47,342 nucleotides of DNA from Bdellovibrionales bacterium RIFOXYD12_FULL_39_22 (GCA_001770205.1 MEQL01000057.1:62001-109342); one strand, 5' to 3'. Shown: positions 1 to 47,342, counted from the stretch's first letter. Translations and numbers: made by a program. Notes: generated by a model from the sequence alone, not told the origin.

Positions 1-1
1 G

Positions 2-1441
2 CTCTACACTATCATCTTGCCGAATTACATCCAATACTGAAACATTAAACTTTCTATCTTTATAATCTCTGAATACAATATCAAAATTTGCCTCCCACCC
101 CCGGCTTTTTTTCAACTCATCTATACCCACTTTAAAATTATGATCCTTTGTGTAGATATCAAATGGTGCATCGTTAATAACTGGAAACAGTAGCGCATAT
201 CCCCCAGTAAAAAACAAAAACAATGCCGGAATTAGGAGATACCTCGGAAAATTTAATTTAATGAATCTGTCCATGTACTTTGAGAAAATCCCTCGTTTTG
301 AATCTGTCCAATTTTCAAAAAACGGAAACATGGTTACCAATGATGGCAACAGGAAAAATGTCATGACCCATTCAAGCAAAGAACCGTAGGCCGCAAAAAT
401 ACCAAATCGTCGAATTATGGTCAGATCAGTAAAATAAAGTGAACCAAAACCTATTATTGTCGTTAGAGAAGTAAAAAAGCATGGCAGAATTGTCCTGCGA
501 AAAATAACATCACTCTGCTCGTTGGTTTTTATTTTTTCCGCTGAAATGAATACAAAATCCTCAAGAGAAGATACCGCCACCATCAGAAATATACCTGTAT
601 TCAAAATATCTACTGGCGTGTGCGTAAGGCCCATAGTTCCAAACAATATCCCACCCATAAATACAAGAGATAATACAAAGATGATCCCGCTTCTAAAAGT
701 ACCCCAGAAAATGCGAAACAAAAAAACAATCGCTATGAGAAAAATTAGATTTAAACGGCCGGTATTTCCGATACCCTCAAATGAAAAATACAACATACCC
801 ATACTTCCAAGAAAATATGATTTCATTTGAGGCAAATTCTTATCACGGAAGTCTTCCCAGGCCATCTTGAAATCTCCAATCTTTTTTGGATCAACCTCTC
901 CATATTTGCTCCCACCAGGTGTTTTTCTAAACAGAATTTCATATCCAATATTGTTAACATCTCCCTCAACCGGAACATAAGAATTAAACCAGGGTGTTTT
1001 ATTGACCGCACTATAATCAACTTTTTCATCATGTCCATCGCAACTAAGCTTGAGAAGATATGGATAACGGAGTGTTTTCTCTGTGCTTTCAACCGTCCGG
1101 AAAAGAAATGGACTATAGACTGATTCAATCTCCGAATTATAAAAACTCTCATTTTGGATCCATGTGTTTACCAAACAAACCACTGTAGATTGATCAACAT
1201 CTCCTTGCAAAAGTAGAAAAAGGGAGTTTCTTACATAGAAATCCTTTTCAAGATCCACCAACCTCTTATGGCCAATAGAATCCCTCTCAATTAAATTCTT
1301 CGTTGTAATATGTGTTTGCAACTTGCTCATCTGAGAAGATAAGGCAATAAAAATGGTCAAGAATATGGCCAAATTTAATCTAGGATAGTTCCTGGAAAAT
1401 TGGTACAATTTCAAGAATAAGTTTTCTAATTTATGTAGCAT
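2..1441 (-). CDS. MMPL/RND-family membrane transporter (3' end runs off the window; absent from the ORF track)
   Basis: Manual translation from ATG at 1441 (MLHKLENLFLKLYQFSRNYPRLNLAIFLTIFIALS...) is open to the window edge. It has an N-terminal TM helix, a periplasmic loop, then a TM bundle with VSSLEDFVFI and ILPCFFTSLTTIIGFGSLYFTDLTIIRRFGIFAAYGSLLEW, typical of MMPL proteins. Confidence 0.88.
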   Translation of the reverse strand, partial: MLHKLENLFLKLYQFSRNYPRLNLAIFLTIFIALSSQMSKLQTHITTKNLIERDSIGHKRLVDLEKDFYVRNSLFLLLQGDVDQSTVVCLVNTWIQNESFYNSEIESVYSPFLFRTVESTEKTLRYPYLLKLSCDGHDEKVDYSAVNKTPWFNSYVPVEGDVNNIGYEILFRKTPGGSKYGEVDPKKIGDFKMAWEDFRDKNLPQMKSYFLGSMGMLYFSFEGIGNTGRLNLIFLIAIVFLFRIFWGTFRSGIIFVLSLVFMGGILFGTMGLTHTPVDILNTGIFLMVAVSSLEDFVFISAEKIKTNEQSDVIFRRTILPCFFTSLTTIIGFGSLYFTDLTIIRRFGIFAAYGSLLEWVMTFFLLPSLVTMFPFFENWTDSKRGIFSKYMDRFIKLNFPRYLLIPALFLFFTGGYALLFPVINDAPFDIYTKDHNFKVGIDELKKSRGWEANFDIVFRDYKDRKFNVSVLDVIRQDDSVE

Positions 1442-1493
1442 AACTAAGTGTAGCTAATTAATAAAATTTTGAAAACGAAAGAGTGTGTTCGCA

Positions 1494-2645
1494 ATGAATT
1501 TTAAAACAGTAGAAATGCCGTGGGGTGGACGAGATGTTCCTCACGGTGTAGTTGAGGTTAATCAACTTTGTAACATCAACTGCTTTGGTTGTTGCAAGGA
1601 CAAGTTTAATTACTCAAAGTCTCTTGATGAAATAAAAACAGAAATTGATCTGTTATTTGCAAAAAGAAATCTGGCGGCAATTTCCCTTGCTGGAGGAGAA
1701 CCTCTATTATACGAACACATCTTCGAGGCAGTGGCCTACATTAACAGCAAAAATATCAGATCAATAATATTAACAAACGGAACCTTGGTTACACCCGAGA
1801 TTCTTAAAAAATTGCGGACGGCCGGTCTCTCCCGTCTAGTCTTTCACATTGATGGACATCAACATGGACGTCCGGATGTTACATATCCAACCTCGGAAAA
1901 AAAATTAAATTCACTCCGGGCCCACTATTTGCAACTTTGTCTAGAGGCAAAACAGGAAATTGGTTTCACGGTTACCGTTTACCAGGACAGCTTGGAAGAA
2001 TTGAAGGAAGTACTCCTGTTTTGCCAAAACAACCCTACCGTAAAATTTTTACTTGTTATGGGATACTCTCAGCTTGTAAATTATAATGAGAAAATCAGTG
2101 ACAAATATAAGCGGTCCGACTTATCAATCGGACCGCATGATACCGTGAATTATATGAAGAGAGTGGAAAACGCCACCCCACTATTTTATATACCCTCGAG
2201 CCACAATCAAAATAGTGCTCGTTGGAATTTTTATGTTTTATCAATTGTCGACAAGAATAGGAGTGGTGTTGAAAAACTTTATCTAACCCCCCGGATTCCA
2301 CAGGTATTTGAAGTGCTGCTTTTCTTGCAAAGAAAACTTAAAGGGAGATTTGGTTTCGATGATCCCTCAACCACTGTACAGATTATTTTTACACTCTCTG
2401 TCCATGCACTATTTTCTTGTTCGCTATCAACAATCTATAAAACCATCAAGATCTTTGCTCTTGCATTAAAATATAGAAACATTCGTTTTCAAACATATAC
2501 TTTTCAATATCCTCCAAATCAAATTGGCGAAAACGAGTTTGAAATATGCAAAAACTGCCCAGACATTACTGTGCGCAACGGTAATTTGGTACCCACATGC
2601 CTGGCAGACGTCATTGACCCGCTTTTGGTAAGGAATCAAATATGA
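1494..2645 (+). CDS. Radical SAM protein with a C-terminal Cys-rich motif
   Basis: CNINCFGC (CxxxCxxC), GGEP and LTNG motifs; C-terminal CKNCPD...PTC. ATG at 1494 preferred over the GTG at 1485. Confidence 0.9.
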   Translation: MNFKTVEMPWGGRDVPHGVVEVNQLCNINCFGCCKDKFNYSKSLDEIKTEIDLLFAKRNLAAISLAGGEPLLYEHIFEAVAYINSKNIRSIILTNGTLVTPEILKKLRTAGLSRLVFHIDGHQHGRPDVTYPTSEKKLNSLRAHYLQLCLEAKQEIGFTVTVYQDSLEELKEVLLFCQNNPTVKFLLVMGYSQLVNYNEKISDKYKRSDLSIGPHDTVNYMKRVENATPLFYIPSSHNQNSARWNFYVLSIVDKNRSGVEKLYLTPRIPQVFEVLLFLQRKLKGRFGFDDPSTTVQIIFTLSVHALFSCSLSTIYKTIKIFALALKYRNIRFQTYTFQYPPNQIGENEFEICKNCPDITVRNGNLVPTCLADVIDPLLVRNQI

Positions 2646-3970
2646 AAATTACTTTTATTATGCCATCAATTGGAAGAAAGGCAGATACCCCAAGCTATTT
2701 AAGGACTTGGCAAATGGAACCGCTACCGATTGCCACATTGGCGGCACTCACGCCACCAGCAGTAGAGAGAGAATTTTTCGATGATAGAATGGATGAAATA
2801 AATTTTGAAACAAAAACCGACCTGGTGGCAATAACGGTAGAGACATATACTGCCAGGCGCTCATATGAAATTTCTTACGAATTTCGAAAACGAGGCATTC
2901 CTGTAATCATGGGAGGGTTCCATCCAACTCTAGTCCCTGATGAAGTTGCCCAATACGCAGACTCTGTTTTCATTGGTGAGGCCGAAGGAATGTGGCAGCA
3001 GGTACTAACTGATCTCAAGCTCAGGGATTTGAAAAAAACTTACCGCGCCACAAGGCCAGAGTTATATGATGTTGTTCCCGATCGCTCAATATTCAAGGGA
3101 AAAAAGTATTTAAACCTTGGGCTGATTGAGACAGGGCGGGGTTGTGCCTTTAATTGTGATTTTTGCACCATTCAGAAATTTTATAAGAAGTCATATCGCT
3201 ATCGACAAATTGAAGGCGTCATCAAGGAAATTTCCGCTCTAAAATATCGCTTCTATTTTTTTGTAGATGATAATATTGTTGCCAATCCTCAACATGCAAA
3301 GGAGTTATTTCGCGCGCTCATTCCACTAAAAATTCAATGGTTCACCCAGGGAAGCATAAATATGTCAGATGATCCGGAAATGCTGGATCTTATGAAACAG
3401 AGTGGCTGTGTTGGTGTTCTTATTGGTTTTGAATCTCTCAACGATGCAACACTATCTTCCATGAACAAAAACATCAATCTGCAATACGATCGAGATAAAT
3501 CAATCATGAAATTATATGACGCAGGAATTCGCATCTATGCCACGTTTGTTTTCGGTAATGATAATGACACTCGAGAGGATTTTGACAAAGTCTTTGAATT
3601 TGCACTTAGGCATCGTATGTTCATTACGGCATTTAACCACCTTGTCCCCTTCCCCGGAACCGATCTATACACACGACTAAAAAATGAGGGACGCCTTCGT
3701 GATGAAAAATATTGGCTAAACCATGACTACCACTTTGGCGATGTTAGTTACCATCCAAAAAACTTTTCTCATGAAGAGTTGCGCGATCTCTGCTTTTCAT
3801 ATCGCAATAAATTCTACTCATGGGGATCAATTTTAAAACGTCTTTTCAATAGAACAAACTTTCGTGGATTGCTTCAGCCTTTTTTTTTCATCGCAATCAG
3901 CGCTCTCTCACGTAAAGACGCAAAAAAAAGACAGGGTTTGCCAATGGGAATGGGTGGGCCTATCGCATGA
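2642..3970 (+). CDS. Cobalamin-binding radical SAM protein (paralog 1)
   Basis: N-terminal B12-binding domain (MEPLPIATLAALTP, GGFHPT, GEAEG), RGCAFNCDFC, FVDDN, GFES, PFPGT; ATGA overlap with the upstream gene. Confidence 0.92.
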   Translation: MKITFIMPSIGRKADTPSYLRTWQMEPLPIATLAALTPPAVEREFFDDRMDEINFETKTDLVAITVETYTARRSYEISYEFRKRGIPVIMGGFHPTLVPDEVAQYADSVFIGEAEGMWQQVLTDLKLRDLKKTYRATRPELYDVVPDRSIFKGKKYLNLGLIETGRGCAFNCDFCTIQKFYKKSYRYRQIEGVIKEISALKYRFYFFVDDNIVANPQHAKELFRALIPLKIQWFTQGSINMSDDPEMLDLMKQSGCVGVLIGFESLNDATLSSMNKNINLQYDRDKSIMKLYDAGIRIYATFVFGNDNDTREDFDKVFEFALRHRMFITAFNHLVPFPGTDLYTRLKNEGRLRDEKYWLNHDYHFGDVSYHPKNFSHEELRDLCFSYRNKFYSWGSILKRLFNRTNFRGLLQPFFFIAISALSRKDAKKRQGLPMGMGGPIA

Positions 3971-5322
3971 AAATATTATTGGTAATGCCAAGTGGAAAAA
4001 TACGTTCACTGAAAATCGGAGATTTTGTCATGTCTTTTCGGGAGGCCCCACTTACAATGACTCAACTGGCAGCGCTCACTCCCCCAGAACTGGATGCCAA
4101 TATTTCTATTATCGACGAGAGTGTCCAGAAATTAAATTTTGATAATTTTAATGATGTTGATTTGGTTGGGATTAGTGCACTGACCGGTACATCGTCAAGG
4201 GCCTTTGAGATTGCGGATGAATTTAAACGCCGAGGGAAAATAGTTGTTTTGGGTGGAGTACATGTCACAATTTTTCCCAATGAGGCACAAAAACATGCAG
4301 ATAGTATTGTTGTTGGTTTTGCAGAGACCAGCTGGCCGGAACTGCTTTTTGATTTTAAAAATCATAAATTGAAACCACGCTATCAATCTCCCGCAGAGGA
4401 TAGTATTATCAATCTTCCTCTTGCTCGTAGGGATTTACAGGACAATTCACGATATGCCATGCCTAATACCATTATGGCAACCCGGGGATGCACCAACCAT
4501 TGCGACTTTTGTACAGTTCCCGTTTACATAAAGGGCTATTATAAGCGGCCGATTGAAGATGTTGTTGCAGAGATAAAGACCTTAAGGGGTAAGCGATTTG
4601 CGTTCAATGATGTAAGCCTGGTTGAAGATCCTGTTTGGACCAAACAGCTTTTACGCGCGCTTATTCCCCTCAAAAAGAAGTGGGGAGGACTGTCTACTTT
4701 TATAATCTACAAGGACAAAGAGATGATGTCCCTGTTACAACAGAGTGGATGCCAATACCTGTTAATCGGATTGGAATCGGTCTCCCAAATTGCCCTGCAG
4801 AAAATTGCCAAGGGATTCAATAAGGTTAACAGCTACGCTGAAGGAATGAGGGTATTTCACGATCATGGGATTGCCATACAGGGATGTTTTGTTTTTGGAT
4901 TTGACCATGACACAAAAAGTATTTTCGAAGAAACTGTAGAACAAGTTAATCGTTTAAAAATTGATATCCCACGTTTTTCAATCTACACTCCATATCCGGG
5001 AACCTCACTCTACAATCGGCTGGAGGCAGAAAACAGAATTCTTACTAAAGATTTTAGTCTATATGACACTCAACATGTAGTTTTTCGCCCAAAAATTTTA
5101 CAACCAGAGGAATTATATTCCGGATTCAAATGGGCATATCGGGAGACATTTAAGATATCTTCAATTGCCAGGAGAACTTTTCGCCCGGCCATGTCATTTC
5201 CGATAACATTTGTGGGAAATCTTGCTTATAAGATTTATGTTAAGGAACTATATCGAGAAAACTTATTCGAATCTGCCAACTACTATAGTTCTCTTAGCTC
5301 TACAAGTGGTTATACCTCATGA
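3967..5322 (+). CDS. Cobalamin-binding radical SAM protein (paralog 2)
   Basis: APLTMTQLAALTP, GGVHVT, GFAET, RGCTNHCDFC, FNDVS, GLES, PYPGT; ATGA overlap. Confidence 0.92.
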   Translation: MKILLVMPSGKIRSLKIGDFVMSFREAPLTMTQLAALTPPELDANISIIDESVQKLNFDNFNDVDLVGISALTGTSSRAFEIADEFKRRGKIVVLGGVHVTIFPNEAQKHADSIVVGFAETSWPELLFDFKNHKLKPRYQSPAEDSIINLPLARRDLQDNSRYAMPNTIMATRGCTNHCDFCTVPVYIKGYYKRPIEDVVAEIKTLRGKRFAFNDVSLVEDPVWTKQLLRALIPLKKKWGGLSTFIIYKDKEMMSLLQQSGCQYLLIGLESVSQIALQKIAKGFNKVNSYAEGMRVFHDHGIAIQGCFVFGFDHDTKSIFEETVEQVNRLKIDIPRFSIYTPYPGTSLYNRLEAENRILTKDFSLYDTQHVVFRPKILQPEELYSGFKWAYRETFKISSIARRTFRPAMSFPITFVGNLAYKIYVKELYRENLFESANYYSSLSSTSGYTS

Positions 5323-6656
5323 AAATAACTTTCATAAAACCAAATATGAGTAGCTTTCGCGCCAAGGATGCAATGGAACCGTTGGTGTTTGCCATATTAA
5401 AAGCGCTCACACCAAAAGATATTGAGTGTATTTTTTTTGATGATCGACTTGAAGAGATACCATATGATGATCCCACCGATCTTGTGGCAATCACCGTTGA
5501 AACATTCACGGCCAAAAGAGCATACGAAATTTCCTCAATTTTTCGTAGCAAAAATATTAAAGTTATCATGGGTGGTTTTCACCCAACTTTCATGCCTGAT
5601 GAGGCAATAAAATTTTGTGATAGCATCGTTTGTGGAGATGCTGAAGAGATCTGGCCCAAAATACTTGCTGATTTAAAAAACAACTCGCTATTACCAATAT
5701 ATCGCCAAATTAATTATCCTTCCATTTCCGGGATAATACCTGACCGTTCAATTTTTGCTAAAAAAAAATATATTGGCCTGACCCTTTTACAATTTAACAG
5801 AGGTTGCAGATTTGCCTGCGACTTCTGCTCAATACATGCATTTTATGGAACAACTATAAGACAGCGGCCAATTCCAGATGTTATCTCCGAAATACGAACA
5901 ACCAATAAAAAAATTTTTTTCTTTGTTGATGATAATTTCCTATCCGACGTTGTCAGCGCAAAGAAACTTATGAAGGAACTGATCCCGCTCAAAATAAAGT
6001 GGGCAGGCCAGATAAGCATTGATGTCACAAATGATCCAGAACTGTTGGAGCTAATGAGAAGGAGTGGCTGTTTTGCTTGCATTGTTGGACTTGAAACTCT
6101 TAATTCAAATAATCTAAAGCAAATGAAGAAGGGGTGGAATTTAAAATATGGCCCTTATCCCGAAGCACTTAAAAAATTTTCCTCCTTTGGAATAATGGTA
6201 TTGGGGACTTTCGTCATCGGTTATGATGAGGACGATCAATCAACCATTCACGAAACGATCCGTTTTGCAAAGAAGAACAAACTTTTTTTGGCCCACTTTA
6301 ACCCACTGGCACCAACGCCAGGAACATCCCTATATAAAAGGTTGCAACAGGAGAATAGGTTAATCGAAGATCCATGGTGGTTAAGTGATAATTATTCATA
6401 TGGAGACGCCTTTTTTTGGCCTAAAAAGATGTCCGCACGCGAGTTTAAGAATCAATGTTTTCTTGCACGTCAAAAGTTTAATACCATTTCATCTATTTTA
6501 TTACGGTTATTAAATCCAGCTCACTTCAGATCACTAACGAACGTTTATGTTTATCTTTTGGCCAACATCATCACCAAGATTGAAGTCAAAAAGAAGCAAG
6601 GTGCTTTGTTGGGAGTCAAACAAATAAGGACAATCATTGAAAATAACACTCATTAA
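5319..6656 (+). CDS. Cobalamin-binding radical SAM protein (paralog 3)
   Basis: MEPLVFAILKALTP, GGFHPT, GDAEE, RGCRFACDFC, FVDDN, GLET, PTPGT; ATGA overlap. Confidence 0.92.
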   Translation: MKITFIKPNMSSFRAKDAMEPLVFAILKALTPKDIECIFFDDRLEEIPYDDPTDLVAITVETFTAKRAYEISSIFRSKNIKVIMGGFHPTFMPDEAIKFCDSIVCGDAEEIWPKILADLKNNSLLPIYRQINYPSISGIIPDRSIFAKKKYIGLTLLQFNRGCRFACDFCSIHAFYGTTIRQRPIPDVISEIRTTNKKIFFFVDDNFLSDVVSAKKLMKELIPLKIKWAGQISIDVTNDPELLELMRRSGCFACIVGLETLNSNNLKQMKKGWNLKYGPYPEALKKFSSFGIMVLGTFVIGYDEDDQSTIHETIRFAKKNKLFLAHFNPLAPTPGTSLYKRLQQENRLIEDPWWLSDNYSYGDAFFWPKKMSAREFKNQCFLARQKFNTISSILLRLLNPAHFRSLTNVYVYLLANIITKIEVKKKQGALLGVKQIRTIIENNTH

Positions 6657-7971
6657 ACCCAATATTGGAAGAATGGAGCACTCCCTCTACGTTGATGAGG
6701 GCCGAATGGAACCGTTACAACTGGGAGTTATCGCGGCCCTCACCCCTCCAGAATTTGATGTGGTTCTTTTTGATGATCGGATGGAAGAAATTCCCTATGA
6801 CGAAAAAACTGATTTGGTTGCCATAACAGTTGAAACATTTACCGCCCGAAGGGCCTATGAGATAGCCAAAGAATTTAGAGCACGGGGTACTCCAGTAATA
6901 ATGGGGGGATTTCATCCTACCCTCATACCAGAGGAAGTTAAAAATTATTGCGACTCAATTATGGTTGGAGATGCCGAAGGGCTCTGGAACGAAGTATGTT
7001 CAGATCTTAAGAATTATAAAAAAATTAAACCTATCTATAAATCCTGGCCTGGAATTGGTCAACCGTTGGGAGTTTTGCCTCGCAGAGACTTGTTCAAAAA
7101 TAAGGGGTATCTCCCCATTACACTACTCCAGTACGGGAGGGGATGTGAATTTGCCTGTAACTTTTGTGCAATAAGCGCTTTTTTTAATCAAAAAAATTTT
7201 CGGCGCCCTCTAGAAGAAGTGGTTAATGAGATTAAAACACAAGGCCGAAAAATTTTATTTTTTGTTGATGATAACATCGTTGCTCACAAACCATCTGCCA
7301 AGGAACTTTTCAAAGCAATTACTCCGCTAAAGCGCCGCTGGGTTTCTCAAGGATCATTGGATATGTTAGATGACCCCGAGCTAATGGATCTTATGAAAAA
7401 AAGCGGTCTACTTGGAAATGTAATTGGCTTCGAGTCGATCAATCCGCAGGCACTTAAGGAGATGAAAAAATCTCCCAACATTGGAAACTTTGATGGTTAT
7501 CAAACACAAATCACCAAACTTGAAAATCTTGGGTTGCAAACTTGGGCGGCATTTACATTGGGGCATGATTGGGAACAGATCGAAGATATTTATAAGACAT
7601 ATGATTTTGCAATTAGAGCAAAATTCACCTTCGCCGCCTATAATATTTTGATGCCATATCCAGGAACTCCTCTATACAAGCGACTTGAGGAAGAAAAAAG
7701 GCTTCTCTATGATGGTAAGTGGTGGCTTCATCCTGAATACCGCTTTAACTATGCTGCCTTCCGACCACAAAATATGACGGCCGATCAACTAACTGAACAT
7801 GTTTTTGAAATACGAAAAAGATGGAATAGCTTTGGCGCAATATTCAAAAGATTTCTCGCTCCAAAAACCAATATGAGATCATTGGAGCGAGCAATTATTT
7901 ATTGGAGCTATAACCCGCTTTTTCGAAAGGAGACCTTTAAAAAGCAGGGGATGCACTTTGGACAAAAGTGA
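6637..7971 (+). CDS. Cobalamin-binding radical SAM protein (paralog 4)
   Basis: TTG start preceded by TAAGGA; MEPLQLGVIAALTP, GGFHPT, GDAEG, RGCEFACNFC, FVDDN, GFES, PYPGT; overlaps paralog 3 by 20 bp. Confidence 0.92.
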   Translation: MKITLIKPNIGRMEHSLYVDEGRMEPLQLGVIAALTPPEFDVVLFDDRMEEIPYDEKTDLVAITVETFTARRAYEIAKEFRARGTPVIMGGFHPTLIPEEVKNYCDSIMVGDAEGLWNEVCSDLKNYKKIKPIYKSWPGIGQPLGVLPRRDLFKNKGYLPITLLQYGRGCEFACNFCAISAFFNQKNFRRPLEEVVNEIKTQGRKILFFVDDNIVAHKPSAKELFKAITPLKRRWVSQGSLDMLDDPELMDLMKKSGLLGNVIGFESINPQALKEMKKSPNIGNFDGYQTQITKLENLGLQTWAAFTLGHDWEQIEDIYKTYDFAIRAKFTFAAYNILMPYPGTPLYKRLEEEKRLLYDGKWWLHPEYRFNYAAFRPQNMTADQLTEHVFEIRKRWNSFGAIFKRFLAPKTNMRSLERAIIYWSYNPLFRKETFKKQGMHFGQK

Positions 7972-8269
7972 ATTACTCCTCAGTGATATTAAAAACAGAG
8001 TAGAGTTTCCATACCATCTGTGCTCTACGAATGATTTCTAAACATAAATTTCGCTCCTGAAACAGCTTGTGGGGCGAACTCCATTTGATCACAAAAATGT
8101 TGAGAGTCAAGCTTGGAAAATGATTTTGAAAGGATCTGTTCCCCTGCATTTTTCACCACAAGCTAACCTAATTTAATCCTCTCCTCTGAATAATCTCAAA
8201 ATTTGATGCATTTTTTTATAGCAGGCCGCAAAGAAAAAAGTGGGCCATTTATGATGAATAGTGCATACT

Positions 8270-8311
8270 AAAAAAGCAATGGCAACCCCCGCAAGAACCC
8301 ACCATTGCTTT
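8270..8311 (-). terminator. Possible intrinsic terminator (minus-strand orientation)
   Basis: Inverted repeat AAAGCAATGG (8273-8282) / CCATTGCTTT (8302-8311) with a long loop; the adjacent A-run reads as a U-tract on the minus strand. Confidence 0.4.
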
Positions 8312-8348
8312 AACCAAAAACTTCTTAAAAAAGTTTTAAAGGAATTAT

Positions 8349-9475
8349 TATTACGGAGAGCGTGACATAGTTTGCATTTCTATGCTGCATAACGGACATT
8401 TTTATTGCAAAAATAACTCATCACAACCTTGGGTTGTTTTTGCCTCTTCCGCAGATATCCAGTTAAATTTTTCTTTAATCCTGTTTTGTTGGCCGCTCTT
8501 TTTTTTCTAATTGCATTTGTTTTCACATCTTGATTGAGTAATTCGTCTGGATTTAACTCTGGACTGTAGGCCGGCAATAAGAACATTTCAATTTTTTTCA
8601 CATTGTTAGCAAGCCAGTGATCAACTTTTTTTGACTTGTGAACAGGATGTCCGTCAAGAATTAAAAATATTTTTCTTTTTACCGTTCGCAACAGGCGTTT
8701 TAAGAATTTTAACAAAACATCGGCACTGAACTTCCCATCGAAAACCATAAATCGCAAAGAGCCTCGATTGGTGACGGTAGATATCATATTACACGAAAAA
8801 CGAATGCCGGCCACCCTCACAACTGGGGTCTGGCCAATTTTGCCATACGCTCTTCCAGCTTGATCATCAGACCGTACTCCCATTTCATCGCCCCAATGTA
8901 TTTCTGCTCTTTCTTTTGTGGCCCTCCGAGAAATTTTTGGATATTCTGTTTCAAGCCAATGTTTCACTCTCTCTGGCTGCTGTTCATAGGCCCGTTTCAC
9001 TGGTTTTTGCGGAGACATTCCCAACTTCTTTAATAGGCGTCCAACTGTCCACCTCGACAATTTAATGCCAAAACGCTTTTCAATCAAATCAGCAACAGAT
9101 TCACGAGTCCACAGCATAAATGGAAACATTAGCTGATCAGGAGTTTTTGCTTTAATGGTTCGCACGATACTGGCACATTGCCACCCCAGTAAGCCGCTGT
9201 TGGAATCAACGGATTTTGGCCTTCGCGATTTTTTTTCAATGGCAGGAAATCCACCTTGCTTATAGGCAGCCCACCATTTACCAACTGCCTGACGAGTGAC
9301 TTCAAATGTTTTGGCAGCTTCAACTTGAGTTGCGCCATTAATGATGGCACGAACAGCTTTTTGTCGAATAGTTGCTTGAGTGGCCTGATCTTGTGAACGC
9401 GCATCCTTTTTTTTCATCAAAGTAAAATAGCACACCCGAATCAAAAAAGCAAACTATGTATTGCTCTGATTAATA
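8349..9475 (-). mobile_element. IS630-family insertion sequence, apparently intact
   Basis: Imperfect terminal inverted repeats TATTACGGAGAGCGTGACATAGTTTGC (8349-8375) and the reverse complement of 9449-9475 (TATTAATCAGAGCAATACATAGTTTGC), 21/27 identical, bounded by TA at both ends as expected for IS630. One uninterrupted transposase inside. Confidence 0.92.
8380..9417 (-). CDS. IS630-family transposase
   Basis: N-terminal HTH, LWTRESV, and DDE motifs WGDEMG, ILDGHPVH, LPAYSPELNPDE. ATG at 9417 (MKKKDARS) preferred over the TTG at 9444. Confidence 0.95.
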   Translation of the reverse strand: MKKKDARSQDQATQATIRQKAVRAIINGATQVEAAKTFEVTRQAVGKWWAAYKQGGFPAIEKKSRRPKSVDSNSGLLGWQCASIVRTIKAKTPDQLMFPFMLWTRESVADLIEKRFGIKLSRWTVGRLLKKLGMSPQKPVKRAYEQQPERVKHWLETEYPKISRRATKERAEIHWGDEMGVRSDDQAGRAYGKIGQTPVVRVAGIRFSCNMISTVTNRGSLRFMVFDGKFSADVLLKFLKRLLRTVKRKIFLILDGHPVHKSKKVDHWLANNVKKIEMFLLPAYSPELNPDELLNQDVKTNAIRKKRAANKTGLKKNLTGYLRKRQKQPKVVMSYFCNKNVRYAA

Positions 9476-9538
9476 TTATCTGACATGTAATATTTGCTAT
9501 GATTTGTAAGGATGATTTTTTCAAAAATACGTCAGCGC

Positions 9539-9567
9539 TTGACAATTATAACCTATTGGGTTATATT
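9539..9567 (+). promoter_or_regulatory. Sigma70 promoter of the TA operon with an overlapping palindromic operator
   Basis: TTGACA (9539-9544), 17-bp spacer, TATATT (9562-9567). A perfect inverted repeat TATAACC-N5-GGTTATA (9547-9565) covers the spacer and -10, as expected for antitoxin autorepression. Confidence 0.8.
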
Positions 9568-9572
9568 AAGCC

Positions 9573-9854
9573 ACGGTCAACATCGTTGAAATTTCTAAGA
9601 AAGCAGAAAAAGATATCATAAAGCTTCCGTCTTACATCCAACAGAAGCTACGGTTGTGGGTCAATGATGTTGAGAAATTAGGACTTAGTGAGGTTCAAAA
9701 AATACCTGACTTTCATGATGAACCTCTTAAAGGCCATAGAAAAAATCAGCGCTCAATTAGATTAAATAACGCATATAGGGCGATCTACACAATAAGAGAC
9801 GATGGTGTTGTGGAATTTGTGTATGTCGAGGAGGTAAATAAACATGACTACTAA
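9573..9854 (+). CDS. HigB/RelE-superfamily mRNA interferase toxin (ACG at the apparent start; possibly inactivated)
   Basis: Frame open from ACG at 9573, with TAA at 9567 upstream: (T)VNIVEISKKAEKDIIKLPSYIQQKLRLW...FHDEPLKGHRKNQRSIRLNNAYRAIY, a full-length 93-aa RelE/HigB-type protein. Lies upstream of an HTH antitoxin. Confidence 0.82.
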   Translation, partial: TVNIVEISKKAEKDIIKLPSYIQQKLRLWVNDVEKLGLSEVQKIPDFHDEPLKGHRKNQRSIRLNNAYRAIYTIRDDGVVEFVYVEEVNKHDY

Positions 9855-10158
9855 TAAAAAAAGCGATGCTATGAAATTTCTGGATAAGACGATTGGCCCT
9901 CCGATGACGTTCGGGAGCACCATTGAATCCATCCGCCTGTCGGATTCCATATCGCAAGTTACCTTTGCCAAAAAACTTGGTATCTCTCAGGCCCATCTTT
10001 CTCAAATTGAAAAAGGTGTTAAGTCGGTCAGTCCGGAGCGGGCCAAAAAATTTGCTAAAATTTTAGGCTACTCTGAAGTTACGTTTGTGGAACTTGCTCT
10101 ACAAGATCAGTTCAAAAGATCTGGTATTAAAATGAAAATACACCTTGAAGCGGCCTAA
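9844..10158 (+). CDS. HigA-like antitoxin, XRE-family HTH
   Basis: [23 protein letters not shown] helix-turn-helix; GAGGAGG RBS; overlaps the toxin stop (toxin-first order). Confidence 0.88.
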
Positions 10159-10239
10159 TATTTCTACCCTTGCTACGCCGCCATCTGACAGCACGCGGTT
10201 AGAAAGTCGTCGATCTGGGAGCAGCGATATTCCGGCCGA

Positions 10240-10720
10240 GACATCGTTGTGCTTGATTCACGCACGCAGAAATTTTGTTAATTTGGTTGACCGCAAGATA
10301 CCAGAGCGTACTCTTACTTACGAAGAGAAAAAGTGTTATCAAGTTATCGCTATCGTTGCTAGAGTGTATAAATTTGAAGCTGAAGTAAGGGCAAACAAGC
10401 TTAATGATCAAGATAGGATGATATATCATCAAAAGCGCAGCGGGCCACTGCTGCGGGCCATGTTGCGTTGGTGTCAGTCGATATTTGCCACCAGAAAAGT
10501 TGGGCCAAACTCTAATCTTGGGAAAGCGGTTTCTTATTTTATCGAGCATAATGTTGGATTATTCAAGTTTTTAAGTGTGCCTGGCGCATTTGTTGATAAT
10601 ACCCACACGGAAAGAGTCATTAAGTCGGTTGCACAACATCGAAAAGCATCACTATTTTTTAGAAACGAATTAGGTGCTTTGATTGGAGACATAATTCTGA
10701 GTGGCCAAAAGAAAAATTAG
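10240..10720 (+). pseudogene. IS66-family transposase (TnpC) internal fragment
   Basis: [19 protein letters not shown] and [22 protein letters not shown] match the IS66 CWAHARRKF, LGKAxxY and DNNxxERxIR...RKNxLF motifs. No N-terminus or accessory genes. Left boundary approximate. Confidence 0.8.
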
Positions 10721-10749
10721 TCAGCAAAAAGGCTCCTATTTGCTGACTA
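10706..10749 (-). terminator. Intrinsic terminator of the 10760-12199 gene
   Basis: Perfect 11-bp stem TAGTCAGCAAA (10718-10728) / TTTGCTGACTA (10739-10749), followed on the minus strand by ATTTTTCTTTT; 10 bp from the stop codon. Confidence 0.7.
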
Positions 10750-10759
10750 CTCAGTTATT

Positions 10760-12199
10760 TTACCAGTTGATTACCGCACCAGCAAAGCCGATATTCTCGT
10801 AAATCACATTTCCACTCTGCTGAGTATCCTCACGATAAATTGCTTCAAGATTGAGAGAGCATTTTCCGTAAGTGGTAAAGATATCAGTGCCAAAAACCTT
10901 ATTGAAAAAGTCAGCCATCCCATCATCAAATTGAGTATATGAGATTCCTGCGATCGCTTCTACTCTTGACTCTAATTCTTCCCCGTTACTTTTTACAAGA
11001 TTATTTGCGTATGTCGATCCAGCATGTAGTGCAATTGAAGGATATTTTTTTAACTTATGCACTAAAATCAAAGAGGCGCTGTTTTGCGATGAGCTATTTT
11101 CACCAAATGCATAGTCAATAAATAGTTCGTTCCGTGGCGAAAGTCTTAATACAACTCCTGCCCCAGCAGTTGTATTATCAAAGTTACGCTTTTTTCCAAA
11201 TGACACGTAGACATCATAATTGTCTCGCTTTTGGAAAAGAAGTCGAATCAACATTGAGTCAAGTTTTTCTATATCCGCATGTCGATCAAAATCTTCATCA
11301 GAAAAATTTGCAACTCGTTCAATATAATCCGAGGCATTATAGAAAACTTCTCTGTCATGGAAAAAAGTAGCATCTACTCTAAAAGTCGATGTCCTGTTTA
11401 CTGATTCTGCATATCCCACGGTAACTCCTGTTGTCGCAGCAGCTCCTCCGGCCAATTGAGTTTGTGATCTTGTTGGACGATAGTAATCTAATTCTGAAAG
11501 GCCTGAATCATCCTGGGCCGGCCCATTTTCTACCACGTATTTTCCGGCCTTGAAATATACGATTGCTTTATCATCATTTTTCTCACCAGTAATTTTTCCT
11601 CGAACTTTACCAATAACACCTTCAATTACTTTACCAAAAACTACTGCAATTTCCTGATAAGCTGTTTCATCTTTAATTTCATCAACCCTATCATCAAGTT
11701 TGTTTTTTTGTGCCTCGATAACAGTATTCATACTCTTAATCGTGTCGCTGATTAGTTTAGCACGCATGCTCTCTTGCATTTGTGTTGGCATCATTGGGAA
11801 ATATAGATTACCCGCCAAGGCGGCATTAACACCTTTTTCAACTTTTGCTTGTACTTTTTCATCAACCGCGTCATGTAAATCTTCTTTAACTTTATCTTCA
11901 AGTAAAAATGGCGCCATTGAAAATTTTAAACTCAACTCTGCGACAAATAGAATGTTTTCAGTATAGAGGGCAGGAAGTCCGGCATCCTTTAAAATTCTAG
12001 TAAGTCTCATTTTTGTAAACGGAGTCATATAGGACATTGAAATATTTGACTGGTTGATCTCTGGTTTTCCAGACTCGTCGATAAATGACTTAAAACGCAG
12101 GTTGATATCAAATTCTCCGGCCATTGTTTTTATTTTCATCTCAGCAAATACCGTGGTTGATATAAAGATTGTTAACATTGTGACTAACAGATAACGCAT
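10760..12199 (-). CDS. Secreted, probable outer-membrane beta-barrel protein with a helical insertion
   Basis: GGAGG RBS before ATG at 12199; signal peptide MRYLLVTMLTIFISTTVFA; alternating beta-strand pattern in the C-terminal half; ends in aromatic residue (FAGAVINW). Confidence 0.6.
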   Translation of the reverse strand: MRYLLVTMLTIFISTTVFAEMKIKTMAGEFDINLRFKSFIDESGKPEINQSNISMSYMTPFTKMRLTRILKDAGLPALYTENILFVAELSLKFSMAPFLLEDKVKEDLHDAVDEKVQAKVEKGVNAALAGNLYFPMMPTQMQESMRAKLISDTIKSMNTVIEAQKNKLDDRVDEIKDETAYQEIAVVFGKVIEGVIGKVRGKITGEKNDDKAIVYFKAGKYVVENGPAQDDSGLSELDYYRPTRSQTQLAGGAAATTGVTVGYAESVNRTSTFRVDATFFHDREVFYNASDYIERVANFSDEDFDRHADIEKLDSMLIRLLFQKRDNYDVYVSFGKKRNFDNTTAGAGVVLRLSPRNELFIDYAFGENSSSQNSASLILVHKLKKYPSIALHAGSTYANNLVKSNGEELESRVEAIAGISYTQFDDGMADFFNKVFGTDIFTTYGKCSLNLEAIYREDTQQSGNVIYENIGFAGAVINW

Positions 12200-12389
12200 A
12201 TTTCCTCCTATAATTTTACTCATACTCAAAAGATAGCACCGGCCATAATTGGGGGGAAAAGAAGTATAAGATCCATGGCAAATTTACAGAAACTGTTTAA
12301 ACTTTAGACGATCTATTTCTTATCCGTTATAGTTTTTTGGATTTTGATTTTTATGAAAAAAATAATACTTGCAATTAATCCCCCCCCCC

Positions 12390-12420
12390 NNNNNNNNNNN
12401 NNNNNNNNNNNNNNNNNNNN
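12390..12420. other. Assembly/scaffold gap (31 N) preceded by a poly-C run
   Basis: Ns visible in the sequence. Confidence 1.
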
Positions 12421-12592
12421 ATATAGAAGTTATGATATCGCCATATAGTTATTTTTTTAAATTCATGTTGATACTAGCGCAAGTTTTTGGCACGCACCTT
12501 CTTGATTAAAATCGAATAACTTTTAAACAGCAAGCTTTGTAAATAATAGAGGGATATTATGCTTTTCTCCTATTCCGTGCGATACTAAGTGT

Positions 12593-13651
12593 ATGAGACC
12601 ATCAGTAATTATATCCAAATTAGTTTTTTTCTCTTTGATTATTTCTTTTTGTCTCGATTGCAAATTGTTGGGTCAAGAAAGAAGTTCGGCAAATAACGAT
12701 TATGTTGCGATCGATAATCATGTGCATTACATGAGTCCCGAAAATTGGCAAGCCTTGGACTCGGAAGATCTTTTAGAGCACCGACCGATCAATACCGAAG
12801 TTGTCTTTGAACATATGCAAAATACCCCCATCAAACGAGTGGTGGCATTAAGTTCGGGATATCGATTTAATAACTCAAAAGAAAAGATGATGCATGAGAA
12901 TAATTTCGTTGCTAATGAGGCCAACCGTTATCCTGGAAAAGTCATTCCCTTCTGTGGAGTGCCGATGAGGCCAGATTGGGCGCTTGGAGAAATAGTTAGG
13001 TGTATGAAAGATCTAAATATGGAGGGTCTTAAAATTCATCCAACGGCCAGTGGAGTTTATGGAGAGGACTTTGATAAGAAAAATACTATAGTACTCTTTG
13101 ATGATATTTATGCGTTAATAAATTCATTGCAAATAAAGTTAAAAAGGCCCATCCCTATTTTGGTTGATACTAATTGGTGGCCTCCTGGGGAAAAAAGTTA
13201 TGAGAAAATGTTTGCCTTTGTAAAAAAATATCCAGAAGTTCCTACCATCTGGGCCCATGCGCTTAGCTTTGATTGGGAAGATGGCCTCACAAAATTGGCC
13301 ACAGAAATAAAAGAATTCCCTCAGCTTTATAAGAACTTATTAATAGATCTTAGTGCTATTCCGGTAATGCTTTTTAATAAAGATATTGTTCTCACTGATG
13401 CGATTACTGCACCAGCAATTAACCCAGAAAAATTTGTAATGTTGCTTCGCAAGGTAGGAATAGAAAAATTTGTTTTTGGATCTGATTTTCCCTTTATTTC
13501 GGCACAAGAGACCCTTGATGTTCTAGAACAATATCCATTCACGCAGAAGGAATTATCTCAAATTATTAATAATAACTATTACCGCATAAAAACCCCAAGT
13601 GTTTTAAGAAGTGGGTGCTTAAATGCCGCAAGTAGATTGTTGAAAGGATAG
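12593..13651 (+). CDS. Amidohydrolase-family metallohydrolase, probably exported
   Basis: IDNHVH, GLKIHP, WAH and FGSDFPF motifs; hydrophobic N-terminus. Confidence 0.85.
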   Translation: MRPSVIISKLVFFSLIISFCLDCKLLGQERSSANNDYVAIDNHVHYMSPENWQALDSEDLLEHRPINTEVVFEHMQNTPIKRVVALSSGYRFNNSKEKMMHENNFVANEANRYPGKVIPFCGVPMRPDWALGEIVRCMKDLNMEGLKIHPTASGVYGEDFDKKNTIVLFDDIYALINSLQIKLKRPIPILVDTNWWPPGEKSYEKMFAFVKKYPEVPTIWAHALSFDWEDGLTKLATEIKEFPQLYKNLLIDLSAIPVMLFNKDIVLTDAITAPAINPEKFVMLLRKVGIEKFVFGSDFPFISAQETLDVLEQYPFTQKELSQIINNNYYRIKTPSVLRSGCLNAASRLLKG

Positions 13652-13758
13652 GAAGATTAAACATTAGTATCTAGTCTGCATAAATCAGATAGTATGGCGC
13701 AAAAACTCAATCAGTAAAGGTAGATTTACCATCGACTAATCAGTGAAAATATTGTTCA

Positions 13759-14388
13759 CTATGGCCAAATCGTCGATACTCGAAACATATTGTCTATGCC
13801 CAGTTTACCCAACGTTGAAGAAAAAAATTCAAATACTTTATTGGGGAAGTTGGTATCGGGCCCAACCCAATCTGCTCGCACATAAAAAAAACAACGATCT
13901 TTATGTGCGCTAGCATTAATCTCTCCCTTTAAATCTTTCAAAAAACCTTTATCAAAAACAAAATTATATTTGCCAGGTTCGGTGATCCGCTCAATTTTAA
14001 AATCTAAAATCATGTTGAAAGGAAGGATGGGACTAGAAAGCAAAAGATTAATCCGCTCGCTCTTTTCGTCATAAGTAGATTCTTTAACAAAACTCAAATA
14101 ATCTTTCTGTTTTTCATACAACGACATTTTGCGCAAGGCAAAGGTACAACTTTTTTTATGCAGGCCCGCGGCATGAAATTTCAGTGTCTGAATTTTTTTC
14201 TTATCCTTTTCTAAATTAGTAACTATCGACTCAACAAAAGTTTTATCTTCTAAAATTTCACTCTTGGTTATTTCGTTTAAAGGCGCCTCTTCGAAGGTGA
14301 CTGCACCACCATTATTGTTGGCCGCCGCAATAATTTTTACCTCAATAACAGAGAGAATCAGTATGACAATAAGGTATTTTACGCTCAT
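13759..14388 (-). CDS. Secreted hypothetical protein (possibly START/SRPBCC-like fold)
   Basis: Signal-like N-terminus; the helix, beta-sheet and C-terminal helix pattern is only loosely reminiscent of SRPBCC. Confidence 0.55.
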   Translation of the reverse strand: MSVKYLIVILILSVIEVKIIAAANNNGGAVTFEEAPLNEITKSEILEDKTFVESIVTNLEKDKKKIQTLKFHAAGLHKKSCTFALRKMSLYEKQKDYLSFVKESTYDEKSERINLLLSSPILPFNMILDFKIERITEPGKYNFVFDKGFLKDLKGEINASAHKDRCFFYVRADWVGPDTNFPNKVFEFFSSTLGKLGIDNMFRVSTIWP

Positions 14389-14554
14389 ATTTATGACTCA
14401 CTGTGCATTTTCTTGTTTCAAATCACTATTTTTTTTTACTATCATAAAGAATACAAAAGAGCGGATCCAATTTATACTAAAAAATTTTGGTAAGATGATG
14501 TTTTATGTTTTTATTTTAATTTTAATTTTTAATTTATTGCAGAGGACAAAATAG

Positions 14555-16507
14555 ATGACAGAAATAGTTTCAGTAAAGAGAAAGGGAAAAGCACATGATG
14601 CCGTCATTGAACATAAAGATCAGCGATGGCATTGTCGCCATCGCATTACTCTCGTATTTGGAAGCAATGATGTTGAAGATTTAGAAACCTACCTTTATCG
14701 TGATAATAAAGTAGAATTTACTACCGTCAAATTTCACCAGGCAAAATCCAAGGCCATTGAAGAAATTTTAGATAATTGCATCGATGAGTTTTACCGCGGA
14801 CATGTGACTGAAATTCACACCACTCTATCGGAAGATAAAAAAACAGTGGCAGTAGAAGATAATGGCATAGGCTTTCCGCTTAAGATGATTGCTCCTGTTT
14901 ATACGGAATTTAGAACCGGCTCTAAATTTAAAGATGAAGAAGTGGATGAAGATGGGTTTATGCATCGAACATTAGGCCAAAACGGCCTAGGTGCAGCGGC
15001 CACCTGCCTCACCTCCGATCTTTTTCAAGTGCGCGTTAGACACTATAATTCTAAGCAAGAACAAACCTACACTTTCGAAGATGGAGCACTAACCACCAAA
15101 AAGAGTAAGCCCAAAACATTTACTGGACACTCCGGCGTACGCGTTGAGTTAATGTTGGCGCGAGAGGTCTACAAAAATGTAGTTATAGATGAGGATCTAT
15201 TGCGCAAGCGAATCATCGATCTGGCCTACAACAATCCCGGACTAACTTTCTACTTTAATAAGGAAAAATATCTTTTTAAAAAGGGCCTTTTTGAACTGGC
15301 CCAATACATTGGTGGGGAAACAGCATACCATATAGGTGATACTACGGCCGTTTTTGATTCCACCACAGCAAAGGGTAAAACGGCAAAAGGAAAGATCGAC
15401 TTAAGTATTTCAGTAGTTATTGATAAGGCCAGCGAAGCGCGTGAGCGAGTAATCTCTTTTGCCAACTCCAGTCCAACTTTTGATGGCGGCTTCCATCAAG
15501 ATAAAGTCAAAAGACTCTTTATCAATATCCTCAAAGAAAAATTAGAACGCTCTATAAAGAAAGAAAAAATCTCTATCACCGATAATGATATTTTAACCGG
15601 CATGACTTTTATTATTGGGGTCACGATGCCCAACCCTCGCTTTGAATCACAGACTAAAAGAAAATTAGTACGCGATGCCCAGCTGGAAAAAGTTATAGAT
15701 GGATTCATGTCCGACAACATGGAAAAGTTTATTCGCAAAAACAAAGAATATCTAGATGTAGTGCTTGATCGAGCACGATCTCGCCATCGCTTTCAAGAAT
15801 TTAAAGATGCTGAAAAAATATCAAAAAAACAAAAGCGAAAACGCATAGAAAAATTACTAGACGCTAACGAAAGACGTGATCGCACCAAATGTACCTTATT
15901 TATTTGCGAAGGAGATTCGGCCATTGGCGGATTGCGGTCAGCACGCAACAAGTTATATCAGGGAGGAATTGCACTCAAGGGAAAACCCATGAATGTGGCG
16001 CAAGCATCCATCAACGATATTTTAAACAATCAAGAGTTCTCTGATATTATGGCGGCCATCGGCCTAACACTGGGACAACCAGTAGATTTTGAAAACTTGC
16101 GTTTTTCCCAAATAGTATATCTTTCCGACTCAGATGTGGATGGTGGACATATCAACACACTTCTTACTAATTTTTTCTTCACCTTCTGGCCTGAACTTTT
16201 TGAGCGCGGCATGATTCAATTGGCCAAGGCCCCGCTGTTTGAGGTGGCAACTGACAGTGGAAAAATCTATGTCGAATCTCCTGCCGAGTTAGAAAATTTA
16301 AAAAAGAGTGGAGCAAAAATAAAAGAAATTCAACGTAACAAAGGTTTGGGAGAGATGTCTCCCGAGGCCTTTAAACATGTGCTAATGAAGGGTGTTTATA
16401 CCAAGATTGCAGTGCCCGATAGACAACGAGCAAAAGAGATGTTGGATGTCTGCTTTGGCAAAGACACCGCACCTCGCAAAGATCTATTAATTGATAAAGC
16501 AGAATAA
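14555..16507 (+). CDS. Type IIA DNA topoisomerase, ATPase/TOPRIM (B) subunit, atypical
   Basis: GHKL motifs EEILDNCIDE, EDNGIG, GQNGLG; NPRFESQTK; TOPRIM motifs CEGDSA, LKGK, DSDVDGGHI, KGLGEM. Confidence 0.93.
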   Translation: MTEIVSVKRKGKAHDAVIEHKDQRWHCRHRITLVFGSNDVEDLETYLYRDNKVEFTTVKFHQAKSKAIEEILDNCIDEFYRGHVTEIHTTLSEDKKTVAVEDNGIGFPLKMIAPVYTEFRTGSKFKDEEVDEDGFMHRTLGQNGLGAAATCLTSDLFQVRVRHYNSKQEQTYTFEDGALTTKKSKPKTFTGHSGVRVELMLAREVYKNVVIDEDLLRKRIIDLAYNNPGLTFYFNKEKYLFKKGLFELAQYIGGETAYHIGDTTAVFDSTTAKGKTAKGKIDLSISVVIDKASEARERVISFANSSPTFDGGFHQDKVKRLFINILKEKLERSIKKEKISITDNDILTGMTFIIGVTMPNPRFESQTKRKLVRDAQLEKVIDGFMSDNMEKFIRKNKEYLDVVLDRARSRHRFQEFKDAEKISKKQKRKRIEKLLDANERRDRTKCTLFICEGDSAIGGLRSARNKLYQGGIALKGKPMNVAQASINDILNNQEFSDIMAAIGLTLGQPVDFENLRFSQIVYLSDSDVDGGHINTLLTNFFFTFWPELFERGMIQLAKAPLFEVATDSGKIYVESPAELENLKKSGAKIKEIQRNKGLGEMSPEAFKHVLMKGVYTKIAVPDRQRAKEMLDVCFGKDTAPRKDLLIDKAE

Positions 16508-16547
16508 GATAGAGTAAGGCAAAATAAATTTACGGCGGAGAATATAA

Positions 16548-18026
16548 ATGGCAATGGATGATTTAATTTTTAACTCTTTGGAATCAATTCCTCTCGATGA
16601 TGTAGTCATTGAAGAATATAAACTTTATCAGCTTTATACGCTGATGGATCGGGCCATCCCCTACTTGCAAGATGGCCTAAAACCTGGCCAGCGCCGCATT
16701 TTGTACACTCTGTGGAAAAATCAGGGTAAGGGCCTACTAAAAGTTTCTTCCGCTACCGGATTAGTTTTAACGCTGCATCCCCATGGCCCGGCCTCAGTAG
16801 AATCGGCCATTGTTAATCTGGCGCAAGATTACACCTTTGCCAATAACTATCCTCTCATTGACAAAAAAGGATATTTTGGAGAACGAATGGAGCCAACCCC
16901 GGCGGCCGGGCGATACATTGAGTGTAAGTTAGGAAAAATGGCCGAGATCTTACTGTTTGATGATATTAATCAAGTAGAGATGGTACCCAATTACGATGAA
17001 AAAACGGTGGAACCCCTCTGCTTTCTTCCCAAATTACCGTTGATGCTTCTAAATGGGGCAGAGGGAATTGGCACAGGTTTTTCCTCTGTAATTCCAAGTT
17101 TCCACCATGAAGATATCATTGATTCAATGATTAACATGGCCGAGAATGGAAAACCAAAAAAACTAAAACCCTTCTTCTTAAACTATAACGCCAGGCCAGA
17201 AATTGATTCTTCTGGAAAATTAACCTTTGAGATGAAATTTGAGTTAATCGGTGATGATGTTTTTATCACCGAAATTCCTCGCAACTATGACTCCTCAAGA
17301 GTCTATAAACATCTAGGTAAATTTATCGATAGCGGTTATCTGAAAGATTATATCGACTCCTCCGTGGACAATGAAATTAAAATTGAATTAATTTTTAAAC
17401 GAGGGGCGCGGCCACCGCTGGAAGAAATCATTAAAACCATGGGGTGTAATACTTCGCTTGTGCCCAACTATACTCTAATTTCTGAGCGTGGCGTGCGAAT
17501 TTTTAATAATGCCGAAGAAATTATTGTCTGGTTTACTGCTAAGCGTTTAGAGGTGGTAAAGCGACGCTATGAACTTCTGTGTACAGAGTATGAGCAAAAA
17601 ATTCGCCAGAGTAATGAGATTATTCGTTTTATCAAGCAAAAACACTATGTCGAAGCAACCAAGGTTAAAAACAGAAAAACATTCATTGAATATTTGGAAA
17701 AAAACAAGTTTACTTTTTCGGAATATCTGGCCGATATGCCCATCTACCGCATGACCAAAGACGAGGTAGAAAAACGGGTGCTAATGGTAAAAGAGGATTC
17801 AGAATTGCTCAAGCAGTTTGAAAAAATCGCCAAGTCGAAAAACTTAGTCCAAAAGAAGTTAATAGAAGAATTGGATGACGTTAAAAAACAAATTAATGAT
17901 TGGCTTAAGCAAAAAGAGATTCAGCGGGCCAAATTGCAAAAGGAGCTAGCAAAAAAAGATAAAGAGATTTTGAAAAAGAAAAAAGAAAAAGAAAAAGAAA
18001 AAGAAAAAGAAAAAGAGCTGCAGTAG
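16548..18026 (+). CDS. Type IIA DNA topoisomerase, cleavage (A) subunit lacking the beta-pinwheel CTD
   Basis: RAIP..DGLKPGQRR, HPHG, catalytic AAGRY, LLNGAEGIGTGF, ITEIP; only 492 aa, ending in a K/E-rich tail. Confidence 0.93.
   Translation: MAMDDLIFNSLESIPLDDVVIEEYKLYQLYTLMDRAIPYLQDGLKPGQRRILYTLWKNQGKGLLKVSSATGLVLTLHPHGPASVESAIVNLAQDYTFANNYPLIDKKGYFGERMEPTPAAGRYIECKLGKMAEILLFDDINQVEMVPNYDEKTVEPLCFLPKLPLMLLNGAEGIGTGFSSVIPSFHHEDIIDSMINMAENGKPKKLKPFFLNYNARPEIDSSGKLTFEMKFELIGDDVFITEIPRNYDSSRVYKHLGKFIDSGYLKDYIDSSVDNEIKIELIFKRGARPPLEEIIKTMGCNTSLVPNYTLISERGVRIFNNAEEIIVWFTAKRLEVVKRRYELLCTEYEQKIRQSNEIIRFIKQKHYVEATKVKNRKTFIEYLEKNKFTFSEYLADMPIYRMTKDEVEKRVLMVKEDSELLKQFEKIAKSKNLVQKKLIEELDDVKKQINDWLKQKEIQRAKLQKELAKKDKEILKKKKEKEKEKEKEKELQ
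17985..18014 (+). repeat. (GAAAAA)5 in-frame hexanucleotide tandem repeat encoding EK repeats
   Basis: Five perfect copies at the 3' end of the topoisomerase A-subunit gene. Confidence 0.9.
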
Positions 18027-18157
18027 ATTCTGACAATTTTTGTCGGCCAGGAGCTGCATAAACTATTTCAACTTTTTTAATAGAAAACAGAAAATATATC
18101 TGCTAACCTATCAAGTAGTTATCGTTTTTAAATGATGGTTTTCATGGAGGAAGATTT

Positions 18158-18586
18158 ATGAGTTTAACTAAAGCGGACATTGTAGAACGCGTCTTCAAAG
18201 AGGCAAATTTTTCAAAGAAAGAGGCCGCTGAAGTAGTCGAGTTAGTTTTTAAAGTTATCAAGGATACTCTCTCTCAAGGAGAAAAAGTTAAAATTTCTGG
18301 CTTCGGAAATTTTACCATTCGAGACAAGGCAACTCGCATTGGACGCAATCCTCAGACTGGTGAGTCTATGGAAATTTCCGCCAGGCGAGTATTGACCTTC
18401 CGTCCATCACAAGTGCTAAAAGAAGACATAACCTTGCGCTATGCCCATCGTTTGGATAATGAAGGTAATGAGAATACCGCTCTACCTCCAAAGGAAGTAG
18501 TTGCTCGTGCACTAAATTCTTTCATGTCTAATGAAGATACTCCAGATGGTGAGGATGATGATTTTGAGGACAACCACGAAAATTAG
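18158..18586 (+). CDS. ihfA: Integration host factor subunit alpha with a C-terminal extension
   Basis: MSLTKADIVE, VKISGFGNF, GRNPQTGE, ISARRVLTFRPS; followed by a MerR gene, the usual ihfA context. Confidence 0.88.
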   Translation: MSLTKADIVERVFKEANFSKKEAAEVVELVFKVIKDTLSQGEKVKISGFGNFTIRDKATRIGRNPQTGESMEISARRVLTFRPSQVLKEDITLRYAHRLDNEGNENTALPPKEVVARALNSFMSNEDTPDGEDDDFEDNHEN

Positions 18587-18594
18587 GAAGCTAG

Positions 18595-19029
18595 ATGAAT
18601 TGTCCTTTAGATATGCTGACACAAAAAAATCAATTCAAATTTGATGAAGTTTGTACGCGTACAGATGTACGGCCTTACGTATTGCGTTTTTGGGAGTCGG
18701 AATTTGAAGAGATTGCCCCAACCTTTATTAATGGATCAGAAAAAATCTACTCACTTGCAGACATCAATGTGATTCTGGCCATTAAAGAGCTGCTCTTTGA
18801 AAAAAAATTCAGCATTAATCGGGCCAAAGTAGAACTTTCTCGATCACTTGTTAAACAAGCAACTGCCCCGGCCGATGACTTATCACTACCCCCAAAAGAA
18901 GAAAAAACAGTTGAACAAACCTCGCTACCGGCCCTAGAAAATGGAGAAAAGCTTTTACATACCAAGGCCCAGTTAGAAAAAATGTTAGCGCTGATGGATT
19001 CCATCAAAGAGGCCCATAATTGGAACTAA
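18595..19029 (+). CDS. MerR-family transcriptional regulator
   Basis: EVC...VRPYVLRFWESEF...IKELLFEKKFSI; usual position downstream of ihfA. Confidence 0.82.
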   Translation: MNCPLDMLTQKNQFKFDEVCTRTDVRPYVLRFWESEFEEIAPTFINGSEKIYSLADINVILAIKELLFEKKFSINRAKVELSRSLVKQATAPADDLSLPPKEEKTVEQTSLPALENGEKLLHTKAQLEKMLALMDSIKEAHNWN

Positions 19030-19980
19030 TGCTTCTTTTTTTGGCAGATGTCTTTCGATATTTACACTTCCCTCATTCAAGATTTTTTTGATTTTGCTTA
19101 AATAATCATCAAGCACCAGAGAAAACGTCGGCATGCCATTATAAGTAGATGTGATTTTTTTAATTATCTGCATATAGTGCAAAAGTGTTTGTAGAGCTTC
19201 ATCGGAATGACGCAACCATGGATTAATCTTTTGCTCACGCTCGGTTATTTTTAATTCCGCAAGTTCTGTTAAGTCATCTAACAATTGAAACGATACTCCC
19301 ATCGCATCACCTAGTTTATATAAATCCCGGCACTCTCGATATTTTTGCTTCCGATCATCTTTTTTCTCATCCAAAGTTAACAAGTAACTTCCAACTATGG
19401 CCGTTTGAATTAGCCGAGCAGTTTTTAGACGATGAGTAGTAATTAGATTAACAAAAGAGTGGTTCATCTCCTCTGATAGATCTAGTACTTGCCCCAAAAT
19501 TAATCCTTTGGGCCCTAATGCCCAAGAGAAAAATTTTAAAACATCTGGAAAGGCCGGCGATTTTATTTGAGACAATAAAGCAAAAGGGCCAACACACAAC
19601 CCATCTCCCACCAAAAGCGCTTTCCATTCATTATATTTTTTATGAACAGTGAGTTTGCCTCGACGATAATCATCATTGTCCATGGCCGGCAAATCGTCAT
19701 GAATCAGCGTATAAGCATGATGCATTTCCACCGCACTGGCCAGATAACTAAAATCTGATTGGGGCCCAATAATATTGCCTTGCCATCCACTTCTTTTAAA
19801 ATCACGGCCAATAGCATAAACTAGAAGCGGCCGAAAAAGTTTACCTGTAGGAAAAAGAGCATACTCATAAATTTCACTTATTGCATGATGAGGCAAAATT
19901 TGGCCCAGGTGCCTCTTTAAATTCACTGATAATTCACTAGTAATCTCCTTTAAATCTATCATCTCTTTTCCTCTTTTCAT
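18985..19980 (-). CDS. ispA: Polyprenyl (farnesyl/geranylgeranyl) diphosphate synthase
   Basis: GKLFRP, LIHDDLPAMDNDDYRRGK, GQVLD, KTA, FQLLDD. The start may be the ATG at 19962. Confidence 0.85.
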   Translation of the reverse strand: MKRGKEMIDLKEITSELSVNLKRHLGQILPHHAISEIYEYALFPTGKLFRPLLVYAIGRDFKRSGWQGNIIGPQSDFSYLASAVEMHHAYTLIHDDLPAMDNDDYRRGKLTVHKKYNEWKALLVGDGLCVGPFALLSQIKSPAFPDVLKFFSWALGPKGLILGQVLDLSEEMNHSFVNLITTHRLKTARLIQTAIVGSYLLTLDEKKDDRKQKYRECRDLYKLGDAMGVSFQLLDDLTELAELKITEREQKINPWLRHSDEALQTLLHYMQIIKKITSTYNGMPTFSLVLDDYLSKIKKILNEGSVNIERHLPKKEALVPIMGLFDGIHQR

Positions 19981-20010
19981 CTTTTCATCTTTGCTGTTAT
20001 CTCACCTCTG

Positions 20011-21006
20011 TCATGGAATATCCATCACATGCCCAATCAAATAGGCCTTCTCATTCATCGCAGAAAGTGTAGACATAATAGGCCCTGGCGTATCCGTCAC
20101 TAGCACAAATCCAACCCCCATATTAAACACCTGGTAGAGTTCTTTGTCTTCCAAATTTGCTCGTTTCTTGATCTCTTGAAATATTGAGGGAATTAAAGAG
20201 AGCGAAGGCATAGAGTGTAGCGCAAAATGCTTACGCTCATTTATCCGTTGGATATTAGAAATACCTCCTCCCGTGATATGGGCCATACCTAAAATATTTT
20301 GAGGATACTTAGATAAAAGCGATTGAATCAGTGATACATAAATTCGCGTCGGAGTTAAGCACTCTTTTAATAACTCTATCTCCTCATTTTGGATAAGTTT
20401 ATTTACCAGGGAGAACCCATTCGAATGTAATCCAGAGGAGGCAATCCCTATTATGGCATTCCCTGCTGAGACTTTCTGCCCATCAATCACCTGGGCCTCT
20501 TCTACTTCTCCCACCGCAAACCCGGCCAAATCATATTCATCAGCAGCATACATTCCTGGCATCTCGGCAGTCTCTCCACCAATTAGTGCCATGTTACTCT
20601 CCTGACATCCTTTGACAATTCCATCAATGATCTGATTACTAACCGCCAGATCCAATTTAGAAGAAGCAAGATAATCAAGGAAAAAAAGAGGAGTAGCGCC
20701 GGTACAAAGAACGTCATTTACACACATGGCCACAAGATCAATTCCAATAGTGTTATGAATCCCCAGTTTTTGAGCAATTTTTAATTTCGTCCCCACCCCA
20801 TCTGTCCCTGCGGCCAATAATTTCCCATTGCCGGCCTTATAAAGGGCAGCAAATCCCCCCACTCCCTCCACTACTCGGCCGTTGTAGGTTGATTCAACTT
20901 TGCGCTTAATCGACTCTACAAATTTATCTCCTCTATCAATATCAACCCCCGCATCTGCATAGGTATAGCGCCGCTTATTAGTACACATCTCTTTCGTAGT
21001 TTGCAT
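20011..21006 (-). CDS. purM: Phosphoribosylformylglycinamidine cyclo-ligase
   Basis: YADAGVDI, TDGVGTK, GGETAEMPG, SSGLHSNG, AHITGGG, FNMGVG. ATG at 21006 has a GGAG RBS. Confidence 0.96.
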   Translation of the reverse strand: MQTTKEMCTNKRRYTYADAGVDIDRGDKFVESIKRKVESTYNGRVVEGVGGFAALYKAGNGKLLAAGTDGVGTKLKIAQKLGIHNTIGIDLVAMCVNDVLCTGATPLFFLDYLASSKLDLAVSNQIIDGIVKGCQESNMALIGGETAEMPGMYAADEYDLAGFAVGEVEEAQVIDGQKVSAGNAIIGIASSGLHSNGFSLVNKLIQNEEIELLKECLTPTRIYVSLIQSLLSKYPQNILGMAHITGGGISNIQRINERKHFALHSMPSLSLIPSIFQEIKKRANLEDKELYQVFNMGVGFVLVTDTPGPIMSTLSAMNEKAYLIGHVMDIP

Positions 21007-21019
21007 AAAAAACTCCTTT

Positions 21020-22624
21020 TTAGTGACGAAAATGCCGACGTTTGGTAAATAACATACTAAGTCCCAACTCATTGCAAGCAGCAATTACTTCCTGATCTTT
21101 GATACTACCGCCTGGTTGCACTATTGATCTTATCCCCCACTGAGCACATAGCTTAACATTATCTGCAAAAGGAAAAAAACCATCGGAGGCCAAGACCACT
21201 TCCGATAAATTAGAGTGGCCATTTTCTCGCGCCTTTTCCGCCGCCTGTTTGATACTTAAAAGACGATTAGGATTTCCCATTCCGGCCCCCACAAGTGCTA
21301 CTTCCTGTTTGGATTTTTTCACCAGCGCGATGGCATTACTTTTTAAATGCTTGGCCACCACAGTACCAAAATCGGCCAGCACCATTTTATCATTTGAAAA
21401 CTTCTGGGTTGTTACGTTAGTAAATTCATGTTTGCAATCCTCCCAATCATCTTCTTGTACTAACTGTCCTCCCCAAATTGACCTGCTCACTATCTCTTTT
21501 TTTAACTGCAAAGGATCAAGTTGTAAGAGCCGCAAATTTTTTTTGCTAGAAAAAATGGCCTGCGCCTTTGTCGAAAAAGAAGGAGCAATAATTACTTCGA
21601 TAAATTTATCGCTAAGCCATAGCGCACTGGCCTCCTCGATGGCCGAATTTAAGCAAATGATGCTACCAAAACTACTAATGGGATCTCCACTCCAGGCCAA
21701 CTCTAAGGCCATCTTGGCATTCTGCCCCATCGCGGCCCCACAAGTATTTTGATGTTTCACAATAGTGGCCACGGCCGGGAAATCCACCGAAGATTCAAGC
21801 TGAAGTAAATCATGGTTACAACGAATGGCCGCATCAGCATCTAATAAATTATTATAAGAAAGCTCTTTGCCTTGTAAGGGGCGGGCCGCCGCCAATCCTA
21901 TCTCATCCAAAGAATTTGCATAACAAAATGCTCTCTGATGAGGATTTTCTCCATAACGCAATTTCTTTGCACGCTGTGAAGAAAAATGGATAACAGGCGA
22001 AGCTTCTTCATTCTCCCAACGTCTCTGCAGCGCTATGGCAATAGCGGAATCATAATCAGCAATCATTTTAAAACTACGCAAAGAACATTTTTTTCTGAAG
22101 GCCAGATCAGTCCGGCCATCATGAGTCTGTATATTTTCCAAAAACTCTTCATATTCCTGGGAACTATTTAACACTGTTAAATAGCGATAATTTTTGGCCG
22201 CGGCCCTAATCATCGTTGGGCCTCCGATATCAATTTTTTCAATCAACTCATATTCCGCGGCCAAACGTTTAGCATAATCCAAAAAAGGATAAAGGTTACA
22301 AACTACCAAATCAATCGGCAAGACTCCTAATTCAAAGGCCTCTGCTAAATCCCCCTCATGATCACGACGATACAAAAGCGCACTGGCCACCGAAAAACTA
22401 ATGCTCTTCATTCTTCCACCAAACGCTTCGGGATTACCGGTAATCGTTTCAAGTGGAGTTGACTCAATACCTTCGGCCTTAAGATGTTCGGCCGTTCCAC
22501 CGGAAGCAATAATCTCCACACCATATTGCTGTAAAATAGAAGCAAGTCGCACAATCCCCTCTTTATCACTAACTGAAAAGAGAGCACGCTTAATCTCAAC
22601 GAGGCCACTAGTTAAATTATTCAT
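21020..22624 (-). CDS. purH: Bifunctional AICAR transformylase/IMP cyclohydrolase
   Basis: RALFSVSDK, IDIGGPTMIRAAAKN, LRYGENPHQ, LSYNN, ASDGFFPF, QPGGSIKD, RHFRH. Confidence 0.96.
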   Translation of the reverse strand: MNNLTSGLVEIKRALFSVSDKEGIVRLASILQQYGVEIIASGGTAEHLKAEGIESTPLETITGNPEAFGGRMKSISFSVASALLYRRDHEGDLAEAFELGVLPIDLVVCNLYPFLDYAKRLAAEYELIEKIDIGGPTMIRAAAKNYRYLTVLNSSQEYEEFLENIQTHDGRTDLAFRKKCSLRSFKMIADYDSAIAIALQRRWENEEASPVIHFSSQRAKKLRYGENPHQRAFCYANSLDEIGLAAARPLQGKELSYNNLLDADAAIRCNHDLLQLESSVDFPAVATIVKHQNTCGAAMGQNAKMALELAWSGDPISSFGSIICLNSAIEEASALWLSDKFIEVIIAPSFSTKAQAIFSSKKNLRLLQLDPLQLKKEIVSRSIWGGQLVQEDDWEDCKHEFTNVTTQKFSNDKMVLADFGTVVAKHLKSNAIALVKKSKQEVALVGAGMGNPNRLLSIKQAAEKARENGHSNLSEVVLASDGFFPFADNVKLCAQWGIRSIVQPGGSIKDQEVIAACNELGLSMLFTKRRHFRH

Positions 22625-22638
22625 AGATTTTTCTCCCG

Positions 22639-23403
22639 TTAAGAATGCTGTAAATAAGTAACCATTGATTTCAAAATATCATCCTCTATGGCATGCTGAT
22701 GACTCTCCAATAAAATTGCCTCGGGATGCGGCATCATGCCCAAAATAAAACCACTTTCGTCACAAACCCCAGCAATTGAATCGGCATCTATTACTTCTGA
22801 ATTTTTACTTTCATAGCGCAGAGGAATTTGTCCTCGTTCTGCCAAATAAAGAGGCCCACTTGGCCATTTTTTATCAAAAACCACTCTTCCTTCACCATTG
22901 CGAATAGGAAGACGAATTTTTTTCCCTTTGATGGCCTCCGTCCATTTACATATTGAATTAGAAGCGACCTCTAAAGTTACCCAGCGATCAATAAACTGAC
23001 GGCCATAGTTGGGGGCCAAGGCAAACATTCGCTTTTTTTTCCCACTCTCCGGAAGAAGATTCATTTTTACTAAAATCTGAAACCCGTTGCAAATTCCGAT
23101 GATGGGATGTCTTTGGGCCACATATTCTTGAAACAAATCATTCATCACCGCTTTAAATTTTAGGGCCATAATTTGGCCACTGCCTAATTCATCTCCAAAA
23201 GAAAATCCTCCCGGTATGGCCAATCCTTGAAAATTAAAAAGTCTGGCCGGCGAAGTTAGTAAATCATTAATGTGCATAATTTCCGCTTCTGCATGGGATC
23301 GCTGAAATGCCAGCTTGGTCTCCTTCTCACAATTAATTCCATCTCCTGCAATAATTAAAAAAGTTGGCCGAGATGGTGTCTTTTTGATTTTATTTTTTTT
23401 CAT
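22639..23403 (-). CDS. purQ: FGAM synthase glutaminase subunit
   Basis: GINCEKE, PGGFSFGD, GICNGFQIL, GMMPHPE; ATGA overlap with the purL stop. Confidence 0.93.
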   Translation of the reverse strand: MKKNKIKKTPSRPTFLIIAGDGINCEKETKLAFQRSHAEAEIMHINDLLTSPARLFNFQGLAIPGGFSFGDELGSGQIMALKFKAVMNDLFQEYVAQRHPIIGICNGFQILVKMNLLPESGKKKRMFALAPNYGRQFIDRWVTLEVASNSICKWTEAIKGKKIRLPIRNGEGRVVFDKKWPSGPLYLAERGQIPLRYESKNSEVIDADSIAGVCDESGFILGMMPHPEAILLESHQHAIEDDILKSMVTYLQHS

Positions 23404-26400
23404 AATGTTTTCATCCATGCCTGTTTTAGTTTATCTACTGATAAAGAGATAACGTTTTTATTTTTACTGTCCAAAACTTCTAATTCTTTTTTTTGAGTAA
23501 CCACTCCTAACTCTTTTACTTCTACTGCTTCAAAGCATTTTAAAAACTCTGCTCGCCGATTGGCTGCGACTGTTACTAAGAATCTGCCGGATGCTTCTCC
23601 GAAGCAAAAATTAATTATTTTGGACAAATCGTTTTTCGTCTCTTTTGCCAAAGCAATATTCCCCCCAAGCTCTCCTCCGATCATAGATTCGGCCATCGCC
23701 ACTAATAATCCACCATCTGAAAGATCGTGAGATGATTTAATAAGTCCGGCCAGTTGTGCCCGACGCAGCAAATGATAAAGAGTAAAATTGTCCTTCAAAA
23801 AAGGTTGTGGTATTTGGGCCAGTGACGCATTATTTTCTATCGTATAAAGTTGTGCAAACTCTGAGGCCAACATCCCTTCTCCATTTTTTCCTAAAAGAAA
23901 AATCAAATCTCCCGGATCTTTAAATTCCGAAGTAACCAAATAATTCATTGAGGCCTTGCTTAGACATGTTATCAAAAGGGTTGGCACTACACTTATTTCA
24001 ACGCGATCGCCTCCTCGTGTTTTTCCTTTAAAATCATTTTTCATACTATCTTTTCCACTAACCAGAGGTAATCCATAGGCCAGCGCAATATCGTGCAGGC
24101 CGGCGGCCGCTCGCACCAACTGGCCTAATTTATATGCCCCATCCGGATTTTTTTCTGATTCCACAGGATCTGGCCAACAAAAATTATCTAACAAACAACA
24201 AAGAGATAGATCTCCTCCGGAAGAGACCACATTGCGAACGGCCTCATCTACTGCATATTGGGCCATTAAATATGGATCATACCAAGAATAGCGAGGGGCC
24301 AAACCACATCCTAGCGCAACTCCTTCTTCAATATTTCCATCATGGGGATATGCCCATAAAATTGCACCATCGGCAACTCCATGGCCTTTTTTTCCTCCAA
24401 ATGGTTTGATGGCCGTTGCTCCTTGCACTTCGTGATCATACTGTCGAACCCAAGACTCTTTGGACGAAATGTTAGGAGAAGATAACAGTTGCAGCAAGAC
24501 GTCTGACAGAAAATTAGACGTCGGCACAATTTCTTTTTTTTCTATTTTCTCTCCGTACACAGCAATAGACCTCGGGCCATTCCATCTCGCCTCTAATTTC
24601 ATGGCCGGAAGTGAATGATGTAAAAAGTCCAAAGATAATCTGGCCACTAACTTTTTTTCATAGCAAGCTTCAAAAAAACCGCTGCTATTAAATTGTCCAA
24701 TCTCTGTGGCCAAAACTCCCCGTCTGTTGGCCAGAGACAAAAAGTCCGACAACTTCTCTGGCGAAACTGCTAACGTCATCCTTTCTTGGCTTTCACTAAT
24801 TAATAATTCATAAGGAGCTAGTCCACGATACTTTACCGGACAAGCAGAAAGATCAATGGTAACACCGTTGGTATGTAGCGCCATCTCTCCCACGCTAGAA
24901 CTTAATCCACCAGCTCCATTGTCCGTAATCGCTCGATATAACCCCACGTCACGCGCTTCTAAAATAAAATCATGCATTCGTTTTTGAGTAAGAGGATCGC
25001 CAATTTGGACTGCACTACTCGGAGAAGTCTCGCTTAACTCTTGAGAGCTAAACGTCGCACCGTGAATACCATCACAACCAATAGCGCCGCCAATCATCAC
25101 CACGCGATCACCTGAAACAATCTCTTTTTTACTACTGGCAGATCCGTCTGTTAATTGCTGCGGCATCACACCAACAGTGCCTACAAAAACAAGTGGTTTA
25201 CCCAAATAACTAGGATCAAAAAAGAAAGCGCCATTTACTGTAGGAATTCCACTTTTATTGCCCCCATCTAATACTCCGCGGTGAACTCCTTCTAAAATAC
25301 GGCGCGGATGTGCCATCTTTGCTGGCAATTTATCTAACTGCGAAGAGGAAGGCCAATGAGGTGGGGGAAGACAAAAGACATCCAAATTGGCCATCGGTTT
25401 GGCCCCCATTCCTGTTCCTAAAATATCTCGATTGACTCCTAAAATTCCCGTAAGCGCCCCGCCATAGGGATCAAGCGCAGAAGGAGTATTATGTGTTTCT
25501 ACTTTTATGCAATAATCTATTTTATTATCAAACCGAACAATTCCCGCATTGTCTGAAAAAACGGAGATCAACCAATCCAGTTCTCTGGCCTTTGCAATTT
25601 TTTTAGTAGCACCTTTAATATAGCGACGATAAAGGCCTTCGGAAATAGATAGATTGCCTAATGCCTGATAATCTTTACTTTCAAGTTTTTCATGATAGGA
25701 AATATCCGCCGAAAAAATTTTATGCTTACAATGTTCACTCCAGGTTTGCGCCAACATCTCTAACTCTACATCTGTAGGATGAGGCCCAAGTCCTAGCTTA
25801 ATGCGACTTTCTATTACCTCCTCTGTTGCAAAATAATTTTTTATATGCTTCATTTCTGACAAAGATAGCGCCAAACAACGCCTATCACTTAATGCTATTA
25901 ACTCCTCATCCGAAAGCTCTAATGAAATTGCTGTGGCAGATGCTGAATGATTGAGCACCACCTCGCGAAAATTAATCTTTGAAAATCGCTCTAATTTTAT
26001 GAAGTCATCAAGGGAGTAAACGGCCACCTCTTCAATAATTTCATTGGCCCACAGCTCACAAGTTAATTTAGTAATAGTTGCAAGATCTATCTTTTGATTG
26101 GCCTTGAAATAATAAAGCATTCCACTTTGGGCCCTACAATTTTTAGAAAACAACCCCAGCGCTTCTTTTACTACCTGGGCCTGATTATCAGTTACCCCTG
26201 GGCGATAAGAAACCGAGGCAACAAAATGATAATCCGAAAAAAGGCCTGATTCCTCTTTTATCAATTCTTCTAAAATTGGATCATAAAAAATCTCTTCATC
26301 TTGAGATTGCCAATTAGCACACTCCACTAAAAAAAATTCCACAGTGGAGATCGCGGCAAAAGATAGATTGAAAAATTTATTGGCCGCCGCCATCAACGCT

Positions 26401-26453
26401 TGCTCTCCTTCAACGTCATGCCGTTTTCTCTTTTCTAATCTAACTGTTGTCAT
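23400..26453 (-). CDS. purL: FGAM synthase synthetase subunit with fused N-terminal PurS-like region
   Basis: WSEHCKHK, KVETHNTPS, DNGAGGLSS, SESQERM, QYDHEVQ, SGKDSM, HDLSDGG. N-terminal YRPGVTDN...LWANEIIE resembles PurS. Confidence 0.95.
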   Translation of the reverse strand: MTTVRLEKRKRHDVEGEQALMAAANKFFNLSFAAISTVEFFLVECANWQSQDEEIFYDPILEELIKEESGLFSDYHFVASVSYRPGVTDNQAQVVKEALGLFSKNCRAQSGMLYYFKANQKIDLATITKLTCELWANEIIEEVAVYSLDDFIKLERFSKINFREVVLNHSASATAISLELSDEELIALSDRRCLALSLSEMKHIKNYFATEEVIESRIKLGLGPHPTDVELEMLAQTWSEHCKHKIFSADISYHEKLESKDYQALGNLSISEGLYRRYIKGATKKIAKARELDWLISVFSDNAGIVRFDNKIDYCIKVETHNTPSALDPYGGALTGILGVNRDILGTGMGAKPMANLDVFCLPPPHWPSSSQLDKLPAKMAHPRRILEGVHRGVLDGGNKSGIPTVNGAFFFDPSYLGKPLVFVGTVGVMPQQLTDGSASSKKEIVSGDRVVMIGGAIGCDGIHGATFSSQELSETSPSSAVQIGDPLTQKRMHDFILEARDVGLYRAITDNGAGGLSSSVGEMALHTNGVTIDLSACPVKYRGLAPYELLISESQERMTLAVSPEKLSDFLSLANRRGVLATEIGQFNSSGFFEACYEKKLVARLSLDFLHHSLPAMKLEARWNGPRSIAVYGEKIEKKEIVPTSNFLSDVLLQLLSSPNISSKESWVRQYDHEVQGATAIKPFGGKKGHGVADGAILWAYPHDGNIEEGVALGCGLAPRYSWYDPYLMAQYAVDEAVRNVVSSGGDLSLCCLLDNFCWPDPVESEKNPDGAYKLGQLVRAAAGLHDIALAYGLPLVSGKDSMKNDFKGKTRGGDRVEISVVPTLLITCLSKASMNYLVTSEFKDPGDLIFLLGKNGEGMLASEFAQLYTIENNASLAQIPQPFLKDNFTLYHLLRRAQLAGLIKSSHDLSDGGLLVAMAESMIGGELGGNIALAKETKNDLSKIINFCFGEASGRFLVTVAANRRAEFLKCFEAVEVKELGVVTQKKELEVLDSKNKNVISLSVDKLKQAWMKTL

Positions 26454-27091
26454 TTTAAATCCTCACTGGTTATTTGCGTCCTATAGGTTTCGATTTTTTC
26501 TAAGGCCTCTAAGTAAAGCACATGCTCTACCGCCAACCCTTTGCGAATAAAACTCTCTAGCGTATCGTGCTCTTCACGTTCAAAACTTCGCTGCATGATA
26601 ATTTGTCCACTATCTACTCCCTCATCTACAAAATGAATTGTAACACCCGCTACTTTCACTCCAAAATCATAGGCCTGTTGATACGCATTTTTCCCCCTAA
26701 AACTTGGTAGCAACGAGGGATGAACATTAATTACTCGCGCACATCCTAAAGCTTGATCATAAAAATGAGAAAGAAATTCTCCACTCAATATGCGCATATA
26801 ACCGGCCAAAAAAAGCCAATCACATTTTTGGTTTACTAAAATTTCTATAATAGAAAGTTCATGTGCTCTTTTTCTCTGCTTTTTATCGACAATAGCACTA
26901 TTGGGCGAAACAACCACCGCCTTTACGCCTAAGGCCGTTGCACGTTGTAGAGCATAGGCAGAAGCATTATCACTAATCAAACAAGTTGCCTGAAATTTAT
27001 CAGGCCGATGAGAAGTATAGCGTAAAATATTTTCGGCATTACTACCGTTACCTGATGCTAAAATAGCAAATCTAATTTTAGATGAGCCCAA
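26450..27091 (-). CDS. purN: Phosphoribosylglycinamide formyltransferase
   Basis: LASGNGSN, LAGYMRIL, INVHPSLLP, GVTIHFVDEGVDSG. TTG at 27091 after GAGGGG is the probable start. Confidence 0.95.
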   Translation of the reverse strand: MGSSKIRFAILASGNGSNAENILRYTSHRPDKFQATCLISDNASAYALQRATALGVKAVVVSPNSAIVDKKQRKRAHELSIIEILVNQKCDWLFLAGYMRILSGEFLSHFYDQALGCARVINVHPSLLPSFRGKNAYQQAYDFGVKVAGVTIHFVDEGVDSGQIIMQRSFEREEHDTLESFIRKGLAVEHVLYLEALEKIETYRTQITSEDLK

Positions 27092-28394
27092 TATCCCCTC
27101 GCCAATGAGCACCCTTGAATTTAATTTTATCAATCAAACTATATGCTATCTCGCGCGCCGCTTGACAGTTTGCGCCCACTCCCGTAACCCCCAAAACTCT
27201 TCCACTGCTATTTATTAAATGGCCATCCTGCTCACTAACTCCACTAAAGGCCACGGCCGCTTGTTCGGCCGCTGACATTTCGCTTATTAAGATTTTTTGA
27301 TTTAAAAGTAATCCACCGTCATAAATATCGGGATAACCCGCAGAGGCCATCACCACATGGATGGCAACCTGATTATGATGAAACTGCACTGCCCCATCAT
27401 CCATAAACTTCAAAGAACCACTGGCCGCGGCCACTAGTGGAATTAAAATATCTCCAGCATATAAGGCCATTAGGGCCTGACATTCCGGATCCCCAAAACG
27501 CACATTAAATTCGATCACCTTAAGTTCGGCAGTATCTTCACCAACACCATCACCCTCTTCGATCATTAGGCCTGCGAATAAAATTCCTTTGAAAGGTATT
27601 TGGGCCTTTCGCATTCCTTCTACCGTCGGAGCAAAAACCAGATCACTAATTCGTTGGCGCAATTTCTTTGAAGGCCAATCGTGAGATGCCATAGATCCCA
27701 TCCCGCCCGTGTTGGGGCCTTGGCCTCCATCACATAGTTGTTTGTAATCGGTGGCATATCCAAAAGGAATAAAATTCTCCCCGTCACAAAGAGCGAAGGC
27801 CGAAATCTCTCGTCCATAAAGTCGTTTTTCGATAATAATTTTTTCTGCCGAAACAGCACACTTTCTATTTGCCATTAAATCATAGACGGCCTGATGGGCC
27901 TCCTCGGCATTTTTACAAACAAAAACTCCCTTGCCTCCGGCCAAACCATCGGCCTTCACCACTACTCCCTCTGGCATATCACAAAAATTAAGATATTGAT
28001 GGGCCGCCGCCTCTTCTTGAAAAATGGCAAAGGGAGCAGTGGGTATTTTATTCTTTTTCATGAAATTCTTGGCAAAGGCCTTCGAACTCTCTAATTGTGA
28101 TGCCGCCTTTGTTGGCCCTAGAATCAAAATGCCACAACGCTCTAGTTCATCTACCACTCCTAGGGCCAAAGGCGTTTCTGGCCCGACGATTACCAAATCA
28201 GCACCGAAAAAAATAGTGGCCTGCACAATTTTGGCGATATCCACAATAGAGATTGCTTGCAGTAAAACTTTATTAATTTGTAAAAGGCCAACATTTCCGG
28301 GAATCACCAAAATTTTTTCTACCGCTGGCGATTCGCTGAGTTTTTTTGCCAGGGCAAATTCACGGCCCCCACTACCTAATACTACCACTCTCAT
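27078..28394 (-). CDS. purD: Phosphoribosylamine-glycine ligase
   Basis: GSGGRE, LESSKAFAK, KADGLAGGKGV, GPNTGGMG, EFNVRFGDPE. Confidence 0.96.
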   Translation of the reverse strand: MRVVVLGSGGREFALAKKLSESPAVEKILVIPGNVGLLQINKVLLQAISIVDIAKIVQATIFFGADLVIVGPETPLALGVVDELERCGILILGPTKAASQLESSKAFAKNFMKKNKIPTAPFAIFQEEAAAHQYLNFCDMPEGVVVKADGLAGGKGVFVCKNAEEAHQAVYDLMANRKCAVSAEKIIIEKRLYGREISAFALCDGENFIPFGYATDYKQLCDGGQGPNTGGMGSMASHDWPSKKLRQRISDLVFAPTVEGMRKAQIPFKGILFAGLMIEEGDGVGEDTAELKVIEFNVRFGDPECQALMALYAGDILIPLVAAASGSLKFMDDGAVQFHHNQVAIHVVMASAGYPDIYDGGLLLNQKILISEMSAAEQAAVAFSGVSEQDGHLINSSGRVLGVTGVGANCQAAREIAYSLIDKIKFKGAHWRGDIGLI

Positions 28395-29563
28395 CGTAAT
28401 TTCTCCGCCACTACAGAGAGATTGTCACAATCATAAAAATAGCGCTCTTTAAAAAAATGTTCTCCTAAATGATTGGCAAAGGCCCTATACATGGAAGAAA
28501 AAATCTTAAGCTTATCCGGCCATATCCGCGGAGGACTCTGTCCCAATCTCTCCTCGCAAATCCGCTGCCAATTCTCTATTCCTTCTTCTTTGCCTAAAAT
28601 TTTTGCCTCCGCAACTGCCACATACCAAGCACTATCACGATAAAATTCTCGCATCTTCTCTTTGGTTAGTTGTGCTCCTTGGTAGAGCAGTCGCAATTCA
28701 TCCGGCCCAATGGAATCAACGAGGATTAACTCCCGTGTCCCATCAGCTTTTAGATCTTCTCCCCAACACATCTCCAACTTCCCATCACAAAGTTCAACTT
28801 CACACTCTGCCAATAGATCTTTAAGCCTCAAAGCAATAAGTGAAACACTCTCTTTTAGCTTAGCAAATTCTAAATCACTCATTCCGGCCATCTCTTGTGC
28901 TTGAGCGTAAGATAGGTAACGATCGGTTGTTTCCAACTTGCTGGAAAATTCTATCAATGGAATATTAAATTTTTCGGGCAATTTTTTGTCAATCTCTATT
29001 CCCAGCTCTCGACAATAGCGGCCATCTCCTAGTCTGGAAAAAAGAGAACTACCAGGCGGAAGTGAAAAGCGAAAAATAATCTCCAGAGGAATAAGTGTAT
29101 TGCGTAAACTCTTTTTATAAGCAGAATAATCCCAACAAATCTTGCCATGGTGCCAAATAGCGGCCGGCCGCATTACCTCTATTTTTTTCACCATCAGCAA
29201 ATCATCTTGTGCCCCCATTCCATAGCAATGATGGGCCACTCCCAAAGTGGCAAATTCCCGGTAGATCTCACTTTTTTCAATCTCCGCATATCCTTGAACG
29301 TTTTTAATATTTTGAACATTGCGAATATTCTGAATAAGAGGCCATTGCTGCCAACGCACTGGATCTCCTAGCAATTTAAAAAAAATATTTCCAATCAAGG
29401 CCAAGGCCCGCCCCTTATCATCAATGGTATCTGGCATTTTTCCCCAATCAAAAACAGAAAAGGCATCTGAATATTTAAAAAGATAAAAAGGTTTATTTTC
29501 TACCGACAAAACAGATTTAACGGAACCTTCGTAAATGAGTTGACAATGATCCATCTCTATCAC
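28391..29563 (-). CDS. purC: SAICAR synthetase (long form)
   Basis: YEGSVK, SDAFSVFDWG, IPLEIIFR, DGKLE, LVDSIGPDELR. Confidence 0.9.
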   Translation of the reverse strand: MIEMDHCQLIYEGSVKSVLSVENKPFYLFKYSDAFSVFDWGKMPDTIDDKGRALALIGNIFFKLLGDPVRWQQWPLIQNIRNVQNIKNVQGYAEIEKSEIYREFATLGVAHHCYGMGAQDDLLMVKKIEVMRPAAIWHHGKICWDYSAYKKSLRNTLIPLEIIFRFSLPPGSSLFSRLGDGRYCRELGIEIDKKLPEKFNIPLIEFSSKLETTDRYLSYAQAQEMAGMSDLEFAKLKESVSLIALRLKDLLAECEVELCDGKLEMCWGEDLKADGTRELILVDSIGPDELRLLYQGAQLTKEKMREFYRDSAWYVAVAEAKILGKEEGIENWQRICEERLGQSPPRIWPDKLKIFSSMYRAFANHLGEHFFKERYFYDCDNLSVVAEKLR

Positions 29564-30300
29564 CTCCTGAAAAAATTCTGTATGGCCAAAATGGCATTCC
29601 TCCCATTATTAATTCCCACCCATAAATCTCCTAAGCTCTCTGCTTGTTGAAAAAAACGCATCCCCATCTGCGGATCTCTTTTTTCTTTATCTGCTAACAC
29701 TGGCACATTGATCACTATGGCATTCTCGTTTTTAATTATTCTCCCCAGCGAAGAGGCCAATGAAACAAAAGATAAATTTATTGCCTCTTCTTTTACGCAC
29801 TCTCCTACACTCAAGGCCTCATCTAGTTTTTGCTCTTTTAAAAAGGCCACACATCGCTCGACTTCCGGGCCAACCGCTTCACACTCTCGCAAATCAAAAA
29901 CCAAATTAAATTGAGGCCTCTTCATTTGACGAATTTTTTCCAAAACATGAATCACGGTTTTGATCTCATCAACTCTGCTAGTTAACACTGGAACGCCGTA
30001 GGGCATTTGCACAATAGATAAAAAAGCATCAAATCCTCCCAGGTTGGCCGAAACGGGAATGCCAATAACTGGTTTAGAAGTTCGAGAGGCCACTGCTCCT
30101 GGTAAGTGAGCGGCCAATCCAGCCCCCGCAATTACCACATCAAAGGCCTTTTCACTTAATGCTCGTTCCAGCTCTTGCGGATTACGATGGGCCGATAAAA
30201 TTTTCAGCTCTGAAGAAAAATCTGCTTGGGCAAGCTGAGCGAGCAACGGGCCAAAAATATGCTGATCTGATTGACTACCAAATAAAACTAACAATTCCAT
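29560..30300 (-). CDS. purE: PurE (N5-CAIR mutase/AIR carboxylase family) with a duplicated, degenerate second half
   Basis: GSQSD, SAHRNP, AGAGLAAHLPG, PVIGIPV, SIVQMPYGVPV; 246 aa versus about 165 aa for typical PurE. Confidence 0.9.
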   Translation of the reverse strand: MELLVLFGSQSDQHIFGPLLAQLAQADFSSELKILSAHRNPQELERALSEKAFDVVIAGAGLAAHLPGAVASRTSKPVIGIPVSANLGGFDAFLSIVQMPYGVPVLTSRVDEIKTVIHVLEKIRQMKRPQFNLVFDLRECEAVGPEVERCVAFLKEQKLDEALSVGECVKEEAINLSFVSLASSLGRIIKNENAIVINVPVLADKEKRDPQMGMRFFQQAESLGDLWVGINNGRNAILAIQNFFRR

Positions 30301-31745
30301 CTCAAGGCCTCCTCTCGTTTTTCTGCAAATTCAGCACCCTCTTGAACACAAGTTGGATAGTGATTATTCAAGCAGGCCAAACAAAGATTTGAAATGCCAA
30401 TGGCCTCTTTTAAATTTTCAATATCCAAATAAACGACTCGCTCTACCCCTAAAAGCTGCGCCACCTCCTCTTCCTGGTGCCCAGCAGCAATCAGCGCATT
30501 TCTTTGCGGAAAATCAATTCCAAAATAGCAGGGATGACGAACCGGCGGAGTAGTACTGGCCACCACAATTTGGCCAGCTCGATATTTTTTTAAAAGGCCA
30601 ACGATCTGTTTAATAGTAGTTCCTCGCACGATGCTATCATCTACTAACAAAATATTTTTCCCTTCAATCTCGCTAATCACCGGACTTAATTTTAATTTAA
30701 TTAACTCCTCTCGCTTTTTTTGCGAATCTAAAATGAAGTTGCGATAAACATATCTGTTTTTTATGAAGGCCTCGCGATAAGGAAGGCCTAACACCTCAGC
30801 AATAGCGATTGCAGCTGGCCGACTGGTATCTGGAATTGGCACTACTACCTCTGGGGCAATGGCCATTTGCGAAATTAATTGACGCAAACGAATCCCCAAT
30901 CTCTTGCCTAAATTTAGTCGCACTCCATAAACAGACCTTCTCTCAATCATACTTTCTGCCGCAGAAAAATAGGCCCATTCAAACATACAGTTGGCAGACA
31001 ACGAAGATAAAACCACCGACTGAATTTGGCCGGTAAAACTAATAGCAATTAATTCCCCGGGGGCCACATCTTTTACATATTCATAGTCTAAAAAATCAAA
31101 GGCCACCGTTTCAGAGGAAATGCAGTAACTAAATCGGCCATCTCCCAAACTTTTTTTCCCAAGCATTAATGGCCGCAGGCCATGGGGATCACGAAAGGCA
31201 ACCAGTCCTGCACTCTCCACAATCGCCACCGCGGAATATCCACCTTTTACTATTTTAAATAGTTTTTCCGTGGCCATGGTTGCTTCTTGAAAACTAAAAC
31301 TATTCGCGGCCCCCTTTAACTCCTCCGCCCAAATTTTCAAAATAAGCTCTAAATCGTTAGTCGTTTGCAATCCCAAATGTACGGAAGAAAGTGCGTGGTA
31401 GTTAACCACATTTCCGTTGTGGGCCATGGCCACTCGCGCGCCACTCTCTCCACCACTTATCATTGGCTGCAAATCACATTGTTGACTGTTGCCGACCGTG
31501 GCATAACGAGCATGTCCGATGGCAACTTCACCATCTAGTTGGGACAAAACAGTTTGGGGAAGGGCCTGTGAAACTAGGCCAGAATCTTTATGTAGATGAA
31601 AGCTTTTTGGCGGCCGTCTATAGGAACAAATTCCCGCAGCATCCTGGCCTCGATGCTGTAGCGTGAGAAGCCCTCGATAGACATCCTGCGAGGCCAGATT
31701 CCCTTCTGTGTTTAACGGATAAATCACTCCAATGATTCCACACAT
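30288..31745 (-). CDS. purF: Amidophosphoribosyltransferase
   Basis: N-terminal MCG, LQHRGQDAAG, GHARYAT, AHNGN, VDDSIVRGTT, and Fe-S Cys motifs CMFE, PCYFGID, CLAC. Confidence 0.97.
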   Translation of the reverse strand: MCGIIGVIYPLNTEGNLASQDVYRGLLTLQHRGQDAAGICSYRRPPKSFHLHKDSGLVSQALPQTVLSQLDGEVAIGHARYATVGNSQQCDLQPMISGGESGARVAMAHNGNVVNYHALSSVHLGLQTTNDLELILKIWAEELKGAANSFSFQEATMATEKLFKIVKGGYSAVAIVESAGLVAFRDPHGLRPLMLGKKSLGDGRFSYCISSETVAFDFLDYEYVKDVAPGELIAISFTGQIQSVVLSSLSANCMFEWAYFSAAESMIERRSVYGVRLNLGKRLGIRLRQLISQMAIAPEVVVPIPDTSRPAAIAIAEVLGLPYREAFIKNRYVYRNFILDSQKKREELIKLKLSPVISEIEGKNILLVDDSIVRGTTIKQIVGLLKKYRAGQIVVASTTPPVRHPCYFGIDFPQRNALIAAGHQEEEVAQLLGVERVVYLDIENLKEAIGISNLCLACLNNHYPTCVQEGAEFAEKREEALRWNC

Positions 31746-31902
31746 TCCTGACTACTCCTTTTTTATCGGATCGTCTTGTCAGGAAAAATGTGACGTATAA
31801 AAAAGTGATTGTCTAGATAAAAATTAGACAAACTTATAATATTTTTCAGGCAGACTTATTAAATACCACTTAAGTATTTGTTTTCACACATAACAACGTC
31901 AT

Positions 31903-33702
31903 CTAGCCGAGTATAAACTTCTCAAGTTTGGAATTAAGATCTTCTGACAGCTCTTGCAATTTAGCGGCCGCTGATGCCGATTTCTCGGCCATAAGATTAT
32001 TTTTACTGGTCACATGTTCAATCTGCTTCATTCCATTATTTACCTGGGCAACACCTTCGGCCTGCTCCTTAGAAGCGATAGAAATTTCTGACATAAGTTC
32101 ATTAACTTTTTCCACCTCTTCAGCAACCAGCTTGAACACTTCTGCCGTCTTTTCCGCGATCCCAGAACCAGTAATTACTTTGGCGGCAGAATCTTGAATA
32201 AGCGAAGTAGTATCTTTTACTGCTTCCGCACTACGCGAGGCCAAGGCACGAACCTCATCGGCCACCACCGCAAACCCCTTACCATGTGTTCCCGCCCGTG
32301 CGGCCTCTACTGCCGCATTTAGCGCCAATAGATTTGTCTGAAAAGCAATGGCGTCAATCACCTGGATAATGCGAGAAATATTTTGGCCAGCATCATTGAT
32401 AATATTCATCGCCTCTACCATTTTTGTCATCTCATTATCGCCAGAAGAAGCATTCTCCCGGGCCTCCCGACTTAACTTTTCAACCTTTGTAGAATTTTCT
32501 GCATTGCGGGTAATCTGACTACCAATCTCTGTCATAGAGCTGCTAATTTGCTCCAGCGATGCGGCCTGTTGACTGGCCCCTTCCGAAAGCAAGCGCCCAG
32601 TTGTGGCCATCTCATTTGCCGAAGCGGAAACATTAGTAACCGTTTCTTTTACCTCTATTAAAATAATTCGAAGGGCCTCTATCGCTTTATTAATAGCATT
32701 TTTTATTATGGCATGATCTCCCTTGTAATCACCTTCCACTTCTTGTGCCAAATCCCCGGAGGCCATCGACTGCAAGACCGTCACCACCTCTTTATTGGGA
32801 CGCAACACCTCATCCAATAAACCGTTGATCCCCTCAATAATGGATAAATACTGCCCGGTATAGCGCTCCGTCTGTATACGCTTCCCCAAATCTCCATCAA
32901 TGGCACTCTTGGAAATATCACGTAAATCATTATTCAAAGCAGTCAAGCGATCAATAACATCATTAATGGACAGCAAACACTCTCCAATTTCGCTTTGGTC
33001 TTTGATATTTTCAATTTTACTAAACTTTCCTTGCGATAACTCTTCGGCCTTTTTCTTTATGAGATTAATCGGTAAAATGACAATCTGTCTGGTGGCCATC
33101 GAAATAACCAAAGATAAAACGATCGTTCCCAAAATGGCCGAAACCGTTATGCTGCCAATAAGTTCCTGGCGAGCATTGGCATTTTTTTCATCCATATCAT
33201 CGCGCATTTTCAGTAAACTACTATTTAGCTTCTCCATTCCTAAATCTAATTGCTTTCGATTAAGTCCAATCTCGATCACTCCCAACAATTTACCATCTTC
33301 GGCGTTTATAATATCTTTTTTTACCGTTTTATAGACGGCCTCTTGAGCTTCCACTTTTGCCACAGAGGACTGTTTCTCGTCTGAAAAATTAACCAGCGAA
33401 ATCTCCTTATCAATTATCGCATTTGTGGCCAAATCTTTTAATGCCACAAAGTCGTAGTTGATTAAATAACTACGCGCTAGATGGCCTAACAACTCGGCCA
33501 TCGCCTCGCCTTTTTTTACAAGTTTTTCCTCTTCCGCTGCAATCTGATCTTTATTTATCTCTTGCAGCAAACCTTCTGACTGTGAGCTGCTAGCGCTATT
33601 AATTTTTCCAATTAGCACTGCGGCCATCGCAAAAAGCATAACTACTACGGTTGCCAAAATTATGGATAAAAATTTGAACCCCAATCCCTTTATGTTTAAC
33701 AG
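31903..33702 (-). CDS. Methyl-accepting chemotaxis protein
   Basis: Two TM segments, multiple HAMP repeats, [37 protein letters not shown]. Start uncertain: TTG at 33684 or CTG at 33702, which sits 6 nt after GGAGG. Confidence 0.93.
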
Positions 33703-33775
33703 TCCATACCTCCTCTTTAAATACGCTAAGCGCCCTAAGTACTCTTATAAAAATCAGAGCATAAACAGGCAACCA

Positions 33776-34828
33776 TCACCAAACGGCCCCAAATCCTACT
33801 TGCGCGGCCATAATGTCTCGACTCATAGATTCCTGAACTATCGCATAAATCTTCAAAATAAAAATATTAAGCTGCACTCCCGCAAACCAACGCATATTAA
33901 ATGTATCAACGTTCTTTTCTTGTCCTAACAAATCAACCGAGGCCGTGACAGAAGAAACCACTGGTTCTGTGACATTGACAGTATAAGAACCTCCAGCAAT
34001 CCCTTTGGCCGAACCAAAATTTAAATCTCCGCCAACTCCAACAAAAGGCCGAAGAATGTAAAATAATCTTCCGTAAGTTGACAGCTCAAAAGGAATAGAT
34101 GTTGTTTCCACTTTAATTCCGGCCTCAATTTCCGAGGTCATATTAACCACCGCACCTCCGCTGGTAATAGGATCGCTAGGAGTTTTGAGATTAAGCATGG
34201 CGTTTTGTGTTTGAGAAGAAATTCCTGTAGTAAAATCAATCCCACCCCATTTAAAAAGGCCGGCGGCCACACTGGCCGGATCGATTAATTTATATTGAAA
34301 CATCACACTAAAAAGTTGAGCACTAAAATCCATATCATCGCCTGTTAGTTTATTACTTTTACCGGCCTGCAAATATAACTTTGCCCGATTAAGATTGAGC
34401 GGGCCTAATTTTTCAAAAGGGAGCAGACGCAAGTTCATTCCGACGGTAAAAATAAACATATTTATCCCCGCCCCACGAAATTCTCCCTCAAAATCCCCTC
34501 CCACCAAATCCATGAAACTTCCATTTTCCATTTCAACCGCCGCGCCTATCATATTAACGGATACCCCAAAGAGAGATAAGTCAGAAGCATAATCGGCCCC
34601 CGATCCCTTGGTGGCCATCGGACAAGTATTGGCGAAACCCTCTAGATATTCATCGATATTGATATCGGGGGCAGAAAATGAGCCATTGATCCTATCCTCT
34701 AAAATAGCGAAGGCATTTAAAATATTTTCGTCACTAATTCCCGTAGTATCAATGGTAAAAAGCTTGGCGTGAGAGATAGAAGAAAATAGCGATAAAAATA
34801 AAATCATGGCCGCAATAATTGCTCTCAT
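33776..34828 (-). CDS. Lsa36-like surface/outer-membrane protein
   Basis: Signal peptide, GGGGAG RBS, motifs GADYAS, WGGIDFTTG, SIPFELST, GVGGDLNFG; C-terminal aromatic residue (GFGAVW). Family recalled from motifs, not searched. Confidence 0.6.
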   Translation of the reverse strand: MRAIIAAMILFLSLFSSISHAKLFTIDTTGISDENILNAFAILEDRINGSFSAPDINIDEYLEGFANTCPMATKGSGADYASDLSLFGVSVNMIGAAVEMENGSFMDLVGGDFEGEFRGAGINMFIFTVGMNLRLLPFEKLGPLNLNRAKLYLQAGKSNKLTGDDMDFSAQLFSVMFQYKLIDPASVAAGLFKWGGIDFTTGISSQTQNAMLNLKTPSDPITSGGAVVNMTSEIEAGIKVETTSIPFELSTYGRLFYILRPFVGVGGDLNFGSAKGIAGGSYTVNVTEPVVSSVTASVDLLGQEKNVDTFNMRWFAGVQLNIFILKIYAIVQESMSRDIMAAQVGFGAVW

Positions 34829-35019
34829 AAGCTCCCCTTTTTGTGTTAACGTAAGATAATTATACCTAACACTAAGCGGTTTTCAATCAGGCCATTTTGG
34901 CCGGCCCACTTTAGCTATGTAACTATTACCAAGCAATTGAGAAAAATTTAAAAAAAGGTATATATATTTAAACTTTTCTGATCACCATTGATCACTATTT
35001 TTTAAACCTCGAGGCCGCC

Positions 35020-36240
35020 ATGTATAATCAAATAACAAAGCAAACAACTCTAATCTACATACTAGCAGGTTGCCTACTCTCTTTCCCTGCTCTTATGGCC
35101 GCAGGATCTGATACGATTACTAGTATGAGCACAAGCACTATCTCTAAACAGAGCAAGCAGACCCCCTGGGGAGGATCTTGGTGGCCGATGCGTACTGGAG
35201 AACTAGCGATCGGCTGGAATAGCAGCAGCGGAAGAGTGGCCTGGGATCTGCCAACTCTTTCTAAATTTGATAGTTGTCTAGAATCCTATACTAAAAAATG
35301 CATAAGCTTTTTAGACACCTTGGCCGCCGATGGCGGCAGAAAATTATCCCCGCTTATGAAAATTGATCTACTTTCTAGAAAAATAAATGATTCTCTCTGG
35401 GGGCCAGGGAAAAATGAAGAAAAAGTTTTTATTCACGCTACCCGACATGAACTTAACATCCACTACATTGGGGATAATCAAAACCATCCCGAGTGGGAAA
35501 GTCGGGGATATGCAGGAAAATGTTTGGGCTGGGCACTATCTTCCATGAATCATAAAGAACCTACTGTGCACAAAGAAGTGTTAGGCATTATTTTCGAACC
35601 AGCCGACCTCAAAGGAATCTTGGCAACCGTCTATCATGGAGCACAATTTTTTATTTCCGACAAAAACGCCGTAGGAAATGCTTATCACAACAATTCAGAA
35701 GCAAACTCAGAAGAATACTACGAGGATGTTTTGCCACATGATTTTTTAAATGCGCTCTATAAAACAATTGATAAAGGTAAAATGATTGAGGCCGATTTAG
35801 AACCAGGAGACGGAGTGTGGAACTATCCTATCTTCAAATATGAACTAAGTTGGCAGCAAACCTCTGCCACGCAAGCGGTCGGCACCATCAGACTTTATTT
35901 TGCTAACGACGAAGTAGATGTCGACTCCGTCTTCTCCACAGAAAGCGTGCGCACGGATATCAAAACTCGTGATTTGGAATTTTCCCTTCAAATGCCTCCT
36001 GGGTGGGACGGTAAAGATCTACGCCAGGCAACTTCGGGAGCATGGATTGGCGCCAGTAGAGAACAACACCCAGATGCACTAATTTTAAGTATCGACAAAA
36101 ACTGGCGCTCAGATATATTGGAATATCTAGAAGACGATGACTTCGCGGCCAATATAAACACAGAGCTTTTTCAAGAAATGATGCTTCCGGGTGAAGCACT
36201 TGGATCAATCGTAGATTTTTTAATCAGTGCTTACTACTAG
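35020..36240 (+). CDS. Secreted transglutaminase-elicitor (GP42-like) family protein
   Basis: Signal peptide; PWGGSWWP, LSPLMKID, GKCLGWA, FEPADLKG and VWNYPI occur in the order of the GP42-type motifs. Confidence 0.65.
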   Translation: MYNQITKQTTLIYILAGCLLSFPALMAAGSDTITSMSTSTISKQSKQTPWGGSWWPMRTGELAIGWNSSSGRVAWDLPTLSKFDSCLESYTKKCISFLDTLAADGGRKLSPLMKIDLLSRKINDSLWGPGKNEEKVFIHATRHELNIHYIGDNQNHPEWESRGYAGKCLGWALSSMNHKEPTVHKEVLGIIFEPADLKGILATVYHGAQFFISDKNAVGNAYHNNSEANSEEYYEDVLPHDFLNALYKTIDKGKMIEADLEPGDGVWNYPIFKYELSWQQTSATQAVGTIRLYFANDEVDVDSVFSTESVRTDIKTRDLEFSLQMPPGWDGKDLRQATSGAWIGASREQHPDALILSIDKNWRSDILEYLEDDDFAANINTELFQEMMLPGEALGSIVDFLISAYY

Positions 36241-36330
36241 GCTGAGTGACAAAAAGGTAATTTGCCTGAGTGGTGTTGTCGGCCATAAATAAATTGAGCA
36301 TTTCTTTGGCCAGCGATAAACTTGTCTGTA

Positions 36331-37734
36331 ATGAAAATACTCTATGTGGAAGATGATGAAGATATTCGTGAACTCTTTGTCATGAAAATTGAATCCAAAT
36401 ATGAACTCGATATTATCGAGACCCCCAGTAAAGCAGAGGCCCTCTCTATCTTAAACAAAGATCCTGAAATTAAGTTGATACTCTCTGACTACAATCTGCT
36501 TGATGGAGATGCTGGAGATTTCTATCTACAATTGCGGAAGATGAAATTGAATATCCCCTTTATCCTCTTTACCGGAGAAGCAATCGAGGATCTGGACTCT
36601 TTCAAAACTTTTTTTGCCGATAATAAACTAAATGCCCATGTCAGCAAACCACCGGTTGGCAACTCTCTTTTTGATTCCCTAGAATGTGCCATAAAAGCAG
36701 TTACACCGCTCGGAATTAAAAAGACGCTCTCTCAGACAATGGAATATGTTAAAATTAGGACCTCCTTTTTTGAAAAAATTAATCACTGCCCAACAGATGT
36801 CTACATAAAATTATCTGAAACTAAATTTGTTAAAGTGTTTCACCGCGACGAAATGTGTGGCAGTGAAGATGTTCGAAAATATATTGATCGCGGAGTTCAA
36901 CACCTTTTTATTAACAAGGATGAGTACGAACACTTTGCCGATTTTGCGTTGAGTTCCCTACTTTCTATTTTACTGACAGAAAACAAATTAAGCACAACTG
37001 CACAGACCTCCTCCGTTTCCAAGCTAATAACTATCCATCAGGCAGTGCATGAAAAAATTATGAATTTGGGATTTTCTCCTGAACTGGCCGAGGCCACTAA
37101 AAAAGCAGTAGATATTACCGTCAACATGATGGAATCCAATCCCAAATTATCTGAACTTTTGGCGCAAATGCTTAAAGGAGGAGACTACATCTATGAACAC
37201 AGCATGATGATCTCTTATATTGCCTCGGCCATCGCTTCCAATGTTGACTGGGAATCCCGTGATACCAAAATCAAACTAGCCATGGCCGCTTTTATGCACG
37301 ATATAACGTTGAAAGATCATGATCTGGCCAAAATGGTGGCCATCGATCCGGCCAGCGTTGCCGGAATGAAAGATGAAGATATAGAAATTGTCCGCAAACA
37401 TCCTCTAGAGGCCATGTCCTTGGTAGAAAAGATCAAAGAACTTCCTCCTGATATTAACCTTATAGTGGCCCAACATCATGAAAGTCCCAAAGGAGATGGT
37501 TTTCCGCGCGGACTAAATCATCTAACTATCGCCCCTCTTGGAGCGCTGTTTGTGGTAGCTCACATTTTTGTCGATTACTTGTATCGAGAAAACGCCTTTG
37601 AACGGCCAAATCATGATCCCTTCTTTGCCATATTGAAAAAAAACTATCTCAAAGGAAATTATCGCAAGCCGGTGGAAGGATTATTCAAATTCTTTAACTA
37701 TACCAGTACTGGCCGAATCGGCGATACTAACTGA
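36331..37734 (+). CDS. Response regulator with a C-terminal HD-GYP-like domain
   Basis: Receiver domain ILYVEDD...LSD...SKP; YEHS, FMHDI, HP, QHHESPKGDGFPRGL. ATG at 36331. Confidence 0.88.
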   Translation: MKILYVEDDEDIRELFVMKIESKYELDIIETPSKAEALSILNKDPEIKLILSDYNLLDGDAGDFYLQLRKMKLNIPFILFTGEAIEDLDSFKTFFADNKLNAHVSKPPVGNSLFDSLECAIKAVTPLGIKKTLSQTMEYVKIRTSFFEKINHCPTDVYIKLSETKFVKVFHRDEMCGSEDVRKYIDRGVQHLFINKDEYEHFADFALSSLLSILLTENKLSTTAQTSSVSKLITIHQAVHEKIMNLGFSPELAEATKKAVDITVNMMESNPKLSELLAQMLKGGDYIYEHSMMISYIASAIASNVDWESRDTKIKLAMAAFMHDITLKDHDLAKMVAIDPASVAGMKDEDIEIVRKHPLEAMSLVEKIKELPPDINLIVAQHHESPKGDGFPRGLNHLTIAPLGALFVVAHIFVDYLYRENAFERPNHDPFFAILKKNYLKGNYRKPVEGLFKFFNYTSTGRIGDTN

Positions 37735-39527
37735 GACGGTGTCTGTGCCTGTTTTAGTTTATAAAAGCTACCACCTTCTTTGGTGGAGAGATCTAAAAGA
37801 CTGCCTTGTTCTACTACTCTCCCCTTATCGAAGACAAAAATGCGCTCACAATGCTTAAGCGTATCCAAACGATGGGCAATGATGATACAGGTACGATCCT
37901 TCATCAAAAGATTAACCGCCTCTTGAATAATCTTTTCATAACCAGGATCAATATTGGCCGTGGCCTCATCCAAAATTAAAATCTGCGGATCATTTAAAAG
38001 CACCCTTGTTAGTGCCACTAACTGTTTCTCTCCTGTGCTTAAATTAACTCCATCTTCTAAAATAAGTGAATTGAGTGTTAGGCGATTTTTTTGCATCACT
38101 CCCCAAAGGCCTGTATGCTGACAAGCTGCCAAAATTGCCTCGTCACTTCTGATCCCTCCTACCACCAAATTAGTACGCAATGAACCACGAAAGATAGTTA
38201 CATCTTGCGAAACAAAACCAATTTTACTGCGCAAAAAATTTCGATTAAACAAACGAATATCTACGCCATCAATCAAAATCTGCCCTTGCTGAAACTCATA
38301 TAATCGCGTTAAAAGTGAAACCGTAGAAGTTTTGCCACATCCCGTGGTTCCGACAAATCCAACCGTCTGTCCAGCGGCAATTTCCAAATCAATATTAGAA
38401 AGAACAGGAACTCCTTTTTCATATTCCATAGAAAGAGCATTAATTTTTATCTCCCCTTTCATGGCAAAACTTGACAGAACGCCATCTGGCCCCAATGCCA
38501 CCTCTTCCCGTTGAGCGGATAAAAAAGAAGTTATCCTTTCAGCATTAGTGAAGGCCTGCAAAACCAAATGGAAATCGCGAGCAATATTCATAATTGGATT
38601 GATAAAATTTTCTGAATACTTCAAATAAGAGACAAAAACCCCCACAGTAATTGCTCCGGCCAGCACCGCTTTTCCTCCGAACCAGACCAACATAACTAGC
38701 GGCAAAGAACAAAAATAGATAGTAAGTGGCCGAGTCCAAGCAAAAAGTAAGTTGGCATCTAGCGTTGAGTTAACGAAGGCCAATACCTTATGGTTGTACA
38801 TTTTTGCCGACCACTCTTCCAATCCATGAGTGCGAATAACCTCCATTCCATTTATATATTCTGAAAGACGAGCATTGATAGCGCTGGAGTTTTTAGAATT
38901 TTTTCGCATGGCCATCTTGGTGCGATTTCTCATGATAAAAATAAACGAAACTGGAGGGATCATGGAAAGAATCAAAATTACACCCAATTTCCAATGGGTA
39001 ACCAACATGGCCACGACCGCAATAAAAATACGAAGAACGGACATAATAAACATTCCCAAGCTAGAAGAAAAAAATTCTTCAATTCCTTCCACATCATGAG
39101 TAATACGAGTAACGATACGCCCTTGAGGTTGATGATCATAAAAAGACATTGGTAAAAGCTGAATATGATCAAAAAGTCGTTTGCGCACATTCAAAATAAT
39201 CTGCTCCGCATTGGTGGCCAACCTTCGACGGCCTACCCAGCTTAGGCCAATTCCCAATAAAGAAAAAACTAAAACTACACCTGCAAACTGCCAAGCGCGA
39301 TGATAATTTTTAGCAATGAGTCCATGTTCTACTAAATCACCAATAGTGCGCGCGCTTATTATGGAGGATATGGCCCCCAGAAAAATAATTCCGATAGCAA
39401 TGGCCAATCCCATTCGCTGCCCTAATGCAAAATCCCATAGCGAAATAAACGCCTTTATATCACTTAAGCGATTTTTTTGAATTTGCGATTCGTCCTGTTC
39501 ATCAGCATGTATAAAATCAGAGGCCAT
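37698..39527 (-). CDS. ABC exporter, fused permease/ATPase (heterodimer subunit B)
   Basis: TM domain; GTTGCGKT, LSTGEKQ, ILDEATANID, IAHRL. Confidence 0.93.
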   Translation of the reverse strand: MASDFIHADEQDESQIQKNRLSDIKAFISLWDFALGQRMGLAIAIGIIFLGAISSIISARTIGDLVEHGLIAKNYHRAWQFAGVVLVFSLLGIGLSWVGRRRLATNAEQIILNVRKRLFDHIQLLPMSFYDHQPQGRIVTRITHDVEGIEEFFSSSLGMFIMSVLRIFIAVVAMLVTHWKLGVILILSMIPPVSFIFIMRNRTKMAMRKNSKNSSAINARLSEYINGMEVIRTHGLEEWSAKMYNHKVLAFVNSTLDANLLFAWTRPLTIYFCSLPLVMLVWFGGKAVLAGAITVGVFVSYLKYSENFINPIMNIARDFHLVLQAFTNAERITSFLSAQREEVALGPDGVLSSFAMKGEIKINALSMEYEKGVPVLSNIDLEIAAGQTVGFVGTTGCGKTSTVSLLTRLYEFQQGQILIDGVDIRLFNRNFLRSKIGFVSQDVTIFRGSLRTNLVVGGIRSDEAILAACQHTGLWGVMQKNRLTLNSLILEDGVNLSTGEKQLVALTRVLLNDPQILILDEATANIDPGYEKIIQEAVNLLMKDRTCIIIAHRLDTLKHCERIFVFDKGRVVEQGSLLDLSTKEGGSFYKLKQAQTPSQLVSPIRPVLV

Positions 39528-39536
39528 ATTTTTCTC

Positions 39537-41198
39537 TCATAACTCTAAAAACTTATTACATTTTTTCAAGGTTGATTTACGATGAGCAACCCAAACCAGC
39601 GTAGTATCCTTCAAATGTTTATCTAAATTATCTAAAATGCGCGCCTCGGTTATCGTATCCACCGCACTCAAACAATCATCCAAAAACAAAAGCTGGGGAT
39701 CGCGATAGAGCGCTCGGGCCAAAGTCAAACGCTGCTTTTGCCCACCCGACAAGTTAATTCCCCACTCTCCTAACATGGTATCGATGCCACTTGGAAAGGT
39801 GCGAACATCTCCATCTACTCCGGCCAGATTCAACGCCATCCAAAGCTTCTCTTCCGAATATGGCCTATCCAAGACGATGTTATTTTTAATTGAATCTGAA
39901 AATAAAAAAGGGCGTTGAGGAACAATACCAACAAACTCGGCCAGGGCGCTATGCGAGTAAGATTCAATCTTCTTACCTCCCAAATAAACCGCTCCCTGAT
40001 AACTACGCTCATTTCCAGAAAGTACATTCAATAACGTACTTTTGCCTCGCCCAATTTCACCCCAAATTCCCAAGCGATCACCACGAGCTAAAGTCATCGA
40101 AAGATTTGAAAATATCTTCCGTTTAAAATCCACTATTTCGTAGGAGAGATTTTCAAAGCGCAATACCTCCTGGGTATTGGTATCCACGGCCATCTCTCCC
40201 GGGCCACGAAGATACTCTTCCTTGGGGGCCAGCGAAATGGCCTGCAACCTATCTAAGCTCGTAAGTCCTTTCCGAAAATCCGAGATAACAAATCCAAACT
40301 CCATTAGCGGATTTTGCAACATAAAAGTTAATCCCTGAATGGCCACAAAATCCCCCACGGTCATGGCACCCGATAATACTCGCGAAATACCAATGGAAAA
40401 CAACACAATAAAAGAAATGAAACTGGCCCCGCCCATAATCGGATAAAAGCTAAGCGAGGTAAAAATCGCCCGCAACCTCTTCCGACGAAAAAAATCGGCC
40501 GCTTTTATCAGTCGGGCCGTCCAATAAGTCCCCGTTTGAGTAAGTCGCTGCATCCTAATCGTAGCTATTGATTGCGAGGCCAGATCATCAAACTTTGACA
40601 GCGTCTCCTGGGCACTACGATACCTATCCATCTCAACATCAGATAATTTTTTTATAAAATAAGGGGCCAACATAAAGACTGCCAAAATCCATAGGGTCAT
40701 TACACTATCAATAGCGAACATAGTAGAAGAAACAATAACGACCAGGATGGGAACATCAATTAGGCCCACCAAAATAAAACCATAAACTGATTTGGCCATA
40801 GAAACGTCACTCGTAGAGGCATTCATCAACACCCCTCTAGAATACTCTTCCGCTAGCTGTTTTTTGGAAAAATAACGAGCATTCCGCCATATGTTATTGA
40901 TCAACTCGCCGGCCGCCAAATGAGTTTGACGTGCCAAGGTTATGCGCCAACCAAAGCGAAAGAAAACCATCATAATTTGCGAAAAAATTAAAAGCCCCAC
41001 TAACTCATAAAAGCTTTTGTCTGCCTTTCCACCTTGTGCTTTGGCAAAACTATCAATAATCCACCCCATACTACGAGTAGCGACAACATCAAAAAAATCT
41101 GCTCCCACCAAGGCCAACGCTCCGAGGAGATAGACCATATAATGTTCTCGCATATAGGCGAGCAATAATTTTATAGGGCGAACAGATTTTGCCGTCAT
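39537..41198 (-). CDS. ABC exporter, fused permease/ATPase (heterodimer subunit A)
   Basis: GEIGRGKS, LSGGQKQR, degenerate Walker B FLDDCLSAVD. Pairs with the neighbouring gene as an MdlAB/YheIH-type asymmetric exporter. Confidence 0.93.
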   Translation of the reverse strand: MTAKSVRPIKLLLAYMREHYMVYLLGALALVGADFFDVVATRSMGWIIDSFAKAQGGKADKSFYELVGLLIFSQIMMVFFRFGWRITLARQTHLAAGELINNIWRNARYFSKKQLAEEYSRGVLMNASTSDVSMAKSVYGFILVGLIDVPILVVIVSSTMFAIDSVMTLWILAVFMLAPYFIKKLSDVEMDRYRSAQETLSKFDDLASQSIATIRMQRLTQTGTYWTARLIKAADFFRRKRLRAIFTSLSFYPIMGGASFISFIVLFSIGISRVLSGAMTVGDFVAIQGLTFMLQNPLMEFGFVISDFRKGLTSLDRLQAISLAPKEEYLRGPGEMAVDTNTQEVLRFENLSYEIVDFKRKIFSNLSMTLARGDRLGIWGEIGRGKSTLLNVLSGNERSYQGAVYLGGKKIESYSHSALAEFVGIVPQRPFLFSDSIKNNIVLDRPYSEEKLWMALNLAGVDGDVRTFPSGIDTMLGEWGINLSGGQKQRLTLARALYRDPQLLFLDDCLSAVDTITEARILDNLDKHLKDTTLVWVAHRKSTLKKCNKFLEL

Positions 41199-41461
41199 AA
41201 CATCTTCTCAATTATTATTTTTGCATTATTAAACTCAAAAAAGGTGGATATGACAAGAAGTTGGTTTTAATCCCTTTAGATTATAAAGCTATTCCATTGT
41301 AAATAACAATCGCCGGCCTCCCTGGAACTTGATAGGCATAAAAAAAATACATTTTTGCACGTAAAAATGTATAACTTCTCATCAAAGAGTAGTAATAGAA
41401 TCAACTATACTCCACAAAAAAAATAGTCTTTGTATGATTTTATAATTGTATAATTAATTCT

Positions 41462-42751
41462 ATGAATAGCAAAAAACTCAAAAAAAACGAGACGGCCTAC
41501 ATAGAAAAATTTGCGACGATGGCAGCGCAAACTCTATTTTTTAAATTAGAAAAAGAGCAACAAGCGGCAATCCGCGGACACGCCTACCACTACCGCTTAA
41601 CTTTTCAGGAACTCAAAGGCCTCTGCGAAATGGTCTGTGATTTTTCTGCCTGGGATGAATCGCTTCCAATGCTCCCTACTAGTGACAATATTACGCAAGC
41701 AAAAGATGAGTTTATTGCCCAGATAAAACAGCGCTGGCTTCAATTAAAAAACAGACCGATAGATTATAGCAACTCCTCTCCTTTGGCGCCCATCCCTACA
41801 AACAAAGTAATTCTGACCGAACAAGAGTTTTCGCGCACAATTATGGGCCGCTGTCCAGTGGCCTCTTTAAAAACTTCCTGCTGCAATTTACTAACCCTAG
41901 ATGCCGTTGAGCGCTGTGCCTTTGGCTGCAGCTATTGCTCCATTCAATCCTTCTACAATGATAAAAATGAAATTATTTTTGATCGTGATTTTAAAAACAA
42001 GCTGGCCGCCCTGGAACTTGATCCACACACAATCTACCACATCGGAACTGGCCAATCCTCAGACTCTCTCCTTTGGGGAAATCGAGGCGGTATCCTGGAG
42101 GCATTAATTGAGTTCGCCCACCAGCACCCAAATGTGATTTTGGAATTCAAAAGTAAATCCTCCAACATCGACTTTCTACTAAAATCCAATTATCCCCCCA
42201 ATATCATCTGCACCTGGAGTCTTAATCCTCAAATCATCATCGATAATGAAGAGCACCTTACTGCCCCTCTCAAGGAGCGCCTGACCGCCGCGCATGCTAT
42301 TTCTTCTCGCAACCGCTTAGTCGGCTTCCACTTTCATCCAATTATCTACTATCGAGGATGGGAAGAAGATTATTCGCAACTCGCCGAACAAATAAAGCAC
42401 CGCTTCGATCCTCGCCTGATCGCGATGATCTCGCTGGGAACGCTCACCTATATAAGGCCAGTCATTCAAAAAATAAGGGCAAACAGAGTAAAAACCAAAC
42501 TGCTGCAAATACCACTGGAAGAGTGTGCGGGGAAGTTTTCCTACCCTGATGAAACTAAGATAAAAATCATGCGCCATCTTTATTCTCAATTTTCAGAGTG
42601 GCATCAGCAAATTTTTTTCTACCTTTGCATGGAAAACAAAAACGTATGGGAAAAAATTTTTCACTACAGCTACGAGAACAACGAGATCTTTGAAACAGCA
42701 ATGAAGAAAAACTATCAAAAAAAAATAACTGAAATAGAGTCAGTTTTTTGA
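41462..42751 (+). CDS. Spore photoproduct lyase-family radical SAM protein with an N-terminal extension
   Basis: CAFGCSYC, IGTGQSSDSL, LEFKSKS, WSLNP, GFHFHPII, YLCME. Confidence 0.82.
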   Translation: MNSKKLKKNETAYIEKFATMAAQTLFFKLEKEQQAAIRGHAYHYRLTFQELKGLCEMVCDFSAWDESLPMLPTSDNITQAKDEFIAQIKQRWLQLKNRPIDYSNSSPLAPIPTNKVILTEQEFSRTIMGRCPVASLKTSCCNLLTLDAVERCAFGCSYCSIQSFYNDKNEIIFDRDFKNKLAALELDPHTIYHIGTGQSSDSLLWGNRGGILEALIEFAHQHPNVILEFKSKSSNIDFLLKSNYPPNIICTWSLNPQIIIDNEEHLTAPLKERLTAAHAISSRNRLVGFHFHPIIYYRGWEEDYSQLAEQIKHRFDPRLIAMISLGTLTYIRPVIQKIRANRVKTKLLQIPLEECAGKFSYPDETKIKIMRHLYSQFSEWHQQIFFYLCMENKNVWEKIFHYSYENNEIFETAMKKNYQKKITEIESVF

Positions 42752-42782
42752 CATCGAAGAGACGGGCCAATCGAAAAAAAGC

Positions 42783-42811
42783 TTGTGCTTCCCAAAATGG
42801 TGTATCATAAT
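42783..42811 (+). promoter_or_regulatory. Putative sigma70 promoter of the porin gene
   Basis: TTGTGC, 17 bp, CATAAT, about 115 bp upstream of the start codon. Confidence 0.4.
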
Positions 42812-42928
42812 TCTTCTGTTAACAATTATTGTATTAGTGCTGGGTTTAAATTGGACTAGGCAATATTGGATTAATATTAACGTTGCGTTCACACATGAAT
42901 CGAGCAACCAAAAACAAGGAGAAGTTGA

Positions 42929-43933
42929 ATGAAGAAAATTACATTATTAACATTGGGATTGGCGATGCTAGCTGGTGCTGCATTTGCAGGCGTTGGAGTT
43001 GAGACTAAGTTTCAGTACAACACTGAATCAACAGTTCAAGACGACGTTACATCCGGCCAGGCTGCTTATGGAAAAATGGAGCGCTTAAGACTAAAGCTCG
43101 ATGGTGAGACTAAGGATGCTGTTAAGTACGACATTAGATACAAAACTTCCAATATTAACTCTCAGTATCTACTAGAACTAGATCGTATGATTTTGACAAA
43201 AAAGATTATGGGAATGCTAGATGTTAAGATTGGATATTTCGAGCCAGCATTTGCTGAATTTGAAAACGACGATTACTACAAGTCAGCGGTTGGTTATGAG
43301 GCTTCCAAAACAGCTCCTGGACTCGGTTTTGGTTATGCCGTGGCGGAGGGAATGCTTTTTAGAGTTGACATTATGGATCAAAGTCCATCTGCGAACACTG
43401 CTGGAACACGTGGAGCTTTCTCTTATAACATCGCATTTGATGGTGAATTCGCCAAAATGTTCACATTGATGGCATCTTACAATACCACAAACAACGCTGG
43501 TGACGCTGATCAAACCAACATGTTAGTTGGTGTTGGTGTTAAGTTTGGTGATCATAAATTAACTGCTGGTTATGCCGCCAAAACGTTGGCCGAACAAGCT
43601 GACCGTGACGATGATATCGCAACAACAGATCCAGTAGATCGCAAGCAAACCTCAATTGTTGCTCAGCTGGATTTGAGTTTTGGAAAGCTCAAGCCTTCCA
43701 TTAAATTCAATATGGATTCAGATGCAGATGGATCTGATGACAGATTTTCTGGCCTAGAGTATGACATTGCGATGAAATTTTATCCAAAAGAAGATTGCAA
43801 ATTCAACTACTATGCTGCTTACGTAAGTGAAACTCTTACTGACGAATACGCAGTAGATGGTGCTGAGAAAGATAAGGATTCAGCGAAAACTACTATGATT
43901 GTAGGTGTTCAATACGATTTTTCATTTCTTTAG
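42929..43933 (+). CDS. Porin-like outer-membrane protein, probably highly expressed
   Basis: AGGAG RBS, signal peptide ending AFA, beta-strand periodicity, C-terminal VGVQYDF; biased codons (GCT, GTT, AAC, TAC); strong terminator. Confidence 0.8.
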   Translation: MKKITLLTLGLAMLAGAAFAGVGVETKFQYNTESTVQDDVTSGQAAYGKMERLRLKLDGETKDAVKYDIRYKTSNINSQYLLELDRMILTKKIMGMLDVKIGYFEPAFAEFENDDYYKSAVGYEASKTAPGLGFGYAVAEGMLFRVDIMDQSPSANTAGTRGAFSYNIAFDGEFAKMFTLMASYNTTNNAGDADQTNMLVGVGVKFGDHKLTAGYAAKTLAEQADRDDDIATTDPVDRKQTSIVAQLDLSFGKLKPSIKFNMDSDADGSDDRFSGLEYDIAMKFYPKEDCKFNYYAAYVSETLTDEYAVDGAEKDKDSAKTTMIVGVQYDFSFL

Positions 43934-43973
43934 GCCATAGCAAAGAATTAGAAGAAGTATAAGTTGATTCATG

Positions 43974-44006
43974 AAAGGGGGAAGCGAAAGCTTCCCTCTT
44001 TTTTTT
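43974..44006 (+). terminator. Rho-independent terminator
   Basis: GGGAAGC-GAAA-GCTTCCC hairpin with GNRA loop, followed by a T8 run. Confidence 0.9.
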
Positions 44007-44095
44007 AGTAGAATGGAAATGGCATGCTCAATAACGTAAGGTCTGGGCAAGGGAAAAAGGTACGTGATACTCTTTCTGCGACGTACATCCCTACC

Positions 44096-44932
44096 CTACG
44101 ATCGCTTTAAATTATTAAATGTTTCAAAAAATTCAATGGCCTTTTTATTTTTTTGATTTTTATGAATTAATAGATAAATGCGATTTTCACCCCAAAAATG
44201 GCCAACCTCCAAATCGCGAGAAAATGGCATAAGCTGCTCTGACAAAATACTAGCTGCCGGCATTTTACACAGCCAATGTTCAATTGATTCAAGATTCGGC
44301 AATGTGGCCTTTAGACTCGGACGATATTGAGATTTAAGCTTCGTCGGGCCTCTCTGAAAAAGAGATAGATGTTCGTTAAAATCAATCCAATTAATTTGTT
44401 TCGAATGTTTTTTATCTACCCTGGCCAAATGTGTGTGGTATTTTTTGTTAAAAGCTAAATAGAGTTTTTCTGTAAAAGCAAGCTGATGTCTATAATTTAC
44501 CTTGTCTAGAAGCTTAGAAACCAACCCTAGATGTACCTGATTTTTTGCAAGTGAATCATATGTATGCTCACTATCTGTAGTTTGAAATTGATAAAAACAA
44601 TCTTGATTAAAACGTTCTATCCAATCAATCAAATGCGTTTTCATTAGAATTACCGGCCCAGAAATACGCAGCGGCGTTACCTGTTGCTCCTCTCGAAATG
44701 AGCTTTCCAAATGGTTTAGTGGCTCTTGAATTTTCGCATATAGCTTTTCGCCTTCTGGCGTTAGATAGATTTGATTGGCAATTTTTTGTACTAATTTATC
44801 ACCGATAGATTCCTGCAAAATCTTTATCTGCTGACTAATTGCTGATTGGGTTACATAAAGACGGGCGGCCGTTTGCGAAAATGAGCGTGTCTCTGCCAAG
44901 ATTTTAAAGGTTTGCAATTTATTCAAATCCAT
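44096..44932 (-). CDS. LysR-family transcriptional regulator
   Basis: MDLNKLQTF...SFSQTAARLYVTQSAISQQIKILQ...LTPEG. Confidence 0.93.
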   Translation of the reverse strand: MDLNKLQTFKILAETRSFSQTAARLYVTQSAISQQIKILQESIGDKLVQKIANQIYLTPEGEKLYAKIQEPLNHLESSFREEQQVTPLRISGPVILMKTHLIDWIERFNQDCFYQFQTTDSEHTYDSLAKNQVHLGLVSKLLDKVNYRHQLAFTEKLYLAFNKKYHTHLARVDKKHSKQINWIDFNEHLSLFQRGPTKLKSQYRPSLKATLPNLESIEHWLCKMPAASILSEQLMPFSRDLEVGHFWGENRIYLLIHKNQKNKKAIEFFETFNNLKRS

Positions 44933-45033
44933 CCACTATTTTATATCATTAGTTTTTCTTAAAAAATATATTTTTTTTAAAATTTGCTAATTTGTTCACT
45001 ATGGATGATCTTATTTCCCATGGAGGGTTTTTG

Positions 45034-45912
45034 ATGAAAAAAATATCTGTTTTATTTTGCGCAACCGTTTTTAACTACATACTTGCTATGGACACCTTTA
45101 GTGTTGTCTCGATGAACCTAGAGTGGTTTGGCCTCGGCGGGGTCTCTTCTGGAAGGACCGGAGATGAATATCGAATTCCATGGATGAAGGAATTCGTTAA
45201 TAATTATTTTGCCAATGCCGATATTATTGCACTACAAGAAGTCGTTGATCTTTCCTTAATTCCTCAATTGGTTGGCGCCCAATATAATTGTATCAGCTAT
45301 CATCACTCCCATTCAAAGCACCAGCACGTGGTCCTTTGCCTAAAATCGGAATTCACTATCTCTATGATTGACGGAGAGTCTGACTTTATTTTTGAAGACA
45401 TACAAGAACATATAACAAAACCTCTTTCTGTAAGCGAGTCTAACTTAAGGCCAGGAATTTTTCTTAAAGCATCACACCCTCAATTAGGCGAGATTCAGAT
45501 TATGGCCGTCCATCTAAAGGCCTATGCTGATGGCGTCAATCAACGAATGAGACAAATAGGCCAGATCAAAAACGTTACCAAAAATGGACGTTGGCTAATT
45601 GTTGGTGATTTTAATTTACAAAGATCAGACTCTTACAATGAAATAACCATGGCAGAAGAAATATTGAATACAATGAATCGACTACAGGGCAATTATCAAT
45701 TCACCTATCGAAGTGGCCAATATCGATCTGAATTTGATCACATGTTTGTTTCTGGGCAGTTCTTGGCCGGATACCATATAGAATCGATTGGCCCCTGCAA
45801 TCAACCTCAAAATATGGAAAAAATTACTGGAGAGCGCTTTGAAGATATTCGCTTCTACAATCGGTTTGTTTCTGACCATTGTCTCATTAAAGCGTCTATT
45901 CAGCTTTTTTAG
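45034..45912 (+). CDS. Secreted endonuclease/exonuclease/phosphatase-family protein
   Basis: GGAGG RBS before ATG at 45034; signal peptide; SMNLEW, IALQEV, VHLKA, VGDFN, FDH, SDHC. Divergent from LysR. Confidence 0.9.
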   Translation: MKKISVLFCATVFNYILAMDTFSVVSMNLEWFGLGGVSSGRTGDEYRIPWMKEFVNNYFANADIIALQEVVDLSLIPQLVGAQYNCISYHHSHSKHQHVVLCLKSEFTISMIDGESDFIFEDIQEHITKPLSVSESNLRPGIFLKASHPQLGEIQIMAVHLKAYADGVNQRMRQIGQIKNVTKNGRWLIVGDFNLQRSDSYNEITMAEEILNTMNRLQGNYQFTYRSGQYRSEFDHMFVSGQFLAGYHIESIGPCNQPQNMEKITGERFEDIRFYNRFVSDHCLIKASIQLF

Positions 45913-46012
45913 TTGAAAGCGCCAACTAGCTTTGACAAAGAATAAAAATAAAATCTAAAATCGTACATTCCATTATTGATGAATTAAATTAATTTCTGTG
46001 TCGGAGTGATAA

Positions 46013-46144
46013 ATGAAAAAATATTTTGTAATTATCGCACTTGCGCTAGTACCTATAATTTTGAACGCCAAGGGACTTTTTGTCCCAGAAAAGGTAATGG
46101 CCCTTCCTAATAGATGGGGGCGGGTATGCTTGTTTATAGCATAA
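46013..46144 (+). CDS. 43-aa signal-peptide-like ORF (small protein or gene remnant)
   Basis: GGAG RBS at 46003; MKKYFVIIALALVPIILNAKG... has classic signal-peptide composition. Confidence 0.4.
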   Translation: MKKYFVIIALALVPIILNAKGLFVPEKVMALPNRWGRVCLFIA

Positions 46145-46233
46145 ATGAGAGCCCCCCAAAAAAAAACAGTGCTCGTTAATTGCTAAATTTTATGATTGCT
46201 TGATGTCTGCGAATAGATTGTAGTGCCATTCAC

Positions 46234-46775
46234 TTAAAGGGGAACACCAAAATTCACAGCAATGACATCTGTTCCTAGGTCTAGCTTAGTTAACCACGTA
46301 CTAGAAAATATTTTTATTAAGCTAACACCGAAAATAATTTCCCCCTTTTTTAGTGAGTTTACAAGGAAAAGTTCTTCATCAAGCAAATCCTGAGATGCAT
46401 CTCCCTTGCCCGCCGCTGGGCTATAGGGCTCTATTTTTTGGTAGCCGAGATATGGTTGAAAAACAGAATCAAGTGGTGATGCAAATGAATATTTTAATTT
46501 TCCAATATAGCTTTCGAGTTTTGTGCCAAGCCCCGGTCCAGGATAATCTTCAATCATTGACGTTCCAAAGTTAAATTCTGCCCAAACATTTTCCAATATC
46601 TGATACGACATTTGAAATATTGGTTGCTGATATGTTTTTAGTGTGGAACCAGTTTCAATGAAGGAATATCCCACCGTCACCATAAACCGTTGATCAATAA
46701 CTTTGCTAATAGAAGAAATTTGTCCAGGACATCCATTATTCTCTTCCTTGCTAAGCGGCTTCGAATCTACCTCCG
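46234..46775 (-). pseudogene. 5'-truncated outer-membrane beta-barrel-like gene
   Basis: Frame stays open upstream of the ATG at 46683 into transposase sequence; no signal peptide; beta-strand pattern (FQPYLGY, IFGVSL, VNFG). Upper boundary approximate. Confidence 0.55.
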
Positions 46776-47342
46776 AAATCTTCTCCCATAGTTACGTCTC
46801 TCACATAATGAATCTTGTTTTCAATGGTCCAGTGCCCTCGATTGAGGCTCAAGATTCTTTCTGGCCCGGCCATATCACTGGTTAGAGATGTTATTCTCAA
46901 TATTGTTTCTGCAGAAATTATTTTGCCGCTGTAATTTGAAAATGTTCTGGTTATAGAGAAAATTTGATTGGCAAATGGGAGGCTTACTTGTCCCGGAGAA
47001 AGTGTCAATATGGCCAATTTTCTTGTTTCAATTCGGCCATGGTTCTTTTCCGTTGTTGTTGTTTCCTCAGGGGGAAAAAGCACTTTGAGCAAGTGCATTT
47101 TTAATTTCAACCGTTAACGTTGGCTGGTTGTCTTTAACTGTGAATACGTAATCGGCCTCTTTTTCTCTGGCAATTATGGTCGCTGTTTTTTCCTGAGTAT
47201 GTAATGCATCCCCAGTAAGAATTGCTCCTCGAATATCCATTTCCATTAGTAATTCTTGCGCGACGGGAATTTCGTTGGTTTTGTTGTCAACTTTTCTTTG
47301 AGCAATGACAGTTCCTTCGTGGGTGACAAGAGACAGTAATTG
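46751..47342 (-). mobile_element. ISAs1-family transposase, frameshifted and 3'-truncated; 5' part outside the window
   Basis: Frame 1 (47342-47067): KTNEIP, TGDALHTQ, YVFTVKDNQP, ending AFSP-stop. Frame 2: EKNHGRIETR, RGHWTIENKIHYVRDVTMGED, then similarity is lost. Confidence 0.9.

Follow-up and report, generated by a model that had tools for sequence, protein, structure and literature searches.

The textbook bacterial set of type IIA topoisomerases consists of gyrase and topoisomerase IV (topo IV). T4 topoisomerase II is a relaxing and decatenating type IIA enzyme (PMC8084294), and TopoNM of Mycobacterium smegmatis, for which a viral origin has been suspected, reportedly falls between Bacteria and T4 phages in trees (PMC2647321, PMC8084294). 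Bdellovibrio bacteriovorus is described as possessing topo VI and lacking topo IV, and topo VI has been rationalised as the decatenase there (PMC11302465). A viral source of cellular topoisomerases was proposed in a study whose bacterial sampling, as presented there, comprised only gyrase and E. coli topo IV (PMC9752973).

We analysed a window, the whole stretch of 47,342 nucleotides, from Bdellovibrionales bacterium RIFOXYD12_FULL_39_22, a member of the Bacteriovoracaceae, a predatory family. It encodes a pair of the type IIA topoisomerase superfamily, with GHKL, transducer and Toprim domains on the B subunit and the catalytic Arg-Tyr core on the A subunit. We consider it probable that this is a separate-lineage type IIA pair, phage-derived, vertically inherited and serving as the second type II enzyme of its family. 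No published description of the enzyme was found in open-access papers and bioRxiv. The features of the locus are as follows.

8380-9444, minus strand: IS630-type transposase
10145-10720: IS66 fragment
13759..14388, minus strand: divergent left neighbour gene, 209 aa, N-terminus signal-peptide-like, family unassigned
14389..14554: AT-rich divergent intergenic region, as read from the sequence
14555-16507, plus strand: B subunit gene, 650 aa
14753-15058: B GHKL ATPase (Pfam PF02518), residues 67-168
15374-15802: B transducer (Pfam PF00204), residues 274-416
15893-16198: B Toprim (Pfam PF01751), residues 447-548
16325-16483: B C-terminal GyrB tail domain (Pfam PF00986), residues 591-643
16508..16547, plus strand: B-A spacer, 40 nt, including GGAG as ribosome-binding site 9 nt 5' of the A start
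16548-18026, plus strand: A subunit gene, 492 aa
16650-17876: A breakage-reunion core (winged-helix, tower, coiled-coil; PF00521, 289 bits), residues 35-443
16911-16916, plus strand: codons of the A catalytic R122-Y123
17865..18023, plus strand: A C-terminal tail, charged and Lys-rich, residues 440-492, predicted single long helix
18158..18586, plus strand: HU/IHF-like DNA-bending protein, 142 aa, PF00216 at 108 bits, acidic C-terminal tail
18595-19029: MerR gene
18985-19980, minus strand: polyprenyl synthase gene

Both subunit reading frames are open over their full length, and an AGAGGA ribosome-binding site lies 8-13 nt 5' of the B start codon. No terminator-like site was found on the plus strand between the B and A genes, and they are thus read as a single operon. 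Between 13600 and 18700 there were 12 promoter-like matches, no excess over the 13.2 expected from shuffled sequence, and we therefore propose no promoter. In 19 of 20 Bacteriovoracaceae loci the B and A genes are adjacent and a homologue of the divergent gene (identity 29-56%) adjoins the B gene; its product gave no match in Pfam, PADLOC and PHROG searches. This conserved left flank of the topoisomerase operon is given as context only. On the right, the genes that the initial annotation had named as ihfA-MerR-ispA are present as HU/IHF-like, MerR and polyprenyl synthase genes. The first of them follows the A gene within 2 kb at 12 of 20 loci and is a frequent right neighbour, context rather than a demonstrated component of the operon. 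The IS630-type transposase and the IS66 fragment are located 4-6 kb upstream of the pair.

All Pfam models of the two subunits (PF02518, PF00204, PF01751, PF00986 and PF00521) reach their cut-offs, PF00986 exactly, at 29.8. In the B subunit, E70..N74, D102, GQNGLG (141-146), QTK (366-368), EGDSA (452-456) and DSDVDG (525-530) align to the motifs of E. coli GyrB and ParE. Every motif quoted in the initial annotation was recovered when placed by alignment: in B, WHCRHRITLVFGS at residue 25, GQNGLG, NPRFESQTK at 360 and RNKGLG, within RNKGLGEM, at 594; in A, NNYPLIDKKGYFG at residue 99, AAGRYIE at 119, the aligned counterpart of AAMRYTE in E. coli GyrA and ParC, GIGTGFSS at 173 and YLADMPIYRMTKDE at 393. 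The N-terminal strap of B, however, had been called degenerate and is rather a family-conserved variant, WHCR[HN]R[IV]TLVFGS, aligning to the phage/eukaryotic H.R.R...Y[IL]G. Among the aligned rows, the GQNG ATP-lid motif is common only to the Bacteriovoracaceae enzyme and the short-subunit phage class.

The A subunit had been described as having neither pinwheel nor GyrA box, and this was borne out: PF00521 is its only Pfam domain, no PF03989 match to a beta-pinwheel C-terminal domain (CTD) was found at E <=0.01, and the chain ends at residue 492. Its AlphaFold2 model (pLDDT 87.3, pTM 0.82) matched type IIA cores in Foldseek at TMq 0.73-0.79 and closes with one long helix (residues 431-491). 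The tail is found in all 21 aligned orthologues, with 31-53 residues and a net charge of +2 to +14; its composition is kept and its sequence is not, and the Lys-rich stretch may make non-specific DNA contacts. The A subunit reads HPHGPASVES where E. coli GyrA has HPHGDSAVYD in the alignment, which, set against the quinolone-binding serine and acidic pair of GyrA, suggests an unusual drug profile.

Profile searches set the pair apart from the named bacterial enzymes. The GyrA and GyrB of the same genome score 1192 and 981, over the NCBIfam equivalog cut-offs. For the B subunit, the best NCBIfam score is 312 against a cut-off of 740 (GyrB subfamily), followed by 297.8 on gyrB TIGR01059 (cut-off 882.4) and by 219.4 and 235.8 on the parE models (723 and 900). 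The A subunit scores 112-172 on all gyrA and parC models, whose cut-offs are 598-902. It reaches 139.5 on gyrA TIGR01063 (cut-off 877), aligned over residues 14-201 only, and 129.9, 121.9, 166, 112.2 and 142.2 on the Gram-negative, Gram-positive, PRK09631, PRK09630 and PRK12758 ParC models (cut-offs 628.9, 813, 644, 598 and 780); true PRK09631 members score 811-820 on their model. Identity with DNA gyrase was rejected because both subunits miss the NCBIfam cut-offs and the beta-pinwheel and GyrA box are absent, and assignment to topo IV by profile because all ParC/ParE equivalog cut-offs are missed. The best profile matches are to PHROG phage topoisomerase II families, B to phrog_543 (474.5 bits, E 9.5e-142) and A to phrog_551 (366.5 bits, E 5.9e-109), with almost full-length alignment in both cases; these families are broad remote-homology clusters, and the matches do not show clade membership. 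Among sequences of solved structures, the best matches of B are GyrB (184 bits) and ParE (176 bits), with T-even phage topoisomerase II at 154, and that of A is yeast Top2 (135 bits).

We then consider the position of the pair in trees, all of which were obtained by 'quick' searches with SH-aLRT support only; the sampled cellular types included PVC and Bacteroidetes ParC, with chlamydial PRK09630 ParC and M. smegmatis TopoNM outside the sampling. The Bacteriovoracaceae enzymes form a clade (support 100), which is excluded, with support 100, from a cellular clade of gyrase, topo IV, clostridial, PRK05561 and PVC-type enzymes together with the long-A phage class. The pair also falls outside the clade of T4 and eukaryote/NCLDV enzymes (support 99, and 97 in another tree) and the short-subunit phage clade (100). 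A T4-type enzyme was rejected because T4 joins the eukaryote/NCLDV clade without the Bacteriovoracaceae enzyme and because B is one 650-aa chain and the T4 large subunit is split. A eukaryotic/NCLDV Top2 was likewise rejected, the two genes being 40 nt apart and not fused and the fused clade (support 100) excluding the pair. The T4/eukaryote-like signatures noticed at the outset are real as motifs, but they do not extend to membership of the T4 and eukaryote/NCLDV clade, and HPHG and QR.KGLGEM are bacterial-like. Judged from sequence comparisons, the pair is a separate deep lineage that is neither gyrase nor any named topo IV type, and is neither T4-type nor eukaryotic.

The pair might instead be an extremely divergent ordinary topo IV from cellular ParC/ParE stock, whose CTD was lost and whose evolution was rapid at the root of the family, perhaps akin to the PVC/Bacteroidetes (PRK09631/PRK12758) or the CTD-less chlamydial type. 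We regard this as unlikely, although the A subunit lends it some weight: A-only trees place the Bacteriovoracaceae clade beside the cellular clade (support 93, unstarred, in one, and a trichotomy in another), and the A-only AU test retained a clade with PVC and Bacteroidetes-type ParC (delta lnL 30.5, p 0.058). The solved-structure matches of B, the bacterial-type HPHG and QR.KGLGEM motifs and a presumed role that is that of topo IV point the same way. However, on B and A together the AU test rejected a clade with PVC-type topo IV (p 0.0029), and a clade with E. coli topo IV was rejected as well (p 3.65e-7). In the B-only tree, a split with support 100 sets the pair on the side of the viral and eukaryotic enzymes, the A scores on PRK09631, PRK09630 and PRK12758 are far below the cut-offs given above, and sister lineages in the phylum are mostly without any ParC. 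Thus, apart from the A-only AU result, the pair does not lie within the ordinary ParC/ParE clades sampled.

The separate lineage has its nearest relatives among phage enzymes, at a distance. Beyond the family's own cluster, the closest full-length matches among 1.84 billion cluster representatives have at most 36% identity and are A subunits of 430-470 aa and fused topoisomerases II of about 1050-1400 aa; none of the best 150 matches is a GyrA or ParC of about 800 aa. IMG/VR contains 59 viral loci whose enzymes are related to the pair at 25-34% identity; A is short in 37, and in 31 of these 37 a B gene of 627-666 aa lies upstream. No viral contig in IMG/VR exceeds 34% identity to the pair, so the virus-related origin proposed in the initial annotation stays the likeliest reading only, being tempered also by the place of the A-only trees beside the cellular clade. 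The B-only tree joins the Bacteriovoracaceae and short-subunit phage groups weakly, with a support of 48, and the branch joining the four major clades has a support of 42 in one tree and a length of 0.008 in another. The A-subunit trees give the Bacteriovoracaceae clade an intermediate place, with the phage enzymes on one side and the stem of all cellular GyrA/ParC on the other; given this position, the clade could be a surviving relative of the lineage ancestral to bacterial gyrase and topo IV.

The pair was carried by all 46 Bacteriovoracaceae genomes of at least 90% completeness in our survey and by 22 of 24 genera of the family. Divergence of the pair runs parallel to that of GyrA (Mantel r 0.93, p 1e-4, 14 genomes), and the mean p-distance within the family is 0.303 for the pair and 0.291 for GyrA. 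Since the rate within the family equals that of GyrA, the fast evolution required of a divergent topo IV would be confined to the stem. The GC content and codon usage are host-like, with codon-usage percentiles of 58 and 70 for the two genes. The GGCC signature reported for the B gene was exact (16 GGCC, 3 GGTC, 0 GACC); for the A gene the counts are 14, 0 and 1, and the bias is common to the host genome, which has 31190 GGCC against 5842 expected from base composition. Vertical descent in the Bacteriovoracaceae is shown, and the pair is conserved as strongly as gyrase, in agreement with the earlier description of it as long domesticated. It is consequently very improbable that the two genes belong to a prophage, or are mobile and of recent transfer, and lack a housekeeping role; this reading was rejected on family-wide presence, synteny, GyrA congruence and host-like composition. 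The best profile matches to PHROG families, the transposase genes upstream and one Bacteriovoracaceae genome without the pair would speak for it. Against it, a PHROGs search of 8380-19980 detected neither structural nor lysis nor integrase genes of phages, in line with the earlier remark that the surroundings of the pair are free of phage genes; no tRNA gene is present in the window; and among 2245 (A) and 2283 (B) matching records no phage record has at least 60% identity.

The initial annotation had asked whether the genome combines gyrAB with a lack of parCE and topo VI. Its canonical gyrAB score above the equivalog cut-offs; no second GyrA/ParC or GyrB/ParE homologue beyond gyrase and the window pair was detected, and topo VI was searched for and not found. 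The topo VI A subunit is absent from all 46 Bacteriovoracaceae genomes and present in 139 of 154 other Bdellovibrionota, of which only 13 of 154 have a second GyrA-family gene, in no case scoring above 115 bits. The suggested replacement of topo IV as decatenase hence fits as regards the slot of a second enzyme, but the alternative in this phylum is mostly topo VI rather than topo IV. The pair is likely the relaxing and decatenating enzyme of the Bacteriovoracaceae. One genome of the family, 98% complete and in 30 contigs, lacks both subunits as well as topo VI and contains just one GyrA-family gene, and in another family of the phylum (f7) all 6 genomes apparently have gyrase only. Gyrase alone can therefore suffice in the phylum, and the pair may be non-essential.

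These gyrase-only genomes are also compatible with an enzyme that is vertically inherited and active but specialised rather than a general decatenase; its role could lie, for example, in filamentous growth or multiple fission during the predatory cycle, in histone-bearing chromatin, or in defence or plasmid exclusion. Bacteriovorax is described as having histones (PMC11789641), a link of TopoNM with defence or plasmid exclusion has been speculated on (PMC8084294), and the HU/IHF-like neighbour points the same way. Nevertheless, we judge such specialisation quite unlikely: neither the subunits nor their neighbours match PADLOC, save the MerR gene, which is weakly AbiEi-like (E 2.9e-4), the pattern complementary to topo VI and topo IV across the phylum fits a general role, and Bdellovibrio has a predatory cycle and histones too, yet uses topo VI.

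We favour a separate-lineage enzyme of general function, which might have arisen and might act as follows. The two genes would encode an A2B2, ATP-dependent type IIA topoisomerase with every catalytic element for double-strand passage. Because it has no GyrA/ParC C-terminal wrapping domain, the enzyme should not introduce negative supercoils; it would relax positive and negative supercoils and decatenate and unknot DNA, like T4 topoisomerase II and eukaryotic Top2. The pair would have entered the ancestor of the Bacteriovoracaceae, most probably from a large tailed phage, and would since have been inherited vertically under gyrase-like constraint, filling the place taken by topo VI in most other Bdellovibrionota and by topo IV in a few. 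That a cellular lineage here independently captured a viral type IIA topoisomerase and turned it into a vertically inherited housekeeping decatenase is a tentative proposal to which we give slightly less than even credence. If true, the capture would mirror, within bacteria, the viral origin that has been proposed for eukaryotic Top2 and for bacterial gyrase. Moreover, TopoNM has hitherto been a lone oddity, and here a third, CTD-less class is present throughout a bacterial family. One phylum would then hold four solutions for decatenation, topo VI, topo IV, the Bacteriovoracaceae enzyme and gyrase alone, so that replacement of an essential DNA-topology enzyme can be compared directly between closely related bacteria. 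With this clade, the poorly resolved phage/bacterial region of type IIA enzymes, which bears on the proposed viral origin of cellular topoisomerases, gains a cellular branch.

Of the known systems, the short-subunit topoisomerases II of large uncultured tailed phages (for example IMG/VR contigs L064, L101 and L073; A 439-491 aa, B 627-666 aa) share with the Bacteriovoracaceae pair an unsplit B with the N-terminal H.R.R motif, followed on the same strand by a CTD-less short A, and the GQNG ATP-lid, NN.PL and Y[IL]A.[ML]P.YR[MF]T motifs. They are among the top phmmer scores outside the family (B 209-279, A 145-208 bits), the B range overlapping that of Firmicutes-type B subunits (200-246 bits). 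In contrast, they are only 25-34% identical and form a separate 100-supported clade, their B has EG[LN]SA and KGLGSM in place of EGDSA and KGLGEM, and their A, judged from length, is without the Lys-rich tail; the Bacteriovoracaceae pair is, in addition, chromosomal and vertically inherited. T4/T6 topoisomerase II (gp39, gp60, gp52; PDB 8ylu, 8yo3) has a CTD-less A of similar size (442 aa), which the A model matches in Foldseek with TM normalised to target of 0.85 and 0.82, and it too matches phrog_543/phrog_551; however, its large subunit is annotated as split into gp39 and gp60, and it reads YHHGE where the Bacteriovoracaceae A has HPHG. Topo IV (ParC/ParE, including PVC-type NF007209 and Bacteroidetes-type NF009397) resembles the pair as a two-subunit A2B2 enzyme encoded beside gyrase, in the presumed role in decatenation and relaxation and in the HPHG and QR.KGLGEM motifs; the pair departs from topo IV by scoring below the NCBIfam cut-offs, lying outside the cellular clade and lacking the beta-pinwheel CTD. 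TopoNM, compared by description only, is likewise a type IIA enzyme of cellular genomes that has two subunits and stands far from gyrase and topo IV; even related mycobacteria reportedly lack it, whereas the Bacteriovoracaceae enzyme is family-wide. Finally, topo VI of Bdellovibrio and most other Bdellovibrionota is also a second type II enzyme beside gyrase in genomes without topo IV, and it and the pair are mutually exclusive in our sample; as a type IIB enzyme with an unrelated DNA-cleaving subunit, its likeness to the Bacteriovoracaceae pair is functional only.

The two genes of the type IIA topoisomerase follow each other on the forward strand:

14555-16507, + strand, B subunit gene, open frame of 650 aa
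16548-18026, + strand, A subunit gene, open frame of 492 aa

The 40-nt spacer between them contains a GGAG ribosome-binding site, and no terminator was found in it. The B subunit comprises the Pfam domains HATPase_c, DNA_gyraseB, Toprim and DNA_gyraseB_C, and the A subunit matches DNA_topoisoIV only (residues 35-443). Both were aligned with E. coli GyrB/ParE and GyrA/ParC, T4 gp39 and gp52, phage proteins and fused eukaryote-type proteins. All motifs quoted in the initial annotation are present in the alignment, and none of the catalytic elements is disrupted: the E..N and DNG motifs of the ATPase, the QTK loop, the Toprim EGDSA and DSDVDG and the cleavage-site Arg-Tyr. Binding of the A to the B subunit is a textbook property of the type IIA superfamily. 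In its AlphaFold2 model (pLDDT 87.3, pTM 0.82), the A subunit has a winged-helix, tower and coiled-coil core and, after it, a single long helix (431-491); no beta-pinwheel domain was detected in the subunit and the model leaves no space for one, in agreement with the earlier claim that it lacks a CTD. Because human, trypanosome, S. aureus, S. pneumoniae and T4/T6 cores all match this model about equally in Foldseek (TMq 0.73-0.79), the fold comparison does not discriminate between type IIA classes. Furthermore, 21/21 aligned orthologues carry a Lys-rich A-subunit tail with a net charge of +2 to +14, which may aid DNA binding.

Neither subunit reached the NCBIfam cut-off of a named family. The B subunit scored 312 against 740 (PRK05644), 298 against 882 (gyrB) and 236 and 219 against 900 and 723 (parE models), while the A subunit scored 172, 166, 149, 142, 140, 130, 122 and 112 against cut-offs of 598-902 on models that include the PVC-type (PRK09631), chlamydial (PRK09630) and Bacteroidetes-type (PRK12758) ParC. 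The top profile matches are phage families, phrog_543 for the B subunit (474.5 bits) and phrog_551 for the A subunit (366.5 bits). Among solved structures, the A subunit matched yeast Top2 first (135 bits over residues 10-417), followed by the medium subunit of the T-even phage topo II (gp52 homologue, 8ylu_A; 115) and ParC (114), and GyrA structures align over residues 1-200 only. For the B subunit the order was GyrB (184), ParE (176), the T-even phage topo II B subunit (8ylu_C; 154) and human Top2 (121).

Relatives of the A subunit that carry a name belong to Bacteriovorax stolpii, several Bacteriovorax sp. and metagenome-assembled genomes labelled Bacteriovoracaceae or Bdellovibrionales; the top match overall, which is not one of these, is at 86% identity. 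Among 1.84 billion cluster representatives, the A subunit matched its own family cluster (64% identity) together with 11 fragments that exceed 50% identity; beyond these, no full-length match exceeded 36% identity. The remaining matches are A subunits of about 430-470 aa and fused enzymes of about 1050-1400 aa, with no GyrA or ParC of about 800 aa among the best 150. Few of the nearest representatives are named: one Leptospira santarosai protein, one sea-urchin Top2A and two labelled 'DNA topoisomerase-2'. The Leptospira protein (P0130; 462 aa, 34% identity, 258 bits), encoded on a 3.77-Mb contig, is the closest relative outside the family; it forms a one-member cluster and pairs in trees with a 569-aa metagenomic protein (support 97). 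In IMG/VR, 59 viral loci on contigs of up to 350 kb hold relatives at 25-34% identity, divided into a class with a short A (439-542 aa, 37 loci, a same-strand B gene upstream in 31/37) and a class with an A of 670-749 aa (22 loci). None of the matching GenBank phage records (2245 for the A and 2283 for the B subunit) reached at least 60% identity, the top values being about 30%.

Phylogenies were computed by IQ-TREE quick searches (LG+C20+F+G4, PMSF) with SH-aLRT support only. In the concatenated B+A tree (45 rows, 1077 columns), four clades are joined at the centre with a support of 42: the family (100), long-A phages with gyrase and E. coli topo IV (100), T4 with the fused eukaryote/NCLDV-type enzymes (99), and short-subunit phages, that is, large uncultured tailed phages with a short CTD-less A and an unsplit B (100). 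The B subunit alone places the family on the viral/eukaryotic side of a split supported at 100, weakly beside the short-subunit phages (48). With the A subunit alone, the family adjoins the cellular clade (support 93) in a 78-row tree, and a 63-row tree gives a trichotomy of family, cellular clade and a Leptospira pair. Named ParC/GyrA for the latter tree came from a scan of genome contigs for a pattern that the family shares with ParC (2/80 retained loci were Bacteriovoracaceae, among the matches listed) and were classed by NCBIfam as Gram-negative, Gram-positive, clostridial, PRK05561, PRK09631, PRK12758 and Bdellovibrionota ParC-like types. The 25/25 cellular rows group with 4 long-A phage rows in a single clade (100) that leaves the family outside, and a 37-row concatenated tree with PVC-type pairs excludes the family likewise (100). 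Two observations concern the short-subunit phages: their aligned B proteins read EG[LN]SA where Toprim usually has EGDSA, and two fused B-A proteins of about 1075-1087 aa (P0144 and P0155) are nested inside their clade, a fusion that, from this position, would be separate in origin from that of the eukaryote/NCLDV enzymes.

An origin within ordinary ParC/ParE was weighed by AU tests. Union of the family with E. coli topo IV was rejected (delta lnL 165.6, p 3.65e-7), as was union with PVC-type pairs on B+A (delta lnL 58.3, p 0.0029); on the A subunit alone, union with PVC-type and Bacteroidetes-type ParC was not rejected (delta lnL 30.5, p 0.058). In the trees, PRK09631 members, with 465-485 bits against the PRK09630 model, are the nearest stand-ins for true chlamydial PRK09630 proteins; the rows include neither the latter nor TopoNM. 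The family lies outside the ParC/ParE clades sampled, with exclusion at 100 and the A-only p of 0.058 as noted. The T4- and eukaryote-like character that had been proposed is imprecise as to affinity, the trees putting the family outside the clade of T4 and eukaryote/NCLDV enzymes. As judged from sequence, the pair is a lineage of its own, neither T4-like nor eukaryote-like. The viral origin that had been suggested for it is a probable one, and the suggested decatenase function a putative one.

This lineage is fixed in the family. Orthologues of the A subunit occur at 60-70% identity in 21/24 other genera, and in a 22nd (G022) the contig, which also carries the B gene, ends within the A gene. 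The two genera without a match are represented by G002 (75% complete) and G021 (98% complete); in the latter, neither subunit and no topo VI were found. In a phylum-wide sample of Bdellovibrionota genomes at least 90% complete (46 from the family and 154 others), the A-subunit orthologue accompanies one GyrA in 46/46 family genomes and was found in 0/154 others, of which 13/154 have a second GyrA-family match and 2/154 no match at all. The order divergent 209-aa gene, B, A is kept in 19/20 family loci. The exception is G203, in which A (C2:398075-399478) and B (C2:2346802-2348736) are both intact on one contig, with about 1.95 Mb between them; in the congeneric G156 they are adjacent. In a comparison of 14 genomes, the pairwise distances of B+A correlate with those of GyrA (Mantel r 0.93, p 1e-4; means 0.303 vs 0.291), and the two trees have the main clades in common.

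Composition is equally host-like. GC is 0.406 and 0.387 for the two genes vs 0.392 for the genome, and among long ORFs their codon-usage distances rank at percentiles 58 and 70. As initially annotated, the genes have the host's strong GGCC excess and GGTC/GACC deficit. Genome-wide, GGCC occurs 31190 times vs 5842 expected from base composition (about 5.3-fold over-represented) and 17146 expected from a second-order model, and GGTC and GACC are about 0.4-fold depleted; a restriction-modification footprint and a repeat are possible sources of the bias. Together with presence, synteny and correlated distances, this composition largely bears out the proposed long domestication.

The setting is chromosomal, with a purine-biosynthesis operon downstream and chemotaxis, ABC transporter and radical-SAM genes elsewhere in the window. 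The features nearest to the operon are:

8380-9444, - strand, IS630-type DDE transposase, 4-6 kb upstream of the operon
9844-10720, + strand, small HTH gene and truncated IS66-family transposase, 4-6 kb upstream of the operon
18158-18586, + strand, HU/IHF-like protein gene with an acidic C-terminal extension of about 50 residues

The transposase, HTH gene and IS66 fragment are the sole signs of mobile elements near the operon. With PHROGs, the interval 8380-19980 yielded no genes for phage structure, lysis or integration, as the initial annotation had held. A prophage reading was rejected, the nine neighbouring ORFs matching only transposase- or regulator-type PHROGs and no tRNA gene being present in the window; prophage linkage with absence from relatives is at odds with the pair's presence in 46/46 sampled family genomes. 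A defence-system reading was also rejected, as neither subunit matches PADLOC. An HU/IHF-like gene lies at most 2 kb downstream of the A gene in 12/20 family loci. Elsewhere, 1485-7971 (+ strand) holds one radical-SAM gene followed by four tandem paralogues of about 445 aa with overlapping ends, each with a B12-binding and a radical-SAM domain.

In the assembly (3.95 Mb, 62 contigs, 94.6% complete; the window is C57:62001-109342), PF00521 and PF00204 each match exactly twice: once in this pair and once in an adjacent gyrB-gyrA on contig C61, whose products score above the NCBIfam equivalog cut-offs (GyrA 1192 vs 902; GyrB 981 vs 882). Two type IA enzymes are present and a topo VI A subunit was not found, 'not found' being the right wording for missing enzymes because of the completeness of the assembly. 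The expectation of gyrAB without parCE and topo VI is supported, and the suggestion that topo IV is missing is largely right, no pair other than gyrase and the one described here having been found.

The topo VI A subunit (PF04406) occurs in 139/154 non-family Bdellovibrionota vs 0/46 family genomes, and is near-universal in most other families (e.g. 24/24, 27/28, 19/19). It is lacking in f3 (0/3), f16 (0/2), f5 (0/1) and f7 (0/6); in members of f3 and f16 a second A subunit is present that is ParC-like (760-773 aa), and in f5, f7 (6 genomes) and G021 gyrase appears to be the sole type II enzyme. Each lineage thus tends to carry gyrase and one other type II enzyme, which in Bacteriovoracaceae is this pair, an argument from the distribution of topo VI and ParC-like proteins and not from activity. 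According to the relevant section of PMC11302465, topo VI is present and topo IV absent in B. bacteriovorus, and topo VI is argued to be the decatenase in such bacteria. The lack of a wrapping domain predicts that the Bacteriovoracaceae pair would relax and decatenate DNA without negative supercoiling; the gyrase CTD function on which this prediction is based is summarised in a passage of PMC2647321.

No published description of a second type IIA enzyme in Bacteriovoracaceae was found in the full text of open-access papers and bioRxiv. In the sections concerned, the bacterial sampling of PMC9752973 comprises gyrase and E. coli topo IV only, with no mention there of Bacteriovorax, Bdellovibrio or Leptospira; likewise, PMC12642874 treats gyrA only and PMC11789641 only mentions the gyrase operon. 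The predicted mode of action resembles those of T4 topo II, eukaryotic Top2 and topo IV, although the pair qualifies as a member of none of them, and in architecture and motifs the large uncultured phages with short subunits offer the closest match. Among cellular enzymes, the nearest precedent is TopoNM of M. smegmatis, for which the pertinent parts of PMC8084294 and PMC2647321 describe a wide distance from all type IIA enzymes, a possible viral origin and absence from related bacteria; unlike TopoNM, the Bacteriovoracaceae pair is fixed across its family.
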